Virus record (IMG/VR): IMGVR_UViG_3300032323_001387 | Coordinates: 64,001-128,000 of that record | Reading direction: 5' to 3' (one strand) | Source: a virus | DNA: 64,000 nucleotides | Part shown: positions 1 through 64,000 of the stretch, piece after piece | How the letters are laid out: each line of letters opens with the position of its first letter | How positions within the stretch are numbered: position 1 is the first letter of the stretch | Position numbers and translations under genes: made by a program | Notes under the pieces: generated by a model | The model's database searches: none | The model's input: the letters and a program-made list of their open reading frames with translations, nothing else | What the model was told of the DNA's origin: nothing

Positions 1-3000
1 TTATAACTATCAGTTGATCTATTGTACTTTGCAGGATCTACTCGATTGATAACATCGATGTCATTTTTAAATACATCTGGTATATACATCTTCTTTGGAT
101 CAAACAAATCTAGTTTTGCAACTGTTCTGTTTTCTGCATAATCGTATATTATTAAATGTTCAATGTCGCTAGGATCTACTGGGCGGCTTTCTTCTTTAAC
201 TATCGAAGATACTCCATTGCGTACTTCATATACTTTATAGTTACCATAGTCAAACGTGGCTTCTTTATTATTTAGATTTAATCCATCGTCTATAATAGCA
301 ATTGGCCATGTCGGACTATAACCGCTTGGTGTTGCTTCCTTAGTCAATACTGTTTGCCCAATAGCATTTGTGAATGGGTTATACTTTTTCTTCCATGCAT
401 AGCCAAAGTCATCTGCGTTAAGTCCTGTAGCTAAGTTAAAATCTGTATGATTTTTAAATCTAACAGGCTTGAATGTAAATAACTTGCCAGTATAGCAATT
501 AGAACCAATGGTAGCATCAATGAAGAACTGCGTTTCGTTTGCAGGTCCTTCGGCTAATGCTTGTACTTCCCAGATACCATTGATGCTAGAATTTCCCAGG
601 CTTGCGTTAACAACTAATACATAGTCGCCCTTGCTTACCTTATGTGCTTTATTTGTCGTTATTCTTGCTTGACTAGCGTCATCGGGCCCTGGACAAATTT
701 CTAATATACCAAGATCTCTGTCCACAGTCTGCAAGACTTGCCATGTACCCGGTTTAAATATGCTCATACCGCTGTTAGCTAGATCTGGATTGGGTTTATA
801 GTAATTGCCTACAAATATATTAGGTAAGTGCGGTTCGTCAATTTGACTAAACTTATCATTGTTATTAGACCATGTATTTGGACTTACTGTTGTCTTAGCA
901 TAGTATAACTTGCCGTTTATTCTGACTTGATCATATTGCTTGTAACTAGCAGTTTCGTCATATGCAGGAATATTCCATAATTCAGCAAAATTATCGTACA
1001 GGCTCGATAGGTTGTCCAGAGTGTCTATTGATAAGTCAGTGTCGCCGGTGAATAGTGGTCCACCTGTGGCCAAGTCTCTGTATGTTCTATCATAGGTATT
1101 GAATGTTAAATCTTTGTTAAATGGCCTGTGAACCCAACGCTTGCTATTATTTTTAAAATATAAAATACTGTCATTAGTTGTCGGTTCGGCCTTGTCAATG
1201 AACTTAACTACTTGCGATGTCTTAGATGGATGACGGATGTCGCTGGACAGCATTTCAAATTCATAATATTCTATGTTCTTTGTGTTGCCTATTTCACCTA
1301 ATCTAACCATGTACTCTTCATATGGCTTTGATTGTGATTCATCTTTGATCGTTAACGGTGCAAGTTTGTTGAAAACTTCAACTGTGCCTTTAGTATAAGT
1401 AATGGCATTTTTAAATAATGTTTCATTTTCTTCCTGCAGGAATAGTTGACGCAATTCTGGATTTCTATTCAATCCAAATTGAGATCTGCTGGCCTCACTA
1501 ACGGTACGGTCTAATATTACATTTTCAATGTCTAACAAGTTTCTGCCTTGTTCAGCCATAGAGTCATAGTTAGGGATAATACCATTTGATGTAATTACAT
1601 AACCAGGTGCATAATAAGTTCCATCCCAATCTTGACTTTTCTTGCCGCCTATTACGAAACTACGCTTAGTTGTACTTTGCTCAGGTAAGAAATATACATC
1701 ATCGAATACACTAGTAGAATTTAAATGTACCACTGTTTCAAAAGAACTAAACGTTAATTTAATGCCGTAGATTGATCTGTTGGCATCTTTTGTTTTGATA
1801 ACAACAGTGTTGCCATCGCTGAAACGATTAACCAATAGATCTTTACTGAATAAAGGCTTGTTGTATCTATCAACGCATTGACCCACATTTTCATTAGTGC
1901 CTTCTAAGTTGTCTAGATGACCAGCTATGCCTTTAATCACCAATTGGTCAGCACACGGATTCAAATCAATGTAACTACCTGCGGCCAAAGGAGAATTACT
2001 CCAGAATATAAATTGCTTGGCACTTAACTGCCAATCACGAATGTCCCCGGCTTCTGGTTCTTCAAAGACAAATCCAATGCTTTCTAAATATTTTCCATAG
2101 CCTATTAACAAATCAAATATGTCTTGACGACTCTTATAACGTTCTCCATAATTTTGATAATACAGCTCGGTGGTATATGTATTCTTTTGTTTGAAGGTAA
2201 CATCTCCCACTGTTATTGCCGTAGTACTGCTGTTATCAGCTGGAACGAAAGCTGCTATGTAACCATCCTCTGTGGCAAATCCAGTAACTGAATAATATTC
2301 GCCGTCCCATATAATCCTGACACCGCTATAGAATATTTCCTTGTCGGGATAATGATTTATAGTTCTAACGTCATAACTTTCTTCAGGAACAAACAACGTA
2401 ATACGTTGACTATTGACACTGGTACTTTGAATACGGATATTGTCTTTGTTAGTGAATCCATTTAATAAAAATTCTTTTTTAACTTTGATGTTATTGAACT
2501 TGTCAATGACTTCTGCTTTATAATCTTTATTGTTTAGTACACAGAACTCCGAGAACAAGCTCTCTATACCACTAGTATAAACTGTTTCTCCAGCAACTAC
2601 TTTTCTATGATAGTCATGTTCAATGTTACCTTGTTGCCAATACAATGTATTTCGGTCAAGCTTGTTACCCCATTCGTTAACTATTGTCTGTCCTGGTACC
2701 CAATTTGTATTAACATATTGTGCAGGATTACGAAGATACCACATCTTAGTCTTGGCAGCAAGTCCCCATTGTGTATTGTAGAACACATTTTCATATGGGC
2801 CGACTTCTCCCGGTAACCACGAAGCGTTTGCTTCCATGGCAGATAACCACAACCAACTTAGTTGGTCAGGAGGTAATAAATTACCATTACTGTCAATAGG
2901 GAATTCCTGTTCAATACTTAAATCATTGCATCTGGCAAACTTAGGATTTATTATTCTATTAGTTGGCGATCCCACATTACCTGTACGTAATGCTTTTTCT

Positions 3001-6000
3001 AATTGTACTCTTTTTGTAGAATCTGTCCATGAATAATTTGCATCCCACCAACTTGGCTTTAATGTATGACCCAGCATTTCCCACGGATGTGTATGCGGGC
3101 GATCTGTATCAAATAGGAATTGATAAATTAATCTCCATGATCCTGTTACACTATAAACGTCTTCGCCGGTGCCTAGTTTATATATGTACGTGAAACCATT
3201 GGCTGCATCGTAGTCATTATTGGCCATTAAAAATAAATTATTTTGATTTAGCCACTGATTTGCTTCAGTTAACATTATCTGTCTAACCGGGTTAAGACCT
3301 TTTTCAAGCAATCTAAAATAACCAGGGATGCTTTCTATGTAATTTCTAAAATTATTATTTTCTACATCGTATGATATGCTGCTCCACACTGCTAATTCAT
3401 ATTCATAAAGTAACTGGTCAATAGTATCCAATGGATAATACTTGTTGTTACCTAAATCTTCAACTCCAGCTTCTAAATAATATCTAGTACCATCGTGACG
3501 ATACATAAAATATTTTCCAGGAGTGGTTGTGTCTTCATAAATTTCAGGCTGGTATACTGGCGCTAGACCTATTTTAGCCAAGCTGGCTGGTATCTGCGCT
3601 TTGTATCTTCCATACCATTGTTTGATATTAACAATCTCACCAATTAAGTCATCAGATAAAAATTCAACGTGAGTATACTTGTCTATATCGCTTACTAATA
3701 TATAATCGACGCCTCTTTTTAGATAGCGTTTATTATGTGTTAAATGCAAGACATATTCTTTACCAGCACGATGAGAGATGTTTTCAAAATCGCCAGTTAA
3801 GTTAAATGTTAAATCATTACCAATTTCAAAATCTACTTCTCTGTAGTTGTCTAGCTTTTCTCCCCAACCCATCATGTTACTATGAGTCCAGAATGTGTTA
3901 TTGTCAGCAGTTGTTACATAGATTCCAGAAATAGCCATTGTTAGTAAATCATGGCTTGAATATCTAGTTTCGTCGACTGAATTTATTGCCGATTCTAATT
4001 CTACTTTTAGTTTGTTTAAGAAACTGTCATAGTGCTTGCCTTGTCGGATCATTAGATCTCCCAAGTCAAATGGCATGTTAGTAGAAGTAATTGCAAATTT
4101 ACTCAATGGCTCGTTATGCTTTAGTAATGTGCCACCGCCGAGTACTGTTGTCTGCAATAGCGATTCATTGTCAAACGATTCCCTAATATTTGCAGAATTA
4201 GATTTAATACTAGTGGCATGTTGATACAAGCTATAATAATTAATTTCCGACAGCTTTTGATTTAAAGGATTAACTGTCAGGGACATTGGGGCTGTTCTAG
4301 TCGTTGGCCATGTCACTATACTATTGACTACTACTTTGTCGCCGGATTGAATTTTGCTATCTAAGCTATCTGTAGCAATCAATCGTTGATTAGCATCCAA
4401 AGATCCATCTAATAATGTTATATCAGATATTACATATTCATATTCATCGAATATCGGATTTGTCTGATCTTTGGCATATACGTCTTGCAAGAATCTCCAT
4501 TTATTGACAGGCTTAACTATTGCAGTTTTATATGGAGACGTAGCAAACGTCCACATTAGTCTCGTATTGGTAACAAACAATTCGTTATCGATATATGACG
4601 ATCCTATTAATATGCTATCAGACAAGTCTAACTCTATAATACCATTTGATATTCCGTTATTAACACAGTAAGGTGCTTCTAATAGCACCGGAGTTGTAAT
4701 GTTGTCAACTATTGACGTCTTAAAGAATGTGACAGGACCCGGTAAGTCGTGACATACTATTCTAACTGTCCCGCCAGATACCAATGGTATAAACGATTCA
4801 AATGAGTTATATCCTTTTTTACTCGAAAATTCTATTAATCCGTAGCCATTGACATCGAAATAAAATCTTAAAATCTTTTTGGTATCGTAATACGCATGTA
4901 TTGTAGTGAAACCCGTTGCTATAGGACTTACTAGACCAGACCACGGTTCTTCAGCTAAACTTTCAAATTGTAAATCCTGTGATTGTTTAGTAAAGTTTAA
5001 TCCTTTTCTATTTTGATAAAAAGGCACTACTCTATTAAAGAAATTATAGCCATAAGGGCCGGATAATGTAATATTTTCGCCTGTGATTGCATCGTTATAG
5101 GAATACGATGCGTCAACGTCTGTTATAAATTTTAGCTGATTAGGACTCACTGCACTAGGATTATTTTCATCGATTAAATCAAAATCAATATTACTTACTT
5201 TGATATTTTTAGCAAGTATATTATCATATGTCGGACCATTTTGGAAACCCAAGATAGTTCCGCCAGCAAATTGAGTTTCATTCAAATCTTCTAAATTAAC
5301 GCCATCGCTTTTATAGAATTCAAATAATACGTTTTGATTAGGTGTTGTTTTATTCTGAGCTAAACTCCATTTATTGTTTTTGTATATAACTTTATGATAA
5401 CGCAAATCTGAATTAGCAACAATAAGTGCTCCGTCATTCTCGTTGATAGTAACGTTGATTTGCGTGAATACTATCCCAGTGCCTACGCCAGATACTCTGT
5501 GTACTCCTGGTGTATCTTCAAATACAATAAGGTCATTGTTCTGTATTGTATAACCAGAACTATCTTTTAATGTTGTTCTAGTTGGACTTTGATATACGGT
5601 TTTTGTATATGGTAAAATACTTTTAATCTCTGCTTTTGTTGCGCTAGGCCAATTGTATATTTTTACTCCTCTGATAAAAGTAATAATAGGACGTTTAGCT
5701 TTATTTTGTGCCGTAACGAATTCTTCTAGACTTACGCCTAAAAATTTAGCAACAGCTTTAATAGTATTAATATGATACCAGTGATCTATTACTTGCCAAT
5801 GATTAGGTTGAATAGTTTTTTCCTGTGTTATGTATTCAGGCTCGCTGGTAACAATCATGCTACCGTCCCAGGTTTCGCTGTCCCATTTAATAGCAGGTGG
5901 GTCATCAAACTCGCTGGTCTTATCCCATGGACGTTTTTTGAGCCAACTATCCGGAATTCGTTTGTCTATAGCAGTTGCAGGTAATAATGCTATACCATCA

Positions 6001-6671
6001 CCTACACCATATACGTAATATAACTCAGGATTGTTTTCATCTTCTGTCTTATATGCAGCATCAACATTTCCTGTAAAATAAACAGTCATGCCATTTTGCA
6101 GTTCTAATGTTTGACCTGTCAAATCATCTATAATCTCAGCAAAAGGTCTTCCAACTATTTCAGTAGCAATACTATATTTGTTAGTATTATTTGGACCCGG
6201 ATTAGCGTGTATCCGGCATGCTGGCATGTCGTTAGCGATCCAGTAAAATAAGTTATAATCGGTCAGACGTACAGGATTGATTGGCAATTCTAATACATTA
6301 ATGTCTTTATCAAGCATAACTCCGTCTTTTAAAGGAGAACCTTTAATAGTTAAGTAATTTTCTATATCAATGTAAGAACTTTTGCCCAAGTAAGTGTCAC
6401 TTGAATCAGAGATCACTAGCATATTATTTGCTTGACTCTCTCGACGAACCTCGTTGCTTTCAACTTTTAAGAACTCTTCTGGCCTATTACTTGCAGATCG
6501 TAAGCCATATGTTTCTTTAAAAGGCAATAACTGTCCTTTACTGGTCATTACGTCCAGCGTAGAGTCTAACATTTTTTTGTTAGGTTCTGTGCTTAAAACG
6601 CTAGGCAGTAATTTATAGTTACTAACTTTTTGTGCTAGTTGTTGATTTGGTTTTTTACTTTGTCTGCTCAT
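1..6671 (-). CDS. Giant baseplate wedge / structural protein (T4 gp7-like position), 3' end outside the window, >2200 aa
   Basis: Not in the ORF track because it has no stop in the window. ATG at 6671 overlaps the TGA of the gp6-like gene and reads MSRQSKKPNQQLAQKVSNYKLLPSVLSTEPNKKMLDSTLDVMTSKG. The same frame is still open at the window edge (...DVINRVDPAKYNRSTDSY). No stop-terminated minus-strand ORF is listed in 1-6667, consistent with one continuous frame. Product inferred from synteny after gp25 and gp6. Confidence 0.8.
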   Translation of the reverse strand, partial: MSRQSKKPNQQLAQKVSNYKLLPSVLSTEPNKKMLDSTLDVMTSKGQLLPFKETYGLRSASNRPEEFLKVESNEVRRESQANNMLVISDSSDTYLGKSSYIDIENYLTIKGSPLKDGVMLDKDINVLELPINPVRLTDYNLFYWIANDMPACRIHANPGPNNTNKYSIATEIVGRPFAEIIDDLTGQTLELQNGMTVYFTGNVDAAYKTEDENNPELYYVYGVGDGIALLPATAIDKRIPDSWLKKRPWDKTSEFDDPPAIKWDSETWDGSMIVTSEPEYITQEKTIQPNHWQVIDHWYHINTIKAVAKFLGVSLEEFVTAQNKAKRPIITFIRGVKIYNWPSATKAEIKSILPYTKTVYQSPTRTTLKDSSGYTIQNNDLIVFEDTPGVHRVSGVGTGIVFTQINVTINENDGALIVANSDLRYHKVIYKNNKWSLAQNKTTPNQNVLFEFYKSDGVNLEDLNETQFAGGTILGFQNGPTYDNILAKNIKVSNIDFDLIDENNPSAVSPNQLKFITDVDASYSYNDAITGENITLSGPYGYNFFNRVVPFYQNRKGLNFTKQSQDLQFESLAEEPWSGLVSPIATGFTTIHAYYDTKKILRFYFDVNGYGLIEFSSKKGYNSFESFIPLVSGGTVRIVCHDLPGPVTFFKTSIVDNITTPVLLEAPYCVNNGISNGIIELDLSDSILIGSSYIDNELFVTNTRLMWTFATSPYKTAIVKPVNKWRFLQDVYAKDQTNPIFDEYEYVISDITLLDGSLDANQRLIATDSLDSKIQSGDKVVVNSIVTWPTTRTAPMSLTVNPLNQKLSEINYYSLYQHATSIKSNSANIRESFDNESLLQTTVLGGGTLLKHNEPLSKFAITSTNMPFDLGDLMIRQGKHYDSFLNKLKVELESAINSVDETRYSSHDLLTMAISGIYVTTADNNTFWTHSNMMGWGEKLDNYREVDFEIGNDLTFNLTGDFENISHRAGKEYVLHLTHNKRYLKRGVDYILVSDIDKYTHVEFLSDDLIGEIVNIKQWYGRYKAQIPASLAKIGLAPVYQPEIYEDTTTPGKYFMYRHDGTRYYLEAGVEDLGNNKYYPLDTIDQLLYEYELAVWSSISYDVENNNFRNYIESIPGYFRLLEKGLNPVRQIMLTEANQWLNQNNLFLMANNDYDAANGFTYIYKLGTGEDVYSVTGSWRLIYQFLFDTDRPHTHPWEMLGHTLKPSWWDANYSWTDSTKRVQLEKALRTGNVGSPTNRIINPKFARCNDLSIEQEFPIDSNGNLLPPDQLSWLWLSAMEANASWLPGEVGPYENVFYNTQWGLAAKTKMWYLRNPAQYVNTNWVPGQTIVNEWGNKLDRNTLYWQQGNIEHDYHRKVVAGETVYTSGIESLFSEFCVLNNKDYKAEVIDKFNNIKVKKEFLLNGFTNKDNIRIQSTSVNSQRITLFVPEESYDVRTINHYPDKEIFYSGVRIIWDGEYYSVTGFATEDGYIAAFVPADNSSTTAITVGDVTFKQKNTYTTELYYQNYGERYKSRQDIFDLLIGYGKYLESIGFVFEEPEAGDIRDWQLSAKQFIFWSNSPLAAGSYIDLNPCADQLVIKGIAGHLDNLEGTNENVGQCVDRYNKPLFSKDLLVNRFSDGNTVVIKTKDANRSIYGIKLTFSSFETVVHLNSTSVFDDVYFLPEQSTTKRSFVIGGKKSQDWDGTYYAPGYVITSNGIIPNYDSMAEQGRNLLDIENVILDRTVSEASRSQFGLNRNPELRQLFLQEENETLFKNAITYTKGTVEVFNKLAPLTIKDESQSKPYEEYMVRLGEIGNTKNIEYYEFEMLSSDIRHPSKTSQVVKFIDKAEPTTNDSILYFKNNSKRWVHRPFNKDLTFNTYDRTYRDLATGGPLFTGDTDLSIDTLDNLSSLYDNFAELWNIPAYDETASYKQYDQVRINGKLYYAKTTVSPNTWSNNNDKFSQIDEPHLPNIFVGNYYKPNPDLANSGMSIFKPGTWQVLQTVDRDLGILEICPGPDDASQARITTNKAHKVSKGDYVLVVNASLGNSSINGIWEVQALAEGPANETQFFIDATIGSNCYTGKLFTFKPVRFKNHTDFNLATGLNADDFGYAWKKKYNPFTNAIGQTVLTKEATPSGYSPTWPIAIIDDGLNLNNKEATFDYGNYKVYEVRNGVSSIVKEESRPVDPSDIEHLIIYDYAENRTVAKLDLFDPKKMYIPDVFKNDIDVINRVDPAKYNRSTDSY

Positions 6672-9600
6672 CGACCGATCCTAATGTTGCTGTCAGTGAT
6701 TTCTGAAATAACTATAATGTCATTTACATTTGCTACGCTAGTAACAACTTCATTCCTATCTGGTTGAATTTGGAATAGCGTACCGAATTTACTTTCCTGA
6801 TTTAATGGAACAATTACCACACTGCTTAAATCTGTACTTAAACTTGTATGTATGTATGCTGCCAATTCTGTGAAATAAAATGTTTCCCCAAAGCTAAAAT
6901 TGCCCGGAGTAAAAAAGGTATCAACTGCGGCAATTACTTTGCTTTTTATTTCGCTGTCTGTTAATTTACTTTTTATATTTTTAACCACTTTGAATTGTGC
7001 TTGAAATTCCTTGTCTGACAAATTGCCAAATAAAGGTTTGTATTTTACCGGATGAAATATAATCTCATCAGTCATCATCTTATAACTTAGTAAACCAGAA
7101 AAACTATTTCTTAATTCTTCTGATGTTTGCGGTAAGGGTGCGAGTACATTAGTATCAGCAGCTCTTTTCCATGATGTGTAATCATCATTATATGTCTTAG
7201 TTAACACATAGACGTCAATGATGTTTGTTAGACTCGGATCCAGTGACTGGTCTATTTCTACCGAGTGTTCCCATTTAAACGGAACGGAGTTAATGCCCGG
7301 AACTACTTTTACTACACTTTCTGGTGTCGATACTTCTACCGGTACAAGATAACTAAAATCGCCTTCTTCGTAGTTAACTAAATTTAATCTGCTATCACGT
7401 ACTAGCGAAATAAAGTGTTCAGGATCGTCGGGTAAAAAGTCATTGTCTATGTCCAATGGGGTAACTTTAACTTTACTGTTATCAGTGTATCCATCATCAT
7501 AAACATAGTAACCGCTGATCTTATAAGATTTAGATTCTTGTATTTTATTATTGGCGCCCATTTGTAACAGACTAATAGTATCTTTACTTAATGATGGGAA
7601 ACTAGGATTGAACGTAGGACTCCAGTTAATGTTATAGAATCTAATAAGCTCATCGCTGCCGAAGATATAGTCAAGCTGTCGAATAGTAATCTTCCAGCCT
7701 TGACCATCTCTTATACATGCAATCAACCATTCATTATTATCACTTGTTCTATTCCAAGTTGATTCAACGTCGACAAGACTGTTGATCACTATCCATCTAG
7801 GAGTAAGGTTATCAAATTTCAATGCAAAATTTTCTTTTGCATTTAATTTATCGATAATTGTAGCTCTAGTTAAATCATCAAAAACTCGTGTAAATGGAGG
7901 CAATATTTCTTTGATTAAATCCAAAGACGTTATAGATTTACTGATCTCAACAGTACCCATACCGTTTACCAGTAAACCAGTATAAACGTAATCAATGTTT
8001 TCAATACCAAGACCATCACCTTTAATATCATATACGTTGGCCCAGCGATTAACTCCTTCCGGTGTTTGCAATCTCAATACAGAACCTGGTCTCAACGAAC
8101 GCAATTCAGCGCCAGTGGTAAAGCCCAACTTAACAGGAGTAGCGTTACCGTTAGATTCCGAAATATAACCATTGCTGCTATTGGCATCATTATATGCAAC
8201 TCTCCAGCGGTAGTCCAACACTTTATAAACTTTAGAGCCAGCGGTATGGCTTGCGGCTGCTGTTCCTTGTGCGGCTCTTTGAACACCAATGAAGGTCGAA
8301 TTTTGACTATTTTGCTGTAACTCTCTGTAAGTGAACAATTCATCATCGATCATTAACATGCCGCCATCGATGTCAAAGTTATCGTATGGGTCTGTTGTGT
8401 TTGTATGATCAACTACCATTGAACTGAAAATATCATTTACACCGATTGCATTAGTCAACGTTGTATAGTAAATTGTTTTTCCAATATTAACTGTCGGAAA
8501 ATAATTTAATGCGGCATTGCCTGTTACGTTGGTTAAATTTAATTTACCATAATAAAAATTCAATAGGCCAACGTTGCTTAATTTACTTTCGATATATTCA
8601 TCTAATAAATCAACTGTGCGCCTTGTAATGTCATCTGGAACAACTGTGTTCTTAACAGATTCTTCTCTGTACAAATAACCATCATCGGCAAATTCTATCA
8701 ATGGACGATTCTTACCTGTAGGATCTTTTAAATCAACATAACGACTGTGGCCACTGAATGTTCTATTTTCTGCCTTAAGAACTAATACGTCATTGTTTAG
8801 CGTTGGCAGGAATCCGTTGTAATCATCTGCGGTAACCATTCTATTTTTGCTATAGAATGCTTCTGGTGCATTACGTTTAATTTCGTCAACTGTTTCAGAT
8901 GGCAAGCCAGTGACCATATTGTCTTGCAATTCCATTGTCAGTGACAATGTATGTGTTTGATTATCGGCGTTGCGATAGCTGATATCAAAAGTAACGTTCG
9001 TAATTTCTCCAGACTTGACTCTAATAAAATTATTCTCTGCGGTTCTATACCAGACGCGAATATTACCAGTAGGAACATTAGTAAACGTTCCGTCACCAAA
9101 CTTGATGCTAGTTATGTCAGCATCACTGTACAATACTTCGTAGAGATCTTTATTTGCTGCGCCGTATTCATTGACAACAATGTTACTAAAGTCTAAATTG
9201 CTTACACGAGTCCATGTCTTAATAACAGATCCGTTTTCGTCTATTGTTTGTACGTGGAAATCTTCTTCACTGATATTATCAGTCATTGGAATATCAATGA
9301 CTGCATTGGCTGTTGGACTTAATAGAGTTTGTACTGTATTAGCAATATAACCTTGTTTGGCTAAAAAGAAAAAACCCGTTTTTGTGCTGCCAACACCTTT
9401 ACCGTCATTACGATACAACACACTAAATGCTGTATTGTAATCCGGCTCTACTTGTGAAATAATTCCCAAAGTGTTAATATCAACCGGTACCAAATCAAAA
9501 TTCAAACTGTATCCATCTACTACAGCGCGAACCGGGAAGTTAACAATAGAATTTGTATTGTTAAAATTATATACTTCGTAGACTGTGCTGTTTATGCTAT

Positions 9601-10135
9601 TTGTTGTTCGCTTAACTGGATTACCGAATTTGTTGTTGTCGCCAAAGGCTGCATTCATGACTCTGATGAATCGTTCGTATTCTAATTCGCTGGGATCGCT
9701 GCCCCATTGAATAGTTTTATTAGATAAGTTTACACCGGTGCTATCAAGAATCTGATCACTGCTTACTGCACTTACTACTTTCATAAATCCCTGTGCAGGA
9801 CGAACACGTTTTGGTTTGTATGAAAGCATACGTGCAATACGTAACACACTTTCACGTTTTTCTGCTGTGTCTAAAATATTTTCTCTAGCATTCAAATCCA
9901 TACGGAATGCCAAGTTCTGCCCTACATATGCAACTAAATCTAGTAACGCAATGAATTCACTGTTTTGGATGTAATCGTTAAATTCCTCAGGATAGTTAGT
10001 TTGCATGTAATTAACCATGCTTTGACGCAGTGTGTCAAAGTCATAGCTAATGAATTCGGCATTTTTAAAGCTGGAATAAACTATACTCCAATCTTCTGCT
10101 CCATATAAATTTTCTTGTCTAATTGCTTTTGGCAT
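6668..10135 (-). CDS. Baseplate wedge subunit, T4 gp6-like (1155 aa)
   Basis: N-terminal YDFDTLRQSMVNY...SEFIALLDLVAYVGQNLAFRMDLNARENILDTAEKRESVLRIARMLSYKP, plus IKFGDG and NRMVTADDY, are typical gp6/baseplate-J-like motifs; follows a gp25-like gene. Confidence 0.88.
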   Translation of the reverse strand: MPKAIRQENLYGAEDWSIVYSSFKNAEFISYDFDTLRQSMVNYMQTNYPEEFNDYIQNSEFIALLDLVAYVGQNLAFRMDLNARENILDTAEKRESVLRIARMLSYKPKRVRPAQGFMKVVSAVSSDQILDSTGVNLSNKTIQWGSDPSELEYERFIRVMNAAFGDNNKFGNPVKRTTNSINSTVYEVYNFNNTNSIVNFPVRAVVDGYSLNFDLVPVDINTLGIISQVEPDYNTAFSVLYRNDGKGVGSTKTGFFFLAKQGYIANTVQTLLSPTANAVIDIPMTDNISEEDFHVQTIDENGSVIKTWTRVSNLDFSNIVVNEYGAANKDLYEVLYSDADITSIKFGDGTFTNVPTGNIRVWYRTAENNFIRVKSGEITNVTFDISYRNADNQTHTLSLTMELQDNMVTGLPSETVDEIKRNAPEAFYSKNRMVTADDYNGFLPTLNNDVLVLKAENRTFSGHSRYVDLKDPTGKNRPLIEFADDGYLYREESVKNTVVPDDITRRTVDLLDEYIESKLSNVGLLNFYYGKLNLTNVTGNAALNYFPTVNIGKTIYYTTLTNAIGVNDIFSSMVVDHTNTTDPYDNFDIDGGMLMIDDELFTYRELQQNSQNSTFIGVQRAAQGTAAASHTAGSKVYKVLDYRWRVAYNDANSSNGYISESNGNATPVKLGFTTGAELRSLRPGSVLRLQTPEGVNRWANVYDIKGDGLGIENIDYVYTGLLVNGMGTVEISKSITSLDLIKEILPPFTRVFDDLTRATIIDKLNAKENFALKFDNLTPRWIVINSLVDVESTWNRTSDNNEWLIACIRDGQGWKITIRQLDYIFGSDELIRFYNINWSPTFNPSFPSLSKDTISLLQMGANNKIQESKSYKISGYYVYDDGYTDNSKVKVTPLDIDNDFLPDDPEHFISLVRDSRLNLVNYEEGDFSYLVPVEVSTPESVVKVVPGINSVPFKWEHSVEIDQSLDPSLTNIIDVYVLTKTYNDDYTSWKRAADTNVLAPLPQTSEELRNSFSGLLSYKMMTDEIIFHPVKYKPLFGNLSDKEFQAQFKVVKNIKSKLTDSEIKSKVIAAVDTFFTPGNFSFGETFYFTELAAYIHTSLSTDLSSVVIVPLNQESKFGTLFQIQPDRNEVVTSVANVNDIIVISEITDSNIRIGR

Positions 10136-10140
10136 TACTC

Positions 10141-10527
10141 TTATCCTTGTAGTCTGCTTACTGCGGTATCTCGATTAAATGTAGCAACAAGCTCTGTTAA
10201 TGTTGCTGTAGGAACATAGTTCAGTATAATCGCTACTGTGATGATCTGGGAGTCTGTATCTTCCCTTACATCTAATTGTTTTAATTCTAGTCTAGGGTCT
10301 TTAGTCAGTATTCGTTGCATGTCTTCTTCTATCAGTCGAACGGTTTCGTCGGTTATAGGATCAAACAACAGATCCCATACTATACTACCAAAATCTGGAC
10401 TCATGATTCGTTCGCCTTTTCGAGTGTATAACTCGTTCAAAAGGTCGCGTTTAGCAAGTTCAATGTCATATAACTTGAAGTTGCCCCATTGTTTATCTAC
10501 TGTACTAAAGCCTTTAAATTTACGCAT
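10141..10527 (-). CDS. Baseplate wedge subunit, T4 gp25-like
   Basis: DIELAKRDLLNELYTRKGERIMSPDFGSIVWDLLFDP...DPRL is the gp25/GPW signature. Start moved from 10674 to ATG 10527 (MRKFKGFST), 5 nt after a TAAATA late promoter core; ATG 10533 is an alternative. Confidence 0.88.
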   Translation of the reverse strand: MRKFKGFSTVDKQWGNFKLYDIELAKRDLLNELYTRKGERIMSPDFGSIVWDLLFDPITDETVRLIEEDMQRILTKDPRLELKQLDVREDTDSQIITVAIILNYVPTATLTELVATFNRDTAVSRLQG

Positions 10528-10576
10528 ACTCATATTTATTATAAAATAATATAAGTAGTTAACGATAGGACGCACT

Positions 10577-10795
10577 ATGAACAAAAATGATTGGCAAAAA
10601 AGAAATATACCTGACACTGTTAATATTATCTGCGAAAACAATAACAAAGCAATGACTGCCAATGTCATTGACATGAATGATAGATTATTAATCGCAGCGA
10701 TACAAGGGGTAAAAATTACCCTTATCAGTCAACACGAAAACGGCATTTATGCCGGCAAGATGGGCGGCTTAGATCTAATTTACAAGTCAAAATAA
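10577..10795 (+). CDS. Hypothetical protein (72 aa)
   Basis: AGGA RBS upstream; followed by a terminator hairpin. Confidence 0.6.
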   Translation: MNKNDWQKRNIPDTVNIICENNNKAMTANVIDMNDRLLIAAIQGVKITLISQHENGIYAGKMGGLDLIYKSK

Positions 10796-10820
10796 AAGGG
10801 GCTCTGGGCCCCTTTTATTT
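10790..10820. terminator. Bidirectional intrinsic terminator
   Basis: AAATAAAAGGGGC-TCTGG-GCCCCTTTTATTT inverted repeat between convergent genes. Confidence 0.85.
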
Positions 10821-10826
10821 CATTGC

Positions 10827-11357
10827 CTACTTAGGCACATCGCTGTAGCCTAAATATTCTCCCCAAGCAGGATCTCTCATTGAGTATGGGATCACCATTT
10901 TAGCAGCCTTGACCATTTGCCAATAATTAGGTTCTTTGGGCACTGTCAGTGGCTCGATTACTTTGGCGCCTTTAAGCCAATTGCAAGTCCCACAACAAGT
11001 TACCAAGTTACTCCAAGTGCTACCACCTCCTCGGCTTTTTGGTTTGACATGGTCCAAGGTTAAGTCTTTGGCTTGGAACTGTTCGCCGCAATACTGGCAA
11101 GTATAGTTGTCACGCAAATAAACCATTTTACGATTAAACAACACACGCTGACGGGGTCTAACATAACGCCTAGTCATAACGATACTAGGAACTTTTAGCT
11201 CCAAATGTTGGCTATGAATCGTCCAGTCGTCGTACTCTTTAATTACCATCACTTTGTTTAAGTAAAGCAATTTGACTGCCATTTGCCAGTCAATGACGCT
11301 GGGAGGTAACATACTCAATGGAGTACCGTCGTGGTTTAAAACTAATGTATCGCTCAT
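10827..11357 (-). CDS. HNH endonuclease (McrA-like, CxxC...DHxxP...N...CxxCN)
   Basis: RDNYTCQYCG...LTLDHVKPKSRGGGSTWSNLVTCCGTCNWLKG. Start taken at MSDTLVLN (11357), downstream of a consensus sigma70 promoter. Confidence 0.88.
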   Translation of the reverse strand: MSDTLVLNHDGTPLSMLPPSVIDWQMAVKLLYLNKVMVIKEYDDWTIHSQHLELKVPSIVMTRRYVRPRQRVLFNRKMVYLRDNYTCQYCGEQFQAKDLTLDHVKPKSRGGGSTWSNLVTCCGTCNWLKGAKVIEPLTVPKEPNYWQMVKAAKMVIPYSMRDPAWGEYLGYSDVPK

Positions 11358-11407
11358 TTTATTAAAATTTATTTTGGTATGAAATAGCATTGACGCTATC
11401 AAAAATA

Positions 11408-11436
11408 ATTATACAACATTAAATATATTGTGTCAA
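11408..11436 (-). promoter_or_regulatory. Sigma70-type early promoter for the HNH gene
   Basis: TTGACA (11436-11431), 17 bp spacer, TATAAT (11413-11408): perfect consensus. Confidence 0.8.
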
Positions 11437-11465
11437 CACACATTCTGTAAAGAAAGGAGCTAAAA

Positions 11466-11675
11466 ATGGACATAGACTCTATCGAACACCACATACGCAC
11501 TTTGGACAATCAACATACACACGTATCAAGAAAATTGGATGCACTGCTTGCTCAAAAAAGTTGGAATGAATATGAAGCAGAAGACCTTAAAAAGCAGAAA
11601 CTTAAACTAAAAGACGAACTATCAATTATGTATCGAAAGCGATACGACTTAATGAATGAACACGATTACGATTAA
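11466..11675 (+). CDS. Small coiled-coil protein, DUF465/YdcH-like
   Basis: HIRTLDNQH...EDLKKQKLKLKDEL pattern; strong AAGGAG RBS. Confidence 0.65.
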   Translation: MDIDSIEHHIRTLDNQHTHVSRKLDALLAQKSWNEYEAEDLKKQKLKLKDELSIMYRKRYDLMNEHDYD

Positions 11676-12114
11676 CTTTACATTGGAAACCATAGATTTT
11701 GTACTAAAATCTTTAGAAGAAAAAGCCACAGAATTCCACAAACATTCAGTGGAGAGTTATCCTTACGATGTTTACAAAGAACACGATGCTAAAAATCTAA
11801 GTTGTTTGCAGGCTATAAATTATTTTTCCAATCTGAAAGCATTAAAAGAAGTGGAAATTGGTTATCGAGGACACGACTTAAACGTGGAGTATCAAACTCG
11901 ACGATATAACCAATTAGAAAAATTCCATTTTATTAGTAAGGATGATGATAGATCCGATATACATACGGCACTATCAAACCTGCAAACTGAATTAATCCAA
12001 AACAAATATAGACGTGAGACTAGTAAACTAATCATGTTTGATGTTGAGCTACCAGAAAATATTGCAAATATTTTGGACTCATTGGGCATTATAAAAAACC
12101 GTCTACGAAAATAA
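11656..12114 (+). CDS. Hypothetical protein (152 aa)
   Basis: ORF track; overlaps the upstream gene in operon fashion. Confidence 0.6.
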   Translation: MNTITINFTLETIDFVLKSLEEKATEFHKHSVESYPYDVYKEHDAKNLSCLQAINYFSNLKALKEVEIGYRGHDLNVEYQTRRYNQLEKFHFISKDDDRSDIHTALSNLQTELIQNKYRRETSKLIMFDVELPENIANILDSLGIIKNRLRK

Positions 12115-12163
12115 TTGACACAAATTCTCTATACTGTTATAATAATGGTATAGAGAATTTTTT
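12115..12163 (+). promoter_or_regulatory. Sigma70-type promoter embedded in a terminator-like hairpin
   Basis: TTGACA 12115-12120, 17 bp, TATAAT 12138-12143; inverted repeat AAATTCTCTATAC (12122-12134) / GTATAGAGAATTT (12148-12160) followed by T's. Confidence 0.8.
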
Positions 12164-12174
12164 ACGGGACCACT

Positions 12175-13488
12175 ATGGACAAACCTTGGCAAGTCATCGG
12201 CGATTTGGAAAAACATGCCAGTCGCTTAAACAAAGAAGCTATCATTCAAGTTCAAGCAGATGCAGGTAACACTGAGTTTTTTGAAGGGTGCAGGCTAGCA
12301 CTTGACCCTATGATTACGTTTGGGCTTAAACAAATTCCAGAAAAGACAGATGCAGATGGTGCTGGTTTGGATTGGGATAGTTTTAGTCTCATTATCACTG
12401 GCTTTGTTAATCGCAGTCTCACAGGCAACCTTGCCCGCGACACAGTTGCTCAAATGATGAAGAGTGCTACAAAAGCACAGTGGAATGGTTGGTATCGCCG
12501 TATCCTTATCAAGGACCTGCGTTGCGGTACTAGCGAAAAAACAATTAATAAGATTGTAGAAAAGAAATATGCTAGTTATATCATCCCTATTTTTGGTTGT
12601 CAGCTTGCTCATGATAGTGCTAATCATGAAAGTAAAGTTACTGGCAAAAGAATTATCGAAGTCAAGCTTGACGGAGTTCGTGTTATTACTATTGTCCATC
12701 CCAACGGCCGTGTTGATCAATTTAGCCGTAATGGCAAGGAACTGGTAAATTTCCCGCATGTTAAAGAGCAGTTGAGCAAGATTGCTGGACAGTTTACAGA
12801 GCCTATGGTCTTGGACGGCGAAATTATGAGTAGCAGTTTCCAAGACTTGATGAAGCAAGTGCATCGTAAAAGTAATGTTAAAGCTAATGATGCTGTACTG
12901 AACTTGTTTGACGCATTGCCATTAGTTCAGTTTGAATCTGGTGAAAGTGCCACTACACAAGAACAACGTAGTGAGTGGATCAATTCATGGTTTGCATTCA
13001 ACAAAGATGCATTGCCCAACGTAACTGTTGTAGGGCAAGAACTTGTTGATTTGGACACAGAAGCTGGCCAAAAACGTTTCAAGGAAATTAATGCACTGGC
13101 CATCGAAGGCGGCTACGAGGGCATTATGATTAAGGACCCTGAGGCTCCTTATGAGTGCAAGCGCAGTTATGCTTGGTTGAAACTAAAACCTTTTATTGAG
13201 GTAAGTTTGGAGGTGCAAGGTGTCGAAGAAGGAACAGGACGAAACGAAGGACGATTGGGAGCACTTATCTGTGCAGGAGACGACGGAGGAAAGTTTATTC
13301 AAGTCAATTGCGGTAGCGGTTTTTCTGATAGCGATCGCATCACTTTTTGGACTAGTCGTGATTCATTACTTGGAGCAGTGGTTGAAGTAAGAGCCGATGC
13401 TATTACACAGAATCAAGACGGTACGTATAGTTTGCGATTCCCTCGCTTTTTGCGATTCCGCGGATTTGTTCCTGGAGAAAAACTATGA
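12175..13488 (+). CDS. ATP-dependent DNA ligase
   Basis: Motif I EVKLDGVR (KxDG), LDGEI, EGIMIKD, WLKLKP and C-terminal OB-fold SLRFPRF. Confidence 0.95.
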   Translation: MDKPWQVIGDLEKHASRLNKEAIIQVQADAGNTEFFEGCRLALDPMITFGLKQIPEKTDADGAGLDWDSFSLIITGFVNRSLTGNLARDTVAQMMKSATKAQWNGWYRRILIKDLRCGTSEKTINKIVEKKYASYIIPIFGCQLAHDSANHESKVTGKRIIEVKLDGVRVITIVHPNGRVDQFSRNGKELVNFPHVKEQLSKIAGQFTEPMVLDGEIMSSSFQDLMKQVHRKSNVKANDAVLNLFDALPLVQFESGESATTQEQRSEWINSWFAFNKDALPNVTVVGQELVDLDTEAGQKRFKEINALAIEGGYEGIMIKDPEAPYECKRSYAWLKLKPFIEVSLEVQGVEEGTGRNEGRLGALICAGDDGGKFIQVNCGSGFSDSDRITFWTSRDSLLGAVVEVRADAITQNQDGTYSLRFPRFLRFRGFVPGEKL

Positions 13489-13670
13489 TAATAGTTTTTC
13501 TAACCCTTACGTTCCTTTTGGCTTTTCTGTCCGGATTTCACTGGTGTGCATATCAGGTAGAGAAAATTGAAGGCAAAAGCGGATTGAAATATGCAGCCTA
13601 TAGTCTGATGTGTGGTGCAATCAGCTTCTGGTTAATGATTATTGTTGTAGGCAAAGTGTCGAATGGCTAA
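13485..13670 (+). CDS. Small membrane protein (2 hydrophobic segments)
   Basis: ATGA overlap with the ligase stop; two hydrophobic stretches. Confidence 0.6.
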   Translation: MIIVFLTLTFLLAFLSGFHWCAYQVEKIEGKSGLKYAAYSLMCGAISFWLMIIVVGKVSNG

Positions 13671-13911
13671 TCAAACAGACTATTTTAACCGCATTGGCTA
13701 TAAACCAATTTGGCATTTAGGTGACAGAGTATTCGGTCATTGGAATAAAATTCCATTTATAGGTTCTGTGGGCAACGATACTGTAATTAGTCAGCTAGAA
13801 GGACCACGTATTAGCATTCATTTGGATTTACCTATTAGATTTGACAAAAAAATTTATAATGTTATAATTGTCAAGCATAAAGATATTAAAGCATTAAGGA
13901 TATTCGAATGA
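13663..13911 (+). CDS. Hypothetical protein (82 aa)
   Basis: Overlapping operon arrangement. Confidence 0.65.
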   Translation: MANQTDYFNRIGYKPIWHLGDRVFGHWNKIPFIGSVGNDTVISQLEGPRISIHLDLPIRFDKKIYNVIIVKHKDIKALRIFE

Positions 13912-14222
13912 TAAATTGGCTACGAACAAAACTACATAACTTTATTTTTCCAACCGAAAATGCGTTTACGTTTCGTGATGATAGAAAAATGAATACTATT
14001 TCCGCTATTGGCAGTAGTAGACACAATCAGACACTAAGCAGTGAAAACGAACCTTTGAGATTTACAGTATATAATGCTTCAGGAGGCAAGATTGTCGAAA
14101 TTAGTCACTACGATCAAAAACGTGATCGTCATGAAACGAGCTTACATATTATTAGCAGTGACGAGGACTTTGGAGAAAGCCTTGGCAAAATTGCGTTCAT
14201 CGAGCTCCTTAAAAAAGGCTAA
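13908..14222 (+). CDS. Hypothetical protein (104 aa)
   Basis: ATGA overlap with the upstream gene. Confidence 0.65.
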   Translation: MINWLRTKLHNFIFPTENAFTFRDDRKMNTISAIGSSRHNQTLSSENEPLRFTVYNASGGKIVEISHYDQKRDRHETSLHIISSDEDFGESLGKIAFIELLKKG

Positions 14223-14223
14223 T

Positions 14224-14460
14224 ATGCTTACCGATAAAGAAATTGGTATGATACTTGCCGCACAGTTAATGGCTACTATTAGAGACAAAGAACAATCTTA
14301 TATCAGTACCGTAGGCGCTCAATACTCTAGTTTAAAAGATCCTGGTAAACAGATCATGGCAGAACTTGTGGATATGATGTTTGTTAAGGCTGTTGAATTC
14401 GATCAAAAGCGCAGGCAGGATGATGCTGAGCAACTCGTTATAGAAAATCTTAAAAAATGA
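14224..14460 (+). CDS. Hypothetical protein (78 aa)
   Basis: Start moved to ATG 14224 (MLTDKEIG), just after the upstream stop. Confidence 0.6.
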   Translation: MLTDKEIGMILAAQLMATIRDKEQSYISTVGAQYSSLKDPGKQIMAELVDMMFVKAVEFDQKRRQDDAEQLVIENLKK

Positions 14461-14618
14461 AATGTACTACATGTAGAAAAGAGTATTCGATACAGTGCGA
14501 TTATAATCAAGGCCGATGCCCACATCATAAACCTATGATTAATACTCACTCCATGCGTTTTTTAAATTTGTTCACTGCTATTAAAGAATGGCTCAATCGT
14601 GATAAAAACAGCCGTTAA
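14457..14618 (+). CDS. Small Cys/His-rich protein (53 aa), not in the ORF track
   Basis: ATGA overlap; MKCTTCRKEYSIQCDYNQGRCPHHKP...; fills the gap in the operon. Confidence 0.6.
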   Translation: MKCTTCRKEYSIQCDYNQGRCPHHKPMINTHSMRFLNLFTAIKEWLNRDKNSR

Positions 14619-14817
14619 AACAATCAAACAAGGGGACAATGACTTTATGTTTTGTCCGGATGGTATGATCTTATGGCCAAGAGCTTCGTTTGAGATCACT
14701 GACCAGTGTCCTAGTTATTATAAAACTATTATAGCAGAAGCTTATAGTAAAGGGTGGCTCAGACCCCTAGCACATATGCCAGTGCATGAGCATTTTATGG
14801 AACAACTAACATTATGA
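14599..14817 (+). CDS. Hypothetical protein (72 aa)
   Basis: GTG start; ATGA overlap with the next gene. Confidence 0.6.
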   Translation: MIKTAVKTIKQGDNDFMFCPDGMILWPRASFEITDQCPSYYKTIIAEAYSKGWLRPLAHMPVHEHFMEQLTL

Positions 14818-15185
14818 CAAACCCTTTTCGAGATCAAGAAAAATTTATGCGAGCCTGCGATCAGACAGTCGAAGGCTTTAATCAAGAACAATTTAAATTG
14901 TATGTAAAATTAATTGAAGAAGAATTTACAGAGCTTAAAGAAGCAATCAACAACAACGATCTGTTAGAGACGCTAGATGCGTTGGAAGATATTCTTGTTG
15001 TTACCATTGGTGCTATTCACTCGGCTGGTATGGATGGCGAAGGTGCGTGGAAAGAAGTTATGAGCACTAACTTTGCCAAGATTGATAAAGAAACTGGCAA
15101 GGTTCGTAAGCGTGAAGATGGTAAGGTCTTGAAGCCTGTAGGTTGGACTCCTCCGGATCTTACACCTTATGTCAAAAAAGTCTAA
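14814..15185 (+). CDS. MazG-like / all-alpha NTP pyrophosphohydrolase
   Basis: LIEEEFTEL...LDALEDILVV...EVMSTNFAK...REDGKVLKP. Confidence 0.85.
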   Translation: MTNPFRDQEKFMRACDQTVEGFNQEQFKLYVKLIEEEFTELKEAINNNDLLETLDALEDILVVTIGAIHSAGMDGEGAWKEVMSTNFAKIDKETGKVRKREDGKVLKPVGWTPPDLTPYVKKV

Positions 15186-15426
15186 TGTGCTAGACATGAC
15201 GCCCGAAGAAGCTCGGGCGTTTTTACGTAGAGTAATGGGTCCGGACAAGCGCCGCATAAAAGGTCAAGAGTATAAGAATCTAATGTTTATACTCAGTCTC
15301 AAAACTCCTGTAAGTTCGGCAAACAATCAACGGTTATGGACTGACGAATACGAACACAATGGCCGTACATACCTAGTAACCTTCGGCATCGAAGACGATC
15401 CTTGGTTAGAAGAAGTCTGCGATTAA
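15169..15426 (+). CDS. Hypothetical protein (85 aa)
   Basis: Last gene of the plus-strand island; converges on the gp5-like gene. Confidence 0.6.
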   Translation: MSKKSNVLDMTPEEARAFLRRVMGPDKRRIKGQEYKNLMFILSLKTPVSSANNQRLWTDEYEHNGRTYLVTFGIEDDPWLEEVCD

Positions 15427-17675
15427 TATGGCCACGGGCCAACAAAGCCCTGTCTAGCAATATTTTCTAAATTGCCATCTGTGACATTTTTATTAACTAG
15501 ACTATTAAGTGCATAGGTAGATCCTTCTATAGGAGTGCCAGTCTGCCTAAAATAGTTTGTTGCATTAGCAATTAACTGTTGGTCTGTGGCAGGACTACTT
15601 GTTTGTCGATTTAGTTTACCTTTAGCAATCATCTCATTGGTCTTAGCAATGCCTTTATTAATAATCTGCTGTTCATTGATTTCAGGGCCATAATTATTAT
15701 TGGCAATGATGCTTGCTTCTAAAATTCGACGATTTCTGTCTCGTTCGTCTGCGGCGATAAAGCTAGCTGCCTGGTCCCATGCACCTGCTTTATACAAAGG
15801 TGTTAAGTCTACTTTTTGTCCTTTTACAAATGCTGTGCTAGCATCGCCTGTTTGATTTTGATAACTCACTAAACCATCAAACACGTTTTGTGGTACACTT
15901 TTTACTCCCGTAGATGCTAGCATATTTTTAACATCGCGTTGATTTCGTGCAATATCATTGTATAACATTTGTTGTGCATTGTCTGGACTGATACCTTGAC
16001 TTAAGATTTTTCTTAGGTCCATAGACGAGCCGGTGCCAACTGATACTCCGCCAGCAACTACACTATTTGTCGGTGATATTTTTTCAGTGACACTTTTTAA
16101 TCCAGTAGTAATTGCATTACCTGCGGCTGATAACTTTGCTTGGAAATCTTTAAAAATATTTGTACCTAGCAACACTGATCCATTTCCAGGTGGCAAATTT
16201 AAATCAAAGCCTTTTGCTCCTGTATAAGGAGGAGTTGCTTTTTCTGGAATTATCACACTTCCGTAGCCACCGCTCTCGCCTTTACCATCAGCAGTATTAA
16301 CCGGAGTGTATCCGTTTTGTTGTTTAATAACGCTGACAATTTTTTCACTGACTGTTGCATCTTCTACTGCTACTTCTTCATCGTTATTGGGAGTAGGTAC
16401 AATAGGTGCAGGTGCTTCATTCTCTTTTGGCTTTCTAGGCTGAATCTGATTAGGAGCAGGATCAGATTGCATTTGCATATTACCAGTGCCCACAGGATTA
16501 ATCATTCCACTGTGGCCGGCCCATGGTTCATGTTCTGGTACAATGCTACAAATACTTTCCTTTACGCCTTGATTAACAGCTAGGTTGTACATTGGTATTT
16601 CATTGGCAGCATCAGCAACGGGACCGTTCATATGAATAACGCCAGCTGTTTCATAATGTGCTACTCCACTTAAAATATTACTTGTTTCGCCACTACTAAT
16701 TTTAGTATTTGTTGCCGCTAGCATAGAAACTTCGTTGCCGGCGCTGACTTGAAAACTACCAAAATTGGCTTTCATGTTAATATTCAATCCTGCTTCTATA
16801 TTAACATTATTGTCTGCATATAAGTTTATATTTTCTTGACTTCTGACGTTTATGTCTTTGCTGCCATATAAATGTATTCTGCCATCTGCACTCAACTCTA
16901 CCCAACTTTCACCATTTTTACTAATGAGATAAATGTGCCCAGCAACATCATCTAATAATAACTGAGTGCCGTTGGTTGTTCTTAATCTAATTAATTTATT
17001 GTTACCATCTTTGTCGCCGTCATCTAATACAAATTGATGCTGGCCAGGAGTTAATAAACCTATAACTTTACTAGGAGTTTCTCGCATTGCACCGCTGCTA
17101 GTTGTTCCACGTAAAGGATCATTTTCTAATCCCTGCATTTTTAAAGAATTATATGCAGGCGCATGTGCCACGTATTTTTCTAAATCTGGATCTGGATCTT
17201 TTCTATTTTTTGGCGCTACTGGTATGTTTTCGCCTTTATGTGTTTTACCGGCAGGGATTCCAGGAACACTGACCTGTGTGCCACGCTGATACATACAAGC
17301 AAACCAGTAACACAGGTCAGTCTTACCATCCGCAAATGTTACCAATACTCTAGCATCTATATCAGGTGGTACTGCCCAGAATCCATAACTCTTAATAGTA
17401 TCAATGTATTCTTCTACGTTAGTACCCTGATCAAATATACTTGTCGTTCCTGCAAAAGGACTAGCATAATTAGCCACATACCAACTACTTTCTTCCTCAG
17501 GGTCTCCTCCAAATTCAGGTATGTATACTTGTAAGCGGCCCATGTTTTGGCCATCGTCATTCTTTTTAACAATACCGATATATACCCCATACATTCGAGG
17601 TACGCCGGCGCCCCTGTTATCTACATAACTAGCTGGAGCTTTTTTATTGCCATTGGGATTAGGAACTCTTGCCAT
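15423..17675 (-). CDS. Baseplate central spike, T4 gp5/VgrG-like (OB-fold, beta-helix, degenerate lysozyme-like C-terminal domain)
   Basis: YIGIVKKNDD...MGRLQVYIPEFG...YASPF...PPDIDARVLVTF OB-fold; GHQFVLDD...IRLRT and beta-helix repeats; PEHEPW motif. Confidence 0.85.
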   Translation of the reverse strand: MARVPNPNGNKKAPASYVDNRGAGVPRMYGVYIGIVKKNDDGQNMGRLQVYIPEFGGDPEEESSWYVANYASPFAGTTSIFDQGTNVEEYIDTIKSYGFWAVPPDIDARVLVTFADGKTDLCYWFACMYQRGTQVSVPGIPAGKTHKGENIPVAPKNRKDPDPDLEKYVAHAPAYNSLKMQGLENDPLRGTTSSGAMRETPSKVIGLLTPGQHQFVLDDGDKDGNNKLIRLRTTNGTQLLLDDVAGHIYLISKNGESWVELSADGRIHLYGSKDINVRSQENINLYADNNVNIEAGLNINMKANFGSFQVSAGNEVSMLAATNTKISSGETSNILSGVAHYETAGVIHMNGPVADAANEIPMYNLAVNQGVKESICSIVPEHEPWAGHSGMINPVGTGNMQMQSDPAPNQIQPRKPKENEAPAPIVPTPNNDEEVAVEDATVSEKIVSVIKQQNGYTPVNTADGKGESGGYGSVIIPEKATPPYTGAKGFDLNLPPGNGSVLLGTNIFKDFQAKLSAAGNAITTGLKSVTEKISPTNSVVAGGVSVGTGSSMDLRKILSQGISPDNAQQMLYNDIARNQRDVKNMLASTGVKSVPQNVFDGLVSYQNQTGDASTAFVKGQKVDLTPLYKAGAWDQAASFIAADERDRNRRILEASIIANNNYGPEINEQQIINKGIAKTNEMIAKGKLNRQTSSPATDQQLIANATNYFRQTGTPIEGSTYALNSLVNKNVTDGNLENIARQGFVGPWPY

Positions 17676-20662
17676 TATCCTTTACCTCCTAATGCTGCTT
17701 TTCTGATATACTCAAATTCATCTTTTGACGTCAAACTGCTTGGCTTTAAATATCTATCAGGACCTTTCGAACCAGACGGTATCACTCCAACTCCATAGTT
17801 ATAATATTCGTTGCCGGCTTTCAAGCCTTCTTCCCATGTGTTGTATCCATTGTATTTGTTTCGATTGGCAATATAGCCTACTCCCAATGGGTTATTAACT
17901 TCTGCAGGGCCTGGGCGAGCAGTATTGTTATTCTTCCAATCATCTAATCCACCTGCTCCGCTCTTAGTCATAGCAAGGCCGGCCAGTGTTTCAGCTGAGT
18001 ATGGTGAATAATTTGGAACTCCGGCTTCTGCATAGGCTTTCTTGTCTATTCCTTCTAGATGCTTATAATAAGCTTTTGTTTCTTCGCTGTATTGTCTCTT
18101 GGCAGCTTCGTATGCTTCATTTCTAGATTTACCATTATCGACCATAGCCTGTGCATTTGTCACTGGATCAGCAACTGCTGGCGGAGGATCATCTCTTAAC
18201 ATAATTCGTTGTCTAGTTAATGCGTCTGGTATTCCGGTTATAGTAGCAACGGTATTAGGAGCTGTTACTCCTCCTGCGCCGGCACCTTGATCTCCAGACA
18301 GTGCTTCTTGTTTCAATTCGGCATCACGTTGTTCAGCGCCTTGTCTACGTAGATCATTGATTCTATCACGAGCTCTGTCTTCTGATGCCAGTACTCCATC
18401 TGCCCAATCTTCAAAGGACACATCGCCGCCCTCTGTTAAATTGGCTCTAGGCAAAATATGACTAGGTATTGTAGGATCTCTGGATGCTATTAATTTTTGT
18501 GTCCACTTACCTTCTTTAAAAGAATTTTCAATTTTAATAACTCTATAAATGCCAACGATTTGATCATTGTAATTAAACGTTAACATGTCTTGATCATTGT
18601 AACCACCATCAGGCATCATTGTACAGAAATAAAATAACTGGCTTCCTTTATACCATTGCGCTACGCCATAATCTTTCCATACTGGTTCTTTTGACGCCCA
18701 TCCTGGTTCAATGCCGGGCATACGTGCATTGATCATAGCCCTAATCTCATTTTCATTTGAACTAGGCAATTCTATTTTATTAAATCCTGTTTGCCCATTT
18801 ACTAATAAATTAGGAACACCCAGCCAATAAGGATCCCCTACAATTTCCATGTCCAAATTCATTAAGTCGCGAGGTGCTAGTTGAACTGCGAATATTTTTT
18901 CCATTAACTTTTCGTTTTCGGATTTAACAATGTCAACTTGCTCGCCGATAACATCTGGTTCCATTCTAGGAATCAAATTAGGATAATCCATTTCAATGGC
19001 TTTTTTGTATATTGTTTCCCATACATTTTTATCTTTGCCAACATCTTCTGCATAGACTAAAGTATCGAATAAATCTTTTCTGTTTTTGATACTAGTGCCA
19101 GTTACTTTTTGTATTTGCGTATTAAATTCTTCTTCTCGTTTAACAATTTCTTTATTTAAAAAAGCAATATAGTCTTGTATATCTTTATAGTCTTGCTGAG
19201 CTTGTTTACCTTTTCTGTTAAGATAACGTTGATATGCTTCAGGATCTCCTTTGGCATATTTTTCCATGTCCTTTTTTAAGCTCATAGTTAGTTCTTGAGC
19301 TTTGCGTTGCATTGTTTGTATATCAATTCGAGCCGTGCCAGCATCGTTGGCATGAACATAAGGACTTATACGACGATTATAATTCTGTATGTTCATTGCG
19401 CCCGGGCCTGTCTGTCCTCTATCGGCCCATATAACTGGAAAACTAGGTATGCTGAAGGCTTGATTATACTGCATGTCTACGCGAAGTACTTCAGTGTTCA
19501 TACCAGTGTAATTAAAATAATACAATTTACGCAACAATCCTTCTTGTAAATAATATCTTAATTTTGTAAGTACCTTGTCTTTGTTGCTCATTTTGTTTAA
19601 TAAAACGAGCTCATCTGGATACTGGTACATATTTGGTTGATCAGCCAAGTAAATTAAAAATACATGCTTGACAGCATAGCGTTGTCTAATATAATCAAAA
19701 GATTTGTAAACGCTATAGGTTTCAACTCTAAAAAATTGATATACACTACCAAGCATACTTTCTAAATTTGCTTTACTTTGTTCACTGCTACCTGTTGCAT
19801 CAGCAGTTTGAGGGCGCGGACGACCAGGCAGTAAATCAGATATATCTTTAGTACTTTGTAATATTCTAGATATTTGTTGTGTTAATGGAGTGCCTGGTCG
19901 TACACTGACATTAAACTTTCCAAAGAATGCACCTAACCCTCCCCATGTTCCTTGAACTGCCGGATCTGCTCTGCCCTTTGTAGTGAATTCATATTTTTCT
20001 ATTCTGGGTTCAACTAAGAAATGATATTCATCATGGAACACGTCTTGGCTCGCAGGGTTAGGGCCTCCAACTGCTGCACCACTGCCTGCTTTTTGTCTTG
20101 CGGCCGCATATTTAAATTCTTTTGTTTCTAATTCTATTTGTAATTTTCTAAAATAATCCCCAACCGTGCCAGTTTCAATTTTGATTGCTTCTTTAATAGG
20201 CTGTACTAAATCCGTTTGTCCGTGATTACCAGTGTGCGTAAATCTTATATTGTATTCTGTACCTTTCTCAGTGACAGAAGCTTTGACCTCTGTGGAAATT
20301 ATTAGAATTGGCCATATGTATTTGTATGGTGTTCCAGATAACGGAACGTTCTCACCGAATATTTCTATTTCTAATAGATATTTGGCATCAAGGTAATTCA
20401 TTACCCCCACTTGAAAGGCAGCGGCTTTAATATAATCCAGCATGGCCATGCCAGTGGGTTCATATATCTTTAAATCACCTGTGTGATTCATAGCAATCAA
20501 TGTCATTGCATTAGCGTTAATAGAAGCTTCCCAACTGACGTCTGTGACAATGAATCTTCCAGTAGTGGCTGTTTCGGCAATAACTACTCCCAGTCTCGGA
20601 TCTAGTTTGTTGACATCGTTTGGATGTACTAATGTTAATCGTGTATAATAGGTATGTGCCAT
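17675..20662 (-). CDS. Baseplate hub protein, gp27-like (995 aa)
   Basis: LDMEIVGDPYWLG and GIYRVIKIENSFKEGKWTQKL hub motifs; lies directly upstream of the spike gene. Confidence 0.7.
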   Translation of the reverse strand: MAHTYYTRLTLVHPNDVNKLDPRLGVVIAETATTGRFIVTDVSWEASINANAMTLIAMNHTGDLKIYEPTGMAMLDYIKAAAFQVGVMNYLDAKYLLEIEIFGENVPLSGTPYKYIWPILIISTEVKASVTEKGTEYNIRFTHTGNHGQTDLVQPIKEAIKIETGTVGDYFRKLQIELETKEFKYAAARQKAGSGAAVGGPNPASQDVFHDEYHFLVEPRIEKYEFTTKGRADPAVQGTWGGLGAFFGKFNVSVRPGTPLTQQISRILQSTKDISDLLPGRPRPQTADATGSSEQSKANLESMLGSVYQFFRVETYSVYKSFDYIRQRYAVKHVFLIYLADQPNMYQYPDELVLLNKMSNKDKVLTKLRYYLQEGLLRKLYYFNYTGMNTEVLRVDMQYNQAFSIPSFPVIWADRGQTGPGAMNIQNYNRRISPYVHANDAGTARIDIQTMQRKAQELTMSLKKDMEKYAKGDPEAYQRYLNRKGKQAQQDYKDIQDYIAFLNKEIVKREEEFNTQIQKVTGTSIKNRKDLFDTLVYAEDVGKDKNVWETIYKKAIEMDYPNLIPRMEPDVIGEQVDIVKSENEKLMEKIFAVQLAPRDLMNLDMEIVGDPYWLGVPNLLVNGQTGFNKIELPSSNENEIRAMINARMPGIEPGWASKEPVWKDYGVAQWYKGSQLFYFCTMMPDGGYNDQDMLTFNYNDQIVGIYRVIKIENSFKEGKWTQKLIASRDPTIPSHILPRANLTEGGDVSFEDWADGVLASEDRARDRINDLRRQGAEQRDAELKQEALSGDQGAGAGGVTAPNTVATITGIPDALTRQRIMLRDDPPPAVADPVTNAQAMVDNGKSRNEAYEAAKRQYSEETKAYYKHLEGIDKKAYAEAGVPNYSPYSAETLAGLAMTKSGAGGLDDWKNNNTARPGPAEVNNPLGVGYIANRNKYNGYNTWEEGLKAGNEYYNYGVGVIPSGSKGPDRYLKPSSLTSKDEFEYIRKAALGGKG

Positions 20663-20665
20663 ATG

Positions 20666-21385
20666 TTATCCTCCGTCGTGCATTTTGTGAACGTCGTTGG
20701 TGTTTAGTAATCCTCGTTGTTTCATAAATCCACCCAATGAGTCATTGTTATTTGGTTTTCTCGGCTGGGTATTAGATGGTGGTGGTTTATTAAACAATCC
20801 TTCTTTTTTCTTTTGCCTATCGTTATTTAAATCCGAATTTTGATTTTTTTTGGGGTCAGGTAAAGGTTTTCCTGCTTTGAATTTATTTGGTGTAGCTATA
20901 CCTGTTCTAAGATTATTAATAGGATTGCCATCTTTATCTAAATTGTATGTAGCAACATTAAGATAAGGTTTACCGGTATTAGGATCTATAGATTCCGGAT
21001 CAGCTGCTCGGCCGCCTTCGTTCTTTGGTCTTTTTCCGCCGGGCCATGCTTCAAAATGCAAATGTGCAGCATATGGCCTTCCGGAACCATCTGTACCTGA
21101 ATTACCAGTACTGCCCAGATATGTACCTGGTTCTAACTGCATGCCTGGACGTAATTGAGTAGGAGCAGTATCTAAGTGTCCATAATAATATTCAGTGCCG
21201 AATTGATCTCTAACTATAACGCCATTGCCGCCAGTTTTATTTGGAGTATCCAATACGCGAACAACTGTAACAGGGGTTGTATTATATAAAGGTGTTCCTA
21301 CTGGTGTACTAAAGTCACAGCCATCATGTGGTCTACCGCCACGGTCTGCGCCGAAATGTCCATTTGGGTGTGTTTTTGTAGACAT
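20666..21385 (-). CDS. M23 family peptidoglycan endopeptidase
   Basis: HDGCD (HxxxD), YGHL, GSTGNSG and AHLHFE (HxH) zinc ligands intact. Confidence 0.88.
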   Translation of the reverse strand: MSTKTHPNGHFGADRGGRPHDGCDFSTPVGTPLYNTTPVTVVRVLDTPNKTGGNGVIVRDQFGTEYYYGHLDTAPTQLRPGMQLEPGTYLGSTGNSGTDGSGRPYAAHLHFEAWPGGKRPKNEGGRAADPESIDPNTGKPYLNVATYNLDKDGNPINNLRTGIATPNKFKAGKPLPDPKKNQNSDLNNDRQKKKEGLFNKPPPSNTQPRKPNNNDSLGGFMKQRGLLNTNDVHKMHDGG

Positions 21386-21708
21386 TATCTAACCCCGGCC
21401 AAATTCTCCAATAAGGCAGAATCACTTGGGATAAAGACTTGCATACCAGACTTAAAATCCCAAATAGGATCTCTGATTACATCTACATTTGCCAATGCTA
21501 TTATCCACCACAGTCTACTAGTTCCAAACTGCTGGTAACTAAACAAATCTATTCTATGTTCGCATTCAGGTGGCACAATAACATAATCGCCTTTGGTAAA
21601 ATTTACAGCCGGTAAGCTCGATACATCTAAGTAAAAATTCTTAATGGATGTCTGACGAAGGAAACTTCTATCACCATACATGTCTGTTGGAATAATAGTT
21701 GATGCCAT
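21385..21708 (-). CDS. Baseplate wedge subunit, gp53/LysM-like
   Basis: HRIDLFSYQQFGTSRLWWIIALAN...DPIWDFKSGMQVFIP. Confidence 0.85.
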   Translation of the reverse strand: MASTIIPTDMYGDRSFLRQTSIKNFYLDVSSLPAVNFTKGDYVIVPPECEHRIDLFSYQQFGTSRLWWIIALANVDVIRDPIWDFKSGMQVFIPSDSALLENLAGVR

Positions 21709-22364
21709 TAAATGTATCCTTTCGAACTCAATGCACCTTTGGAAAAATCTTCTAAGTTAAATTCATTGACAGTTTTGTATATGTTTGGCTGCATTAATAA
21801 ACCTATATTAATAGTAAAAAATACAGGCAAATAAAATTCTCTAGTTCTTTGTCCAGTAATAACCATTTCAGGAACGCCGTTTTCGTTCGTTGGTACTTCT
21901 GTTGTTGGTTTTTTTACATCACGCGAGGTTTCGACTAGTTTGTCATCTGGAGAAAATACTCCTTTAACATAGTCAATGTCGTCAGGGAATGTCATTGAAA
22001 ACTTACTAATAACTACTGGTACGTTATTAAATATTGGACTACCGTATGCAAAAAATCTTAAAATTCTCGGACTTTGGCCGCGCTGAGCATCAGTTCTGCC
22101 ATAATTCATTTTGGTATAAGTGCGTAAAAATCTAATAGCATATTCACAGTGATTAAAGTGCTCTGTGGTATGAGCACTAAACTTACAGGTTAAATTGATT
22201 GTTGGGTTTTCTGTTCTAGAATATGCATACGGCTGATAATTGGTGTGCGTGAGACTGTATGCGTCATATTTGACGTCATTGCTATACTCGATCTGTGGAG
22301 TATATTGGAAACCCAATTCTTTCAAAGTTCCCACATGATTTTTTGCTCTTAAAAATACGCTCAT
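21708..22364 (-). CDS. Tail tube initiator / baseplate-tube junction protein (gp48/gp54-like)
   Basis: FQYTPQI...HTNY...PRILRFFAYG...NVPVVISKFSMTFPDDIDY; first gene of the baseplate operon. Confidence 0.7.
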   Translation of the reverse strand: MSVFLRAKNHVGTLKELGFQYTPQIEYSNDVKYDAYSLTHTNYQPYAYSRTENPTINLTCKFSAHTTEHFNHCEYAIRFLRTYTKMNYGRTDAQRGQSPRILRFFAYGSPIFNNVPVVISKFSMTFPDDIDYVKGVFSPDDKLVETSRDVKKPTTEVPTNENGVPEMVITGQRTREFYLPVFFTINIGLLMQPNIYKTVNEFNLEDFSKGALSSKGYI

Positions 22365-22369
22365 ACTAG

Positions 22370-22441
22370 TATTTAGCGTATAATAATCTATAGTTTTAAT
22401 TCCAAAAAGACTTGACTTTGTTAAAAGGAATGTGTTAAAAT
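22370..22441. promoter_or_regulatory. Divergent promoters: late TAAATA (minus, 22375-22370) and sigma70-type (plus, TTGACT 22412-22417 / TG-n-TAAAAT 22436-22441)
   Basis: Read directly in the 84 bp intergenic gap. Confidence 0.65.
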
Positions 22442-22448
22442 AAATGCT

Positions 22449-23306
22449 ATGGCAACATCACAAGCAAACCCACTAGCTAAACAGTACTTGACTAACAAGG
22501 AATTACTCAAAGAAATTCATCTTAGTAAGAACAACTACAGTAGCTATACAAAACCCGAATATGGTAATTATGATTTAATTTTAGCCGATGTGTCTAAAAT
22601 TAACATAAGAACTATAGCAGAAGCTAAACGCAACCATGCACTCAAACTAAGCCAACTTGCTTTAGCAGAAGCTCAAAAAATTAACCCAAAAGCTAAATTA
22701 GCAGAAGTTGAAATTGACTATAAAAAAGTCGCAAAAACTGACGTTGTATTTAGAATCATGACACATGATCATGTGCCATTGGAACCTGGACGCAAGAAGA
22801 CTCCAAAAAATCGTGGAGATCATCACAGCAAATGCAACTTTCCTCCCTATCAACATTTTAAATTTGAAGAAGTTGACGGAGAAGAAAAACTCGTCTGCGT
22901 TGGCAAAAGTCACTGGAAAGGTGACATGGACACTGGAGAGTTTTGCTTAGATGGCGAGATAACAAAAAAGCTTGCCAAGAGTTATATGCTACTCTGCGAA
23001 CGCTACAGTATGCGATTTAACTGGCGTGGTTATACATACGTAGATGAAATGCGTAGCCAAGCATTACTACAACTAAGTCAAATCGGTTTACAGTTTGACG
23101 AATCAAAATCACAAAATCCTTTTGCTTATTATACAGCGGCCATTGACAACAGTTTTACTCGAATCCTTAATATTGAAAAGAAAAACCAAATGATTCGAGA
23201 TGACTTGCTAATTGAATATGGTAGCAATCCTAGTTTTTCTAGGCAATTTGAACACGAAGCTAATATGCGCGACGAACGTGATCGTCTGGCAGGATTGAAA
23301 GATTAA
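22449..23306 (+). CDS. Late-transcription sigma factor, T4 gp55-like
   Basis: YLTNKELLKEI...NWRGYTYVDEMRSQALLQL...FDESKSQNPFAYYTAAIDNSFTRILNIEKK; T4-like synteny gp55-gp47-gp46. Confidence 0.85.
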   Translation: MATSQANPLAKQYLTNKELLKEIHLSKNNYSSYTKPEYGNYDLILADVSKINIRTIAEAKRNHALKLSQLALAEAQKINPKAKLAEVEIDYKKVAKTDVVFRIMTHDHVPLEPGRKKTPKNRGDHHSKCNFPPYQHFKFEEVDGEEKLVCVGKSHWKGDMDTGEFCLDGEITKKLAKSYMLLCERYSMRFNWRGYTYVDEMRSQALLQLSQIGLQFDESKSQNPFAYYTAAIDNSFTRILNIEKKNQMIRDDLLIEYGSNPSFSRQFEHEANMRDERDRLAGLKD

Positions 23307-23314
23307 GGACTTAT

Positions 23315-24334
23315 ATGACAGATATGTTTAAGAAAGCGGCTGTTTTTACTGACATCCATTTTGGTATGCGACAAAATTCAAAATCACACAATGATGATTG
23401 TATGGGTTTTGTTAAATGGTTTTGTGCTACTGCTCAAAAGGAAGGCTGCGACACTGCTATCTTTATGGGCGACTGGCATCACCATCGTGCTACAGTTAAC
23501 GTCAGTACGCTAAACTATACGGTGGATGCCATTGATTATATCAGCAAACACTTTGAACGCTTCTTCTTCATTCCTGGCAATCACGACTTGTACTATCGTG
23601 AGAAGCGCGACTTAACAAGTATTCCATTTATCAGAAATCAGAAAAACGTTGTTTTGGTTAATGATGTTTATACCGAAGGCGGCGTTAGTCTTGTGCCTTG
23701 GCTAGTAGGAGATGAATGGACTAGCATGAAACGTCTTGACAGTCGTTATGTGTTTGGCCACTTTGAACTTCCTAACTTTAAAATGAACGCTATGGTTGAA
23801 ATGCCCGACCATGGTGGACTGAGCAGCGAACACTTTCCTAATCAAGAATATGTTTTCTCCGGTCACTTCCATCTGCGTCAACGTAAAGGTAATGTGCAGT
23901 ATATTGGCAATGCTTTCCCGCATAATTACAGTGATGCATGGGATGATGATCGTGGCATGATGATTATGGAATGGGGTACTGCTCCTAGATACATTGCTTG
24001 GCCAGATGCGCCCAGTTTCAAAACTATTGATCTTACAAGATTGATTGAAGATCCTGACAAGTATATGAATAAAAATAGTTTCCTGCGTGTTACCTGCGAT
24101 GCTGATATTAGTTTTGAAGAAGCAACATTCTTAAAAGAGAATTGGATGGAAACATACAATCTTCGAGAACTAAACCTTATTCCAGCCAAGCGTGAAGAAC
24201 ATACACAAGATTGGAGTGGTGATGTACACTTTGAGTCAGTGGATCAAATTGTTGTCAGTCAACTTACAGCAATTGAAAGCGATGTAGTTGATCGCCAAAC
24301 GCTCATTGACATTTACAACGGACTTCATGTATAA
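23315..24334 (+). CDS. Recombination nuclease, gp47 / Mre11-SbcD-like
   Basis: Phosphoesterase motifs DIHFG, GDWHH, GNHD, GHF, SGHFH. Confidence 0.92.
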   Translation: MTDMFKKAAVFTDIHFGMRQNSKSHNDDCMGFVKWFCATAQKEGCDTAIFMGDWHHHRATVNVSTLNYTVDAIDYISKHFERFFFIPGNHDLYYREKRDLTSIPFIRNQKNVVLVNDVYTEGGVSLVPWLVGDEWTSMKRLDSRYVFGHFELPNFKMNAMVEMPDHGGLSSEHFPNQEYVFSGHFHLRQRKGNVQYIGNAFPHNYSDAWDDDRGMMIMEWGTAPRYIAWPDAPSFKTIDLTRLIEDPDKYMNKNSFLRVTCDADISFEEATFLKENWMETYNLRELNLIPAKREEHTQDWSGDVHFESVDQIVVSQLTAIESDVVDRQTLIDIYNGLHV

Positions 24335-24343
24335 TACACAACG

Positions 24344-26119
24344 ATGATTAAACTTAAAAATTTAACTGTAAAAAACTTTCTTTCAGTTGGTAACGTTACT
24401 CAAGGTTTGAGATTTGACCAACATGGTCTTACTCTTGTGTTGGGTAATAACTTAGACTTGGGCGGTGATGGTAGTCGTAATGGCACAGGTAAAACTACTA
24501 TCGTCAACGCATTGAGCTATGTGTTATATGGCAATGCTCTTACTAACATCCGCAAAGATAACCTCATCAACAAAACTAACACTAAAAACATGTTAGTCAC
24601 TTGCGAGATGGAAATTAACGGCCATAACTATAAAATTGAACGCGGGCGTAAACCCAACGTGTTGCGATTTATTGTAGATGATCAAGAAATTGACAAAGGC
24701 GAAACAGAAGAGCAACAAGGCGAGAATAAAGAAACCCAAGCAGAAATTGAACGTCTACTTGGGATGAGTCATGATATGTTCAAACATATTTGTGCGTTAA
24801 ATACTTACACTGAACCATTTTTGAGTCTTAAGACAAATGATCAGCGTGATATTATTGAACAACTTCTTGGCATTACGCAACTTAGTGAAAAGGCCGCTTT
24901 GCTTAAAGAGCTTATTAAGAACACTAAGGACCAATCCAAAGAAGAAGAATATAGAATTAAGGCAGTATCAGATGCAAACACTAAAATTAAAAACTCTATT
25001 GACGACTTGGAACGTCGTAGTCGTCTTTGGCAGACCAAACAAACCGACGAGCTCGAAAAGCTGGCAGCGGCCATCGACGAACTACTAAACATTGATATTA
25101 CACAAGAGTTAGAAAATCATAAAGCACTGGCATTATGGCAGGCTAATGAAAAAGAACTCAAGCGTCATAACAAAGATTTAGCCACACATCAAAGTGCAGT
25201 AAAGAGAATTACGCAACAACTCGCTGACTTGGCCAGTGCTCAGGGACATGCTTTGGAACACAAGTGTCATGCTTGTGGGCAAGATGTACACGACGACAAA
25301 CAAGCCAGTATGTTAGATGATATCAATAATGCTATTGCTACACTAACTGAAGAACTTGACAACGAATCAAAAGCACTCAAAAAAGTAGAAAAACAAATTT
25401 TGGATCTGGGTAAGTTGGGCAGTGCACCTAAAGTAAAATATTCTAACATCGACGATGCTGTCAATCATAAGAGTACTTTAGAAACAGCACAGGATCAGTT
25501 TGAACGCAGAGCATTAGATATTGATCCATATGTTGAACAGATTGAACATCTTAAAACAACTGCTTTGGAAGAAATTAATTTTGATACTATCAATGCGTTG
25601 ACTAAATTGCAAGAGCATCAAGAGTTCTTGCTTAAACTGTTGACCAGTAAAGATAGTTTTATTCGTAAGCGTATTATTGAACAGAACTTGGCTTACCTAA
25701 ATCATAGACTTGCTTATTATTTAGAAAAGCTAGCGTTACCGCATGAAGTAAAATTCCGCAGTGACTTGGAAGTAGACATTACGCAACTTGGACAAGAGTT
25801 TGATTTTGATAACTTGAGTCGAGGTGAACGTAATAGACTTATTTTGGGCTTGTCGTGGGCATTCAGAGATGTCTATGAGAGTTTGAATAGGCCAATCAAT
25901 TTGTTGTTTATCGACGAAATGATTGACAGTGGTATGGACGCCAATGGCGTTGACAACAGTTTGGGCTTGCTTAAAAAGATGGCTCGAGAAAATCGGAAGA
26001 ATATCTTCTTGATTAGCCACCGAGATGAACTGGTCGGAAGAGTAAATAACATACTACAAGTTGTTAAAGAAAACGGCTTTACAACTTTTAATACAGATAT
26101 AGAAATGGTAGAGGCATAA
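24344..26119 (+). CDS. Recombination ATPase, gp46 / Rad50-SbcC-like
   Basis: Walker A NGTGKTT, coiled coil with CHAC zinc hook, LSRGE signature, FIDE Walker B, ISH. Confidence 0.93.
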   Translation: MIKLKNLTVKNFLSVGNVTQGLRFDQHGLTLVLGNNLDLGGDGSRNGTGKTTIVNALSYVLYGNALTNIRKDNLINKTNTKNMLVTCEMEINGHNYKIERGRKPNVLRFIVDDQEIDKGETEEQQGENKETQAEIERLLGMSHDMFKHICALNTYTEPFLSLKTNDQRDIIEQLLGITQLSEKAALLKELIKNTKDQSKEEEYRIKAVSDANTKIKNSIDDLERRSRLWQTKQTDELEKLAAAIDELLNIDITQELENHKALALWQANEKELKRHNKDLATHQSAVKRITQQLADLASAQGHALEHKCHACGQDVHDDKQASMLDDINNAIATLTEELDNESKALKKVEKQILDLGKLGSAPKVKYSNIDDAVNHKSTLETAQDQFERRALDIDPYVEQIEHLKTTALEEINFDTINALTKLQEHQEFLLKLLTSKDSFIRKRIIEQNLAYLNHRLAYYLEKLALPHEVKFRSDLEVDITQLGQEFDFDNLSRGERNRLILGLSWAFRDVYESLNRPINLLFIDEMIDSGMDANGVDNSLGLLKKMARENRKNIFLISHRDELVGRVNNILQVVKENGFTTFNTDIEMVEA

Positions 26120-26120
26120 A

Positions 26121-26330
26121 ATGACAGAAGAAAACACAACACCAGTAAACACACAAGAAGAATTGGTTAAACAATTTCAAGTTTATATTGAAGAAAACGA
26201 AAAGTTTACAACTAAAAAAGTCAAAGCGGCAGCAGGTCGTGCTCGTAAGGCACTACAAGAAGTTGCTAAACTAGTTAAACAAAGACGTAAAGAGATTACG
26301 GAAGAAAAGGCAGCATTGTCAGCTAAATGA
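26121..26330 (+). CDS. Small basic protein, histone H1-like Hc1 family
   Basis: EKFTTKKVKAAAGRARKALQEVAKLVKQRRKEITEEK pattern. Confidence 0.7.
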   Translation: MTEENTTPVNTQEELVKQFQVYIEENEKFTTKKVKAAAGRARKALQEVAKLVKQRRKEITEEKAALSAK

Positions 26331-26755
26331 CATGGTTGTTCGAAGGAACTTCGGTAGAATCACTTCCTGAGGATTGTGTTGGTTTTGTTTATCTCATTAC
26401 CAATACAATCACAGGCCGCAAATACATCGGCAAAAAATTAGCAAAATTCTCTAAGACCACTTATAAAACAGTAAAACTAAAAAACGGTACTAAAAAGAAG
26501 AAAAAAATTAGAAGCAAAATCGACAGTGACTGGATGGACTATTATGGTTCTTCCGACGAACTTAACAAAGATATACTCACTCTTGGCAAAGAAAATTTCA
26601 CCCGCGAAATACTACACTACTGCAAATCTAAGGCCCATACTTCATACCTCGAAGCTAAAGAACAATTTGATAGAAAAGTTCTTGAATCAACTGACTACTA
26701 CAATGGCCATATATCCGTTAGAGTACACGGATCCCATATCATAAACAAAATTTAA
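26327..26755 (+). CDS. GIY-YIG endonuclease (142 aa) with a Lys-rich insertion
   Basis: GFVYLITN...KYIGKK, YYGSS, FTREIL, YLEAKEQ, YYN. Confidence 0.88.
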   Translation: MTWLFEGTSVESLPEDCVGFVYLITNTITGRKYIGKKLAKFSKTTYKTVKLKNGTKKKKKIRSKIDSDWMDYYGSSDELNKDILTLGKENFTREILHYCKSKAHTSYLEAKEQFDRKVLESTDYYNGHISVRVHGSHIINKI

Positions 26756-26786
26756 ATCGGCAACAGCCACAAAGACACTACTGATA

Positions 26787-27270
26787 ATGCCAGCGCCGGC
26801 AAGTTAAATAGGCGCCCGAATCCGTTCTGATGTGTGACGGTAGGAAATTCTGAGCAGTAGCAGAGACATGATTGCCACTACCCCAATGATGTTGGGACGA
26901 AGCGTTAGTCTTGAAAGACGCTGGCATGTGTATGTATAGACAAAAAGAGTGGGCACTGTTGAGTCATTACAACCCACAAGAATTAAGCTGTTTATCTATT
27001 GGCTACTTAATTCTGCGTTATATTTGAAGAGCTACATAAAAAGGTACAGCGTAACCGCCTTTACTAGTAATAGTTGTAGTGATAGATTACGATAATGGGC
27101 CTCTGGCATGTTATTTTTACTTTTGCCCTTAACAGGGCGAAGTACGACTGCAAAACCTTGGCATATATTATCTTATATAGTATCGTTGAATATGTTAGAA
27201 AAGAATTTTAAGAATTGTGTTTTGTTAGCGTAAGCGTATAAAACATAATTCTTGTTGTTCTATGAACAAC
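26787..27270 (+). ncRNA. Candidate large structured non-coding RNA (unassigned class)
   Basis: ORF-free 515 bp gap in an otherwise gene-dense genome. About ten stems found by eye, with GTAA/TAAC tetraloops and G-U pairs that work only on the + strand. See findings. Confidence 0.6.
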
Positions 27271-27504
27271 TTAAAATCTTTCTTGAGTTAATGTTTGTGT
27301 TGGCTTAATGCCTTTATCTATACTAATTTTCTCTTTTAGTACTTTAAGGAATATTCTCTTCTCTTCATGGGTTAAATTCCATACTTGTTCATAACTCTGT
27401 CCTGAGTATATGGCCAATGTTGCAACATCTTCTATAAGGGCTTTTGACTCTTTGTCTAAGTTGTTTAATAACTTAAGAACTTCAGGGCCTGACTTTGCTG
27501 TCAA
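27271..27504 (-). CDS. Baseplate/tail assembly chaperone C-terminal extension (gp51-like), probably expressed by -1 frameshift from the upstream gene
   Basis: Only a TTG start with no RBS; lies in the -1 frame of the upstream gene right after a T TTT TTC heptamer. Confidence 0.7.
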   Translation of the reverse strand: MTAKSGPEVLKLLNNLDKESKALIEDVATLAIYSGQSYEQVWNLTHEEKRIFLKVLKEKISIDKGIKPTQTLTQERF

Positions 27505-27509
27505 AAGCC

Positions 27510-28346
27510 TTATGCGAAAAAAGTTGTTGGGTTTAAATCTATATTGGATTCGTAGTCAGTGCTACAGCCTTGGCAGTTGACATTAAAATTCTTTTTCATG
27601 CCTTTTTGTGCCAATGACATGATGCCGTTTTCAATCTTCTTGAATTCAGGCCGGCTTATTTGTTCTACCCATTCTTTAATGTTTGCGCTATCAGTTACAG
27701 TGACACCATCAGGTAACAACACTGTATCGATACAAGCACTTATAATCAATAAATTTTGATTAGTTAATGTATGATAGCTCTTTTGCAGTATGTTAACTTT
27801 TTCTTTTTCATCCATATTGCCTTGTTCAGCAAGTTGAATGTTTCTAACTTCTTCGTACTGCACCCAATTTAAGTTTAATAGTTGTTTTACGTTAACTGGT
27901 TTAATAAAAACTTTGATACCATCGTCTAATACAATTGGTTCAATCTTATCTACAGTAGTGATGCTGGATATAAAATGATTTAAATTTAACACAGATTCGT
28001 TTTTGGTATTGCAGCTAGGACACTGTGTTTCGATATCCAAGTCTTCGCCGTATGTACAACGTCTAATGGCCAGCAACACAGCATCTAAGTCAATAGCAGG
28101 CATTGTATCTACGCTAGTAATACTGGGTGCACAGCTATTAAGTAATTGTGTGATAGCAGTTCCGTTTAACAGTGCATCAGCGTTTTTCATCAATAGTTCG
28201 TCTTTGGCTGTCATTGGGTATACAGCAATTTCGCCCATGTCATTGAAGTCAGCAGGTTTAGTGTCATAGTATTGACCTTGACTGGGTAGCTTAATCCATA
28301 TTCCTGGTTTTCTGAAATATTGTTTTAGTGGATTGTTTTCTGACAT
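27510..28346 (-). CDS. Baseplate hub assembly chaperone, T4 gp26-like
   Basis: NPLKQYFRKPGIWIKLPSQG...VYPMTAKDEL...DLDAVLLAIR...CPSC...CQGC...NPTTFF; start moved to ATG 28346 (GGAG RBS). Confidence 0.8.
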   Translation of the reverse strand: MSENNPLKQYFRKPGIWIKLPSQGQYYDTKPADFNDMGEIAVYPMTAKDELLMKNADALLNGTAITQLLNSCAPSITSVDTMPAIDLDAVLLAIRRCTYGEDLDIETQCPSCNTKNESVLNLNHFISSITTVDKIEPIVLDDGIKVFIKPVNVKQLLNLNWVQYEEVRNIQLAEQGNMDEKEKVNILQKSYHTLTNQNLLIISACIDTVLLPDGVTVTDSANIKEWVEQISRPEFKKIENGIMSLAQKGMKKNFNVNCQGCSTDYESNIDLNPTTFFA

Positions 28347-28358
28347 GGTTTTACTCCG

Positions 28359-28389
28359 ATAAATAAACTTAGTATAAATGTATTTATAC
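28359..28389. promoter_or_regulatory. Overlapping late promoters for the divergent chaperone and tape-measure genes
   Basis: ATAAATA (+, 28359-28365) and TATAAATA (-, 28388-28381); the latter lies in the inverted repeat GTATAAAT-GT-ATTTATAC. Confidence 0.65.
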
Positions 28390-28406
28390 CATAAAAACAT
28401 ACTTTA

Positions 28407-30725
28407 ATGGCTACAGTAACCGGTACAGTCGAACCCAGCATACAAGGCGGAGAAGGTTATTTTACTTTTTCGCTAGATGGTATCTCTACATCTAAACAGA
28501 TGGAGAGATTAATCGATTTGACCGAAGACATGGTCAAAAAAGTAGTTGGTAAAGATGCACAAAGCTTAAAACAGCAAAAAGAACAAACAGCAGCCATCGA
28601 AGATAGCACCGAAGCCATTGAAAGTGAAACGGAAGCTAGAAAAGATTCGACGGCCGAATGGCGCAAAACTACCCAATTTGTTAACAATATATTCCACGGG
28701 CGTTTTGGACTAGCTTTAGATGAATCGTCTAAGGGATTGGCAGCGTTTGCAGGTACAGTTGGCTTTGTATACGCTAAATTAGAAAATTATGGCAATGCAT
28801 TAGGCGAAGGCTTGAAGCGTGGTGTTGCAGGTAGTACATTTGATTTGGCAATTGCGGCCAAATCAGCAGGTGTTAGTATTGCTACATTTACCAAAGCCCT
28901 GGGTGAAAGTGGTGGCGGCTTTGCTAGTCTCGGCGATAATGCCACTGATGGTGCAAAACAATTTGGCGGACTAGTAAAGAACGTTAGACGAGCCACAGCT
29001 GACGTCGGAAATCTAGGAATGAATCTGGATGAAATGGCTGTGTTTACTGCTCAACAAACAAAAACAGCAATACAACAGGGCTTTAAAGGTAAAGCAGCGC
29101 AGGATGTTGTTATTAGAAATAGCCGTGAATTAGGCAAAGAATTAGATGTGTTAGCTTCTAGAACAGGTAAGAGTGTTATGGAATTAGCACAGGCTGCAAT
29201 GAAGCTATCCCAAGATCCTATTGTTTCTAACTTTGTTAGAAGTATGCGATCAGGTGGTCGTGAAGTTTCTGCGTCTATACAAAGCTTTGCTGCAAGTATG
29301 CGAGGCTTGTTCGGCGAAGAAGGCGATAAACTAGCACAAGATGCATTACAGTCTGCTATCAGCGGATTACCATTGGCTATTACTGACACTGGTAAAAATA
29401 TGGTATTGGCTGGCTCTGGCATATACGAAGAACTGGAACGACAAGCTCGAAAAGCAAGATCACAGGAAAAAATAACAGAACAGGATCAAGAAAGACTTCG
29501 TGATTTAGTCATGAAGGAAGTCAAAGGTCGAGAACAAGAACTGGCAGTATTAGCACAGATACAGGGAGCAGCCGGCGACAGTGCTCGTGCATTGTTAAAA
29601 ATGGCCGACCAAGCTGAATATTATAACAGCGAAGACGGCAAGAGAGATCGTAGACGTGCCGATTCTGCAAAACAGTTTAACACAGAATTAAGAGCATTGC
29701 AAGCCAGTTTACAAGAACTGCTAATCCCATTATTGAAAGCAATCAATACTATTGACTGGGCCGCAGTGTTCCAAATAATTTCTTATATCCCTAGAAAAAT
29801 AGGCGAAGTAATGGACTTCTTTGGGGCTATGGTTAAATCAATACCTGAGCCTTTGATGACGTTAATAAGTGGGTTAGGATCTGTACTTAGCACATTTGGC
29901 GGTCTGATATTAGGCGCCGGCGTGGCATTAGGTCTGCTAGCAGTGGCCGCAAAATTAGTCAATGGAGGATTAGGCTTAATAGGAAAAGGCTTGGGTGTAT
30001 TGGGCATTACTACACTGCCTACTTACATATCTAAATATGCCATAGTTAATAAAACATTAGATTCATTTACTTCGGCATTGATGAGAGCCGCGACCGCGGC
30101 TAAGACCGGTGGATTTAATTTCCCGCAAAGAGGTCCAACTAGTCCTACTGGCGGTCCAGCTAGTCCCGCCGGTAATAAAACTAGAACTAGTACAATTTTA
30201 GGAGCCGATGGTAAGCCATTAAAAGTTGAAGTACCTGCACCATCCAGCCCAACTACTACATCCACCGGAAGCGTCTCTTCAAAATTAACCAAAGGCATTG
30301 GTATTGGTGCAGTGACATCCATTGCTTCAGATGTCGCTTCTGATATGTTAGGTCGTGAAACAGTCTTGGGTAGAATTGCTGATACAATTGGAACAACAAT
30401 AGCCGGCGCCAGTACTGGATTGATGTTTGGCGGCTTAAAAGGTGCAGCAGTTGGCGGCGCAGTTGGATTAGGTTCAGGTTTATACAAAAACTTGTTCAGC
30501 GATAGCGCAGGCAGTATATCCAGTGATATCACATCGCAGGCAGCGGAAGGAGATAATCCCGTTCTAAAAGCGCAGTTAGCAAGTATTGAACAACAAAAGA
30601 AAACCAATGATCAAATGGCAGAATTGATTAATGAACAAGCTATTGCCAACAGGTTAGCCTCGATAGGATTAGGTAAAGATGATGATTTGGCACGTAGAAT
30701 AAGTGACATAAGCTTTAACGCATAA
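28407..30725 (+). CDS. Probable tail tape measure protein (772 aa)
   Basis: Ala/Gly/Gln-rich helical protein with hydrophobic Gly-rich segments; adjacent to the frameshifting chaperone locus. Confidence 0.65.
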   Translation: MATVTGTVEPSIQGGEGYFTFSLDGISTSKQMERLIDLTEDMVKKVVGKDAQSLKQQKEQTAAIEDSTEAIESETEARKDSTAEWRKTTQFVNNIFHGRFGLALDESSKGLAAFAGTVGFVYAKLENYGNALGEGLKRGVAGSTFDLAIAAKSAGVSIATFTKALGESGGGFASLGDNATDGAKQFGGLVKNVRRATADVGNLGMNLDEMAVFTAQQTKTAIQQGFKGKAAQDVVIRNSRELGKELDVLASRTGKSVMELAQAAMKLSQDPIVSNFVRSMRSGGREVSASIQSFAASMRGLFGEEGDKLAQDALQSAISGLPLAITDTGKNMVLAGSGIYEELERQARKARSQEKITEQDQERLRDLVMKEVKGREQELAVLAQIQGAAGDSARALLKMADQAEYYNSEDGKRDRRRADSAKQFNTELRALQASLQELLIPLLKAINTIDWAAVFQIISYIPRKIGEVMDFFGAMVKSIPEPLMTLISGLGSVLSTFGGLILGAGVALGLLAVAAKLVNGGLGLIGKGLGVLGITTLPTYISKYAIVNKTLDSFTSALMRAATAAKTGGFNFPQRGPTSPTGGPASPAGNKTRTSTILGADGKPLKVEVPAPSSPTTTSTGSVSSKLTKGIGIGAVTSIASDVASDMLGRETVLGRIADTIGTTIAGASTGLMFGGLKGAAVGGAVGLGSGLYKNLFSDSAGSISSDITSQAAEGDNPVLKAQLASIEQQKKTNDQMAELINEQAIANRLASIGLGKDDDLARRISDISFNA

Positions 30726-30759
30726 CGAATAATTTAATAAATATATAACAGGATAAATT

Positions 30760-32487
30760 ATGAGTTGGCGTAAACACTTTCAAATACCACAAACAGCAAA
30801 TGAAGTAGCAGCTTCTAACAGAGGCAAAGAAGCTCATCACATGGGCAGTTCTAGCAAGTTCAGTAGCTGGCTTAAAGACGTATACACAGGTACACCCAAT
30901 CGTGTTGACCGTTATGTTCAATACGAAATAATGGATAACGACAGCGAAGTTAACAGCGCATTAGACACTGTTGCTGAATTTTGTACCCAATTTGACTTTG
31001 AAAGCAATTTGCCTTTTACCATTGAACACTTTCAAGATCCCACCGAAGCAGAAGTTAAGGTATTAAATGCCAGCTTGCGCCAATGGTGTTTGTTAAATGA
31101 TTGGAACAAGCGTGTATGGCGTATGGTACGTAATACGCTAAAATTTGGTGATCAGTTCTTCGTTCGTGATCCTGAAACGTATGTTTTATACTACGTAGAT
31201 GCTTCTGATGTATCGAAAGTTATTATTAACGAAGCTAAGGGTAAAGAAGTTGAACAATATTTGATTAAGAATATTAGCTTAGACGTTAATAACAAAGTAG
31301 CAACAAGCCCATTAATTACGGACCAAAACTATGGTCCCACACAGTTTAATAAACAGGCATTTACACAGTTTGCTACTCCAAACGCAGGTACTAATACTAC
31401 TTCAAATCAAGTAGAAACAGCAGTTAATGCCAGTCACGTTGTGCATTTAAGCCTAAGTGAAGGCATGGATATAAACTATCCATTTGGTACAAGTATTCTT
31501 GAATCAGTGTACAAGGTATATCAACAAAAGAGTTTATTAGAAGATAGTATCATTATCTATCGTGTTCAACGTGCCCCGGAACGTAGGGTATTCTATATTG
31601 ACGTAGGTAACATGCCTGCTAACATGGCTATGAGCTTTGTCGATAGAGTTAAAAATGAGATTCATCAACGTAGAATTCCAAGTCGTACTGGTGGCGGAAC
31701 AAGCATTATGGATGCTAGTTATAACCCATTAAGTATGTTAGAAGACTACTTCTTTGCCCAAACAGCTGAAGGTCGTGGCAGTAAAGTTGAAGTATTGCCG
31801 GGTGGTGATAACTTGGGTCAAATTGATGACTTAAAGTATTTTACTAACAAATTAATGCGAGCATTGCGTATTCCTAGCAGCTATATGCCAACTGGTCCAG
31901 ATGATGGTACAGCATCATATAACGATGGTAGAGTAGGTACAGCCTTTATTCAAGAATATCGCTTTAACAAATATTGCCAGCGTTTACAAAATCTAATGAT
32001 GACTCCATTAGATAAAGAATTTAAAATGTTCTTGAAAAAGAAAGGCATTGAGCTTGATTCAAGTACATTTACACTATCATTCCTACCACCGCAAAGCTTT
32101 AGTGAGTACAGAGAAATTGAAGTTAACAATGCCAGAGCCGCAGTATTTGGACAGCTAAGTGAAGTTGCTTATCTAAGCAGACGCTTTGTATTGAAGAAAT
32201 ATCTAGGCTTAACTGATGAAGAACTAGTTGATAACGAACAAATGTGGCGTGAAGAGAATCCAGAAGATGATGGAAGTCAAATGCCATCAGCGGATGCTTC
32301 ATTAGCAGGCAGCGATCTTAATACCTTAGGTGTACAGCGTCCAACTGATGCTGACATGGATGAATTAGGACAGATTGAACAAGGTGCTCAAGCACCAGCT
32401 CAGGGAGCAGAACCCGGCACAGCTAGCCCATTAGGCGGAGCACCAGCAGCCGGAGCACCCACACCAACCCCAGGAGCACCAGCATGA
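30760..32487 (+). CDS. Portal protein, T4 gp20-like
   Basis: LLEDSIIIYRVQRAPERRVFYIDVGNMP...EDYFF...GRGSKVEVLPGGDNLGQIDDLKYF...LRIPSS. Confidence 0.95.
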   Translation: MSWRKHFQIPQTANEVAASNRGKEAHHMGSSSKFSSWLKDVYTGTPNRVDRYVQYEIMDNDSEVNSALDTVAEFCTQFDFESNLPFTIEHFQDPTEAEVKVLNASLRQWCLLNDWNKRVWRMVRNTLKFGDQFFVRDPETYVLYYVDASDVSKVIINEAKGKEVEQYLIKNISLDVNNKVATSPLITDQNYGPTQFNKQAFTQFATPNAGTNTTSNQVETAVNASHVVHLSLSEGMDINYPFGTSILESVYKVYQQKSLLEDSIIIYRVQRAPERRVFYIDVGNMPANMAMSFVDRVKNEIHQRRIPSRTGGGTSIMDASYNPLSMLEDYFFAQTAEGRGSKVEVLPGGDNLGQIDDLKYFTNKLMRALRIPSSYMPTGPDDGTASYNDGRVGTAFIQEYRFNKYCQRLQNLMMTPLDKEFKMFLKKKGIELDSSTFTLSFLPPQSFSEYREIEVNNARAAVFGQLSEVAYLSRRFVLKKYLGLTDEELVDNEQMWREENPEDDGSQMPSADASLAGSDLNTLGVQRPTDADMDELGQIEQGAQAPAQGAEPGTASPLGGAPAAGAPTPTPGAPA

Positions 32488-32690
32488 AATTAATGGAAGT
32501 TAAACCAGGATTTAATGATCCTGCTAATAATGAATTAGTTAAATCGAAAAAAATGGATACAAGGCGTCCTAGACTGACACTTGAACATTTGAGTAAGCTT
32601 AGAAAAATGCGCGAAATTCGAAAGCTAGAAATCGAAGAGCGCAAAGAACTTTATAAGAAGATTTACCAGCGACCCGTAGCGCCAATGTAA
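32484..32690 (+). CDS. Small basic head-module protein (68 aa)
   Basis: ATGA overlap with portal; DTRRPRLTLEHLSKLRKMRE. Confidence 0.7.
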   Translation: MKLMEVKPGFNDPANNELVKSKKMDTRRPRLTLEHLSKLRKMREIRKLEIEERKELYKKIYQRPVAPM

Positions 32691-32703
32691 ATTTCTTATA
32701 CTT

Positions 32704-32735
32704 ACCCTGGTTTTCTTTTAGAAAACTGGGTTTTT
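32704..32735 (+). terminator. Intrinsic terminator
   Basis: ACCCTGGTTTTCT-TTT-AGAAAACTGGGT followed by T-run. Confidence 0.7.
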
Positions 32736-32819
32736 AACTCTATTTCTCCCATACTTTTGTAATATATCTGTAAATATGATACAGACAACCACTTTTGGCC
32801 AAAAGGAGAGAAATACATT

Positions 32820-33671
32820 ATGTCTAAACATACATTAGAACAAGTTTTAGAAGCCCTTATTAACAAAGAAGATGATCGTGCAAGCGACTTGCTACATCAA
32901 TACTTTGTTCAAAAAGGCAAATCAATCTATGAAGAGCTAAGTCAATTCGACGAAGCTGCTGAAGAAGAATTAGACGAAGAAGTCGAAGAAGAATTAGAAG
33001 AAGGCTTTGGTGCAGCTCCTAGTCAAGACTTCGAAGATGAGATCATCGCTAACGAAGATGACCTAGAAGACGAAAGTTTATTCGGCGAAGCTGAAGGCGA
33101 CAACGAAGACCCAATGGCAGCTGACGAACCAACAGACGACGAAGCAACAGCTGACTTGGCTATGGACGACGCAGAAGGTGCCGAAGGCGGAGAAGGCGCT
33201 CCAGCAGGTGCTGAAGGCGCAGCAGAAAAGCTAGACGTTGCCACAGACGCACTAGAAGAACTAAAAGCATTCTTTGCTGAACTAACTGGTGACGAGCCAG
33301 CTGGTGATGACATGGGTGCCGACATGGGCGATGAGCCTGCTATGGGTGGTGACGAGCCAACTAAAGAAGGTTATCGTGCTTTTGGTGAAGCAGCAACTTT
33401 AAAAGCTGTTAGCAAGCCAACTCCAGGCGACAACGGCGCTAACACAAAGAGCCCAACAGCAACTGGTAAGCGTATCGACAGCAATGGCGCTAAGGCAGTT
33501 AACTTCACAGGCGAAGCTGGTGCAGGTCAAGCTACTCCAAGCAGCAAGACTGATGACATGGGCAACGTAAACAAAGTTGGCAATGCAAAAGCTCCAGCGC
33601 AGAAAAGCGTAAGCGTTCCTAAGAACAGCGATGCAGCTAGCAACAAGACTAGTCCAGTAGCAAAGAGTTAA
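32820..33671 (+). CDS. Acidic prohead core / internal head protein
   Basis: Very Glu/Asp-rich, low complexity; between portal and protease; TAAATA and AAGGAG upstream. Confidence 0.65.
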   Translation: MSKHTLEQVLEALINKEDDRASDLLHQYFVQKGKSIYEELSQFDEAAEEELDEEVEEELEEGFGAAPSQDFEDEIIANEDDLEDESLFGEAEGDNEDPMAADEPTDDEATADLAMDDAEGAEGGEGAPAGAEGAAEKLDVATDALEELKAFFAELTGDEPAGDDMGADMGDEPAMGGDEPTKEGYRAFGEAATLKAVSKPTPGDNGANTKSPTATGKRIDSNGAKAVNFTGEAGAGQATPSSKTDDMGNVNKVGNAKAPAQKSVSVPKNSDAASNKTSPVAKS

Positions 33672-33675
33672 TTAA

Positions 33676-34314
33676 ATGGCATACTTACCATTAGTAGAAT
33701 CTTTAACATACGATCAGGCGAAGATGAAAACTCACCTGATTGAGAACGCCTCTGGTGGCAAGGATCTCTACATGGAAGGCATTTTCATTGAAGGTGGTGT
33801 ACGCAATCATAACCAACGTGTATACCAAGTCAGTGAAATTGCCAAAGCATGTTCTGCCATTTCAGAAAAAATTAAAAACGGTTTCAGTGTGCTCGGCGAA
33901 GCTGATCACCCTGATGACTTACAAGTTAACTTAGACCGTGTTAGTCACATGATTACAAATATGTACATGAATGAAAACACTGGTATAGGTAAATTAAAAA
34001 TCCTACCAACACCAATGGGTAAAATCGTTGAAACGTTGTTGACAAGCGGAGTTAAGCTTGGTGTTTCAAGTAGGGGTTCAGGAAACGTCAATGAATCTGG
34101 TGGCGTTTCTGATTTTGAGATAGTCACGGTTGACATCGTGGCCCAACCAAGTGCTCCAAATGCATATCCAAAAGCTATCTATGAACGTGTTATGCACGAC
34201 CGTAGACGCGGCGCCCTATGGGACGTTGCATCAGCTTCCAAGTATGACAATAAAGCACAAAAATACCTCAAGGAAGAGGTTCTCAGGTTCATCAATAACC
34301 TAAATAAAAATTAA
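33676..34314 (+). CDS. Prohead protease, T4 gp21-like
   Basis: LYMEGIFI...NHNQRVY...GEADHP...VSHMI...GVSSRGSG...DIVAQPSAPNAYP. Confidence 0.93.
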   Translation: MAYLPLVESLTYDQAKMKTHLIENASGGKDLYMEGIFIEGGVRNHNQRVYQVSEIAKACSAISEKIKNGFSVLGEADHPDDLQVNLDRVSHMITNMYMNENTGIGKLKILPTPMGKIVETLLTSGVKLGVSSRGSGNVNESGGVSDFEIVTVDIVAQPSAPNAYPKAIYERVMHDRRRGALWDVASASKYDNKAQKYLKEEVLRFINNLNKN

Positions 34315-34325
34315 GGGGAATAAAG

Positions 34326-35432
34326 ATGAGCGGAATTAAAGAACTATTTGGCACTGAGGTTTTATCTGAGGAAGTTCAAAGTCAACTACAAGAGGCATGG
34401 GATAACCAAGCTAAAGTATTGCGTGAAGAAGTGGAAGCTAATTTACGTGAAGAATTTAGCCAACGTTATGAACATGACAAAGGCCTTATTGTAGAGGCAG
34501 CGGACAAAATGATTTCCGAAGCTATTCGTAAAGAACTTGAAGAGTTAGCTATTGACAAGCGTGAACTTGTAGAATCGAAAGTTGCCTACAAGAAGCAAGT
34601 TAAAGAACATGCTAAACTTTTAAACAAGTTTGTTTTAGAAGCATTGGCTAAGGAAGTTAAAGAACTTAGAGAAGACCGCACTGCACAGAAAGCAAACTTC
34701 GAGAAACTTGAAGAATTTGCTCTTAAGAAACTAAGCAACGAACTACGTGAGTTGAAAGAAGACGAAGACAAATTAGTTAAGGCTCGTGTCGACCTAGTAA
34801 CCGAAGGTCGCAAAGTAATAGCTGAAGCAAAAGCAAAATTCATCAAAGAAGCAGCCGTTAAAGCTGAAAAACTTCTAGGTGAATCATTGCGTAATGAAAT
34901 CACACAACTACGTGAAGACATTCAAGTAAGTCGTGAAAATGCATTTGGTCGTAAGATCATGGAAGCATTTGCTGGTGAATTTATGGCAAGTGGTTTTGCT
35001 GACGGCACACAAGTTAAGAAGCTTGGTGACAAACTAGCAATTTTGGAATCTAAACTAAGTGAAGCTACGAAAGTAGTTACAGAGAAAGATGCTGAAATTG
35101 CCAAAGCACAATCCAAGATTCGCATTGCTGAAGATGCTGTAAAGCGTCAAAGTATTATGCAAGAGTTGGTAGCTCCGCTAGGTAAAGAAAAGCGTGAGAT
35201 CATGGAAGATTTGTTAAAGACAACAAAGACCGAAAGTCTACGTGAATCATATAACAAATACCTACCAGCTGTTTTAAATGAAACAGCAGCTAAGCCAACA
35301 GGCAAAGCTGTAATTTCCGAAAGCGCAACATCGCAGAAGACTGCGGTAACAGGCGATAAAGCTTCTAGTGATAACACTGCTCCGGCAGACATTATTTCAC
35401 TAAGAAAATTAGCCGGAATTGGAAAAATTTAA
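34326..35432 (+). CDS. Prohead scaffolding protein, T4 gp22-like
   Basis: Long Glu/Lys coiled coil between protease and MCP; C-terminal LRKLAGI. Confidence 0.85.
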   Translation: MSGIKELFGTEVLSEEVQSQLQEAWDNQAKVLREEVEANLREEFSQRYEHDKGLIVEAADKMISEAIRKELEELAIDKRELVESKVAYKKQVKEHAKLLNKFVLEALAKEVKELREDRTAQKANFEKLEEFALKKLSNELRELKEDEDKLVKARVDLVTEGRKVIAEAKAKFIKEAAVKAEKLLGESLRNEITQLREDIQVSRENAFGRKIMEAFAGEFMASGFADGTQVKKLGDKLAILESKLSEATKVVTEKDAEIAKAQSKIRIAEDAVKRQSIMQELVAPLGKEKREIMEDLLKTTKTESLRESYNKYLPAVLNETAAKPTGKAVISESATSQKTAVTGDKASSDNTAPADIISLRKLAGIGKI

Positions 35433-35442
35433 GGAGACTATT

Positions 35443-36624
35443 ATGTCTGAAAAACTTTTCGAAGCCCAGAACTGGACTGCAACTAAAGACGTTCTACTAG
35501 AAGGCTTGAATGGCAACCGTAAGGCTGTTATGGAATCTGTGTTAGAAAACACAAAGAAAAATATTATGGAATCTGCTAGCGCAGGTGCCACACAAAGCGG
35601 TAACATCGCTGTTCTTAACAAGGTAATTTTACCTGTTATCCGTCGTGTTATGCCTACTGTTATTGCTAACGAGATCATCGGTGTTCAACCAATGACTGGT
35701 CCAGTTGGTCAAATTCACACTCTACGTGTACGTTATGCTGAAACTGCCGCTGGCGTTACAGCAGGTAGCGAAGCATTGAGCCCATTCAACATTGCTAAAG
35801 CATATTCCGGTAACGGCGATGCTAACAATCCAGGCCCAGAAGCAACTGCTACAATGGAAGGTGCTATTGGTAAGAAGTTAAGCATCCAGATCTTGAAACA
35901 GACTGTTGAAGCTAAAACTCGTAAGATGTCTGCACGTTGGACATTTGAAGCTGCTCAAGACGCACAAGCTATGCATGGTTTGGACGTTGAGGCAGAAATC
36001 ATGGCTGCTTTGGCACAAGAAATCACTGCTGAAATCGACCAAGAGTTGCTAGGTAAACTACGTACTCTAAGCGGTGCCGCAGTTCACACTTTTGACCAAG
36101 GTCAAAACGGTACAGCATTCACAGGTAGCCCAACATTCGTTGGTGACCAACATGCTGCTCTAGCTATTATGATCAATGATGTTGCTAACCGTATCGCTCA
36201 ACGCACACGTCGTGGCGCAGGTAACTATGTTGTTGTTTCCCCAACAGCATTGACTATCCTACAAAGTGCTACAACTTCTGCGTTCGCACGTACTACAGAA
36301 GGTACATTCGAAGCTCCGACAAACACAAAGTTTGCTGGTACATTGAACAGCTCAGTTCGTGTTTATGTTGACAGCTATGCTGACGCAACTACACCGATCT
36401 TGGTTGGTTACAAAGGTCCTAACGAAATGGACGCAGCAGCTTTCTATTGCCCATACATCCCATTGATGAGCAGTGGTGTTGTTCTTGATCCAGCTACAAT
36501 GGAACCAGTCGTATCTTTCATGACACGTTATGGTTATGTTGAGTTAACAAACACAGCATCATCTCTTGGTAATGCTGCTGACTACCTAGGCAAAATTGCT
36601 ATGGGTAGTGCTAAGTTCTTCTAA
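35443..36624 (+). CDS. Major capsid protein, T4 gp23-like
   Basis: IRRVMPTVIANEIIGVQPMTGPVGQIHTLR...VEAKTRKMSARWTFEAAQD...FYCPYIPL...FMTRYG; start ATG 35443 after AAGGAG. Confidence 0.96.
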   Translation: MSEKLFEAQNWTATKDVLLEGLNGNRKAVMESVLENTKKNIMESASAGATQSGNIAVLNKVILPVIRRVMPTVIANEIIGVQPMTGPVGQIHTLRVRYAETAAGVTAGSEALSPFNIAKAYSGNGDANNPGPEATATMEGAIGKKLSIQILKQTVEAKTRKMSARWTFEAAQDAQAMHGLDVEAEIMAALAQEITAEIDQELLGKLRTLSGAAVHTFDQGQNGTAFTGSPTFVGDQHAALAIMINDVANRIAQRTRRGAGNYVVVSPTALTILQSATTSAFARTTEGTFEAPTNTKFAGTLNSSVRVYVDSYADATTPILVGYKGPNEMDAAAFYCPYIPLMSSGVVLDPATMEPVVSFMTRYGYVELTNTASSLGNAADYLGKIAMGSAKFF

Positions 36625-36650
36625 ATCGAAATTTCGATTTTACAACTTAC

Positions 36651-36675
36651 AAAAGGGCTCTTCGGAGCCCTTTTT
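36651..36675 (+). terminator. Intrinsic terminator, UUCG loop
   Basis: AAAAGGGCTC-TTCG-GAGCCCTTTTT; identical hairpin at 43921-43946. Confidence 0.9.
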
Positions 36676-36692
36676 GTTCTATAAATAATCAT

Positions 36693-36926
36693 ATGTTTAA
36701 AACAGTAAGTCAAGAAGTTAAAGTAGAACGCATGTCTATATGTAAACAATGCGACTCATTTATAAGTAGCATGTCTACTTGTAAACAATGCGGATGTTAT
36801 ATGCCAGCAAAAGCTACTTTTGCTAGTAGTGAGTGCCCAGACAAAAAATGGACAACTGCACCTGCCGGCGAAAATCTAATAAATAAGATAGAGGAAATGA
36901 TTCTCGAAAGCTGGAATAAACAATAA
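36693..36926 (+). CDS. Small Cys-rich (probable Zn-binding) protein
   Basis: RMSICKQC...TCKQCGCYMPAKA...SECPDKKW; TATAAATA late promoter 5 nt upstream of ATG. Confidence 0.7.
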   Translation: MFKTVSQEVKVERMSICKQCDSFISSMSTCKQCGCYMPAKATFASSECPDKKWTTAPAGENLINKIEEMILESWNKQ

Positions 36927-37324
36927 TGGCAGACTTATATACCAAGTTACATGGTACAACTACTGATAGATTTAAAATAGGCTTAAAAAACCAACGAGTT
37001 ACATTGTCTGGCAATACAGTTAATACAGCAACAACAGAATTATTAGACAGGGACGGATTAAAATATACAGCAGAATCTACAGTATTCTTTACAGCATATA
37101 TTGTTGGCAAAGGTGCAAATGTGGCTGCTTATGAAATAAAAGGTTGTTATTTACAAGGCACTACAACAATATCTGGTTACGTTACAAACACTTATGTTGA
37201 TACTAACAACTTTACAGAGCCAACGATAAGTTTTAATGCCGACGGCGATATTACAGTGACTGTCACTGGCGTAGGTACTGATGTTATAGATTGGACAGCA
37301 GTTATTGATTTCGTTTCAATATAA
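36926..37324 (+). CDS. Putative virion structural protein (132 aa, beta-rich)
   Basis: Thr/Val-rich; in the late operon with fibre genes. Confidence 0.6.
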   Translation: MADLYTKLHGTTTDRFKIGLKNQRVTLSGNTVNTATTELLDRDGLKYTAESTVFFTAYIVGKGANVAAYEIKGCYLQGTTTISGYVTNTYVDTNNFTEPTISFNADGDITVTVTGVGTDVIDWTAVIDFVSI

Positions 37325-37333
37325 GAGAGTAAT

Positions 37334-38476
37334 ATGGCAATTAAAGTAAATCATTCAACAGAAACATTAACTCCAGAAAGCGGCGTCTTAGAAGTTAATG
37401 CACAAGGTGCGTTAAAACTTCCAACAGGCAGTTCTTTACAACGTCCAATTGGCACAGAAGGTCAACTGCGATATTCCAATGAGTTGTTTAATCCTGAATT
37501 TTTTGATGGAACAACTTGGCGCTTATTAACGAATAAAGACTATGTTGATAGTCAAATAACACAAACTGATAGCGATCTTACTAATACCATTAATAACTTA
37601 CAGTTGAATGATTTGACTGACGTAACCGTTACAAATCCAACTACAGGTGAAGTGTTAGTATATGACACGACCATAGGACAATTTAGAAGTCAAACCAATG
37701 CACTGACACCTATAACAAGAAATTTTATGGGTGATGGTACAACGTTAGAATTTGATATTCAAACCAGTGTGAGTAATCCAAACTTATTGGTAGTATCTAT
37801 CAACGGTATTACGCAAGAACCTTATTATAGTTATACGATTGTAGACGGTACGACACTTACATTTGATGAAGCACCTGCACAAAGTGATAGAATACAAGTT
37901 CGTATCCTTAGGAGTAACACTACCAGTGATAGACCTAGACCTAAAATAACTAATATATCTTATAGCACATTAGGCCAATACACAACGATTTCAGTCGTAT
38001 GTTTAGACATAACATACGGCACAGGCGCCAAAATTGGTGGCCAAGCAATAACTAGGATAGATTACCCTAGCGAAAATATTCTTCAACTTATGGTTGAGAC
38101 AAGTCAAGTAACAGGTTCCTTATGGAATACTGCACAAGACTTAACGCTGGTCGATACCAGCGGCAATGAATATGTTTATAAAAATTTAATAAATTATGGT
38201 TCAAGCAAGCCTCAGTTTACAGATAGCACATCATATATTGGGCGATTTAGAGGTGGAGACAGTATTAATTTTCCAATTGGAGTAAATAATACTACAAGTA
38301 TAAACATACAGCCTGCTAATGCAGGTGAATCCGCAATTAGCTGGTTGTCAGTAAGCGGAACAAGTATCGTAGGAACTGCTCCTAATAACAGCAATCCTAG
38401 TCGATACGAAATTACAATAGTAGCCAGTGATGGTCTTATTAATATAACTAAGAACTACTGGCTACTAGTCATATGA
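37334..38476 (+). CDS. Fibre-associated structural protein (LNDLTDV repeat, GDGTT-F domain, Ig-like C-terminus)
   Basis: LPTGSSLQRP..GQLRY, LNDLTDV..GEVLVYD, NFMGDGTTLEF...VSINGITQEP, typical of phage fibre modules. Confidence 0.65.
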   Translation: MAIKVNHSTETLTPESGVLEVNAQGALKLPTGSSLQRPIGTEGQLRYSNELFNPEFFDGTTWRLLTNKDYVDSQITQTDSDLTNTINNLQLNDLTDVTVTNPTTGEVLVYDTTIGQFRSQTNALTPITRNFMGDGTTLEFDIQTSVSNPNLLVVSINGITQEPYYSYTIVDGTTLTFDEAPAQSDRIQVRILRSNTTSDRPRPKITNISYSTLGQYTTISVVCLDITYGTGAKIGGQAITRIDYPSENILQLMVETSQVTGSLWNTAQDLTLVDTSGNEYVYKNLINYGSSKPQFTDSTSYIGRFRGGDSINFPIGVNNTTSINIQPANAGESAISWLSVSGTSIVGTAPNNSNPSRYEITIVASDGLINITKNYWLLVI

Positions 38477-38528
38477 ACTTATCCTAAGTTGGCGGCACCA
38501 AACTTAAACATGCCAAGGAGTTGATAAG

Positions 38529-38735
38529 ATGCCTTTAATAAAGTTGAGGTCCAGTTCTATAACCGAAAGCGTAAATTTACGTGGACAACCAACTGCATCT
38601 AGTCAAATTTCCGAAATAGCTACAACGGAATTCGTAACTCATGAAGTTGCTAATTTAGTTGATTCTGCTCCTGAGTTACTTAATACTCTAGCAGAGTTAG
38701 CGCAGTCTTTGGGCACAGACCAAAATCAAGCCTAA
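38529..38735 (+). CDS. Short paralog of the N-terminus of the downstream fibre protein (68 aa)
   Basis: MPLIKLRSSSI...LRGQPTA...LVDSAPELLNTLAELA matches MPLIKARSSSI...LRGQPTA...LVDSAPGLLDTLNELA; AAGGAG RBS. Confidence 0.7.
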   Translation: MPLIKLRSSSITESVNLRGQPTASSQISEIATTEFVTHEVANLVDSAPELLNTLAELAQSLGTDQNQA

Positions 38736-38773
38736 CAGAATTTCATTAGAAATTCTATTTTAAGGATAATAAA

Positions 38774-41700
38774 ATGCCATTAATTAAAGCCCGGTCAAGT
38801 TCTATTATGGACAACGTTGACCTACGTGGTCAACCAACGGCAGAAACGGCTCAACAATCGGTTAATACTAACCAATTAGCCAGTACTGCTTATGTTAGAA
38901 CAGCAGTTGCTGAATTAGTCGATTCTGCTCCAGGTTTGCTAGATACATTGAATGAACTAGCTGCCGCGATTGCAGATGATGCAAATTTTGCAACAACCGT
39001 TGCAAATAGTATTGCTACAAAAGTACCATTAGATGGTAGCGTAGCAATGACAGGTGAACTGACATTGTCAGGTACACCGACACAAAATTTAAGTGCAACA
39101 ACAAAACAGTACGTCGACGATTTAGTTGACAGTCAGATGATCTACAGCACAGATGATGTTGCTGAAGGTACAACTAACTTATATTACACAGCTACTCGTG
39201 TAAAAAATGCAATTAGTTTAACTAGTGACAACACTACTGTATTAGACTATGATAGTGCAAGTGGTCAATTTACATACAATCACCCAACAAGTGATGGTGT
39301 TCTAGAAGGCGCAACAAACTTATATTTCACAACAGCTCGTGCTCGTAACAGCATTAGCATGAACAGTGATGATGGTACTATCATTTCTTATAGTAGCAGC
39401 ACTGGTGAAATTACATTCACAACCCCAGATACAGACAAGATCGTCGAAGGCGCAACAAACTTATATTTCACAACAGCTCGTGCTCGTAATTCAATCAGCA
39501 ATGGCGCAAACATTGACTATGATGCAAGCAGTGGTATTGTTAGTACACAAGCTGCGGTTTGGAGTGTTAACGGTCAAGAACACACAGTTGTTTTAGATAC
39601 AGACGACATTAGCGAAGGTAGTGCAAACTTATACTTTACGAATGCTCGCGCTCGTAGTGCAGTAAGTTTAACAACTGATAACAGCAATATTTTAAGTTAT
39701 AACTCTGGTACAGGTACTTTAACATTTACAACACCTAGTACAGACGCTATTTCTGAAGGCAGCGTAAACTTATATTACACTGATACTCGTGTACGTGCTG
39801 CAATCAGCGCCAGCGGTGATATCAGCTACAACCAAGCTACAGGTAACTTTAGCTATTCAACACCAACTACAGACGGTGTTAACGAAGGATCTAGCAATTT
39901 GTATTTTACAAATGCAAGAGCCCGCAATTCAGTAAGTTTAACATCTGACAACAGCTCAGTTTTAAGTTATGACAATTCTACTGGTGAATTTACATTCACT
40001 TTAGGTAACCAAACTACTGATGATGTACAAGAAGGTACAAATAACTTGTATTATTTGGACGGTCGTGCTCGCGCAGCTATTAGCCTAAGCAGTAACTGGG
40101 GTAATGTCAGCTACGACAATACAAGTGGTGTTATCACTGTTAGTGCGCCTAGTACAGATGACGTAACAGAAGGTACAAACTTGTATCACACAACAGCCCG
40201 CGCTCGAGGTGCAGTAAGTGCTACAGATGCTGGCGGTGACGGCAGTTTCAGCTATGACAGCGCAACTGGTGTATTCACTTATACTGGTCCAAGTGATAGC
40301 GAAGTACGTGCTCACCTAAGCGCAGTTGATGCTGGCGGTGACGGCAGTTTCAGCTATGACAGCGCAACTGGTGTATTCACTTATACTGGTCCAACTGCTA
40401 CTGAAGTTCGTGCTCATTTGAGTGCTACAAGTGCTTCTGGTGCTCAGTATGACAGCAACACTGGTGTTATTAGCTTGTCTAATATTCCAAATAGCAGCCT
40501 AACAAACGATAGCGTAACAGTTAACGGCGCTACAGTGGCATTAGGTGGTAGCACAAGCTTTGACACTGACAGTGTAAATGAAGGTGCAACAAATCAGTAC
40601 TTTACACAGACACGTGCTCGTAATTCTATCAGCTTAACAAGTGACAACACTAGCGTTCTGGATTATGACAGTATCACTGGTGAATTCACATTCAGTCTAG
40701 GTAACCAAACTACTGACGACGTTGCAGAAGGCGCAACAAACTTATACTTTACAGACACTCGTGCCCGTAATGCAGTAAGCGCAGTAGACGCAGGCGGCGA
40801 TGGTAGCTTCAGCTATGACGCAGCAACTGGTACATTCACTTATACTGGCCCAAGTGCAGCAGAAGTACGTGCACACCTAAGCGCAACAAGCGCATCTGGT
40901 GTAACATACAACAGCTCTACTGGCGTAATTGCTCTTGCAAGTATTCCAAATAGCAGCTTGACAAACAGCGAAATCACATTGAACGGTACAACCGTTTCTC
41001 TTGGTGGTAGCAACAGCTTTACTACAGACGCTGTTAATGAAGGTACAACTAACCAATACTACACATCAACTCGCGTTCGTAATGAACTAAGCGCAGACGA
41101 TGTTGAAGGCGTTGGTGCATTCAGCTATAACAGCAACACTGGCGAGTTTTCTTTTGACGCAAGTGCAGTAGTTGCAACAGTTAACGGCCAAAGCGGTTAT
41201 GTAACTTTAGATACAGATGACATCAACGAAGGTTCTGGTAACCTATACTACACAACAGCCCGCACTCGTGCAGACGTTAGTGGTGGTACAGGTGTAACAT
41301 ACACACAGTCAACTGGTGTATTTGCAATCGGTCAAGCAGTTGGTACATCCGACGACGTTACATTCAACGATGTAACAGTTAGTGGTGATTTAACAGTTAA
41401 CGGTACATTGACAACAATCAACAGTACTGATTTAACAGTTACAGATAAGAACATCACTATTGCCGATGGCGCAGCAAACGCAGCCGCAGCAAACGGTGCT
41501 GGTATTACAGTAGATGGTGCTAATGCAACTATCACCTATGCTAGTGCAACAGACAGCTGGGATTTCAACAAAGATGTAAGCATCACTGGTGGTTTAACAC
41601 TAACAGAAGATCTAACAGCTCCTACATTCATTGGTGATCTAACAGGTGACGTAACTGGTACAGTAAGTGACATCAGCAACCACAATACTGATGCTCTAAC

Positions 41701-43900
41701 AGAAGGTTCTACAAACTTATACTTCACAGACACTCGTGCTCGTAACGCAGTAAGTCTAACAAGTGACAAGACTAGTGTATTGAGCTACAATGCAAGCACA
41801 GGCGCATTTACATTTGCTATCGCAAATGCATCTACTAGTGATATTGCAGAAGGCACAAACCTATACTACACTGACACTCGCGCTCGCGCAGCAGTAAGTG
41901 TTTCTGACAATGGTGGCGATGGTAGCCTAAGCTATGACAGCGCAACTGGTGTAATCACATACACAGGCCCAAGTGCTAGCGAAGTTCGTGCACATTTGAG
42001 CGCAACAAGCGCATCTGGTGTAACATACAGCAGCTCTACTGGTGTAATTGCTCTTGCAAGTATTCCAAATAGCAGCTTGACAAACAGTTCTGTTACAGTT
42101 AATGGTGCAACAGTAAGTTTGGGCGGCAGCACAAGTTTCGATACTGACAGTGTAACTGAAGGTGCTGGCAACTTGTACTTCACAGATGCTCGAGCAGCAG
42201 CAGCTATTAGCTTGACAACAAGCGATAGTTCTGTATTGGACTACAACAGTTCAACTGGTGAGTTTACATTCAGCTTAACAGGTATCGACACAGATGAAGT
42301 TACAGAAGGCGCAACCAACTTGTACTTCACTACTGCTCGTGCTCGTAACAGCGTAAGCGCAGTAGACGCAGGTGGCGATGGTAGCTTCAGCTATGATTCA
42401 GCAACTGGTGCATTCACATACACTGGCCCAAGTGCAGCAGAAGTACGTGCACACCTAAGCGTAACAGATTTGGGTGGCGATGGTGCTTTATCTTATGACA
42501 GCGCAACTGGTGTAATCACTTATACTGGTCCAAGTGCTAGCGAAGTTCGTGCTCACCTAAGTGCTACAAGTGCTTCTGGTGTAACATATGACAATGCAAC
42601 TGGTGTAATTGCTCTTGCAAGTATTCCAAATAGCAGCTTAACTAATGATAGTATCACTATCAACGGCACAACCGTTGCATTGGGTGCATCTAACAGTTTC
42701 GATACTGGCAGTGTTACTGAAGGTACAAACTTGTACTATACAGACACTCGAGTTCGTAACGCAGTTAGCTTGGTAACAAGCGACAGCACTGTATTCGACT
42801 ACGATCCAGCTACTGGTGTATTCACTTACAGCGCAACTGGTTTGGACACAGACGAAGTTGCAGAAGGTACTACAAACCTATACTTTACACAAGCTCGCGC
42901 TCGTGACAGTATCAGCACAAACGGCTGGCAAATCAGTTACGACAACGCCACTGGTGTAATTAGTATAGCTACTCCAGATACAGATGACGTATCTGAAGGT
43001 ACAACTAACCAGTATTTCACATTAGCCCGTGCACGTACAGCAGTCAGCTTAACAACTGATAACACTGATGCAATGAGCTATGACAATACAACTGGTATTT
43101 TCACGTTCACATTAAACAGTGTTGATACAGATGAGATCGCAGAAGGTGCTACAAGTTTATACTTCACAACAGCTCGTGCTCGTAATAGTGTAAACAACGG
43201 TGCAAATATCGATTATGATAGCAGCACTGGTACAATCAGCACACAAGCTGCGGTTTGGAGCGTAAATGGTCAAGAACACGCCGTTGTTCTAGATACAGAT
43301 GACATCAGCGAAGGTAGCACAAACCTATACTTCACAGATGCTCGTGCAAGAAGTGCTATCACTCTAACTACAGATGACAGCAACATTCTAAGCTACAATA
43401 CAGGTACAGGTGCTCTAACATTCGTTACACCTACAACTGACAGTATCGAAGAAGGTGCAGTAAATCTATACTACACTGACACTCGTGCAGACGGTCGTAT
43501 TGCAGCAGCAAGTATCCGTGACCTATCCGATGTAGATGCAGATGATGCACTACAAGACGGTTATACGCTAGTTTGGAGTAGTGTACGCGGCGAATTCGTT
43601 CCACAGAACATCGCTGTAACAGCTACTACATTAAACTTTACTGGTGACGGTACAACAACTAGCTTCAGCACTGGTGTTGAAGTTTCAAGCATTGATAATA
43701 CTCAAGTGTTTATCAACGGTTTGATTCAAGCGCCAACATACTCTTATACATTAAGTACAACAAGTAATGTAACAAGTATTGTGTTTGACACAGCTCCAGA
43801 AGCCAACGATTATATCTTCGTTCGTGTAAGCTCTACTAGCACATTGACTGCTGGTGGTATTCTAAACGAAAATAGTAACGTCGACGGCGGTACGTTCTAA
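38774..43900 (+). CDS. Large repetitive fibre protein (1708 aa)
   Basis: N-terminal fibre anchor (LVDSAP..LDTLNELAAAI); many TDxxxEGxxNLY(F/Y)TxxRAR repeats; Ser/Thr-rich. Confidence 0.8.
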   Translation: MPLIKARSSSIMDNVDLRGQPTAETAQQSVNTNQLASTAYVRTAVAELVDSAPGLLDTLNELAAAIADDANFATTVANSIATKVPLDGSVAMTGELTLSGTPTQNLSATTKQYVDDLVDSQMIYSTDDVAEGTTNLYYTATRVKNAISLTSDNTTVLDYDSASGQFTYNHPTSDGVLEGATNLYFTTARARNSISMNSDDGTIISYSSSTGEITFTTPDTDKIVEGATNLYFTTARARNSISNGANIDYDASSGIVSTQAAVWSVNGQEHTVVLDTDDISEGSANLYFTNARARSAVSLTTDNSNILSYNSGTGTLTFTTPSTDAISEGSVNLYYTDTRVRAAISASGDISYNQATGNFSYSTPTTDGVNEGSSNLYFTNARARNSVSLTSDNSSVLSYDNSTGEFTFTLGNQTTDDVQEGTNNLYYLDGRARAAISLSSNWGNVSYDNTSGVITVSAPSTDDVTEGTNLYHTTARARGAVSATDAGGDGSFSYDSATGVFTYTGPSDSEVRAHLSAVDAGGDGSFSYDSATGVFTYTGPTATEVRAHLSATSASGAQYDSNTGVISLSNIPNSSLTNDSVTVNGATVALGGSTSFDTDSVNEGATNQYFTQTRARNSISLTSDNTSVLDYDSITGEFTFSLGNQTTDDVAEGATNLYFTDTRARNAVSAVDAGGDGSFSYDAATGTFTYTGPSAAEVRAHLSATSASGVTYNSSTGVIALASIPNSSLTNSEITLNGTTVSLGGSNSFTTDAVNEGTTNQYYTSTRVRNELSADDVEGVGAFSYNSNTGEFSFDASAVVATVNGQSGYVTLDTDDINEGSGNLYYTTARTRADVSGGTGVTYTQSTGVFAIGQAVGTSDDVTFNDVTVSGDLTVNGTLTTINSTDLTVTDKNITIADGAANAAAANGAGITVDGANATITYASATDSWDFNKDVSITGGLTLTEDLTAPTFIGDLTGDVTGTVSDISNHNTDALTEGSTNLYFTDTRARNAVSLTSDKTSVLSYNASTGAFTFAIANASTSDIAEGTNLYYTDTRARAAVSVSDNGGDGSLSYDSATGVITYTGPSASEVRAHLSATSASGVTYSSSTGVIALASIPNSSLTNSSVTVNGATVSLGGSTSFDTDSVTEGAGNLYFTDARAAAAISLTTSDSSVLDYNSSTGEFTFSLTGIDTDEVTEGATNLYFTTARARNSVSAVDAGGDGSFSYDSATGAFTYTGPSAAEVRAHLSVTDLGGDGALSYDSATGVITYTGPSASEVRAHLSATSASGVTYDNATGVIALASIPNSSLTNDSITINGTTVALGASNSFDTGSVTEGTNLYYTDTRVRNAVSLVTSDSTVFDYDPATGVFTYSATGLDTDEVAEGTTNLYFTQARARDSISTNGWQISYDNATGVISIATPDTDDVSEGTTNQYFTLARARTAVSLTTDNTDAMSYDNTTGIFTFTLNSVDTDEIAEGATSLYFTTARARNSVNNGANIDYDSSTGTISTQAAVWSVNGQEHAVVLDTDDISEGSTNLYFTDARARSAITLTTDDSNILSYNTGTGALTFVTPTTDSIEEGAVNLYYTDTRADGRIAAASIRDLSDVDADDALQDGYTLVWSSVRGEFVPQNIAVTATTLNFTGDGTTTSFSTGVEVSSIDNTQVFINGLIQAPTYSYTLSTTSNVTSIVFDTAPEANDYIFVRVSSTSTLTAGGILNENSNVDGGTF
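40226..40394 (+). repeat. Two identical 67 nt copies at 102 nt period inside the fibre gene
   Basis: GATGCTGGCGGTGACGGCAGTTTCAGCTATGACAGCGCAACTGGTGTATTCACTTATACTGGTCCAA at 40226-40292 and 40328-40394. Confidence 0.85.
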
Positions 43901-43920
43901 TTAGAAATAATTAGTACATA

Positions 43921-43946
43921 AAAAGGGCTCTTCGGAGCCCTTTTTT
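43921..43946 (+). terminator. Intrinsic terminator, UUCG loop
   Basis: AAAAGGGCTC-TTCG-GAGCCCTTTTTT. Confidence 0.9.
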
Positions 43947-43994
43947 AACGATCTTTGAATTTGTATAAATATAAATATATTATTACACACCATC

Positions 43995-44495
43995 ATGCCA
44001 ATTTTCCGAGGTAAAAATTTTGTTAGCGCAGTATCCGACTATAAAGATAGTGTTCGCCTAGCCACACGATCTAATATAAATGTTAGCGCAAATATCTTTA
44101 CAGTAGATGGGGTATCGTTATCAGACAAAGATAGAGTATTATTAGCCGGGCAAATTGCACAAAATCAAAATGGCATATATTCATGGTCCGTTTCTACAAG
44201 TAAATTAACAAGAGCAACTGATGCAGATAGTATTTTTGAACTAAGCAGCGGCAATAAAGTATATGTAGAAGAAGGAAATACACTGGGCAAAAGTTCTTGG
44301 ACATTAGTAACACCCGGGGTAATTACTCCTGGTATTACAGCATTAGTTTTTGCTAAAGAAAGCAGAATTAATACCACAGATGTAAGTGGAAACTACGGCG
44401 GCCCCGGAAAAACATTAGAGATATCAGTAGACGAGACGGGCGAAATCAATTCTATCACTGAAGTAGATATTGATATCGACGGCGGCAACTTCTAA
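43995..44495 (+). CDS. Tail-fibre-domain protein (166 aa)
   Basis: DYKDSVRLAT...VDGVSL...DRVLLAGQ...QNGIY...TRATDAD module common in phage fibres; ends IDGGNF. Confidence 0.7.
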   Translation: MPIFRGKNFVSAVSDYKDSVRLATRSNINVSANIFTVDGVSLSDKDRVLLAGQIAQNQNGIYSWSVSTSKLTRATDADSIFELSSGNKVYVEEGNTLGKSSWTLVTPGVITPGITALVFAKESRINTTDVSGNYGGPGKTLEISVDETGEINSITEVDIDIDGGNF

Positions 44496-44594
44496 TTTAA
44501 CACCTGTTTCTTACACATAGTACTTTGTTTTGGCTAAATACTAGACGAATAGTAGAAATCGAACGTTCTATAATTTCAAGGGGTATATACTCAA

Positions 44595-47420
44595 ATGGCC
44601 AATACAATTATTTTAAAGCGTAGTGCAACACCTGGCAAGGTACCAACGACAGGGCAGTTGGCATTAGGCGAAATCGCAATTAACACCTACGACGGTTTAT
44701 TATACATCAAAAAAGATGACGGAACAGCCAGTGTTGTTCAAATCGGTGGTGTAACCAGTGTTAACGGCGAAACCGGTGCAGTAACAATCGACACAGGCGA
44801 CGTTGCTGAAAACGGTAATCTTTATTTTACAAATGCTCGCGCACGTAGCGCGATCAGTGCAGGTTCCGGTATCACTTATAACAGTAGTACTGGTGCAATC
44901 AGCACAACACAGACATTAACAACAGCAGGTACACCTACTTTTGCAGGTCTAACTTTAACTGGTGGTATCAGCAGCATTGCTGGTGACATCATTCCTAGCG
45001 CAGACATTACTTATGATCTAGGTAGTCCAACAAGACAGTGGAAAGATATCTACGTTGGTCCAGGTTCTTTGTACGTTAACGGAAGTAAAGTTCTAGAAGA
45101 CAATTCTGGTACTATTACATTCACAGCCGACGTTGATCAAAACATTCGCATCAACGCAGTTGGCGCAGGTGTATTACAATTAGGTTCTAGTACAACAAAC
45201 GTTAACATCGACGGCACACTACAAATCGCTAGCGGTAAGAACATTACTGACAGCTCTGGTATCAAAGTTAACTTCGGTGATAACATCGAAATGAACGGTA
45301 ACAAAGTTATCGGTCTTGGTGCTCCAAGTTCTGCAAACGATGCAGCTACAAAGACTTATGTTGATACAGCAATTGGTAATATTAGCACAAACAGTATCAC
45401 ACAAGGTAACAGTAACGTTCAAGTTGTTGATACAGGTACTGGTACTGTTACAGTTACAGTTGACGGCAGCACAGCATTGACAGTAACCGCTAGCGGTGTT
45501 GTTATCGCAGGTAACATGACAGTTAACGGTACAACAACAAGCGTTAACTCAAATACAATCAGCTTGGCAGACAACATCATCACATTGAACAGTGATGCAA
45601 CTGGTGCTCCAACACAAAACGCTGGTATTGAAGTTGAACGTGGTGACGAAGCCAACGTGCAAATTCGTTGGAACGAAGGCACACAACGTTGGACATTTAC
45701 CAACGATGGCGCAGTTTATCACCCAATCGTAGTTAATACAGACGGTTTAACAGAAGGTTCAACAAACCTATATCATACAACAGCTCGTGCTCGTGGCGCT
45801 ATTAGTGCTAGCAGCGCAACAGGTGTAAGTTACAACAGTTCTACCGGTGCAATCAGCTTAGGTTCTATTCCTAACAGCAGTTTGACAAACAACAGCATTA
45901 CTATCAACGGTACAAGCGTAGCACTTGGTGGTACACGTACTTTGGATACAGATGCAATCAGTGAAGGTTCTACAAACCAATATTTCACTACAGCTCGTGC
46001 ACGTAGCAGTGTAAGTGCCGGTACAGGTATCAGCTACAACAGTACAACTGGTGCGATCAGTACAAGTGCTATTCCAAACGCAAGTTTGGCAAACAGCAGC
46101 GTTACAGTTGGTACAACAGCAATCGCATTGGGTGCAAGTGCTACTACACTGGGCGGATTGACAAGTGTTACATCTACTAGCTTCACTGGTGCTTTAACTG
46201 GTAACGCTGATACTGCTACAAGTGCAGGTAAGTGGACAACAGCACGTACAATTTCGTTGGGCGGTGACTTAACAGGTAGCGTGAGTTTCGACGGTAGCGC
46301 AAACGCAACTTTAACTGCCACAGTGGCAGCTAACAGCGTTGCATTAGGTACAGACACAACTGGTAACTATATGGTTGACCTAACTGCTGGCACAGGCATC
46401 ACAGTTACTCATACACCAGGCGAAGGTTCTAACGCAACTGTAGCAGTTGACACAACTACAATCGCTACAAGAGCATACGTTGATAGTTCTGTTCAGGCTA
46501 AAGATAACACAGACGAGATCACTGAAGGTACAACAAACTTGTACTTCACTAATGCTCGCGCACGTGGTGCAGTTAGCTTTACAGCAGGCTCTGGTGCATA
46601 CAACAGCACAACAGGTGTTATCACAATTCCTACAAACACTAACCAATTGACTAACGGTGCAAACTTTGCAACGACCAGTTATGTTGATAGTGCAGTAGCA
46701 GGTAAAGACAACACAGACGAAATCACAGAAGGTAGTACAAACTTGTATTTCACTAATGCTCGCGCACGTGGTGCAGTAAGTGTTACTGATGCAGGCGGCG
46801 ACGGTAGTCTAAGTTACAATAGTACAACTGGTGTTATTACTTACACTGGTCCAAGTGCTAGCGAAGTACGTGCTCACTTCAGTGCAAGTACCGGTATAAC
46901 AATTACTAACGGTGCTATTGCAACAACAATTACTCAGTACACAGATGCATTGGCACGTGGTGCAGTAAGTGCAGGTACCGGTATTTCTTACAACAGCACA
47001 ACTGGTGTAATTACTAACAGCTTATCTACAAGCGGTGGTTCAATCGGCGGCGCTATTGCAGTTAGCGGTGCAATTACAGCTACTGGTGAAATTACAGCTT
47101 ACTTCTCTGACTTACGTTTGAAGACAAACATTGTTCCAATCGAAGATGCACTAGACAAAGTCGAAGCAATCAACGGTGTTACATTTGATCCAAACGACGC
47201 TGCTCTAGCATTAGGTATTGATGATCGTCACCAGATGGGTGTTATTGCTCAAGAAGTCGAAGCAGTTGCTCCTGAATTGGTATGTGACAGTGCATTTGCT
47301 GGTTACAAAACAGTTCGTTATGACAAGCTAACAGCATTGTTGATCGAAGCAGTTAAAGAATTAAGTGCTAAAGTGAAGACACTGGAAGCACAGTTGGGTA
47401 ACACAAAGCCAACATTATAA
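44595..47420 (+). CDS. Tail fibre / receptor-binding protein with Mtd-N-like N-terminus and C-terminal intramolecular chaperone (peptidase S74)
   Basis: MANTIILKRS..PGKVP...LALGEIAINTYDGLLY; AYFSDLRLKTNI...GVIAQEVEAVAPELV...VRYDKLTALLIEAVKEL. Confidence 0.88.
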   Translation: MANTIILKRSATPGKVPTTGQLALGEIAINTYDGLLYIKKDDGTASVVQIGGVTSVNGETGAVTIDTGDVAENGNLYFTNARARSAISAGSGITYNSSTGAISTTQTLTTAGTPTFAGLTLTGGISSIAGDIIPSADITYDLGSPTRQWKDIYVGPGSLYVNGSKVLEDNSGTITFTADVDQNIRINAVGAGVLQLGSSTTNVNIDGTLQIASGKNITDSSGIKVNFGDNIEMNGNKVIGLGAPSSANDAATKTYVDTAIGNISTNSITQGNSNVQVVDTGTGTVTVTVDGSTALTVTASGVVIAGNMTVNGTTTSVNSNTISLADNIITLNSDATGAPTQNAGIEVERGDEANVQIRWNEGTQRWTFTNDGAVYHPIVVNTDGLTEGSTNLYHTTARARGAISASSATGVSYNSSTGAISLGSIPNSSLTNNSITINGTSVALGGTRTLDTDAISEGSTNQYFTTARARSSVSAGTGISYNSTTGAISTSAIPNASLANSSVTVGTTAIALGASATTLGGLTSVTSTSFTGALTGNADTATSAGKWTTARTISLGGDLTGSVSFDGSANATLTATVAANSVALGTDTTGNYMVDLTAGTGITVTHTPGEGSNATVAVDTTTIATRAYVDSSVQAKDNTDEITEGTTNLYFTNARARGAVSFTAGSGAYNSTTGVITIPTNTNQLTNGANFATTSYVDSAVAGKDNTDEITEGSTNLYFTNARARGAVSVTDAGGDGSLSYNSTTGVITYTGPSASEVRAHFSASTGITITNGAIATTITQYTDALARGAVSAGTGISYNSTTGVITNSLSTSGGSIGGAIAVSGAITATGEITAYFSDLRLKTNIVPIEDALDKVEAINGVTFDPNDAALALGIDDRHQMGVIAQEVEAVAPELVCDSAFAGYKTVRYDKLTALLIEAVKELSAKVKTLEAQLGNTKPTL

Positions 47421-47429
47421 TTTCCGGAA

Positions 47430-47457
47430 ATTAAATGGGACTACGGTCCCATTTAAT
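47430..47457 (+). terminator. Stable hairpin with cUACGg tetraloop (terminator or processing/stability element)
   Basis: ATTAAATGGGAC-TACG-GTCCCATTTAAT, 12 bp stem. Confidence 0.7.
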
Positions 47458-47485
47458 AGGATAAATAAACGAATAGGAGATTATA

Positions 47486-47680
47486 ATGGCAGTTTTACCA
47501 GCAACAGGTTCTGAAATTGTTATGGGTCGTGTTAGACAATCATATAATAACGTAGCCCCAGGTGCCGGCCAAAATATTTCATTAGGTGGTACACTTGGTG
47601 GATTTTTAGGACAATCAGCAGGAACTCAAATTAGCTTGAGTTCTAGATTCGGCGGCAGATTAACACCGTTCAACTACTAA
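47486..47680 (+). CDS. Small Gly-rich structural protein (64 aa)
   Basis: ATAAATA promoter and AGGAG RBS upstream. Confidence 0.7.
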   Translation: MAVLPATGSEIVMGRVRQSYNNVAPGAGQNISLGGTLGGFLGQSAGTQISLSSRFGGRLTPFNY

Positions 47681-47696
47681 TCTTAAGATAGAGAAC

Positions 47697-47728
47697 TATA
47701 AATACCTCAGTAACCCTGAGGTATTTTT
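47697..47728 (+). promoter_or_regulatory. Late promoter TATAAATA overlapping an RBS-sequestering hairpin
   Basis: AAATACCTCAG-TAACC-CTGAGGTATTT; the GAGGT RBS is in the 3' arm. Confidence 0.75.
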
Positions 47729-48313
47729 ATGGCTAAACAAAAAACGGTACAACATGAAAAAGATGAAGTATTAGAGCAATTATTTGCACTATGTCCTTTC
47801 AACTCGACGAGTGAGTTTGAAAGACAAAACTTTATTGAATTAACAGGCGTAGCTCGCGCTCGTTATATAGTTTCTGTAATTAACAGAATTAGAAAAATCG
47901 ACAGCGATTTAGAACTAGAGCAACGTACATTTGAACAAAATTGTTTGTTAGAAGAACGTGCGTACTTGGTTAAATTTATTAAAAATGAACCACAGAATGA
48001 ACTTCAATCTATACTTACAAATTGGCAAATTACTGAAGAAGAGTATTGGATTGACTACCTAGGAAAAATTGCCGCTATAGAATTATTGACAATAGGCAAG
48101 CCTAGTTTAGAAACCATGACAAAAATGGTTAAACTTCCAGAAAGTGCTTATATTAAAGCTACACAAATCTGTGTTAAGTTAGCAAACGCAATCAAAGAAG
48201 CTACTGTAATGGCAGAACAAGAAATTGGTATTGATACAAATAACACTGCGGATGTTACAGATCCATCGGCGCCTTCTCAACCTAAGAAATTAAAACTTAA
48301 AAAAATTAAATGA
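47729..48313 (+). CDS. Hypothetical protein (194 aa)
   Basis: ORF track; coupled to the glycosyltransferase gene. Confidence 0.7.
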   Translation: MAKQKTVQHEKDEVLEQLFALCPFNSTSEFERQNFIELTGVARARYIVSVINRIRKIDSDLELEQRTFEQNCLLEERAYLVKFIKNEPQNELQSILTNWQITEEEYWIDYLGKIAAIELLTIGKPSLETMTKMVKLPESAYIKATQICVKLANAIKEATVMAEQEIGIDTNNTADVTDPSAPSQPKKLKLKKIK

Positions 48314-48954
48314 ACTATAATGAAATTCGATTAGCAATTTGTATCCCTACCAGGGATACAATGCACAGTGGTTGCACGTATTCGCTGTATAATCTTTCGC
48401 AAAAGCTAACCGAACACGATATAGATCATAAATTATTTTTAAGTCCAGGAACACTAATAGCAAACCAACGGCATGAATTAGTATTATCTGCAATAGAATG
48501 GGGTGCTACTCATGTCATGTTTATTGACAGTGACATAGAGTTTCAACCCTATCATGTATTTGATTTATTGGAATTCAATGAATTAATTGTAGGAGCTGCA
48601 TATAGTAAACGAGTTGAACCGTTTATAACAACAGCTTGGCATAAAATATACGATTGGAATTCACACGTAGATGTAACTACGCAAACCGATAGCCATATAC
48701 AAGTAGAATGTATGGCGCTAGGTTTTTGTTTAATTAATACATCTGTATTTGAACAACTAGAACTGCCATGGTTTATATTAGGCTACAATAAAGAAGTGCA
48801 TCAATATACAGGCGAGGATATTGAATTTTTTAGGCAATGCAATGACGTCGGAATTCCGATTTGGCTTGATATAGCTACTACCTGCGAACTAGGACATTTA
48901 GGAACAAAATCATTTAAAGTTGCTGGCGGTATCGAAGTAGACCCTGCCATTTAG
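48310..48954 (+). CDS. Glycosyltransferase, GT-A fold (family 2-like)
   Basis: ICIPT, THVMFIDSD (DxD), LGFCLI, GEDIEF, GHLG. Confidence 0.8.
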   Translation: MNYNEIRLAICIPTRDTMHSGCTYSLYNLSQKLTEHDIDHKLFLSPGTLIANQRHELVLSAIEWGATHVMFIDSDIEFQPYHVFDLLEFNELIVGAAYSKRVEPFITTAWHKIYDWNSHVDVTTQTDSHIQVECMALGFCLINTSVFEQLELPWFILGYNKEVHQYTGEDIEFFRQCNDVGIPIWLDIATTCELGHLGTKSFKVAGGIEVDPAI

Positions 48955-49300
48955 TATTCCATCTGTTTAGTTTAAGTATGTTAGCTTCTGCAGATACTAT
49001 ATTATCTTTATCTGCAAAATATCGTTGAACTGCAAGATCCTTTTCTGTATTGTCAATAAGCATGTTCAATGTGTTATCTTTAGTAGACAATAGTAACTTT
49101 ATAATGGGATGATCCATGTCTTCTAGATTTAGTAAATGCTGAGTTTGTAAATACCAACGTTCTACGTAACTTATTTCAGGTTTAAATAAAGTATTCAGCA
49201 ACGGATTGTTTAGCCGCACATCCCAGCAATAGTATAAGTCTAATGATCTAGCGACTTTAAGAGGTTGTTCCTTTTTGGGAAATGGTATTATTTCTGCCAT
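48914..49300 (-). CDS. Hypothetical protein (128 aa)
   Basis: MAEIIPFPKK start; last gene of a minus-strand operon. Confidence 0.65.
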   Translation of the reverse strand: MAEIIPFPKKEQPLKVARSLDLYYCWDVRLNNPLLNTLFKPEISYVERWYLQTQHLLNLEDMDHPIIKLLLSTKDNTLNMLIDNTEKDLAVQRYFADKDNIVSAEANILKLNRWNTKWQGLLRYRQQL

Positions 49301-49730
49301 TCTTTTTGTCCATCCAATTATAAAAATTCTTAAACTTTTCTTTCAACCGTTTTGAACTCAACATCTGCCTAGTCTTTGGATGTAAAGGGCCAGGCAAGTG
49401 ATCTATATCGGTCCATGCATATCCTATATTCTCTTCGTTCAGCTCTGGTATAAACTCTTTATTAACTAATACAATATATGTGTCGTAGACAAAATCTTTA
49501 CTACGACTATGATAACTATGCAACGGTATTATTTTTTTAATTTTTGTTAGTTGTAATTCTTCTTGTAACTCTCTCTTTAACGCATCTATAGGTTGTTCAT
49601 CGGATTCTACTTTACCGCCAGCAAAGGTCCAAGTGTTAGGATGACTTTCAGTAGGGCTTCTTAGAACAGACATAACTTTATTAGTTTGCTCACTGAGAAT
49701 AATTGCACCTACACCTTTAAACTGCTTCAC
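49257..49730 (-). CDS. Nudix hydrolase
   Basis: Nudix box GGKVESDEQPIDALKRELQEEL; probable GTG start at 49730 overlapping the upstream TGA. Confidence 0.88.
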   Translation of the reverse strand: MKQFKGVGAIILSEQTNKVMSVLRSPTESHPNTWTFAGGKVESDEQPIDALKRELQEELQLTKIKKIIPLHSYHSRSKDFVYDTYIVLVNKEFIPELNEENIGYAWTDIDHLPGPLHPKTRQMLSSKRLKEKFKNFYNWMDKKNGRNNTISQKGTTS

Positions 49731-51085
49731 AGATATAATCTCCACCATCCATTTTGATAAGTTCCTTCAACAGCACTGATCCATTGACCATTTCGCCATT
49801 CATATGTTAAACTCGTTGTAGTATTTAACACCACAGCATTAGAATTGCTAGTACTATCAAATGACACAGTCCATGTACTTCCGTTGTATTGTATAATGTC
49901 ATTGGCTCTAGCATTTACTATACCCCAGTATGAATTGTTAGGAACATCTTCTAAAATTAAGTAACGTTGCCCTGTAATAGCTGCTGGTAAATTTTTTCCT
50001 GGAGCACTTTTACTAGGATTAATAATAGCATTAACTGCGGCTTCTGTAGATGGAGGTAAACTATCGCTGTCCACAGATATGTAAGCAACATTTGATTTAG
50101 TAGGATCTTCATCCAAACTATCTATTACTGCAACAATGTCAGAACTAGGGTCACTGGGATCTATACCACGACGTAATCTTAGATTACTAATACCAGACTT
50201 CATTTCACCGAATGGTTTAAGTATATTTGCCCAACTTAATAAATCGCCATTACTATCAGTGCCACCTCCTGCACTGTTTAATATTATTGCTCGATCACCT
50301 GTAATTTGTAATTGTAATTTTAAATTTTCAAAAGTAACAACTACCCATTCCTTGTTAGGAACAGGATCGCTGGGATTCCAATCTAACATACTATCGTTCT
50401 GCTTCTTTTTAATTTCAGTAAGGATGGTATGAATAAGTGTTTGTCGTTTAACTTTAGCAGGAGGATTGATTAGAATAGGCAATGTAAAGTTTAATGCGGC
50501 AACATCAATGATGTCATCAGTACCTTGCGGCACACTTCTAACAGTCCAAACTACGTTAACTAATTCTGTGTAAGTTAAGTTACTCCAGTCAAATTGATTG
50601 TCGTTGGTTTTTAAGTTAATACTAGGATTGAACAATACTAATAATTGTTCCATTAGTTGTAGTTTTTGATCTGTATTGCTGGTCCATATATCCACTTGAA
50701 CAGTCAAGTCATATGGTACAGGCATATAGCGTTCGATGGTATAAGTGTTGCCTACTTCACCTTCTAAATATTGTCCAGTAACGTTGTCAAACTTCTTTTC
50801 ATAAACACGTTGAGTATCTACGTGTGTAGGGTTTGTTCTACGTTCTGCACTAATTTGTAAATCAGTTACATAGCAACTGATAAATGGTACAGTATTGATA
50901 GCATTCTCACTTTGGTTCTTTAGTATGTGTGCAGCCATACGATTAATATCACCATAGCGTACTGGCACTTGAATGTAGCTTTCATTGCCATCTCTGTCTT
51001 TGCCAGTTTTGACACTAAACCCACCTAAGATCCGCATAAATTGCAGTAAGTATTTTCTTATTTGTTCATCGTAAAAATATTGCAT
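49727..51085 (-). CDS. Tail terminator / sheath stabiliser, T4 gp15-like, with C-terminal extension
   Basis: YFYDEQIRKYLLQF...VPVRYG...MPVPYDL...QKLQLMEQLLVLFNP. Confidence 0.82.
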   Translation of the reverse strand: MQYFYDEQIRKYLLQFMRILGGFSVKTGKDRDGNESYIQVPVRYGDINRMAAHILKNQSENAINTVPFISCYVTDLQISAERRTNPTHVDTQRVYEKKFDNVTGQYLEGEVGNTYTIERYMPVPYDLTVQVDIWTSNTDQKLQLMEQLLVLFNPSINLKTNDNQFDWSNLTYTELVNVVWTVRSVPQGTDDIIDVAALNFTLPILINPPAKVKRQTLIHTILTEIKKKQNDSMLDWNPSDPVPNKEWVVVTFENLKLQLQITGDRAIILNSAGGGTDSNGDLLSWANILKPFGEMKSGISNLRLRRGIDPSDPSSDIVAVIDSLDEDPTKSNVAYISVDSDSLPPSTEAAVNAIINPSKSAPGKNLPAAITGQRYLILEDVPNNSYWGIVNARANDIIQYNGSTWTVSFDSTSNSNAVVLNTTTSLTYEWRNGQWISAVEGTYQNGWWRLYL

Positions 51086-51087
51086 GG

Positions 51088-52140
51088 TTAATCTGCCTTG
51101 GGTTTAACTACTTGACTTAATGCTTGACGTTCTGGCATTTCCTTACCGCCTACAACAGTTATGTTATCATTATTAATAAATCCAGCACCGTTGAGAACTT
51201 TGTCTCGCAGATCAACTGGACCGTTTGGTGTATTGATTCGTTGCCAACGAGTGCCACGATAAGCAAACATTGCAGGCGGTTGATAGTCAGTGCGTAAGAA
51301 GAAATCTCCTTGATGTGGATTTAGAGGGAAACTCAATCCTTCATTTAATGCTTCACCATGATCATATGTTGGATTTGCATCGCGCTGATAATTCTTACTA
51401 GTATCTTGTAATCCGTCTGTATTGGCTGTATTATCTAATATGTTGGGAGATAGCTGTTCACCTCGAGCAACAATAGCATTAGATATTTCTAATTCTTTTT
51501 GATATGTACTTAACGCATCTTTTAATGTATCGTTGCCATAGTCATTGGCTTTGTTTTGTAAAATATCTCTGTACTCTTGAGCATCTGTCATCGGACTTGC
51601 TTTAATGCGCCAGATGTGTGGATACCAAGTTTGACTAAAACCTTCAGCGGCACGACTAGCATCTTGAACAACATAAAATTTATTTACAGCTGGTTTGCTT
51701 TGATCTAACAATAGGTCGTCTCTAATATGTGGTAGTTCAATGACATCACCTGCCATTAGTTTTCTACCCATGCGTTCAACCATGTCATTGGTATGTAAAC
51801 TGATAAAAATAGTGTCAGCACTTAGAAACAATCCAAACTGAGTTAGGTCAAAGTCTTGATCTCCTACGTTATAAACTCCTCGAAGTTCATAGACGTCTGG
51901 ATCATAAATCCTATCACGATTCTCTAAGAACAATAAGTCTTGAATTTTAGTTTCGTTGAGTACGTCGTCGGCCTTGTAGTTAGGCTTGGTTGGATCAGTA
52001 CTGGCGCCCTGATCTGCTGGTTGTAAATATTTGTGTACTAACACGCCAGTCCCGCCTACCATAAATTGTTCGCGGATAAGTCTATCCATGAAATGGTAGT
52101 CGTTGGTTTTTTCGGATTTCCACAGGCTTAGTCTTGGCAT
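51088..52140 (-). CDS. Neck / head-closure protein, T4 gp14-like
   Basis: IQDLLFLENRDR...FDLTQFGLFL...GDVIELPH; synteny with gp15-like gene. Confidence 0.72.
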   Translation of the reverse strand: MPRLSLWKSEKTNDYHFMDRLIREQFMVGGTGVLVHKYLQPADQGASTDPTKPNYKADDVLNETKIQDLLFLENRDRIYDPDVYELRGVYNVGDQDFDLTQFGLFLSADTIFISLHTNDMVERMGRKLMAGDVIELPHIRDDLLLDQSKPAVNKFYVVQDASRAAEGFSQTWYPHIWRIKASPMTDAQEYRDILQNKANDYGNDTLKDALSTYQKELEISNAIVARGEQLSPNILDNTANTDGLQDTSKNYQRDANPTYDHGEALNEGLSFPLNPHQGDFFLRTDYQPPAMFAYRGTRWQRINTPNGPVDLRDKVLNGAGFINNDNITVVGGKEMPERQALSQVVKPKAD

Positions 52141-52232
52141 AATGTACTATTTACCTAAAGTTTTTCTTTGGCTATCTTTTAAATTACTGTGTTTCGTATA
52201 AATAGTTACAATACACTTTAAAGGATTTTATC

Positions 52233-52880
52233 ATGACTATTACAGATAACTGGGTAAAAGTTTTCCCTGCGAACACATTAGGAACTCCAGAATTGGCATA
52301 TTTCGTAGTTGATATAGGCACAGATATTGAAACAAACTACACAGCAAGTGATAGCTTGTATTCTAAAGCAGTTAGAGCACTACAGTTAAAAACAGACTTA
52401 TATATGGTAGGCGTACCAGACGGTAACATCTTTACATTTGCCGCTAGAGTATCATCTATCCCAGGTGCAGTTGCTGGCTCAATATCCGGCACTATCCCTA
52501 GTTTGGGCGATGACATCGCTGAATTTATCAGTGACGAAACAGTGACAAGTATTTCTGTACGTTCCGGAGGAACTGCCAATGACGTGGGTGACGAATTTGA
52601 ATTCCGTCATGCTTCTTTTGCTACACCATTAAGAGTTCGCGTTACAGCATCTAACTCAGGTGTTGCCACAGCAGTATCGATTGTAAACGGCGGAGTATGG
52701 ACCGATGATAATTCATACCCTGACAATACTACAGCAGGTGGATTTACCAGAGTGCAAGTTGCCGCAGGCCAGGATTGGAATGGCAACAATTTACAAGTCA
52801 ACATTAACTCCTGGGGACTAAGTGATGTTCAAGTTTACAATGCCAGCATTGTAGGCGGCAATCTAGTCTGGAACGACTAA
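52233..52880 (+). CDS. Late-expressed putative structural protein (215 aa)
   Basis: Own TATAAATA promoter (52198-52205), AAGGA RBS and own terminator. Confidence 0.65.
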   Translation: MTITDNWVKVFPANTLGTPELAYFVVDIGTDIETNYTASDSLYSKAVRALQLKTDLYMVGVPDGNIFTFAARVSSIPGAVAGSISGTIPSLGDDIAEFISDETVTSISVRSGGTANDVGDEFEFRHASFATPLRVRVTASNSGVATAVSIVNGGVWTDDNSYPDNTTAGGFTRVQVAAGQDWNGNNLQVNINSWGLSDVQVYNASIVGGNLVWND

Positions 52881-52898
52881 TAAAAACAAAAGTATTAC

Positions 52899-52921
52899 AA
52901 ACCCGCTTCGGCGGGTTTTTT
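52899..52921 (+). terminator. Intrinsic terminator, UUCG loop
   Basis: AAACCCGC-TTCG-GCGGGTTTTT. Confidence 0.9.
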
Positions 52922-52922
52922 A

Positions 52923-52951
52923 TTGACACAAATTGGTTTTGGTAATATAAT
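52923..52951 (+). promoter_or_regulatory. Sigma70-type early promoter
   Basis: TTGACA-17-TATAAT perfect consensus. Confidence 0.82.
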
Positions 52952-52979
52952 ACACTTATAGACAGTAAAAAGGTCCAGA

Positions 52980-53417
52980 ATGGAATATAAAGTCGAAGCA
53001 ACTAGCCAAAAAATACAAAAGTTTTTGGAATCACTGATGCCTTCGTTTATTGAACAACTTGGGTTGACTAACAGTAAACGAGCAGTTCTAGTAAAAGTCA
53101 CAAAAGATTTGGAAAAAGAGTTCCAAGGCTCTACTATGAACATTGAGTTCGCTGATTGTATGCTAGTGTTGATCAGGGCGCCCAAAAGAATCACCCCAAT
53201 GGCTTTAATAGAAATGGCTACTACTTTAGCACACGAAATGGTACACGTAAGGCAGCTGGCCAAAGGTATTATGCGTTTCGACCGCGGCGATGTAAGATAT
53301 TGGAAAGGCAAAAGGTATACCAAAAAAACCAAGTATTTGGACATGCCATGGGAAATAGATGCCTTTTCAAAGCAAGAACTTTTGGTGCGCCGCGCATTTG
53401 AAATTGACACAAAATAG
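52980..53417 (+). CDS. Zinc metallopeptidase-like protein (HExxH)
   Basis: TTLAHEMVHVRQ...YLDMPWEIDA. Confidence 0.78.
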   Translation: MEYKVEATSQKIQKFLESLMPSFIEQLGLTNSKRAVLVKVTKDLEKEFQGSTMNIEFADCMLVLIRAPKRITPMALIEMATTLAHEMVHVRQLAKGIMRFDRGDVRYWKGKRYTKKTKYLDMPWEIDAFSKQELLVRRAFEIDTK

Positions 53418-53432
53418 AAGTTAGCATATAAT
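53404..53432 (+). promoter_or_regulatory. Sigma70-type early promoter
   Basis: TTGACA-17-TATAAT perfect consensus. Confidence 0.82.
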
Positions 53433-53454
53433 TACATTTTACCTAGGAGTAAAC

Positions 53455-54651
53455 ATGGCTACAAAAAGACCCGTTAAACAAGCAAGCTCGGATAAATTGG
53501 CTTGGCGTTTTGAACCGCCTGCTAAAACCGTTGCCTATCGAGAAGTTGATTCTAAGTATGTGGGCGAAGAACCAACTTACCCCAGCGTAGAAGAACAACA
53601 GGCTTGGACTGCCAGCGAGTATAAAACACAGATCCTGCGTTCACTGAATTGGTATGCACATACACAGGATAAAAAGAAAAGTGCAGAATGGCTAGTTCAA
53701 TTCCTTGCACGTAATCCACGCCGCCAAAAATTAGCAGAAGCAGTCAAGCGTGGAGACATTTGGCCAGGCCCCACAGTTGGTTTTGCGCTAAGAGCAGGCC
53801 GAGTTGGACTCGCATTGCGATTCGGTACACTTCGTACTCTTGTTAAACAGCTTAAACAAGCAGACGTTGGCATTGACACTAGTAATCAAGTCGCCGAAGT
53901 CGTTGTAGATGACAAGCCAAAGTTCAATATCCAAGAACGTATGGCTGAAAAGACAGCAGAATTCCTGGGAGAACTCGAAGGTCGTTTTGATGACTTTATG
54001 GCTGAGTTCAAAGGCGAACCCAAGCTAGTCGAATTGATGACTTCGATGAACGTTCCTGCCGTACAGGTTAAAACAGTACAAGAGTTTATTAACAAAAAGA
54101 TTGCAGAGTTTGAAGAAGTTAACTCTAGCAAAGATCCGCAGGTATTGGAAGCATATAAGCATCTAGGCAAGCGCCAAGTCAATACCATTATCAAATGGTG
54201 GACACAGGCTTTGGCAGACGCTAACAGCTACAACGTAGTTAAAAAAGCCAGCAAGGCTCCGCGTAAAAAGAAAGCAGTTACACCTGAAAAAGTTGTAGCC
54301 AAGTTGAAGTACGCAAAAGAGTTTAAAGAACTTAGTCTCAAAAGTGCGGACCCAACTACAATTCTCACGGCGCAAGAACTTTGGGTGTATAACACAAAGA
54401 CACGTAAGCTGGGTATCTACATTGCAGATCAATATGCAGGCGCATTGACAGTTAAGAATAGTGCTATTGTAGGTTTTGATGCTAATGCAAGTGTACAAAA
54501 GACATTGCGTAAGCCCAAAGATCAACTTAAAGAGTTTAGTGCTAACGGCAAGCCGGCCGCTAAGAAATGGTTTAAAGGTATTAAAGCTACAGAAATCAAA
54601 CTTAATGGCCGTATAAGTACTGATATCGTCTTGTTAAAGGTTTACAAATGA
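53455..54651 (+). CDS. Hypothetical basic protein (398 aa)
   Basis: AGGAG RBS; long ORF; function not recognised. Confidence 0.75.
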   Translation: MATKRPVKQASSDKLAWRFEPPAKTVAYREVDSKYVGEEPTYPSVEEQQAWTASEYKTQILRSLNWYAHTQDKKKSAEWLVQFLARNPRRQKLAEAVKRGDIWPGPTVGFALRAGRVGLALRFGTLRTLVKQLKQADVGIDTSNQVAEVVVDDKPKFNIQERMAEKTAEFLGELEGRFDDFMAEFKGEPKLVELMTSMNVPAVQVKTVQEFINKKIAEFEEVNSSKDPQVLEAYKHLGKRQVNTIIKWWTQALADANSYNVVKKASKAPRKKKAVTPEKVVAKLKYAKEFKELSLKSADPTTILTAQELWVYNTKTRKLGIYIADQYAGALTVKNSAIVGFDANASVQKTLRKPKDQLKEFSANGKPAAKKWFKGIKATEIKLNGRISTDIVLLKVYK

Positions 54652-55814
54652 AAACACAATTAATTGCCACAGTTCTTATTTCATTATTAACCGGATGTTC
54701 GCTAACTGCTTGTGGAGGCAGCGGCAATAATAAGGCAACAGCGCCTAATGACCCTCCGCCTATTATAAATGCAGATACAATTAGTTGTCAAGTACAAAAT
54801 CCTTTAACACTATTAAATGCAGAACCCGTATATAATTTCTCGGGCCTGAATAGTAACTGGTATAATTCTAAAAGTGTTCCGGGCGCAGAATCAAGTCAAA
54901 ATTTTGTAATTGCTTTTTCTAACTTTTCGGCAGTTGCAAAAGAGAAAAATGATGCGGCTTTAAAATCTACATTGGTATCGAATCTTCATCGCTGGGCAGT
55001 AGCAGACGCATTTAAAGGTAGCAGGCTTTGCTGGAATCCCACAACAGGCTGGGATAGTACTTGTACCCAATGGGTTGATCCAAATGGCAATGATTTGAGT
55101 GCCATTCAAGACAATAACTTTATCATGGAGATGGTGGAATCTATTAGACCTTCTTACAGTCTTATATCGGACTGGGCCAAAGAAAATGAGCCAACTAAAC
55201 ATGCCAAAATTATGAGTTGGTTAGATTTTTGGGATGAAAATACACCAAATCCCGACAATGTATTTTTTGGACTAGGAATGGGAAGATACCATTGGGAAAT
55301 ACGGCGTATTACTGATAAATCCGGCGTTGCGGCAACTACTCCATTGGTTCGTAGATTAATGCAGGATATTTTACTGCTAGTCAACGAAGACGGTTCCATT
55401 AGAGATAGAACAACCCGTGGAAATAGAGCTATGTGGTATCATTATTCCTCGCTCAACGAAATCATGACATCTATGTATTTGGCTAAACTAGCTGGTGTTG
55501 CAATAGATCCTGTGCTGGAAAATAGACTGCATAAAGCAGTTGAATTATTTCTCAATACATTAGATAATCCTGCACATATTGTTAAATGGGCAAATACAGG
55601 ACATAACAACGGCGGAGATGGCACTGCACAAAACTTTAATTTTGCCGATTGGTATAACCAACCCTATGCAGGATCGTGGATTTATTTGTATGTAAATTGG
55701 TATCCTTCTAACAATAATACAGCAAGGCTGTCACAAAAAGTTCCTTTAAATTCTGCAAAATCAGCAAGTCAGGACAGGCAATTTGGTATACCTTTAGGTT
55801 GTTTGCTTTTTTAA
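54648..55814 (+). CDS. Lipoprotein with alginate-lyase-like (alpha/alpha) domain
   Basis: Signal peptide with lipobox-like LTGC/LTAC; VNEDGS...RGNRAMWYHYSSL resembles the DGS...RG.R...YH motif of alginate lyases. Confidence 0.6.
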   Translation: MKTQLIATVLISLLTGCSLTACGGSGNNKATAPNDPPPIINADTISCQVQNPLTLLNAEPVYNFSGLNSNWYNSKSVPGAESSQNFVIAFSNFSAVAKEKNDAALKSTLVSNLHRWAVADAFKGSRLCWNPTTGWDSTCTQWVDPNGNDLSAIQDNNFIMEMVESIRPSYSLISDWAKENEPTKHAKIMSWLDFWDENTPNPDNVFFGLGMGRYHWEIRRITDKSGVAATTPLVRRLMQDILLLVNEDGSIRDRTTRGNRAMWYHYSSLNEIMTSMYLAKLAGVAIDPVLENRLHKAVELFLNTLDNPAHIVKWANTGHNNGGDGTAQNFNFADWYNQPYAGSWIYLYVNWYPSNNNTARLSQKVPLNSAKSASQDRQFGIPLGCLLF

Positions 55815-55825
55815 ATAACAAAACC

Positions 55826-55863
55826 AAAATCTCCCGCTAAATATACATAGCGGGAGATTTTTT
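55826..55863 (+). promoter_or_regulatory. Combined terminator / late promoter / RBS hairpin
   Basis: AAAATCTCCCGCTA-AATATACA-TAGCGGGAGATTTT; TAAATA 55838-55843, GGGAG 55852-55856, T-run before ATG 55864. Confidence 0.78.
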
Positions 55864-56610
55864 ATGAGTATTAAAGACGAAATTACCAAGGACATAGAAC
55901 TTAGACTTGGCGGAGGAATGGTTGATGTAGAATTAGATTCTGCACATTATGACTTGGCTATTAATCAGTCCTTACGCAAATATAGACAGCGTAGTAGTCG
56001 AGCAGTAGCGGAAAAATTTATCCCTATAGATATTAAAGCAGAACAGCAAGAATATCAATTGCCATTGAATGTACAATTGGTTAGGGAAGTAATGCTTCGT
56101 CAAACTGGTACAATGGGTATTAGCCAGACAGGCGTTGACTTTGAACCGTTCAACGCTATGTACCTTAACAATATGTTATTACAGCAATCTTCTAGCTTTG
56201 CTGGATTGATGAATTATGAGTTATATTCAGGACGTCGTGAATTAATGGCTCGTATGTTTGGTGGTTATGTAACATTTACATTTAGCCAAAACGATAAAAA
56301 GATTTTGTTACATCGTAAGTTTAGAGCCGAAGATACAGTATTTGCGTGGTGCTGGGTTGAACGCGATGACGAAGATTTGCTAATAGATCCATATGCCGGT
56401 CCATGGTTAAAGGACTATGCCTTTGCCAAAGCCAAATTTATGTTAGGCGAAGCTCGTGCCAAGTTTGCTACTATCGCTGGCCCGCAAGGCGGAACAAGCT
56501 TAAACGGTGATGCACTGAAAAGCGAAGCGGCAGCAGACCTGGAAAAACTCGAAGAAGATTTAAAGAATTATGTAGACGGCGGCGGCTACGGAGGATTCAT
56601 CATTGGATGA
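55864..56610 (+). CDS. Neck protein, T4 gp13-like
   Basis: IELRLGGGMVDVELD...WLKDYAFAKAK..LGEARAKF..IAGPQGGTSLNGDALK. Confidence 0.88.
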   Translation: MSIKDEITKDIELRLGGGMVDVELDSAHYDLAINQSLRKYRQRSSRAVAEKFIPIDIKAEQQEYQLPLNVQLVREVMLRQTGTMGISQTGVDFEPFNAMYLNNMLLQQSSSFAGLMNYELYSGRRELMARMFGGYVTFTFSQNDKKILLHRKFRAEDTVFAWCWVERDDEDLLIDPYAGPWLKDYAFAKAKFMLGEARAKFATIAGPQGGTSLNGDALKSEAAADLEKLEEDLKNYVDGGGYGGFIIG

Positions 56611-56794
56611 TCTAGCAAAACTCAGAGTACTTGCAGGTGTCGATAAGCAAGCACAAAGTCCAGTCACAGGAGAAATCGGCACAGAAAAAGGAGAGTACCA
56701 GCGTAAGCATAATATTCGACCTGGTACAGATGAATGGTTTAAATTATGGTTTGCTAGACCTTCATTGACTGGCGAAAAACCCATTGACAAATAG
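56603..56794 (+). CDS. Small protein (63 aa) with N-terminal LRVLAGV motif
   Basis: ORF track; GGAGG upstream; NIRPGTDEWFKLWF. Confidence 0.65.
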   Translation: MDDLAKLRVLAGVDKQAQSPVTGEIGTEKGEYQRKHNIRPGTDEWFKLWFARPSLTGEKPIDK

Positions 56795-56812
56795 AAAGTA
56801 CTGCTATATACT
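56784..56812 (+). promoter_or_regulatory. Sigma70-type promoter, probably giving a leaderless mRNA
   Basis: TTGACA-17-TATACT; ATG begins at the 7th nt after the -10 box. Confidence 0.75.
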
Positions 56813-56818
56813 AGTAGT

Positions 56819-57307
56819 ATGAACATTTACCTTGACATGGATGACGTAGTTGCTGACTGGATGAAGGCAGCTCGCGAATATCTAAAAAGACCAAGTTGGG
56901 ATTGGTCACAAATTCTCCCAGACACCGAATGGCGACGTCTTAAAGACAATCAAAGAATGTATCGCCATCTCCCACTTAAACCAGGAGCCAATGAACTAGT
57001 TGATTGGGTCACACAATACTGTAGACGAACAGACTCTGGTTTATTCTTTTTAAGCGCATTGCCTCATAAGAACGATGTACCATGGGCAGTGCAAGACAAA
57101 GTATGGTGGGCGCATGACCACTTTCCGCATATCCCTGTTTTCCTTGGACCATATAGTCATGACAAGTGGGTAAGATGCGAACCAGGAGATATTTTGATTG
57201 ACGATAGACCCAGTAACTGCGAAGAATGGATTCGCGCAGGCGGAAGAGCTCATATGTACAAAAACTGGGAAGATTGTAAAGTGTGGCTAGAGGAGACATT
57301 AAAATGA
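56819..57307 (+). CDS. 5'(3')-deoxyribonucleotidase, HAD superfamily
   Basis: IYLDMDDVVAD motif I, LSA, DK..W, ILIDDR. Confidence 0.85.
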   Translation: MNIYLDMDDVVADWMKAAREYLKRPSWDWSQILPDTEWRRLKDNQRMYRHLPLKPGANELVDWVTQYCRRTDSGLFFLSALPHKNDVPWAVQDKVWWAHDHFPHIPVFLGPYSHDKWVRCEPGDILIDDRPSNCEEWIRAGGRAHMYKNWEDCKVWLEETLK

Positions 57308-57936
57308 TTATTGGTGTATGTGGTTTTATTGGCAGCGGCAAAGATACTATTGCAGACTATCTAGTAAACGTACATGGCTTTCGCCGTGAAAGTTTTGCTA
57401 ATACATTAAAGGATGCAGTAGCCGCAGTATTCGGGTGGGATAGAGTTATGCTCGAAGGTCGTACAAAAGAAGCACGTGAATGGCGGGAACAAGTTGATCC
57501 GTGGTGGGCAAACAGGCTAGGCATACCTACTTTAACTCCTAGATGGGTATTACAGTATTGGGGCACAGAGGTATGCAGAAAAGGCTTTCACGACGATATC
57601 TGGATTGCTAGTGTAGAAAACAAATTACGCAGAAGTAAAGATAATATTGTTATCAGTGATTGTCGTTTTCCTAACGAAATTGCTAGTATCAAACAAGCAG
57701 GCGGCAGTATTATCTGTGTTAACAGAGGCGAATTGCCTAGCTGGCATATTATGGCCGCCAAAGCAAATGACGGAGATTTATTCGCCGCCGAAAAGCTCAA
57801 GGCATTAGGCGTTCATGCCAGTGAAACTGCATGGGTTGGAACTAAGTTTGACTATGTCTTAGATAACAATTCTACATTGGATTCACTGTTTAGTCAAGTA
57901 GAAACAGTGGTGCAACCTGAACCAGTGAAAATATGA
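57304..57936 (+). CDS. Deoxynucleoside monophosphate kinase (T4 gp1-like)
   Basis: MIIGVCGFIGSGKDT, SFANTLKD, TPRWVLQYWGTE, ISDCRFPNE, HASE; start 57304 by ATGA overlap. Confidence 0.9.
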   Translation: MIIGVCGFIGSGKDTIADYLVNVHGFRRESFANTLKDAVAAVFGWDRVMLEGRTKEAREWREQVDPWWANRLGIPTLTPRWVLQYWGTEVCRKGFHDDIWIASVENKLRRSKDNIVISDCRFPNEIASIKQAGGSIICVNRGELPSWHIMAAKANDGDLFAAEKLKALGVHASETAWVGTKFDYVLDNNSTLDSLFSQVETVVQPEPVKI

Positions 57937-58001
57937 ATTCCGCTAAATAGCCTGGTTTCTCCGAGAACGTATAAATATACATAACCGTTTAAGGAGAAAA
58001 C

Positions 58002-60395
58002 ATGGCTACTTTAGTATCCCCAGGTGTAGCAGTTAGCGTTACAGATGAAAGCCAATATGGCTCAGCCGGACAAGGCACTGTACCGTTAATTATTCTAGCT
58101 ACAGAAACAAACAAATCAAATGTCAGTGCGTCTGGTTATGCAGAAGGCACAAAACCAGCGAATGCTGCTAAACCTTATCTATTAACTAGTCAAAGAGAGT
58201 TAGTAGAACTTTTTGGTCAACCACAATTCAGCGTTGTCGATGGTACGCCTATACACGGAGCAGAAACAAACGAATATGGTTTATTAGCCGCTTACAGTTA
58301 TTTAGGCATTGCTAATAGAGCATACGTTCTTCGTGCTGATATCGATCTAGCACAATTAGAACCAACTATAGTTGAGCCATCCGGTGCTCCTGCTAATGGA
58401 ACATTTTGGTTTGATTTAACATCAAGTTCTATGGGACTTTTCGAAGCTACTGCTTCTGGTTCTTCAAACTGGGAAGAACAATCTTTAACAATAATCACTG
58501 ATCCATCAGACACTGCTAATGGAGCAGGCCTGCTTCCTGATGCTTCAGTAGGTTCAAATGGTGATTATGCAATAGTAGCTACTAGTGTAGTTGCTAGTTA
58601 TCAAATTTACAAAAAAGTAAGCGGAAGCTGGGTAATTTGTACCAACGTTGCATTAAGCAAAACAGTATTCGCTAGCCCACACTACACTATACCTACGTCA
58701 ACAGCAGCTGGCGATTTATGGATCAAAACAACAAATCCAAATAATGGTTTGAAAGTTATTGTTAAAAAGTATGTAGCTGGCAATTTACCTGCTAAGAGTC
58801 CATGGGTAACACAAAGCGTTTCTAGCTATGCATCAGATTCTGCTGCAACTACAGGCTTTGGTGCTGCACTATCAGCTGGAAAAATTTACGCAAGAGTTAG
58901 TGCTGGTTCTGCTAATATTGCACTAAGAATATATGATGGTTCTAATTGGACATCTTTAGATGAACAAGCCGGTATAGACGCACCACGTGGCGAAACAGCA
59001 GACGGTGCATTATGGTATAACACTGATTTAATGGCAGACTTGTATATTAAATCAAATGGCAACTGGGAACCACTTACTGCTAATATTACCATTGATTCTA
59101 CTTCACCTAGCTCTCCAGCAGCAGGCGACGTTTGGATTGATAGTAGCGATGTAGAGAATTATCCTCGTATCCAACAATTCGACGGTTCAACATGGGTAGA
59201 GCGCGACGTAGCAGATCAAACTACACCAAACGGTGTTGTGTTTGCTGACCTAACTAACGTGGCATCTGATACAAGTAACAACGGCGGCGCAACACCAGTA
59301 GATAATGAAGCTCCAGATCCGTTACTATATCCAGATGGCATTATCTTATGGAATAGCATGGTAAGCACAGGTAACGTCAAGCGTTATGATGCCACAAATG
59401 ATGTATGGAACACATACAGCGGCAACATGACAGACGGTCGTCCATTCATGTTACGTAAGGCACAGCGTCAAGCAGTAGTTAAAGCAATGCAAGCGGCTGT
59501 GAATTCAAACACACAGATTCGTGAAGAAACAACTTTCTTTACATTGATTGCTGCTCCTGGTTATCCTGAACTATTAGACGAAATGGTTTCATTGAACACA
59601 GATCGTAAAGAAACTGGTTTCATTATCGTTGATACACCATTCCGTTTACGTCCACAAGGTCAAGAACTAATTAACTGGATGACAGGTAACAATGCAACAG
59701 TTAACGGCGAAGCTGGTATTATTACTGCAACTAATACAGCAGCAGCTTACTATCCAAGCGGTATTACTAGCGATTTAAATGGCAACGATGTTGTTGTCCC
59801 TGCAAGTCATATCGTATTACGCACAATGGCGTACAACGACCAAGTTGCTTATCCTTGGTTTGCACCGGCTGGTTTAACACGTGGTGTCGTAACAAACGCA
59901 AGTAACGTTGGTTACATTAACAACGAAGGTGAATTTATTCCAGTAGCACTAACAAACGGCCAACGTGACACATTGTATGGTGATGGTAGCAGAGTTGGTA
60001 TTAACCCAATCGCACGTTTCCCAGGACAAGGTTTATATGTGTTCGGTCAGCGTACACTACAAAGTTTTGCCAGCGCACTAGATCGCGTAAACGTTGCTCG
60101 TTTAATTGCATACTTGCGTGAACGTTTTGATCCTTTAGCAAGACCATTTATCTTTGAACCTAATGATAGAATTACTCGTGCTAATGCTAAACAAGTATTC
60201 GATGGCTTCTTGTCTGACTTGCTTGGCAAACGAGCAATTTATGATTACATCGTTGTTTGTGACGAAACAAACAACACACCTGCCAAGATTGACAGAAACG
60301 AATTATACATTGATGTAGCTATTGAGCCAGTTAAAGCGGCTGAATTTATCTACATTCCAATTCGTGTAGTCAACACCGGCGAGTTATCAGCCTGA
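58002..60395 (+). CDS. Tail sheath protein, T4 gp18-like (797 aa)
   Basis: LVSPGVAVSVTDES, YPWFAPAGLTRG, SALDRVNVARL, FEPND, CDETNNTP..IDRNEL..D.AIEPVKAAEFIYI. Confidence 0.95.
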   Translation: MATLVSPGVAVSVTDESQYGSAGQGTVPLIILATETNKSNVSASGYAEGTKPANAAKPYLLTSQRELVELFGQPQFSVVDGTPIHGAETNEYGLLAAYSYLGIANRAYVLRADIDLAQLEPTIVEPSGAPANGTFWFDLTSSSMGLFEATASGSSNWEEQSLTIITDPSDTANGAGLLPDASVGSNGDYAIVATSVVASYQIYKKVSGSWVICTNVALSKTVFASPHYTIPTSTAAGDLWIKTTNPNNGLKVIVKKYVAGNLPAKSPWVTQSVSSYASDSAATTGFGAALSAGKIYARVSAGSANIALRIYDGSNWTSLDEQAGIDAPRGETADGALWYNTDLMADLYIKSNGNWEPLTANITIDSTSPSSPAAGDVWIDSSDVENYPRIQQFDGSTWVERDVADQTTPNGVVFADLTNVASDTSNNGGATPVDNEAPDPLLYPDGIILWNSMVSTGNVKRYDATNDVWNTYSGNMTDGRPFMLRKAQRQAVVKAMQAAVNSNTQIREETTFFTLIAAPGYPELLDEMVSLNTDRKETGFIIVDTPFRLRPQGQELINWMTGNNATVNGEAGIITATNTAAAYYPSGITSDLNGNDVVVPASHIVLRTMAYNDQVAYPWFAPAGLTRGVVTNASNVGYINNEGEFIPVALTNGQRDTLYGDGSRVGINPIARFPGQGLYVFGQRTLQSFASALDRVNVARLIAYLRERFDPLARPFIFEPNDRITRANAKQVFDGFLSDLLGKRAIYDYIVVCDETNNTPAKIDRNELYIDVAIEPVKAAEFIYIPIRVVNTGELSA

Positions 60396-60423
60396 TAAAT
60401 AACATAGCCCAAGGAGAATACAC

Positions 60424-61044
60424 ATGGCAGATTTAACAAAATTTGGAGTTCCTACAGCAGGCCTAGGCGGTGATAACGCTATGGTTATGCCGAAACTTCA
60501 ATATCGATTCAGAGTTATTGCTTATAACTTTGGTCGCGAAGGCGGCACAACAGTTGCACTTACTCAAAACGTAGTAAGTGTAACTAGACCAAGCATAACG
60601 CACGACGAAATTACATTAGATGCATACAACAGCAAGGCTTATCTTGCTGGCAAGCATACATGGGAACCAGTTACATTGACATTACGTGATGATATCAATG
60701 GTACAGTAACCAAGCACGTAGCCAGCCAATTGCAAAAACAACTTAATCAAGGACAACAAAGTGCTCCAGTAGCCGGCCGTGATTATAAGTTTGGTCTTGT
60801 AATTGAACAATTAGACGGAAGTCAGCCAGGCGTAGTAATTGAGACATGGAGCATGAACGGATGCTTTATTCAAAATGCTAACTATGGTGAGAACAACTAT
60901 TCTACAAGTGACGTAATGACTATCACATTGCAAATCCGCTTTGATGCTGCTGATATCCATGACACTCAAGTTGAGTCCGCTACTACAACAGGCGGCTTAA
61001 CTACTGGCGTTATGGCAATTGGCGCAGGCAACAGCGCAATTTAA
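60424..61044 (+). CDS. Tail tube protein, T4 gp19-like
   Basis: MPKLQYRFRV...YLAGKHTWEPVTLTLRDD...W.MNGCF...Y.TSD..TITLQIRFD; follows the sheath gene. Confidence 0.88.
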   Translation: MADLTKFGVPTAGLGGDNAMVMPKLQYRFRVIAYNFGREGGTTVALTQNVVSVTRPSITHDEITLDAYNSKAYLAGKHTWEPVTLTLRDDINGTVTKHVASQLQKQLNQGQQSAPVAGRDYKFGLVIEQLDGSQPGVVIETWSMNGCFIQNANYGENNYSTSDVMTITLQIRFDAADIHDTQVESATTTGGLTTGVMAIGAGNSAI

Positions 61045-61053
61045 AGGTAGTAA

Positions 61054-61923
61054 ATGGCGGCATTAACTGACGCACAGAAATGGTACGGTTTATTAGGCGA
61101 GCAAAAAGCTGCTCGCCTAAAGTATCATTTTAAAGTAGAATTCTTTAGTAGTCAATATCAAGCTCCTACGGCCAAGGCCCCAGCGTTGCAGGGTCCGGCA
61201 CGATTAATATTTGATTGCATAAGATCGGTTGAGCTACCGAAATATAGTGTTGAAACAGAAGTTGCAAATTCGTGGAATATAAGACATCACGTACCTACAA
61301 GAATAAATTTTGAACCTGTTAGTATTTCATTTACAGATACATTAGATAATAGGTTTATGAATTTCATCAAAGCATACATGGGCATTATCAGTAACAGTTT
61401 TCAACCTGCCAAAGAAAGTTTTCGTACTGGTTTTGGTGATACTCCTTTTGGTGTTAAATTATTAGACACCGGAAAAGATGCTCCAATAGATAAGATTGAG
61501 ATAACACAATTCTATGGTTCTGATAATACAAGAACAATAACATTGTGGCGTCCAAAAATAGTTGACGTACAGCATGATACTATAGATTACAGCGCCAGCG
61601 AAGCAGTAACTTGGCAAATTGGTTTTAGATACGAAAGCGTGACCTACGACGATGGCAAAACAGCTGGAGCTCAAAAGTCAGAAAAAACACAACAGCAAAC
61701 AGCAAGTAATCCAAATGCCCAGGCATTTATAAAACAAGCACAAGATCAAGTAGCCTTAAATCAAAAAATGGCACAAGATCAAATCAAAGCATCTGAGACA
61801 GCAGTTAATCTTCCAGCTGCTTCTTTAAATGGATTGTCATTTAAAGAAGCAAGTGCTATCGCCAATGCTAGAGCTAATAATGCTATTGGTGGCAGAGATC
61901 GCGGAACTAGAGGTGGCGTATAA
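61054..61923 (+). CDS. Tail-tube-like protein (gp19/gp54 paralog)
   Basis: SVELPKYSV...INFEPVSISFTD...P.IVDVQHDTIDYS...IGFRYE. Confidence 0.72.
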   Translation: MAALTDAQKWYGLLGEQKAARLKYHFKVEFFSSQYQAPTAKAPALQGPARLIFDCIRSVELPKYSVETEVANSWNIRHHVPTRINFEPVSISFTDTLDNRFMNFIKAYMGIISNSFQPAKESFRTGFGDTPFGVKLLDTGKDAPIDKIEITQFYGSDNTRTITLWRPKIVDVQHDTIDYSASEAVTWQIGFRYESVTYDDGKTAGAQKSEKTQQQTASNPNAQAFIKQAQDQVALNQKMAQDQIKASETAVNLPAASLNGLSFKEASAIANARANNAIGGRDRGTRGGV

Positions 61924-62201
61924 TGTCATTAGAAACAAACAAATACGATATAATATACGGTAGATTGCTACATTTAAATTTTACACCAACACACGCCAAA
62001 GGTTTGGCAAAAGTGTTGTATGATGTTACTGAACAATATGGCTTCAGTGTAAATCATGTGCTACAACATGTGGACAGCAATGGTATTAGATTTGATAATG
62101 AAATTTATGATGCACTGAATAAAGCAAGAACAAATAGCAGTCAAATTGGTTACATGGACAGAGAATACATACCGCCTGCAATATTACAGCAGGTGGCTTA
62201 A
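61923..62201 (+). CDS. Hypothetical protein (92 aa)
   Basis: TAATG coupling on both sides. Confidence 0.7.
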   Translation: MSLETNKYDIIYGRLLHLNFTPTHAKGLAKVLYDVTEQYGFSVNHVLQHVDSNGIRFDNEIYDALNKARTNSSQIGYMDREYIPPAILQQVA

Positions 62202-62671
62202 TGGCTAATAATTATAGTCAAGGGTATTTTGCACCAGAAAACCCAAGCAAGTATATAGGCAGCAATCGTCCCAAATATAGAAGCGGCTGGGAATTAACAG
62301 TAATGCGTTTCTGCGACAACCATCCTGCGGTTATAGCATGGGCCAGCGAAAGCCTGCGAGTGCCATATCGTAATCCTTTTACAGGCAAGGAAACGTTTTA
62401 TGTGCCCGACTTTCTTATAACTTACCAAGACAAAAACGGTAATAAAATCAGTGAAGTGATTGAAGTCAAACCACGCAATCAAGCAGTGCTTGAAATGGCT
62501 AAAACACAGCAAGAAAAAGCCGCAGTAGTATTAAACATGGCAAAATGGGAAGCCGCTAGAGCATGGTGCCAACGACATGGAATGAAGTTTAGAATACTCA
62601 CTGAAGAAGATATATACAATAACTGGGGAGCAAAAAGCAAACCCAAAACAACAAGAGCAAAAAGAAGATGA
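62201..62671 (+). CDS. Head completion nuclease, T4 gp4-like (TnsA-like PD-(D/E)xK)
   Basis: NPSKYIG...YRSGWE..VMRFCD...WASE...YVPDF...IEVKP...N.AKWEAA...F.ILTE. Confidence 0.88.
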   Translation: MANNYSQGYFAPENPSKYIGSNRPKYRSGWELTVMRFCDNHPAVIAWASESLRVPYRNPFTGKETFYVPDFLITYQDKNGNKISEVIEVKPRNQAVLEMAKTQQEKAAVVLNMAKWEAARAWCQRHGMKFRILTEEDIYNNWGAKSKPKTTRAKRR

Positions 62672-63183
62672 CTAAAAAGTTAGAAGATTTTTTTAATGTA
62701 GATTCTATAGAACCGGATCGTAATGACAGCGTAGCTGAAGATCAGCAGTTATTACCCGTTGCTGAAATAGTGCCAATGTCAGATGCATTAACTAAAATCA
62801 AAGACCAACTCAGTGTTGCTGCTAAAATAGATGAAGCATTGCCGCAAGTCAAAGGATTGGAAACAGAAGATCATGCATTAGATGATTACGCCAATCAAGC
62901 CATGGAACAATTTGCTAGATTAATGGATTTGGGATTCAATGTTGATGACAGAAATGCCGGCAAAATATTCGAAGTTGCTAGTACTATGATGGGCAATGCT
63001 ATTACAGCAAAAACAACTAAGCTAGACAAGAAGCTTAAGATGATTGAACTACAGTTAAAACTAGCAAAATTGCAAAAGGACTTGGGCAAAGATGACACCG
63101 GAGACGGAGATAAGCCCACAGAACTTACCACAGACCGTAATGCTATCCTTAACTTAATCAATCAGAACTTAAAGAACAAATGA
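62668..63183 (+). CDS. Probable terminase small subunit (gp16-like)
   Basis: Helical protein LMDLGFNVDDRNAGKIFEVASTMM..AI.AK..K.DKKLKMIELQ; position after the gp4-like gene. Confidence 0.55.
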   Translation: MTKKLEDFFNVDSIEPDRNDSVAEDQQLLPVAEIVPMSDALTKIKDQLSVAAKIDEALPQVKGLETEDHALDDYANQAMEQFARLMDLGFNVDDRNAGKIFEVASTMMGNAITAKTTKLDKKLKMIELQLKLAKLQKDLGKDDTGDGDKPTELTTDRNAILNLINQNLKNK

Positions 63184-63211
63184 ATTGATAAATAATGTAT
63201 CGGAGATTACA

Positions 63212-63856
63212 ATGAAGACTCTATTAGAATACATAGAAACATTACAGCAAAAACACGATGTTCGCATTAAATTAGCCTGCGAATGTACTGATGAACTTTG
63301 CGACAAAATTGAAAAGCATCTAGAAAAATATGATGCAGAAAAAATTACTCGTCCTAGTAAAACAATACTAATGAGACGTCCTTTAGACTTTCCTAACTTG
63401 GATATGGCGGAAGTTTATATCATTGACTTCACATCCAATTTGCCAGTTAGTCCAGAAATGCTAAAGCAAGAACTAGCAAAACTGTTAAACATCAATGAAG
63501 GACTTGTTGTTGTTCGTATGGCCAATGAGCCACGTGAGATTGAAGCACAGAACGACGAAGAAGCAGAAAAGTTTAAAGTTAAAGACGAAGAATATAAAGC
63601 TAAGATTGGCACTGACTATGACAAGAGCGAAAAGTCTGACGTTAAAGCAGAAGATCTTTATGGCGACAAGTACAATACTAAGTTCTTAAAAGAATTGAAA
63701 AAATTAAGCGACGAACGCAAAAAAGAAACTAAAGCACCTAAGGTTATCAAGGATCCAGATGTTCCTGCAACTGAGCCTGAAATAGGTGACAGCAAAGCGA
63801 CTAATAAAAAGAGTCCGGTGCGAACATTTACAGCCCCAGCGGGTAAAGGAAACTAA
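63212..63856 (+). CDS. Hypothetical late protein (probable head-associated)
   Basis: ATAAATA promoter and GGAG RBS before ATG 63212 (MKTLLEYIE). Confidence 0.65.
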   Translation: MKTLLEYIETLQQKHDVRIKLACECTDELCDKIEKHLEKYDAEKITRPSKTILMRRPLDFPNLDMAEVYIIDFTSNLPVSPEMLKQELAKLLNINEGLVVVRMANEPREIEAQNDEEAEKFKVKDEEYKAKIGTDYDKSEKSDVKAEDLYGDKYNTKFLKELKKLSDERKKETKAPKVIKDPDVPATEPEIGDSKATNKKSPVRTFTAPAGKGN

Positions 63857-63858
63857 TC

Positions 63859-64000
63859 ATGGATTTAGCAAGACTAATGAGCAAATTAAACGCAATCGGT
63901 GGCATGCAAGGCGCAGTCACTGAAGCTGAAGAAGAAAAATGCACAGACTGTGGCAAAGCTCACGAAGGTGACTGTGCAGTCGAAGAAGCTAAAAAGCCAG
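63859..64000 (+). CDS. Hypothetical protein, truncated by the window end
   Basis: AAGGA RBS; MDLARLMSKLNAIGGMQGAVTEAEEEKCTDCGKAHEGDC... Confidence 0.6.
   Translation, partial: MDLARLMSKLNAIGGMQGAVTEAEEEKCTDCGKAHEGDCAVEEAKKP

What the first reader, a model, noticed from the sequence alone, without database searches (positions are those of the whole stretch)
26327..27270. Small GIY-YIG nuclease followed by a ~500 nt highly structured non-coding element: candidate nuclease-RNA system
Seen: 26756-27270 is by far the longest ORF-free gap in the window (others are under ~130 bp) and is packed with stems. These include CCGT/ACGG (26822-26840); CCCAA-TGATG-TTGGG (26882-26896); GTCT-TGAA-AGAC (26908-26919); GTGGG/CCCAC (26949-26977); AGAATTAAG/CTTAATTCT (26979-27014); GCTACA/TGTAGT (27031-27080) enclosing AAAGGT/GCCTTT and ACTA-GTAA-TAGT; TACTTTTGCCCT-TAAC-AGGGCGAAGTA (27118-27144); a 14 bp stem 27210-27223/27240-27253 capped by GC-GTAA-GC; and GTTGTTC-TAT-GAACAAC. 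A nested long-range closure is possible (ATGCCAG 26787-26793 with CTGGCAT 27103-27109, GCCC 26814-26817 with GGGC 27097-27100). G-U pairs and GNRA loops work on the + strand, co-directional with the nuclease, and a TAAATA late-promoter core sits at 26805-26810. The nuclease is a bare catalytic domain with a very basic insertion (KTTYKTVKLKNGTKKKKKIRSK) and no obvious C-terminal DNA-recognition domain. Known: HEARO/omegaRNA-IscB and large phage RNAs such as GOLLD and ROOL show that nuclease-adjacent or phage-borne large RNAs exist. Inference: this is an unclassified large ncRNA that may form an RNP with the GIY-YIG protein (guide, scaffold or inhibitor). Alternatively it is a structured origin element serving the neighbouring gp46/gp47 recombination machinery.
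Basis: partly seen in the sequence, partly recalled or inferred. Interest (0 to 1): 0.88.

Follow-up and report, generated by a model that had tools for sequence, protein, structure and literature searches.

The report
Twin-box jumbo-phage RNA beside resolvase slot
The gene-free gap behind a small DNA-cutting enzyme gene of an uncultured giant lake phage encodes a real, knotted RNA of about 380 bases; it is not a dedicated guide for that enzyme but belongs to a family also present in several copies in lab-grown E. coli giant phages, and my best (unproven) guess is that it helps start DNA replication.

Summary
Real RNA, wrong partner. Window 26788-27166 is a covarying, doubly pseudoknotted RNA; its first 144 nt hit Rfam Polynucleobacter-1 (46.9 bits, cut-off 37), the rest is uncatalogued. 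Two 7-nt boxes at its 3' end change fast between phages yet stay identical to each other (93/102 loci). The GIY-YIG is probably the phage's junction resolvase: in relatives the same slot holds a PD-(D/E)XK resolvase or endonuclease VII instead, mutually exclusively, and RNA types A-C occur with either of the first two enzymes. A homologous RNA (shared compensated pseudoknot, twin boxes) lies beside endonuclease VII in cultured 121Q, BF and GAP32, which carry 4-5 co-oriented copies, nearly all with their own promoter and mostly far from any resolvase; the box is genome-specific. Best guess (0.36): a ColE1-RNA-II/T4-like origin pre-primer RNA; close rival (0.30): a trans-acting ornate RNA; nuclease guide or partner 0.08. 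No expression data could be obtained for this copy.

The parts
26788..27166 (+). Conserved structured RNA, about 380 nt (type A of the family; extended Polynucleobacter-1 RNA)
   Evidence: Homologues in 63/80 GIY-YIG loci by iterative nhmmer; covarying pairs against a tree-based null; alignments
26788..26931 (+). 5' domain = Rfam RF01718: hairpins 26793-97/26811-15, 26822-26/26836-40, 26848-52/26861-65; junction 26873-77/26922-26 enclosing 26882-86/26892-96 and 26902-05/26918-21
   Evidence: cmscan 46.9 bits, cut-off 37, E 6e-7, full model
26949..27014 (+). Two hairpins 26949-53/26973-77 and 26979-87/27006-14; loop 26994-99 pairs with 27082-87 (pseudoknot 2)
   Evidence: Significant covarying pairs in both hairpins and in the knot
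27017..27080 (+). Core: pseudoknot 1 (27017-21 with 27051-55), helices 27031-36/27075-80 and 27040-45/27057-62
   Evidence: Pair 27021-27051 significant; the same knot is compensated in types A/B, D and E
27101..27110 (+). Box 1 (CUC + 7-nt box, UGGCAUG here)
   Evidence: Identity covariation with box 2
27118..27144 (+). Hairpin between the boxes
   Evidence: Covarying pair 27124-27139; present in all five types
27156..27165 (+). Box 2 (CCU + 7-nt box, UGGCAUA here)
   Evidence: the twin-box pattern occurs once in the 172-kb record and never in 207 kb of shuffled DNA
27167..27270 (.). AT-rich tail with hairpins 27210-53 and 27254-70: terminators and/or single-stranded-DNA signals
   Evidence: In homologues C-GNA-G triloop hairpins occur at 5.3/kb in this tail, 0.06/kb elsewhere, 0.03/kb in the RNA body; the window's own loops are GUAA and UAU, not the GNA type
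26327..26755 (+). Small GIY-YIG nuclease (SegE-like, phrog_447); inferred junction resolvase
   Evidence: slot shared with PD-(D/E)XK and endonuclease VII
26121..26330 (+). 69-aa Hc1 histone-like protein, translationally coupled to the nuclease
   Evidence: PF07432 E 7e-11
23315..26119 (+). gp47- and gp46-like recombination nuclease genes, behind a gp55-like sigma factor (22449-23306)
27271..28400 (-). Convergent 77-aa gene and gp26-like baseplate hub gene that close the slot

Best explanation
The element is a cis-acting, RNA-primed replication-initiation element of GAP32/RaK2/PA5oct-like jumbo phages, working like ColE1 RNA II or the T4 oriF/oriG transcript. SHOWN: a + strand structured RNA gene with a fixed 3' module (box, hairpin, identical box), then AT-rich DNA and, in most homologues, DNA-type hairpins; own sigma70-like promoters and 4-5 co-oriented, widely spaced copies in cultured relatives; independence from the neighbouring nuclease. 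INFERRED: the folded transcript leaves its 3' end free to stay hybridised to its template as a persistent R-loop; box 1 of the RNA can pair with the template strand of box 2 and/or both boxes are read by a phage-encoded initiation factor, which is why they must match; the 3' end is trimmed (RNase H) and extended, and the displaced strand with its hairpins loads helicase and primase. The GIY-YIG is the phage's junction resolvase and is a neighbour, not the RNA's effector.
For: Copies at 90, 193, 247, 327 kb in 121Q, five each in BF, GAP32 and XaC1, all on one strand; smallest-gap test p about 0.005 for BF and GAP32, 0.05-0.07 for 121Q and XaC1, not independent. An extended -10 promoter upstream of 17 of 21 phage copies and of the island copy. 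Tail AT 0.67 against 0.54 in the body; C-GNA-G triloop hairpins about 85-fold enriched in the tail, on both strands, in 78/102 loci; that such loops are stable in DNA rather than RNA is my own knowledge. Box mismatches at the 3' side are mostly G/A or U/C, the direction tolerated if box-1 RNA pairs with box-2 template. Copies on other replicons: an integrative island in 2 of 5426 E. coli genomes and a complete 28-kb phage. Frequent swapping of RNA types against flanking core genes, as replicon modules do. RNase HI gene beside the gap in phage Phosso. T4 uses at least five dispersed origins, oriF/G being promoter plus AT-rich unwinding element with a persistent R-loop (PMC3016281). The PA5oct paralogue ncRNA004 is a rare transcript, 0.02-0.08% of phage reads (PMC7318152), unlike abundant ornate RNAs.
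Against: No replication-linked skew change: skew follows the coding strand on both sides. Only one copy was detected in complete 345-360-kb lake phages, two in RaK2, and the PA5oct copies are unevenly spaced. The box is shared by all copies of a genome (CGUCAA 121Q and XaC1, CGUCAG BF and GAP32, CUUCAA RaK2), which cis pairing alone does not require and which needs a trans reader or conversion between copies. No promoter was found for the window's copy. T4 origins share no sequence and need no folded RNA. The PA5oct element's homology to the family rests on position only. The island gene's initiator-like hit is weak (E 0.02). An earlier agent (e1-5370389) judged a relative unlike a replication primer. 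Nothing here shows an R-loop or nascent DNA.
Confidence: 0.36

Rival explanations
1. A trans-acting ornate RNA (GOLLD/ROOL/OLE-like scaffold, decoy or multimer) whose two boxes bind two copies of one phage-encoded protein or pair with one phage nucleic acid; extra gene copies raise dosage.
For: Elaborate pseudoknotted fold with T-loop-like and GNRA loops; genome-specific boxes across old copies; extra box-like motifs in variable loops of type E; promoter-to-hairpin transcription units; host islands could carry it as a decoy; precedents in 10.1101/2024.12.08.627333.
Against: Even spacing and strict co-orientation are not needed in trans; DNA-type hairpins in the tail; no residue of GIY-YIG, Hc1, the 77-aa protein, gp26 or gp46 tracks the boxes; no complement of the boxes inside the RNA; the PA5oct paralogue is not abundant.
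Confidence: 0.3
2. One reading: the RNA forms an RNP with the small nuclease, as guide, scaffold or inhibitor; the twin boxes could direct a dimer to two identical DNA arms of a junction.
For: Adjacent in 71/76 GIY-YIG loci and 76/80 PD-(D/E)XK loci; stays adjacent through local rearrangements (L092, L097, L295); bare catalytic domain with a basic hairpin.
Against: Three unrelated nuclease folds fill the slot; types A, B and C occur with both GIY-YIG and PD-(D/E)XK; 3 of 4 copies in 121Q lie beside other genes; RNAs with no such nuclease nearby (L101, L134, L298); close GIY-YIG relatives without the RNA (5 loci; homologues in 496 cultured phage records, mostly cyanophages, in which Weinberg et al. 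found no such RNA); no avoidance of the own box in flanking DNA.
Confidence: 0.08
3. A selfish or catalytic RNA element (ribozyme or intron-like remnant) that moves or swaps between phages and uses the identical boxes as processing or template-switch sites.
For: Types switch 23-46 times on neighbour trees; several copies per genome and on islands; the 3' modules of both RaK2 copies are identical over about 250 nt.
Against: Never interrupts a gene; fixed in one slot across the clade; no Rfam intron or ribozyme hit; no internal guide complementary to the boxes; no linked reverse transcriptase seen in the fetched loci.
Confidence: 0.1
4. A cis-regulatory 3' element (stabiliser, attenuator, bidirectional terminator) of the sigma-gp47-gp46-nuclease mRNA; boxes homogenised by slippage across the hairpin.
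For: Starts 0-50 nt after a stop codon in most lake-phage loci; no own promoter in types A/B; convergent neighbour.
Against: Stand-alone promoters and divergent orientation in type E and L097; many different upstream genes; fixed differences inside the repeats persist while variable box letters match at 94-100%.
Confidence: 0.08

Closest known systems
Polynucleobacter-1 RNA motif (Rfam RF01718; Weinberg et al. 2010, PMC2864571)
   Same: The 5' 144 nt match the whole model over the cut-off; the supplement already notes a conserved upstream gene with possible homology to a cyanophage gene.
   Different: The model (16 sequences) ends at one third of the RNA; it lacks both pseudoknots and the twin boxes; the paper found it in no cultured phage; types B-E have other 5' domains and no Rfam hit.
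ColE1 RNA II pre-primer (own knowledge) and T4 oriF/oriG R-loop origins (PMC3016281)
   Same: Promoter-driven transcript of some hundred bases, AT-rich DNA behind it, several dispersed sites per phage genome; in ColE1 a folded RNA whose upstream segment pairs with the template of a downstream like-sequence (recalled, not found in the library).
   Different: No sequence relation tested or seen; T4 origins share no motif and need no fold; no antisense RNA I known here; R-loop and priming not shown.
GOLLD, ROOL, OLE ornate RNAs (10.1101/2024.12.08.627333)
   Same: Large, pseudoknotted, phage-borne, unknown function; GOLLD too has a conserved 3' and a variable 5' part.
   Different: No Rfam match; smaller; no tRNA gene in the window; twin co-varying boxes and evenly spread copies are not described for them.
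HEARO / omegaRNA with IscB (OMEGA systems; own knowledge)
   Same: Structured RNA of 350-400 nt beside a compact nuclease gene.
   Different: Nuclease fold differs and is interchangeable; no transposon ends seen; no hypervariable guide; RNA occurs without the nuclease.
Phage junction resolvases: T4 endonuclease VII, RusA/Hjc-like phrog_244; GIY-YIG enzymes I-TevI, T4 SegE, SLX1
   Same: The window's enzyme has the GIY-YIG fold (I-TevI catalytic domain Z 8.5, rmsd 2.3, 75 residues) and takes the genomic place of endonuclease VII or phrog_244.
   Different: No DNA-binding tail, single copy, core-like distribution, so unlike Seg homing enzymes; resolvase activity is inferred from the slot only.

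Membership tests
Polynucleobacter-1 RNA (RF01718) | Score above the gathering threshold over the full model | tested here: met
   46.9 bits vs 37, positions 1-141; 11 of 20 related loci score 75-119
Polynucleobacter-1 RNA (RF01718) | Downstream of the GOS11034 / PSSM2_218-like gene | tested here: inconclusive
   Upstream gene is phrog_447 with many cyanophage homologues; identity with GOS11034 not checked directly
HEARO / omegaRNA-IscB | Match to the HEARO model | tested here: not met
   No hit
HEARO / omegaRNA-IscB | Obligate link to one cognate HNH/RuvC nuclease in a transposon | tested here: not met
   GIY-YIG, PD-(D/E)XK or endonuclease VII neighbours; copies with none
HEARO / omegaRNA-IscB | Variable guide segment that programs cleavage | tested here: inconclusive
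   Only 7-nt boxes vary in concert; no target or avoidance found in flanks; cleavage not testable
GOLLD / ROOL / OLE | Match to their covariance models | tested here: not met
GOLLD / ROOL / OLE | Often near tRNA genes | tested here: not met
   No tRNA in the window; none annotated around cultured copies
GOLLD / ROOL / OLE | High abundance and RNA-only multimers | not testable with these tools
Group I intron with GIY-YIG homing endonuclease | Interrupts a gene and has the P3-P7 core | tested here: not met
   Lies after a stop codon between intact convergent genes; no intron model hit
Seg-type free-standing homing endonuclease | Appended DNA-binding domain and sporadic distribution | tested here: not met
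   142 aa, catalytic domain only; one fixed slot, mutually exclusive with a resolvase in 20 genomes
RNA-primed origin (ColE1 RNA II, T4 oriF/G) | Own promoter upstream | tested here: inconclusive
   Present in 17 of 21 type E phage copies; not found for types A/B or the window
RNA-primed origin (ColE1 RNA II, T4 oriF/G) | AT-rich unwinding element downstream | tested here: met
   AT 0.67 after box 2 vs 0.54 in the RNA; a modest difference in an AT-rich genome
RNA-primed origin (ColE1 RNA II, T4 oriF/G) | Strand-bias shift at the site | tested here: inconclusive
   Cumulative GC minimum 4 kb away, but explained by coding strand
RNA-primed origin (ColE1 RNA II, T4 oriF/G) | Persistent R-loop that primes DNA synthesis; autonomous replication of a clone | not testable with these tools
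   Needs experiment

The most novel reading that the evidence does not exclude
One RNA family, from uncultured lake phages to E. coli phage 121Q, is a folded pre-primer that defines replication origins of a whole jumbo-phage clade, its twin boxes acting as a swappable specificity code read by a genome-specific partner and borrowed by small islands and phages: a sequence-defined, ornate RNA origin in large dsDNA phages.
Probability: 0.33. Interest if true: 0.88.

Novelty: new variant of a known kind. Interest (0 to 1): 0.72.

Why it matters
It turns a 2010 orphan motif of 141 nt into a 380-500-nt RNA family of at least five structural types that is near-universal at one locus in a large jumbo-phage clade, and it links the uncultured lake-phage versions to copies in cultured E. 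coli, Serratia, Cronobacter and Klebsiella phages, so function can be tested now. Identity covariation between two boxes, specific to each genome, is an unusual signature that points to an unknown reader. How these phages start replication is not described in what I could search. As a by-product, a small GIY-YIG family mislabelled 'NAD synthetase' or homing endonuclease is predicted to be a third kind of phage junction resolvase.

Tried and rejected
Group I intron, RNase P, group II intron, box C/D or TIGR-like k-turn, tRNA-pairing and CsrA-site readings of the motifs: considered by eye, none fits the variant boxes or hits Rfam. Intramolecular partner of the boxes: none in types A or B. Target or avoidance of the box in flanking DNA: none. 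Protein residues tracking the boxes in five neighbours: only hypervariable columns. GC skew as origin mark: coding-strand effect. blastn of types A and B against cultured phages: chance hits only. Sequence-only twin-box model R1 and HMMs A-E do not detect the PA5oct, Phosso or SCTP-2 gaps; an early impression of type C boxes on the PA5oct plus strand was dropped, since its paralogues show the element reads on the other strand. Whole-sequence HMMs of type E and types A-D do not cross-detect: the link rests on slot, the compensated pseudoknot, the near-identical core motif and the box-hairpin-box module. Atu_ph07 and XacN1 have no long gap at the slot and no type E match. Foldseek gave no significant match. 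Plasmids: no match. Literature searches found only the 2010 paper for the motif and nothing on this family. Caveats: A/B labels were set by a simple pattern and a few may be wrong; the type D model was built from the loci it counts; genomes for the exclusivity test were chosen for having one of the two enzymes; my covariation null is a home-made R-scape-like test with 12 simulations.

Full report
1. What is there. The window comes from a 172-kb viral record, about half of a jumbo phage genome, whose capsid protein is 66-68% identical to those of PA5oct, BF, GAP32, CBB and Phosso. The operon gp55-like sigma, gp47, gp46, a 69-aa Hc1-like protein and a 142-aa GIY-YIG protein (PF19835, phrog_447) ends at 26755 and faces a 77-aa gene and a gp26-like hub gene. 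The 515-nt gap between them is real and folds better than shuffles on both strands. Rfam gives one hit in the whole window: Polynucleobacter-1 at 26788-26931, 46.9 bits against a cut-off of 37. That motif comes from Weinberg et al. 2010 (PMC2864571), who noted a conserved upstream gene and found it in no cultured phage.

2. The RNA is much longer than the Rfam model. Of 80 viral loci fetched by the GIY-YIG protein, 63 carry a homologous element of about 400 nt on the same strand, mostly 0-50 nt after the stop or after an inserted gene; 8 more carry a different body with the same 3' module (type C); 4 are cut off and 5 have none. In 102 non-redundant type A/B sequences a tree-based covariation test supports helices along the whole length and two pseudoknots (window 27017-21/27051-55 and 26994-99/27082-87). 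G-U exceeds A-C at covarying pairs, which fixes the + strand. The conserved core ends near 27166. In 185,579 prokaryote genomes the 3' module was found only 7 times, mostly on short MAG contigs, and the two longer ones inspected have phage gene context.

3. Twin boxes. The 3' module is box 1, a U-rich linker, a hairpin, then box 2. The 7-nt boxes are identical in 93 of 102 loci; at the three most variable letters identity is 0.95, 1.00 and 0.94 against 0.45-0.53 expected, and these three pairs rank among the strongest signals of the whole alignment. Box letters change 15-35 times on trees of neighbouring proteins, and no residue of GIY-YIG, Hc1, the 77-aa protein, gp26 or gp46 follows them. 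No complement exists inside the RNA and no avoidance in flanking DNA. The window's box (UGGCAU) is unusual for type A and resembles type D boxes.

4. The nuclease is a neighbour, not a dedicated partner. Searching by the RNA first, 63 of 76 true hits have the GIY-YIG within 1.3 kb, 7 have instead a PD-(D/E)XK protein annotated as a RusA-like resolvase (PF24608, phrog_244), 2 have neither, and 4 lack enough flank. Searching by that resolvase, 76 of 80 loci carry an RNA of types A-D, so types A, B and C go with either enzyme. In 20 long genomes the two enzymes are mutually exclusive (7 vs 13). In cultured 121Q, BF and GAP32 the same slot holds endonuclease VII. RNA type switches 46 times on the GIY-YIG tree and 23 times on the gp46 tree (shuffled 63 and 38). 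The protein models as a bare GIY-YIG domain with a long basic beta-hairpin (pLDDT 83; best match I-TevI catalytic domain, Z 8.5). I infer that it is the clade's junction resolvase, like the eukaryotic GIY-YIG enzyme SLX1 in role (own knowledge); activity is untested.

5. The family reaches cultured phages. Beside endonuclease VII, 121Q and BF have an 800-840-nt gap whose opposite strand is conserved in about 70 records of E. coli, Salmonella, Klebsiella, Erwinia, Serratia, Cronobacter and Xanthomonas phages, at 2-5 places per genome. This type E has no Rfam hit and profile HMMs of types A-D do not detect it. It is tied to the window's RNA by the slot, by the same pseudoknot with compensated letters in types A/B, D and E, by a core motif that in two BF copies is nearly letter-identical to type A, and by the box-hairpin-box end. 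I put homology at about 0.85. Copies lie on one strand and widely apart, 17 of 21 have an extended -10 promoter, and only one per genome is next to the resolvase. The box is shared by all copies of a genome and differs between genomes. PA5oct has three co-oriented paralogues of the element beside its resolvase, one being ncRNA004, transcribed at 0.02-0.08% of phage reads (PMC7318152); its homology to the family is positional only. Following a lead from earlier scan notes, I confirmed an intact type E copy with promoter and matched boxes on an integrative island in 2 of 5426 E. coli genomes; a type C copy sits in a complete 28-kb phage.

6. How it most likely works. Dispersed, co-oriented, promoter-driven units followed by AT-rich DNA and by C-GNA-G triloop hairpins on both strands (5.3/kb in the tail, 0.06/kb elsewhere) suggest a cis role in which the DNA behind the RNA becomes single-stranded. 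T4 starts replication from at least five dispersed origins, two of them a promoter plus unwinding element with a persistent R-loop (PMC3016281), and ColE1 uses a folded RNA of similar size for the same end (own knowledge). I therefore favour an origin pre-primer (0.36). Pairing of box-1 RNA with the template of box 2 would explain identity and the direction of the 3'-side mismatches, but not the genome-wide sharing of the box, which needs a trans reader or conversion between copies (the two RaK2 copies have identical 3' ends). Against the model: no skew signal, single detected copies in lake phages, uneven PA5oct spacing, no promoter for the window's copy, and an earlier agent's contrary judgement. 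A trans-acting ornate RNA is nearly as likely (0.30); a mobile or catalytic RNA (0.10), a nuclease partner (0.08) and an mRNA end element (0.08) are less so. No expression data for this copy could be had.

7. Novelty and score. The 5' third is a catalogued orphan; the full RNA, its types, the twin-box code and the link to cultured multi-copy phages are not in Rfam or in papers I could search. Earlier agents of this scan described the lake-phage RNA with twin boxes and the RaK2-type RNA separately; no note holds both. I found the twin boxes before reading those notes. Verdict: new variant of a known kind, interest 0.72: not the RNA-guided nuclease hoped for, but a clade-wide ornate RNA with an odd co-evolving code that is now testable in E. 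coli phages.

Noticed in passing
G000:C1 about 169300-169700 (same record, outside the window): Looks like a two-piece, circularly permuted tmRNA gene (acceptor piece ending in CCA first, then the coding piece with a short tag ending in Ala-Ala-Asn-Ala); seen by eye, not scanned.
   Followed up: no
window 26327-26755 and phrog_447: This GIY-YIG family is annotated 'NAD synthetase' in PHROG and many cyanophage records; the label looks wrong, and its role in cyanophages, which lack the RNA, may also be junction resolution.
   Followed up: partly
L211:2487-3500 (Sinorhizobium phage Phosso): A single-copy 1-kb structured gap between an RNase HI gene and the resolvase gene; not detected by my models.
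   Followed up: partly
L425, L427, L428 (PA5oct 76.0, 12.9, 246.2 kb): Three co-oriented paralogues sharing a 125-nt block; one is the annotated ncRNA004, the other two are unannotated or covered by tiny hypothetical ORFs.
   Followed up: partly
L434:4958-14857 (E. coli island at ffs): Integrase, IS3, a 303-aa gene with a weak initiator-like domain, the type E RNA, a repeat-rich spacer and a DUF488/DUF4326/dual-OB cluster: possibly a satellite or defence island of RaK2-like phages.
   Followed up: partly
L298 (G020, complete 28-kb phage): A small phage with terminase and portal genes carries a type C RNA with its own matched boxes and no resolvase nearby.
   Followed up: partly
L005, L010, L073, L076, L078, L091, L096, L099 and others: The slot between nuclease and RNA, or RNA and gp26, is a hot spot for inserted genes (radical-SAM-like, glycosyl/acyl-modifying and unknown proteins of 85-440 aa).
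   Followed up: no
window 1-10135 (-) and 38774-47420 (+): Very long structural ORFs: a 2851-aa baseplate-like protein running off the window start, a 1155-aa wedge-like protein, and 1708-aa and 941-aa tail-fibre-like proteins with repeated N-terminal segments.
   Followed up: no
window 26121-26330: An Hc1 histone-like protein gene sits between gp46 and the resolvase slot in many relatives of both nuclease types.
   Followed up: partly
L438 and L441 (RaK2 191.6 and 280.0 kb): The two RaK2 copies are identical over about 250 nt of their 3' ends while differing upstream, a sign of recent conversion between copies.
   Followed up: partly
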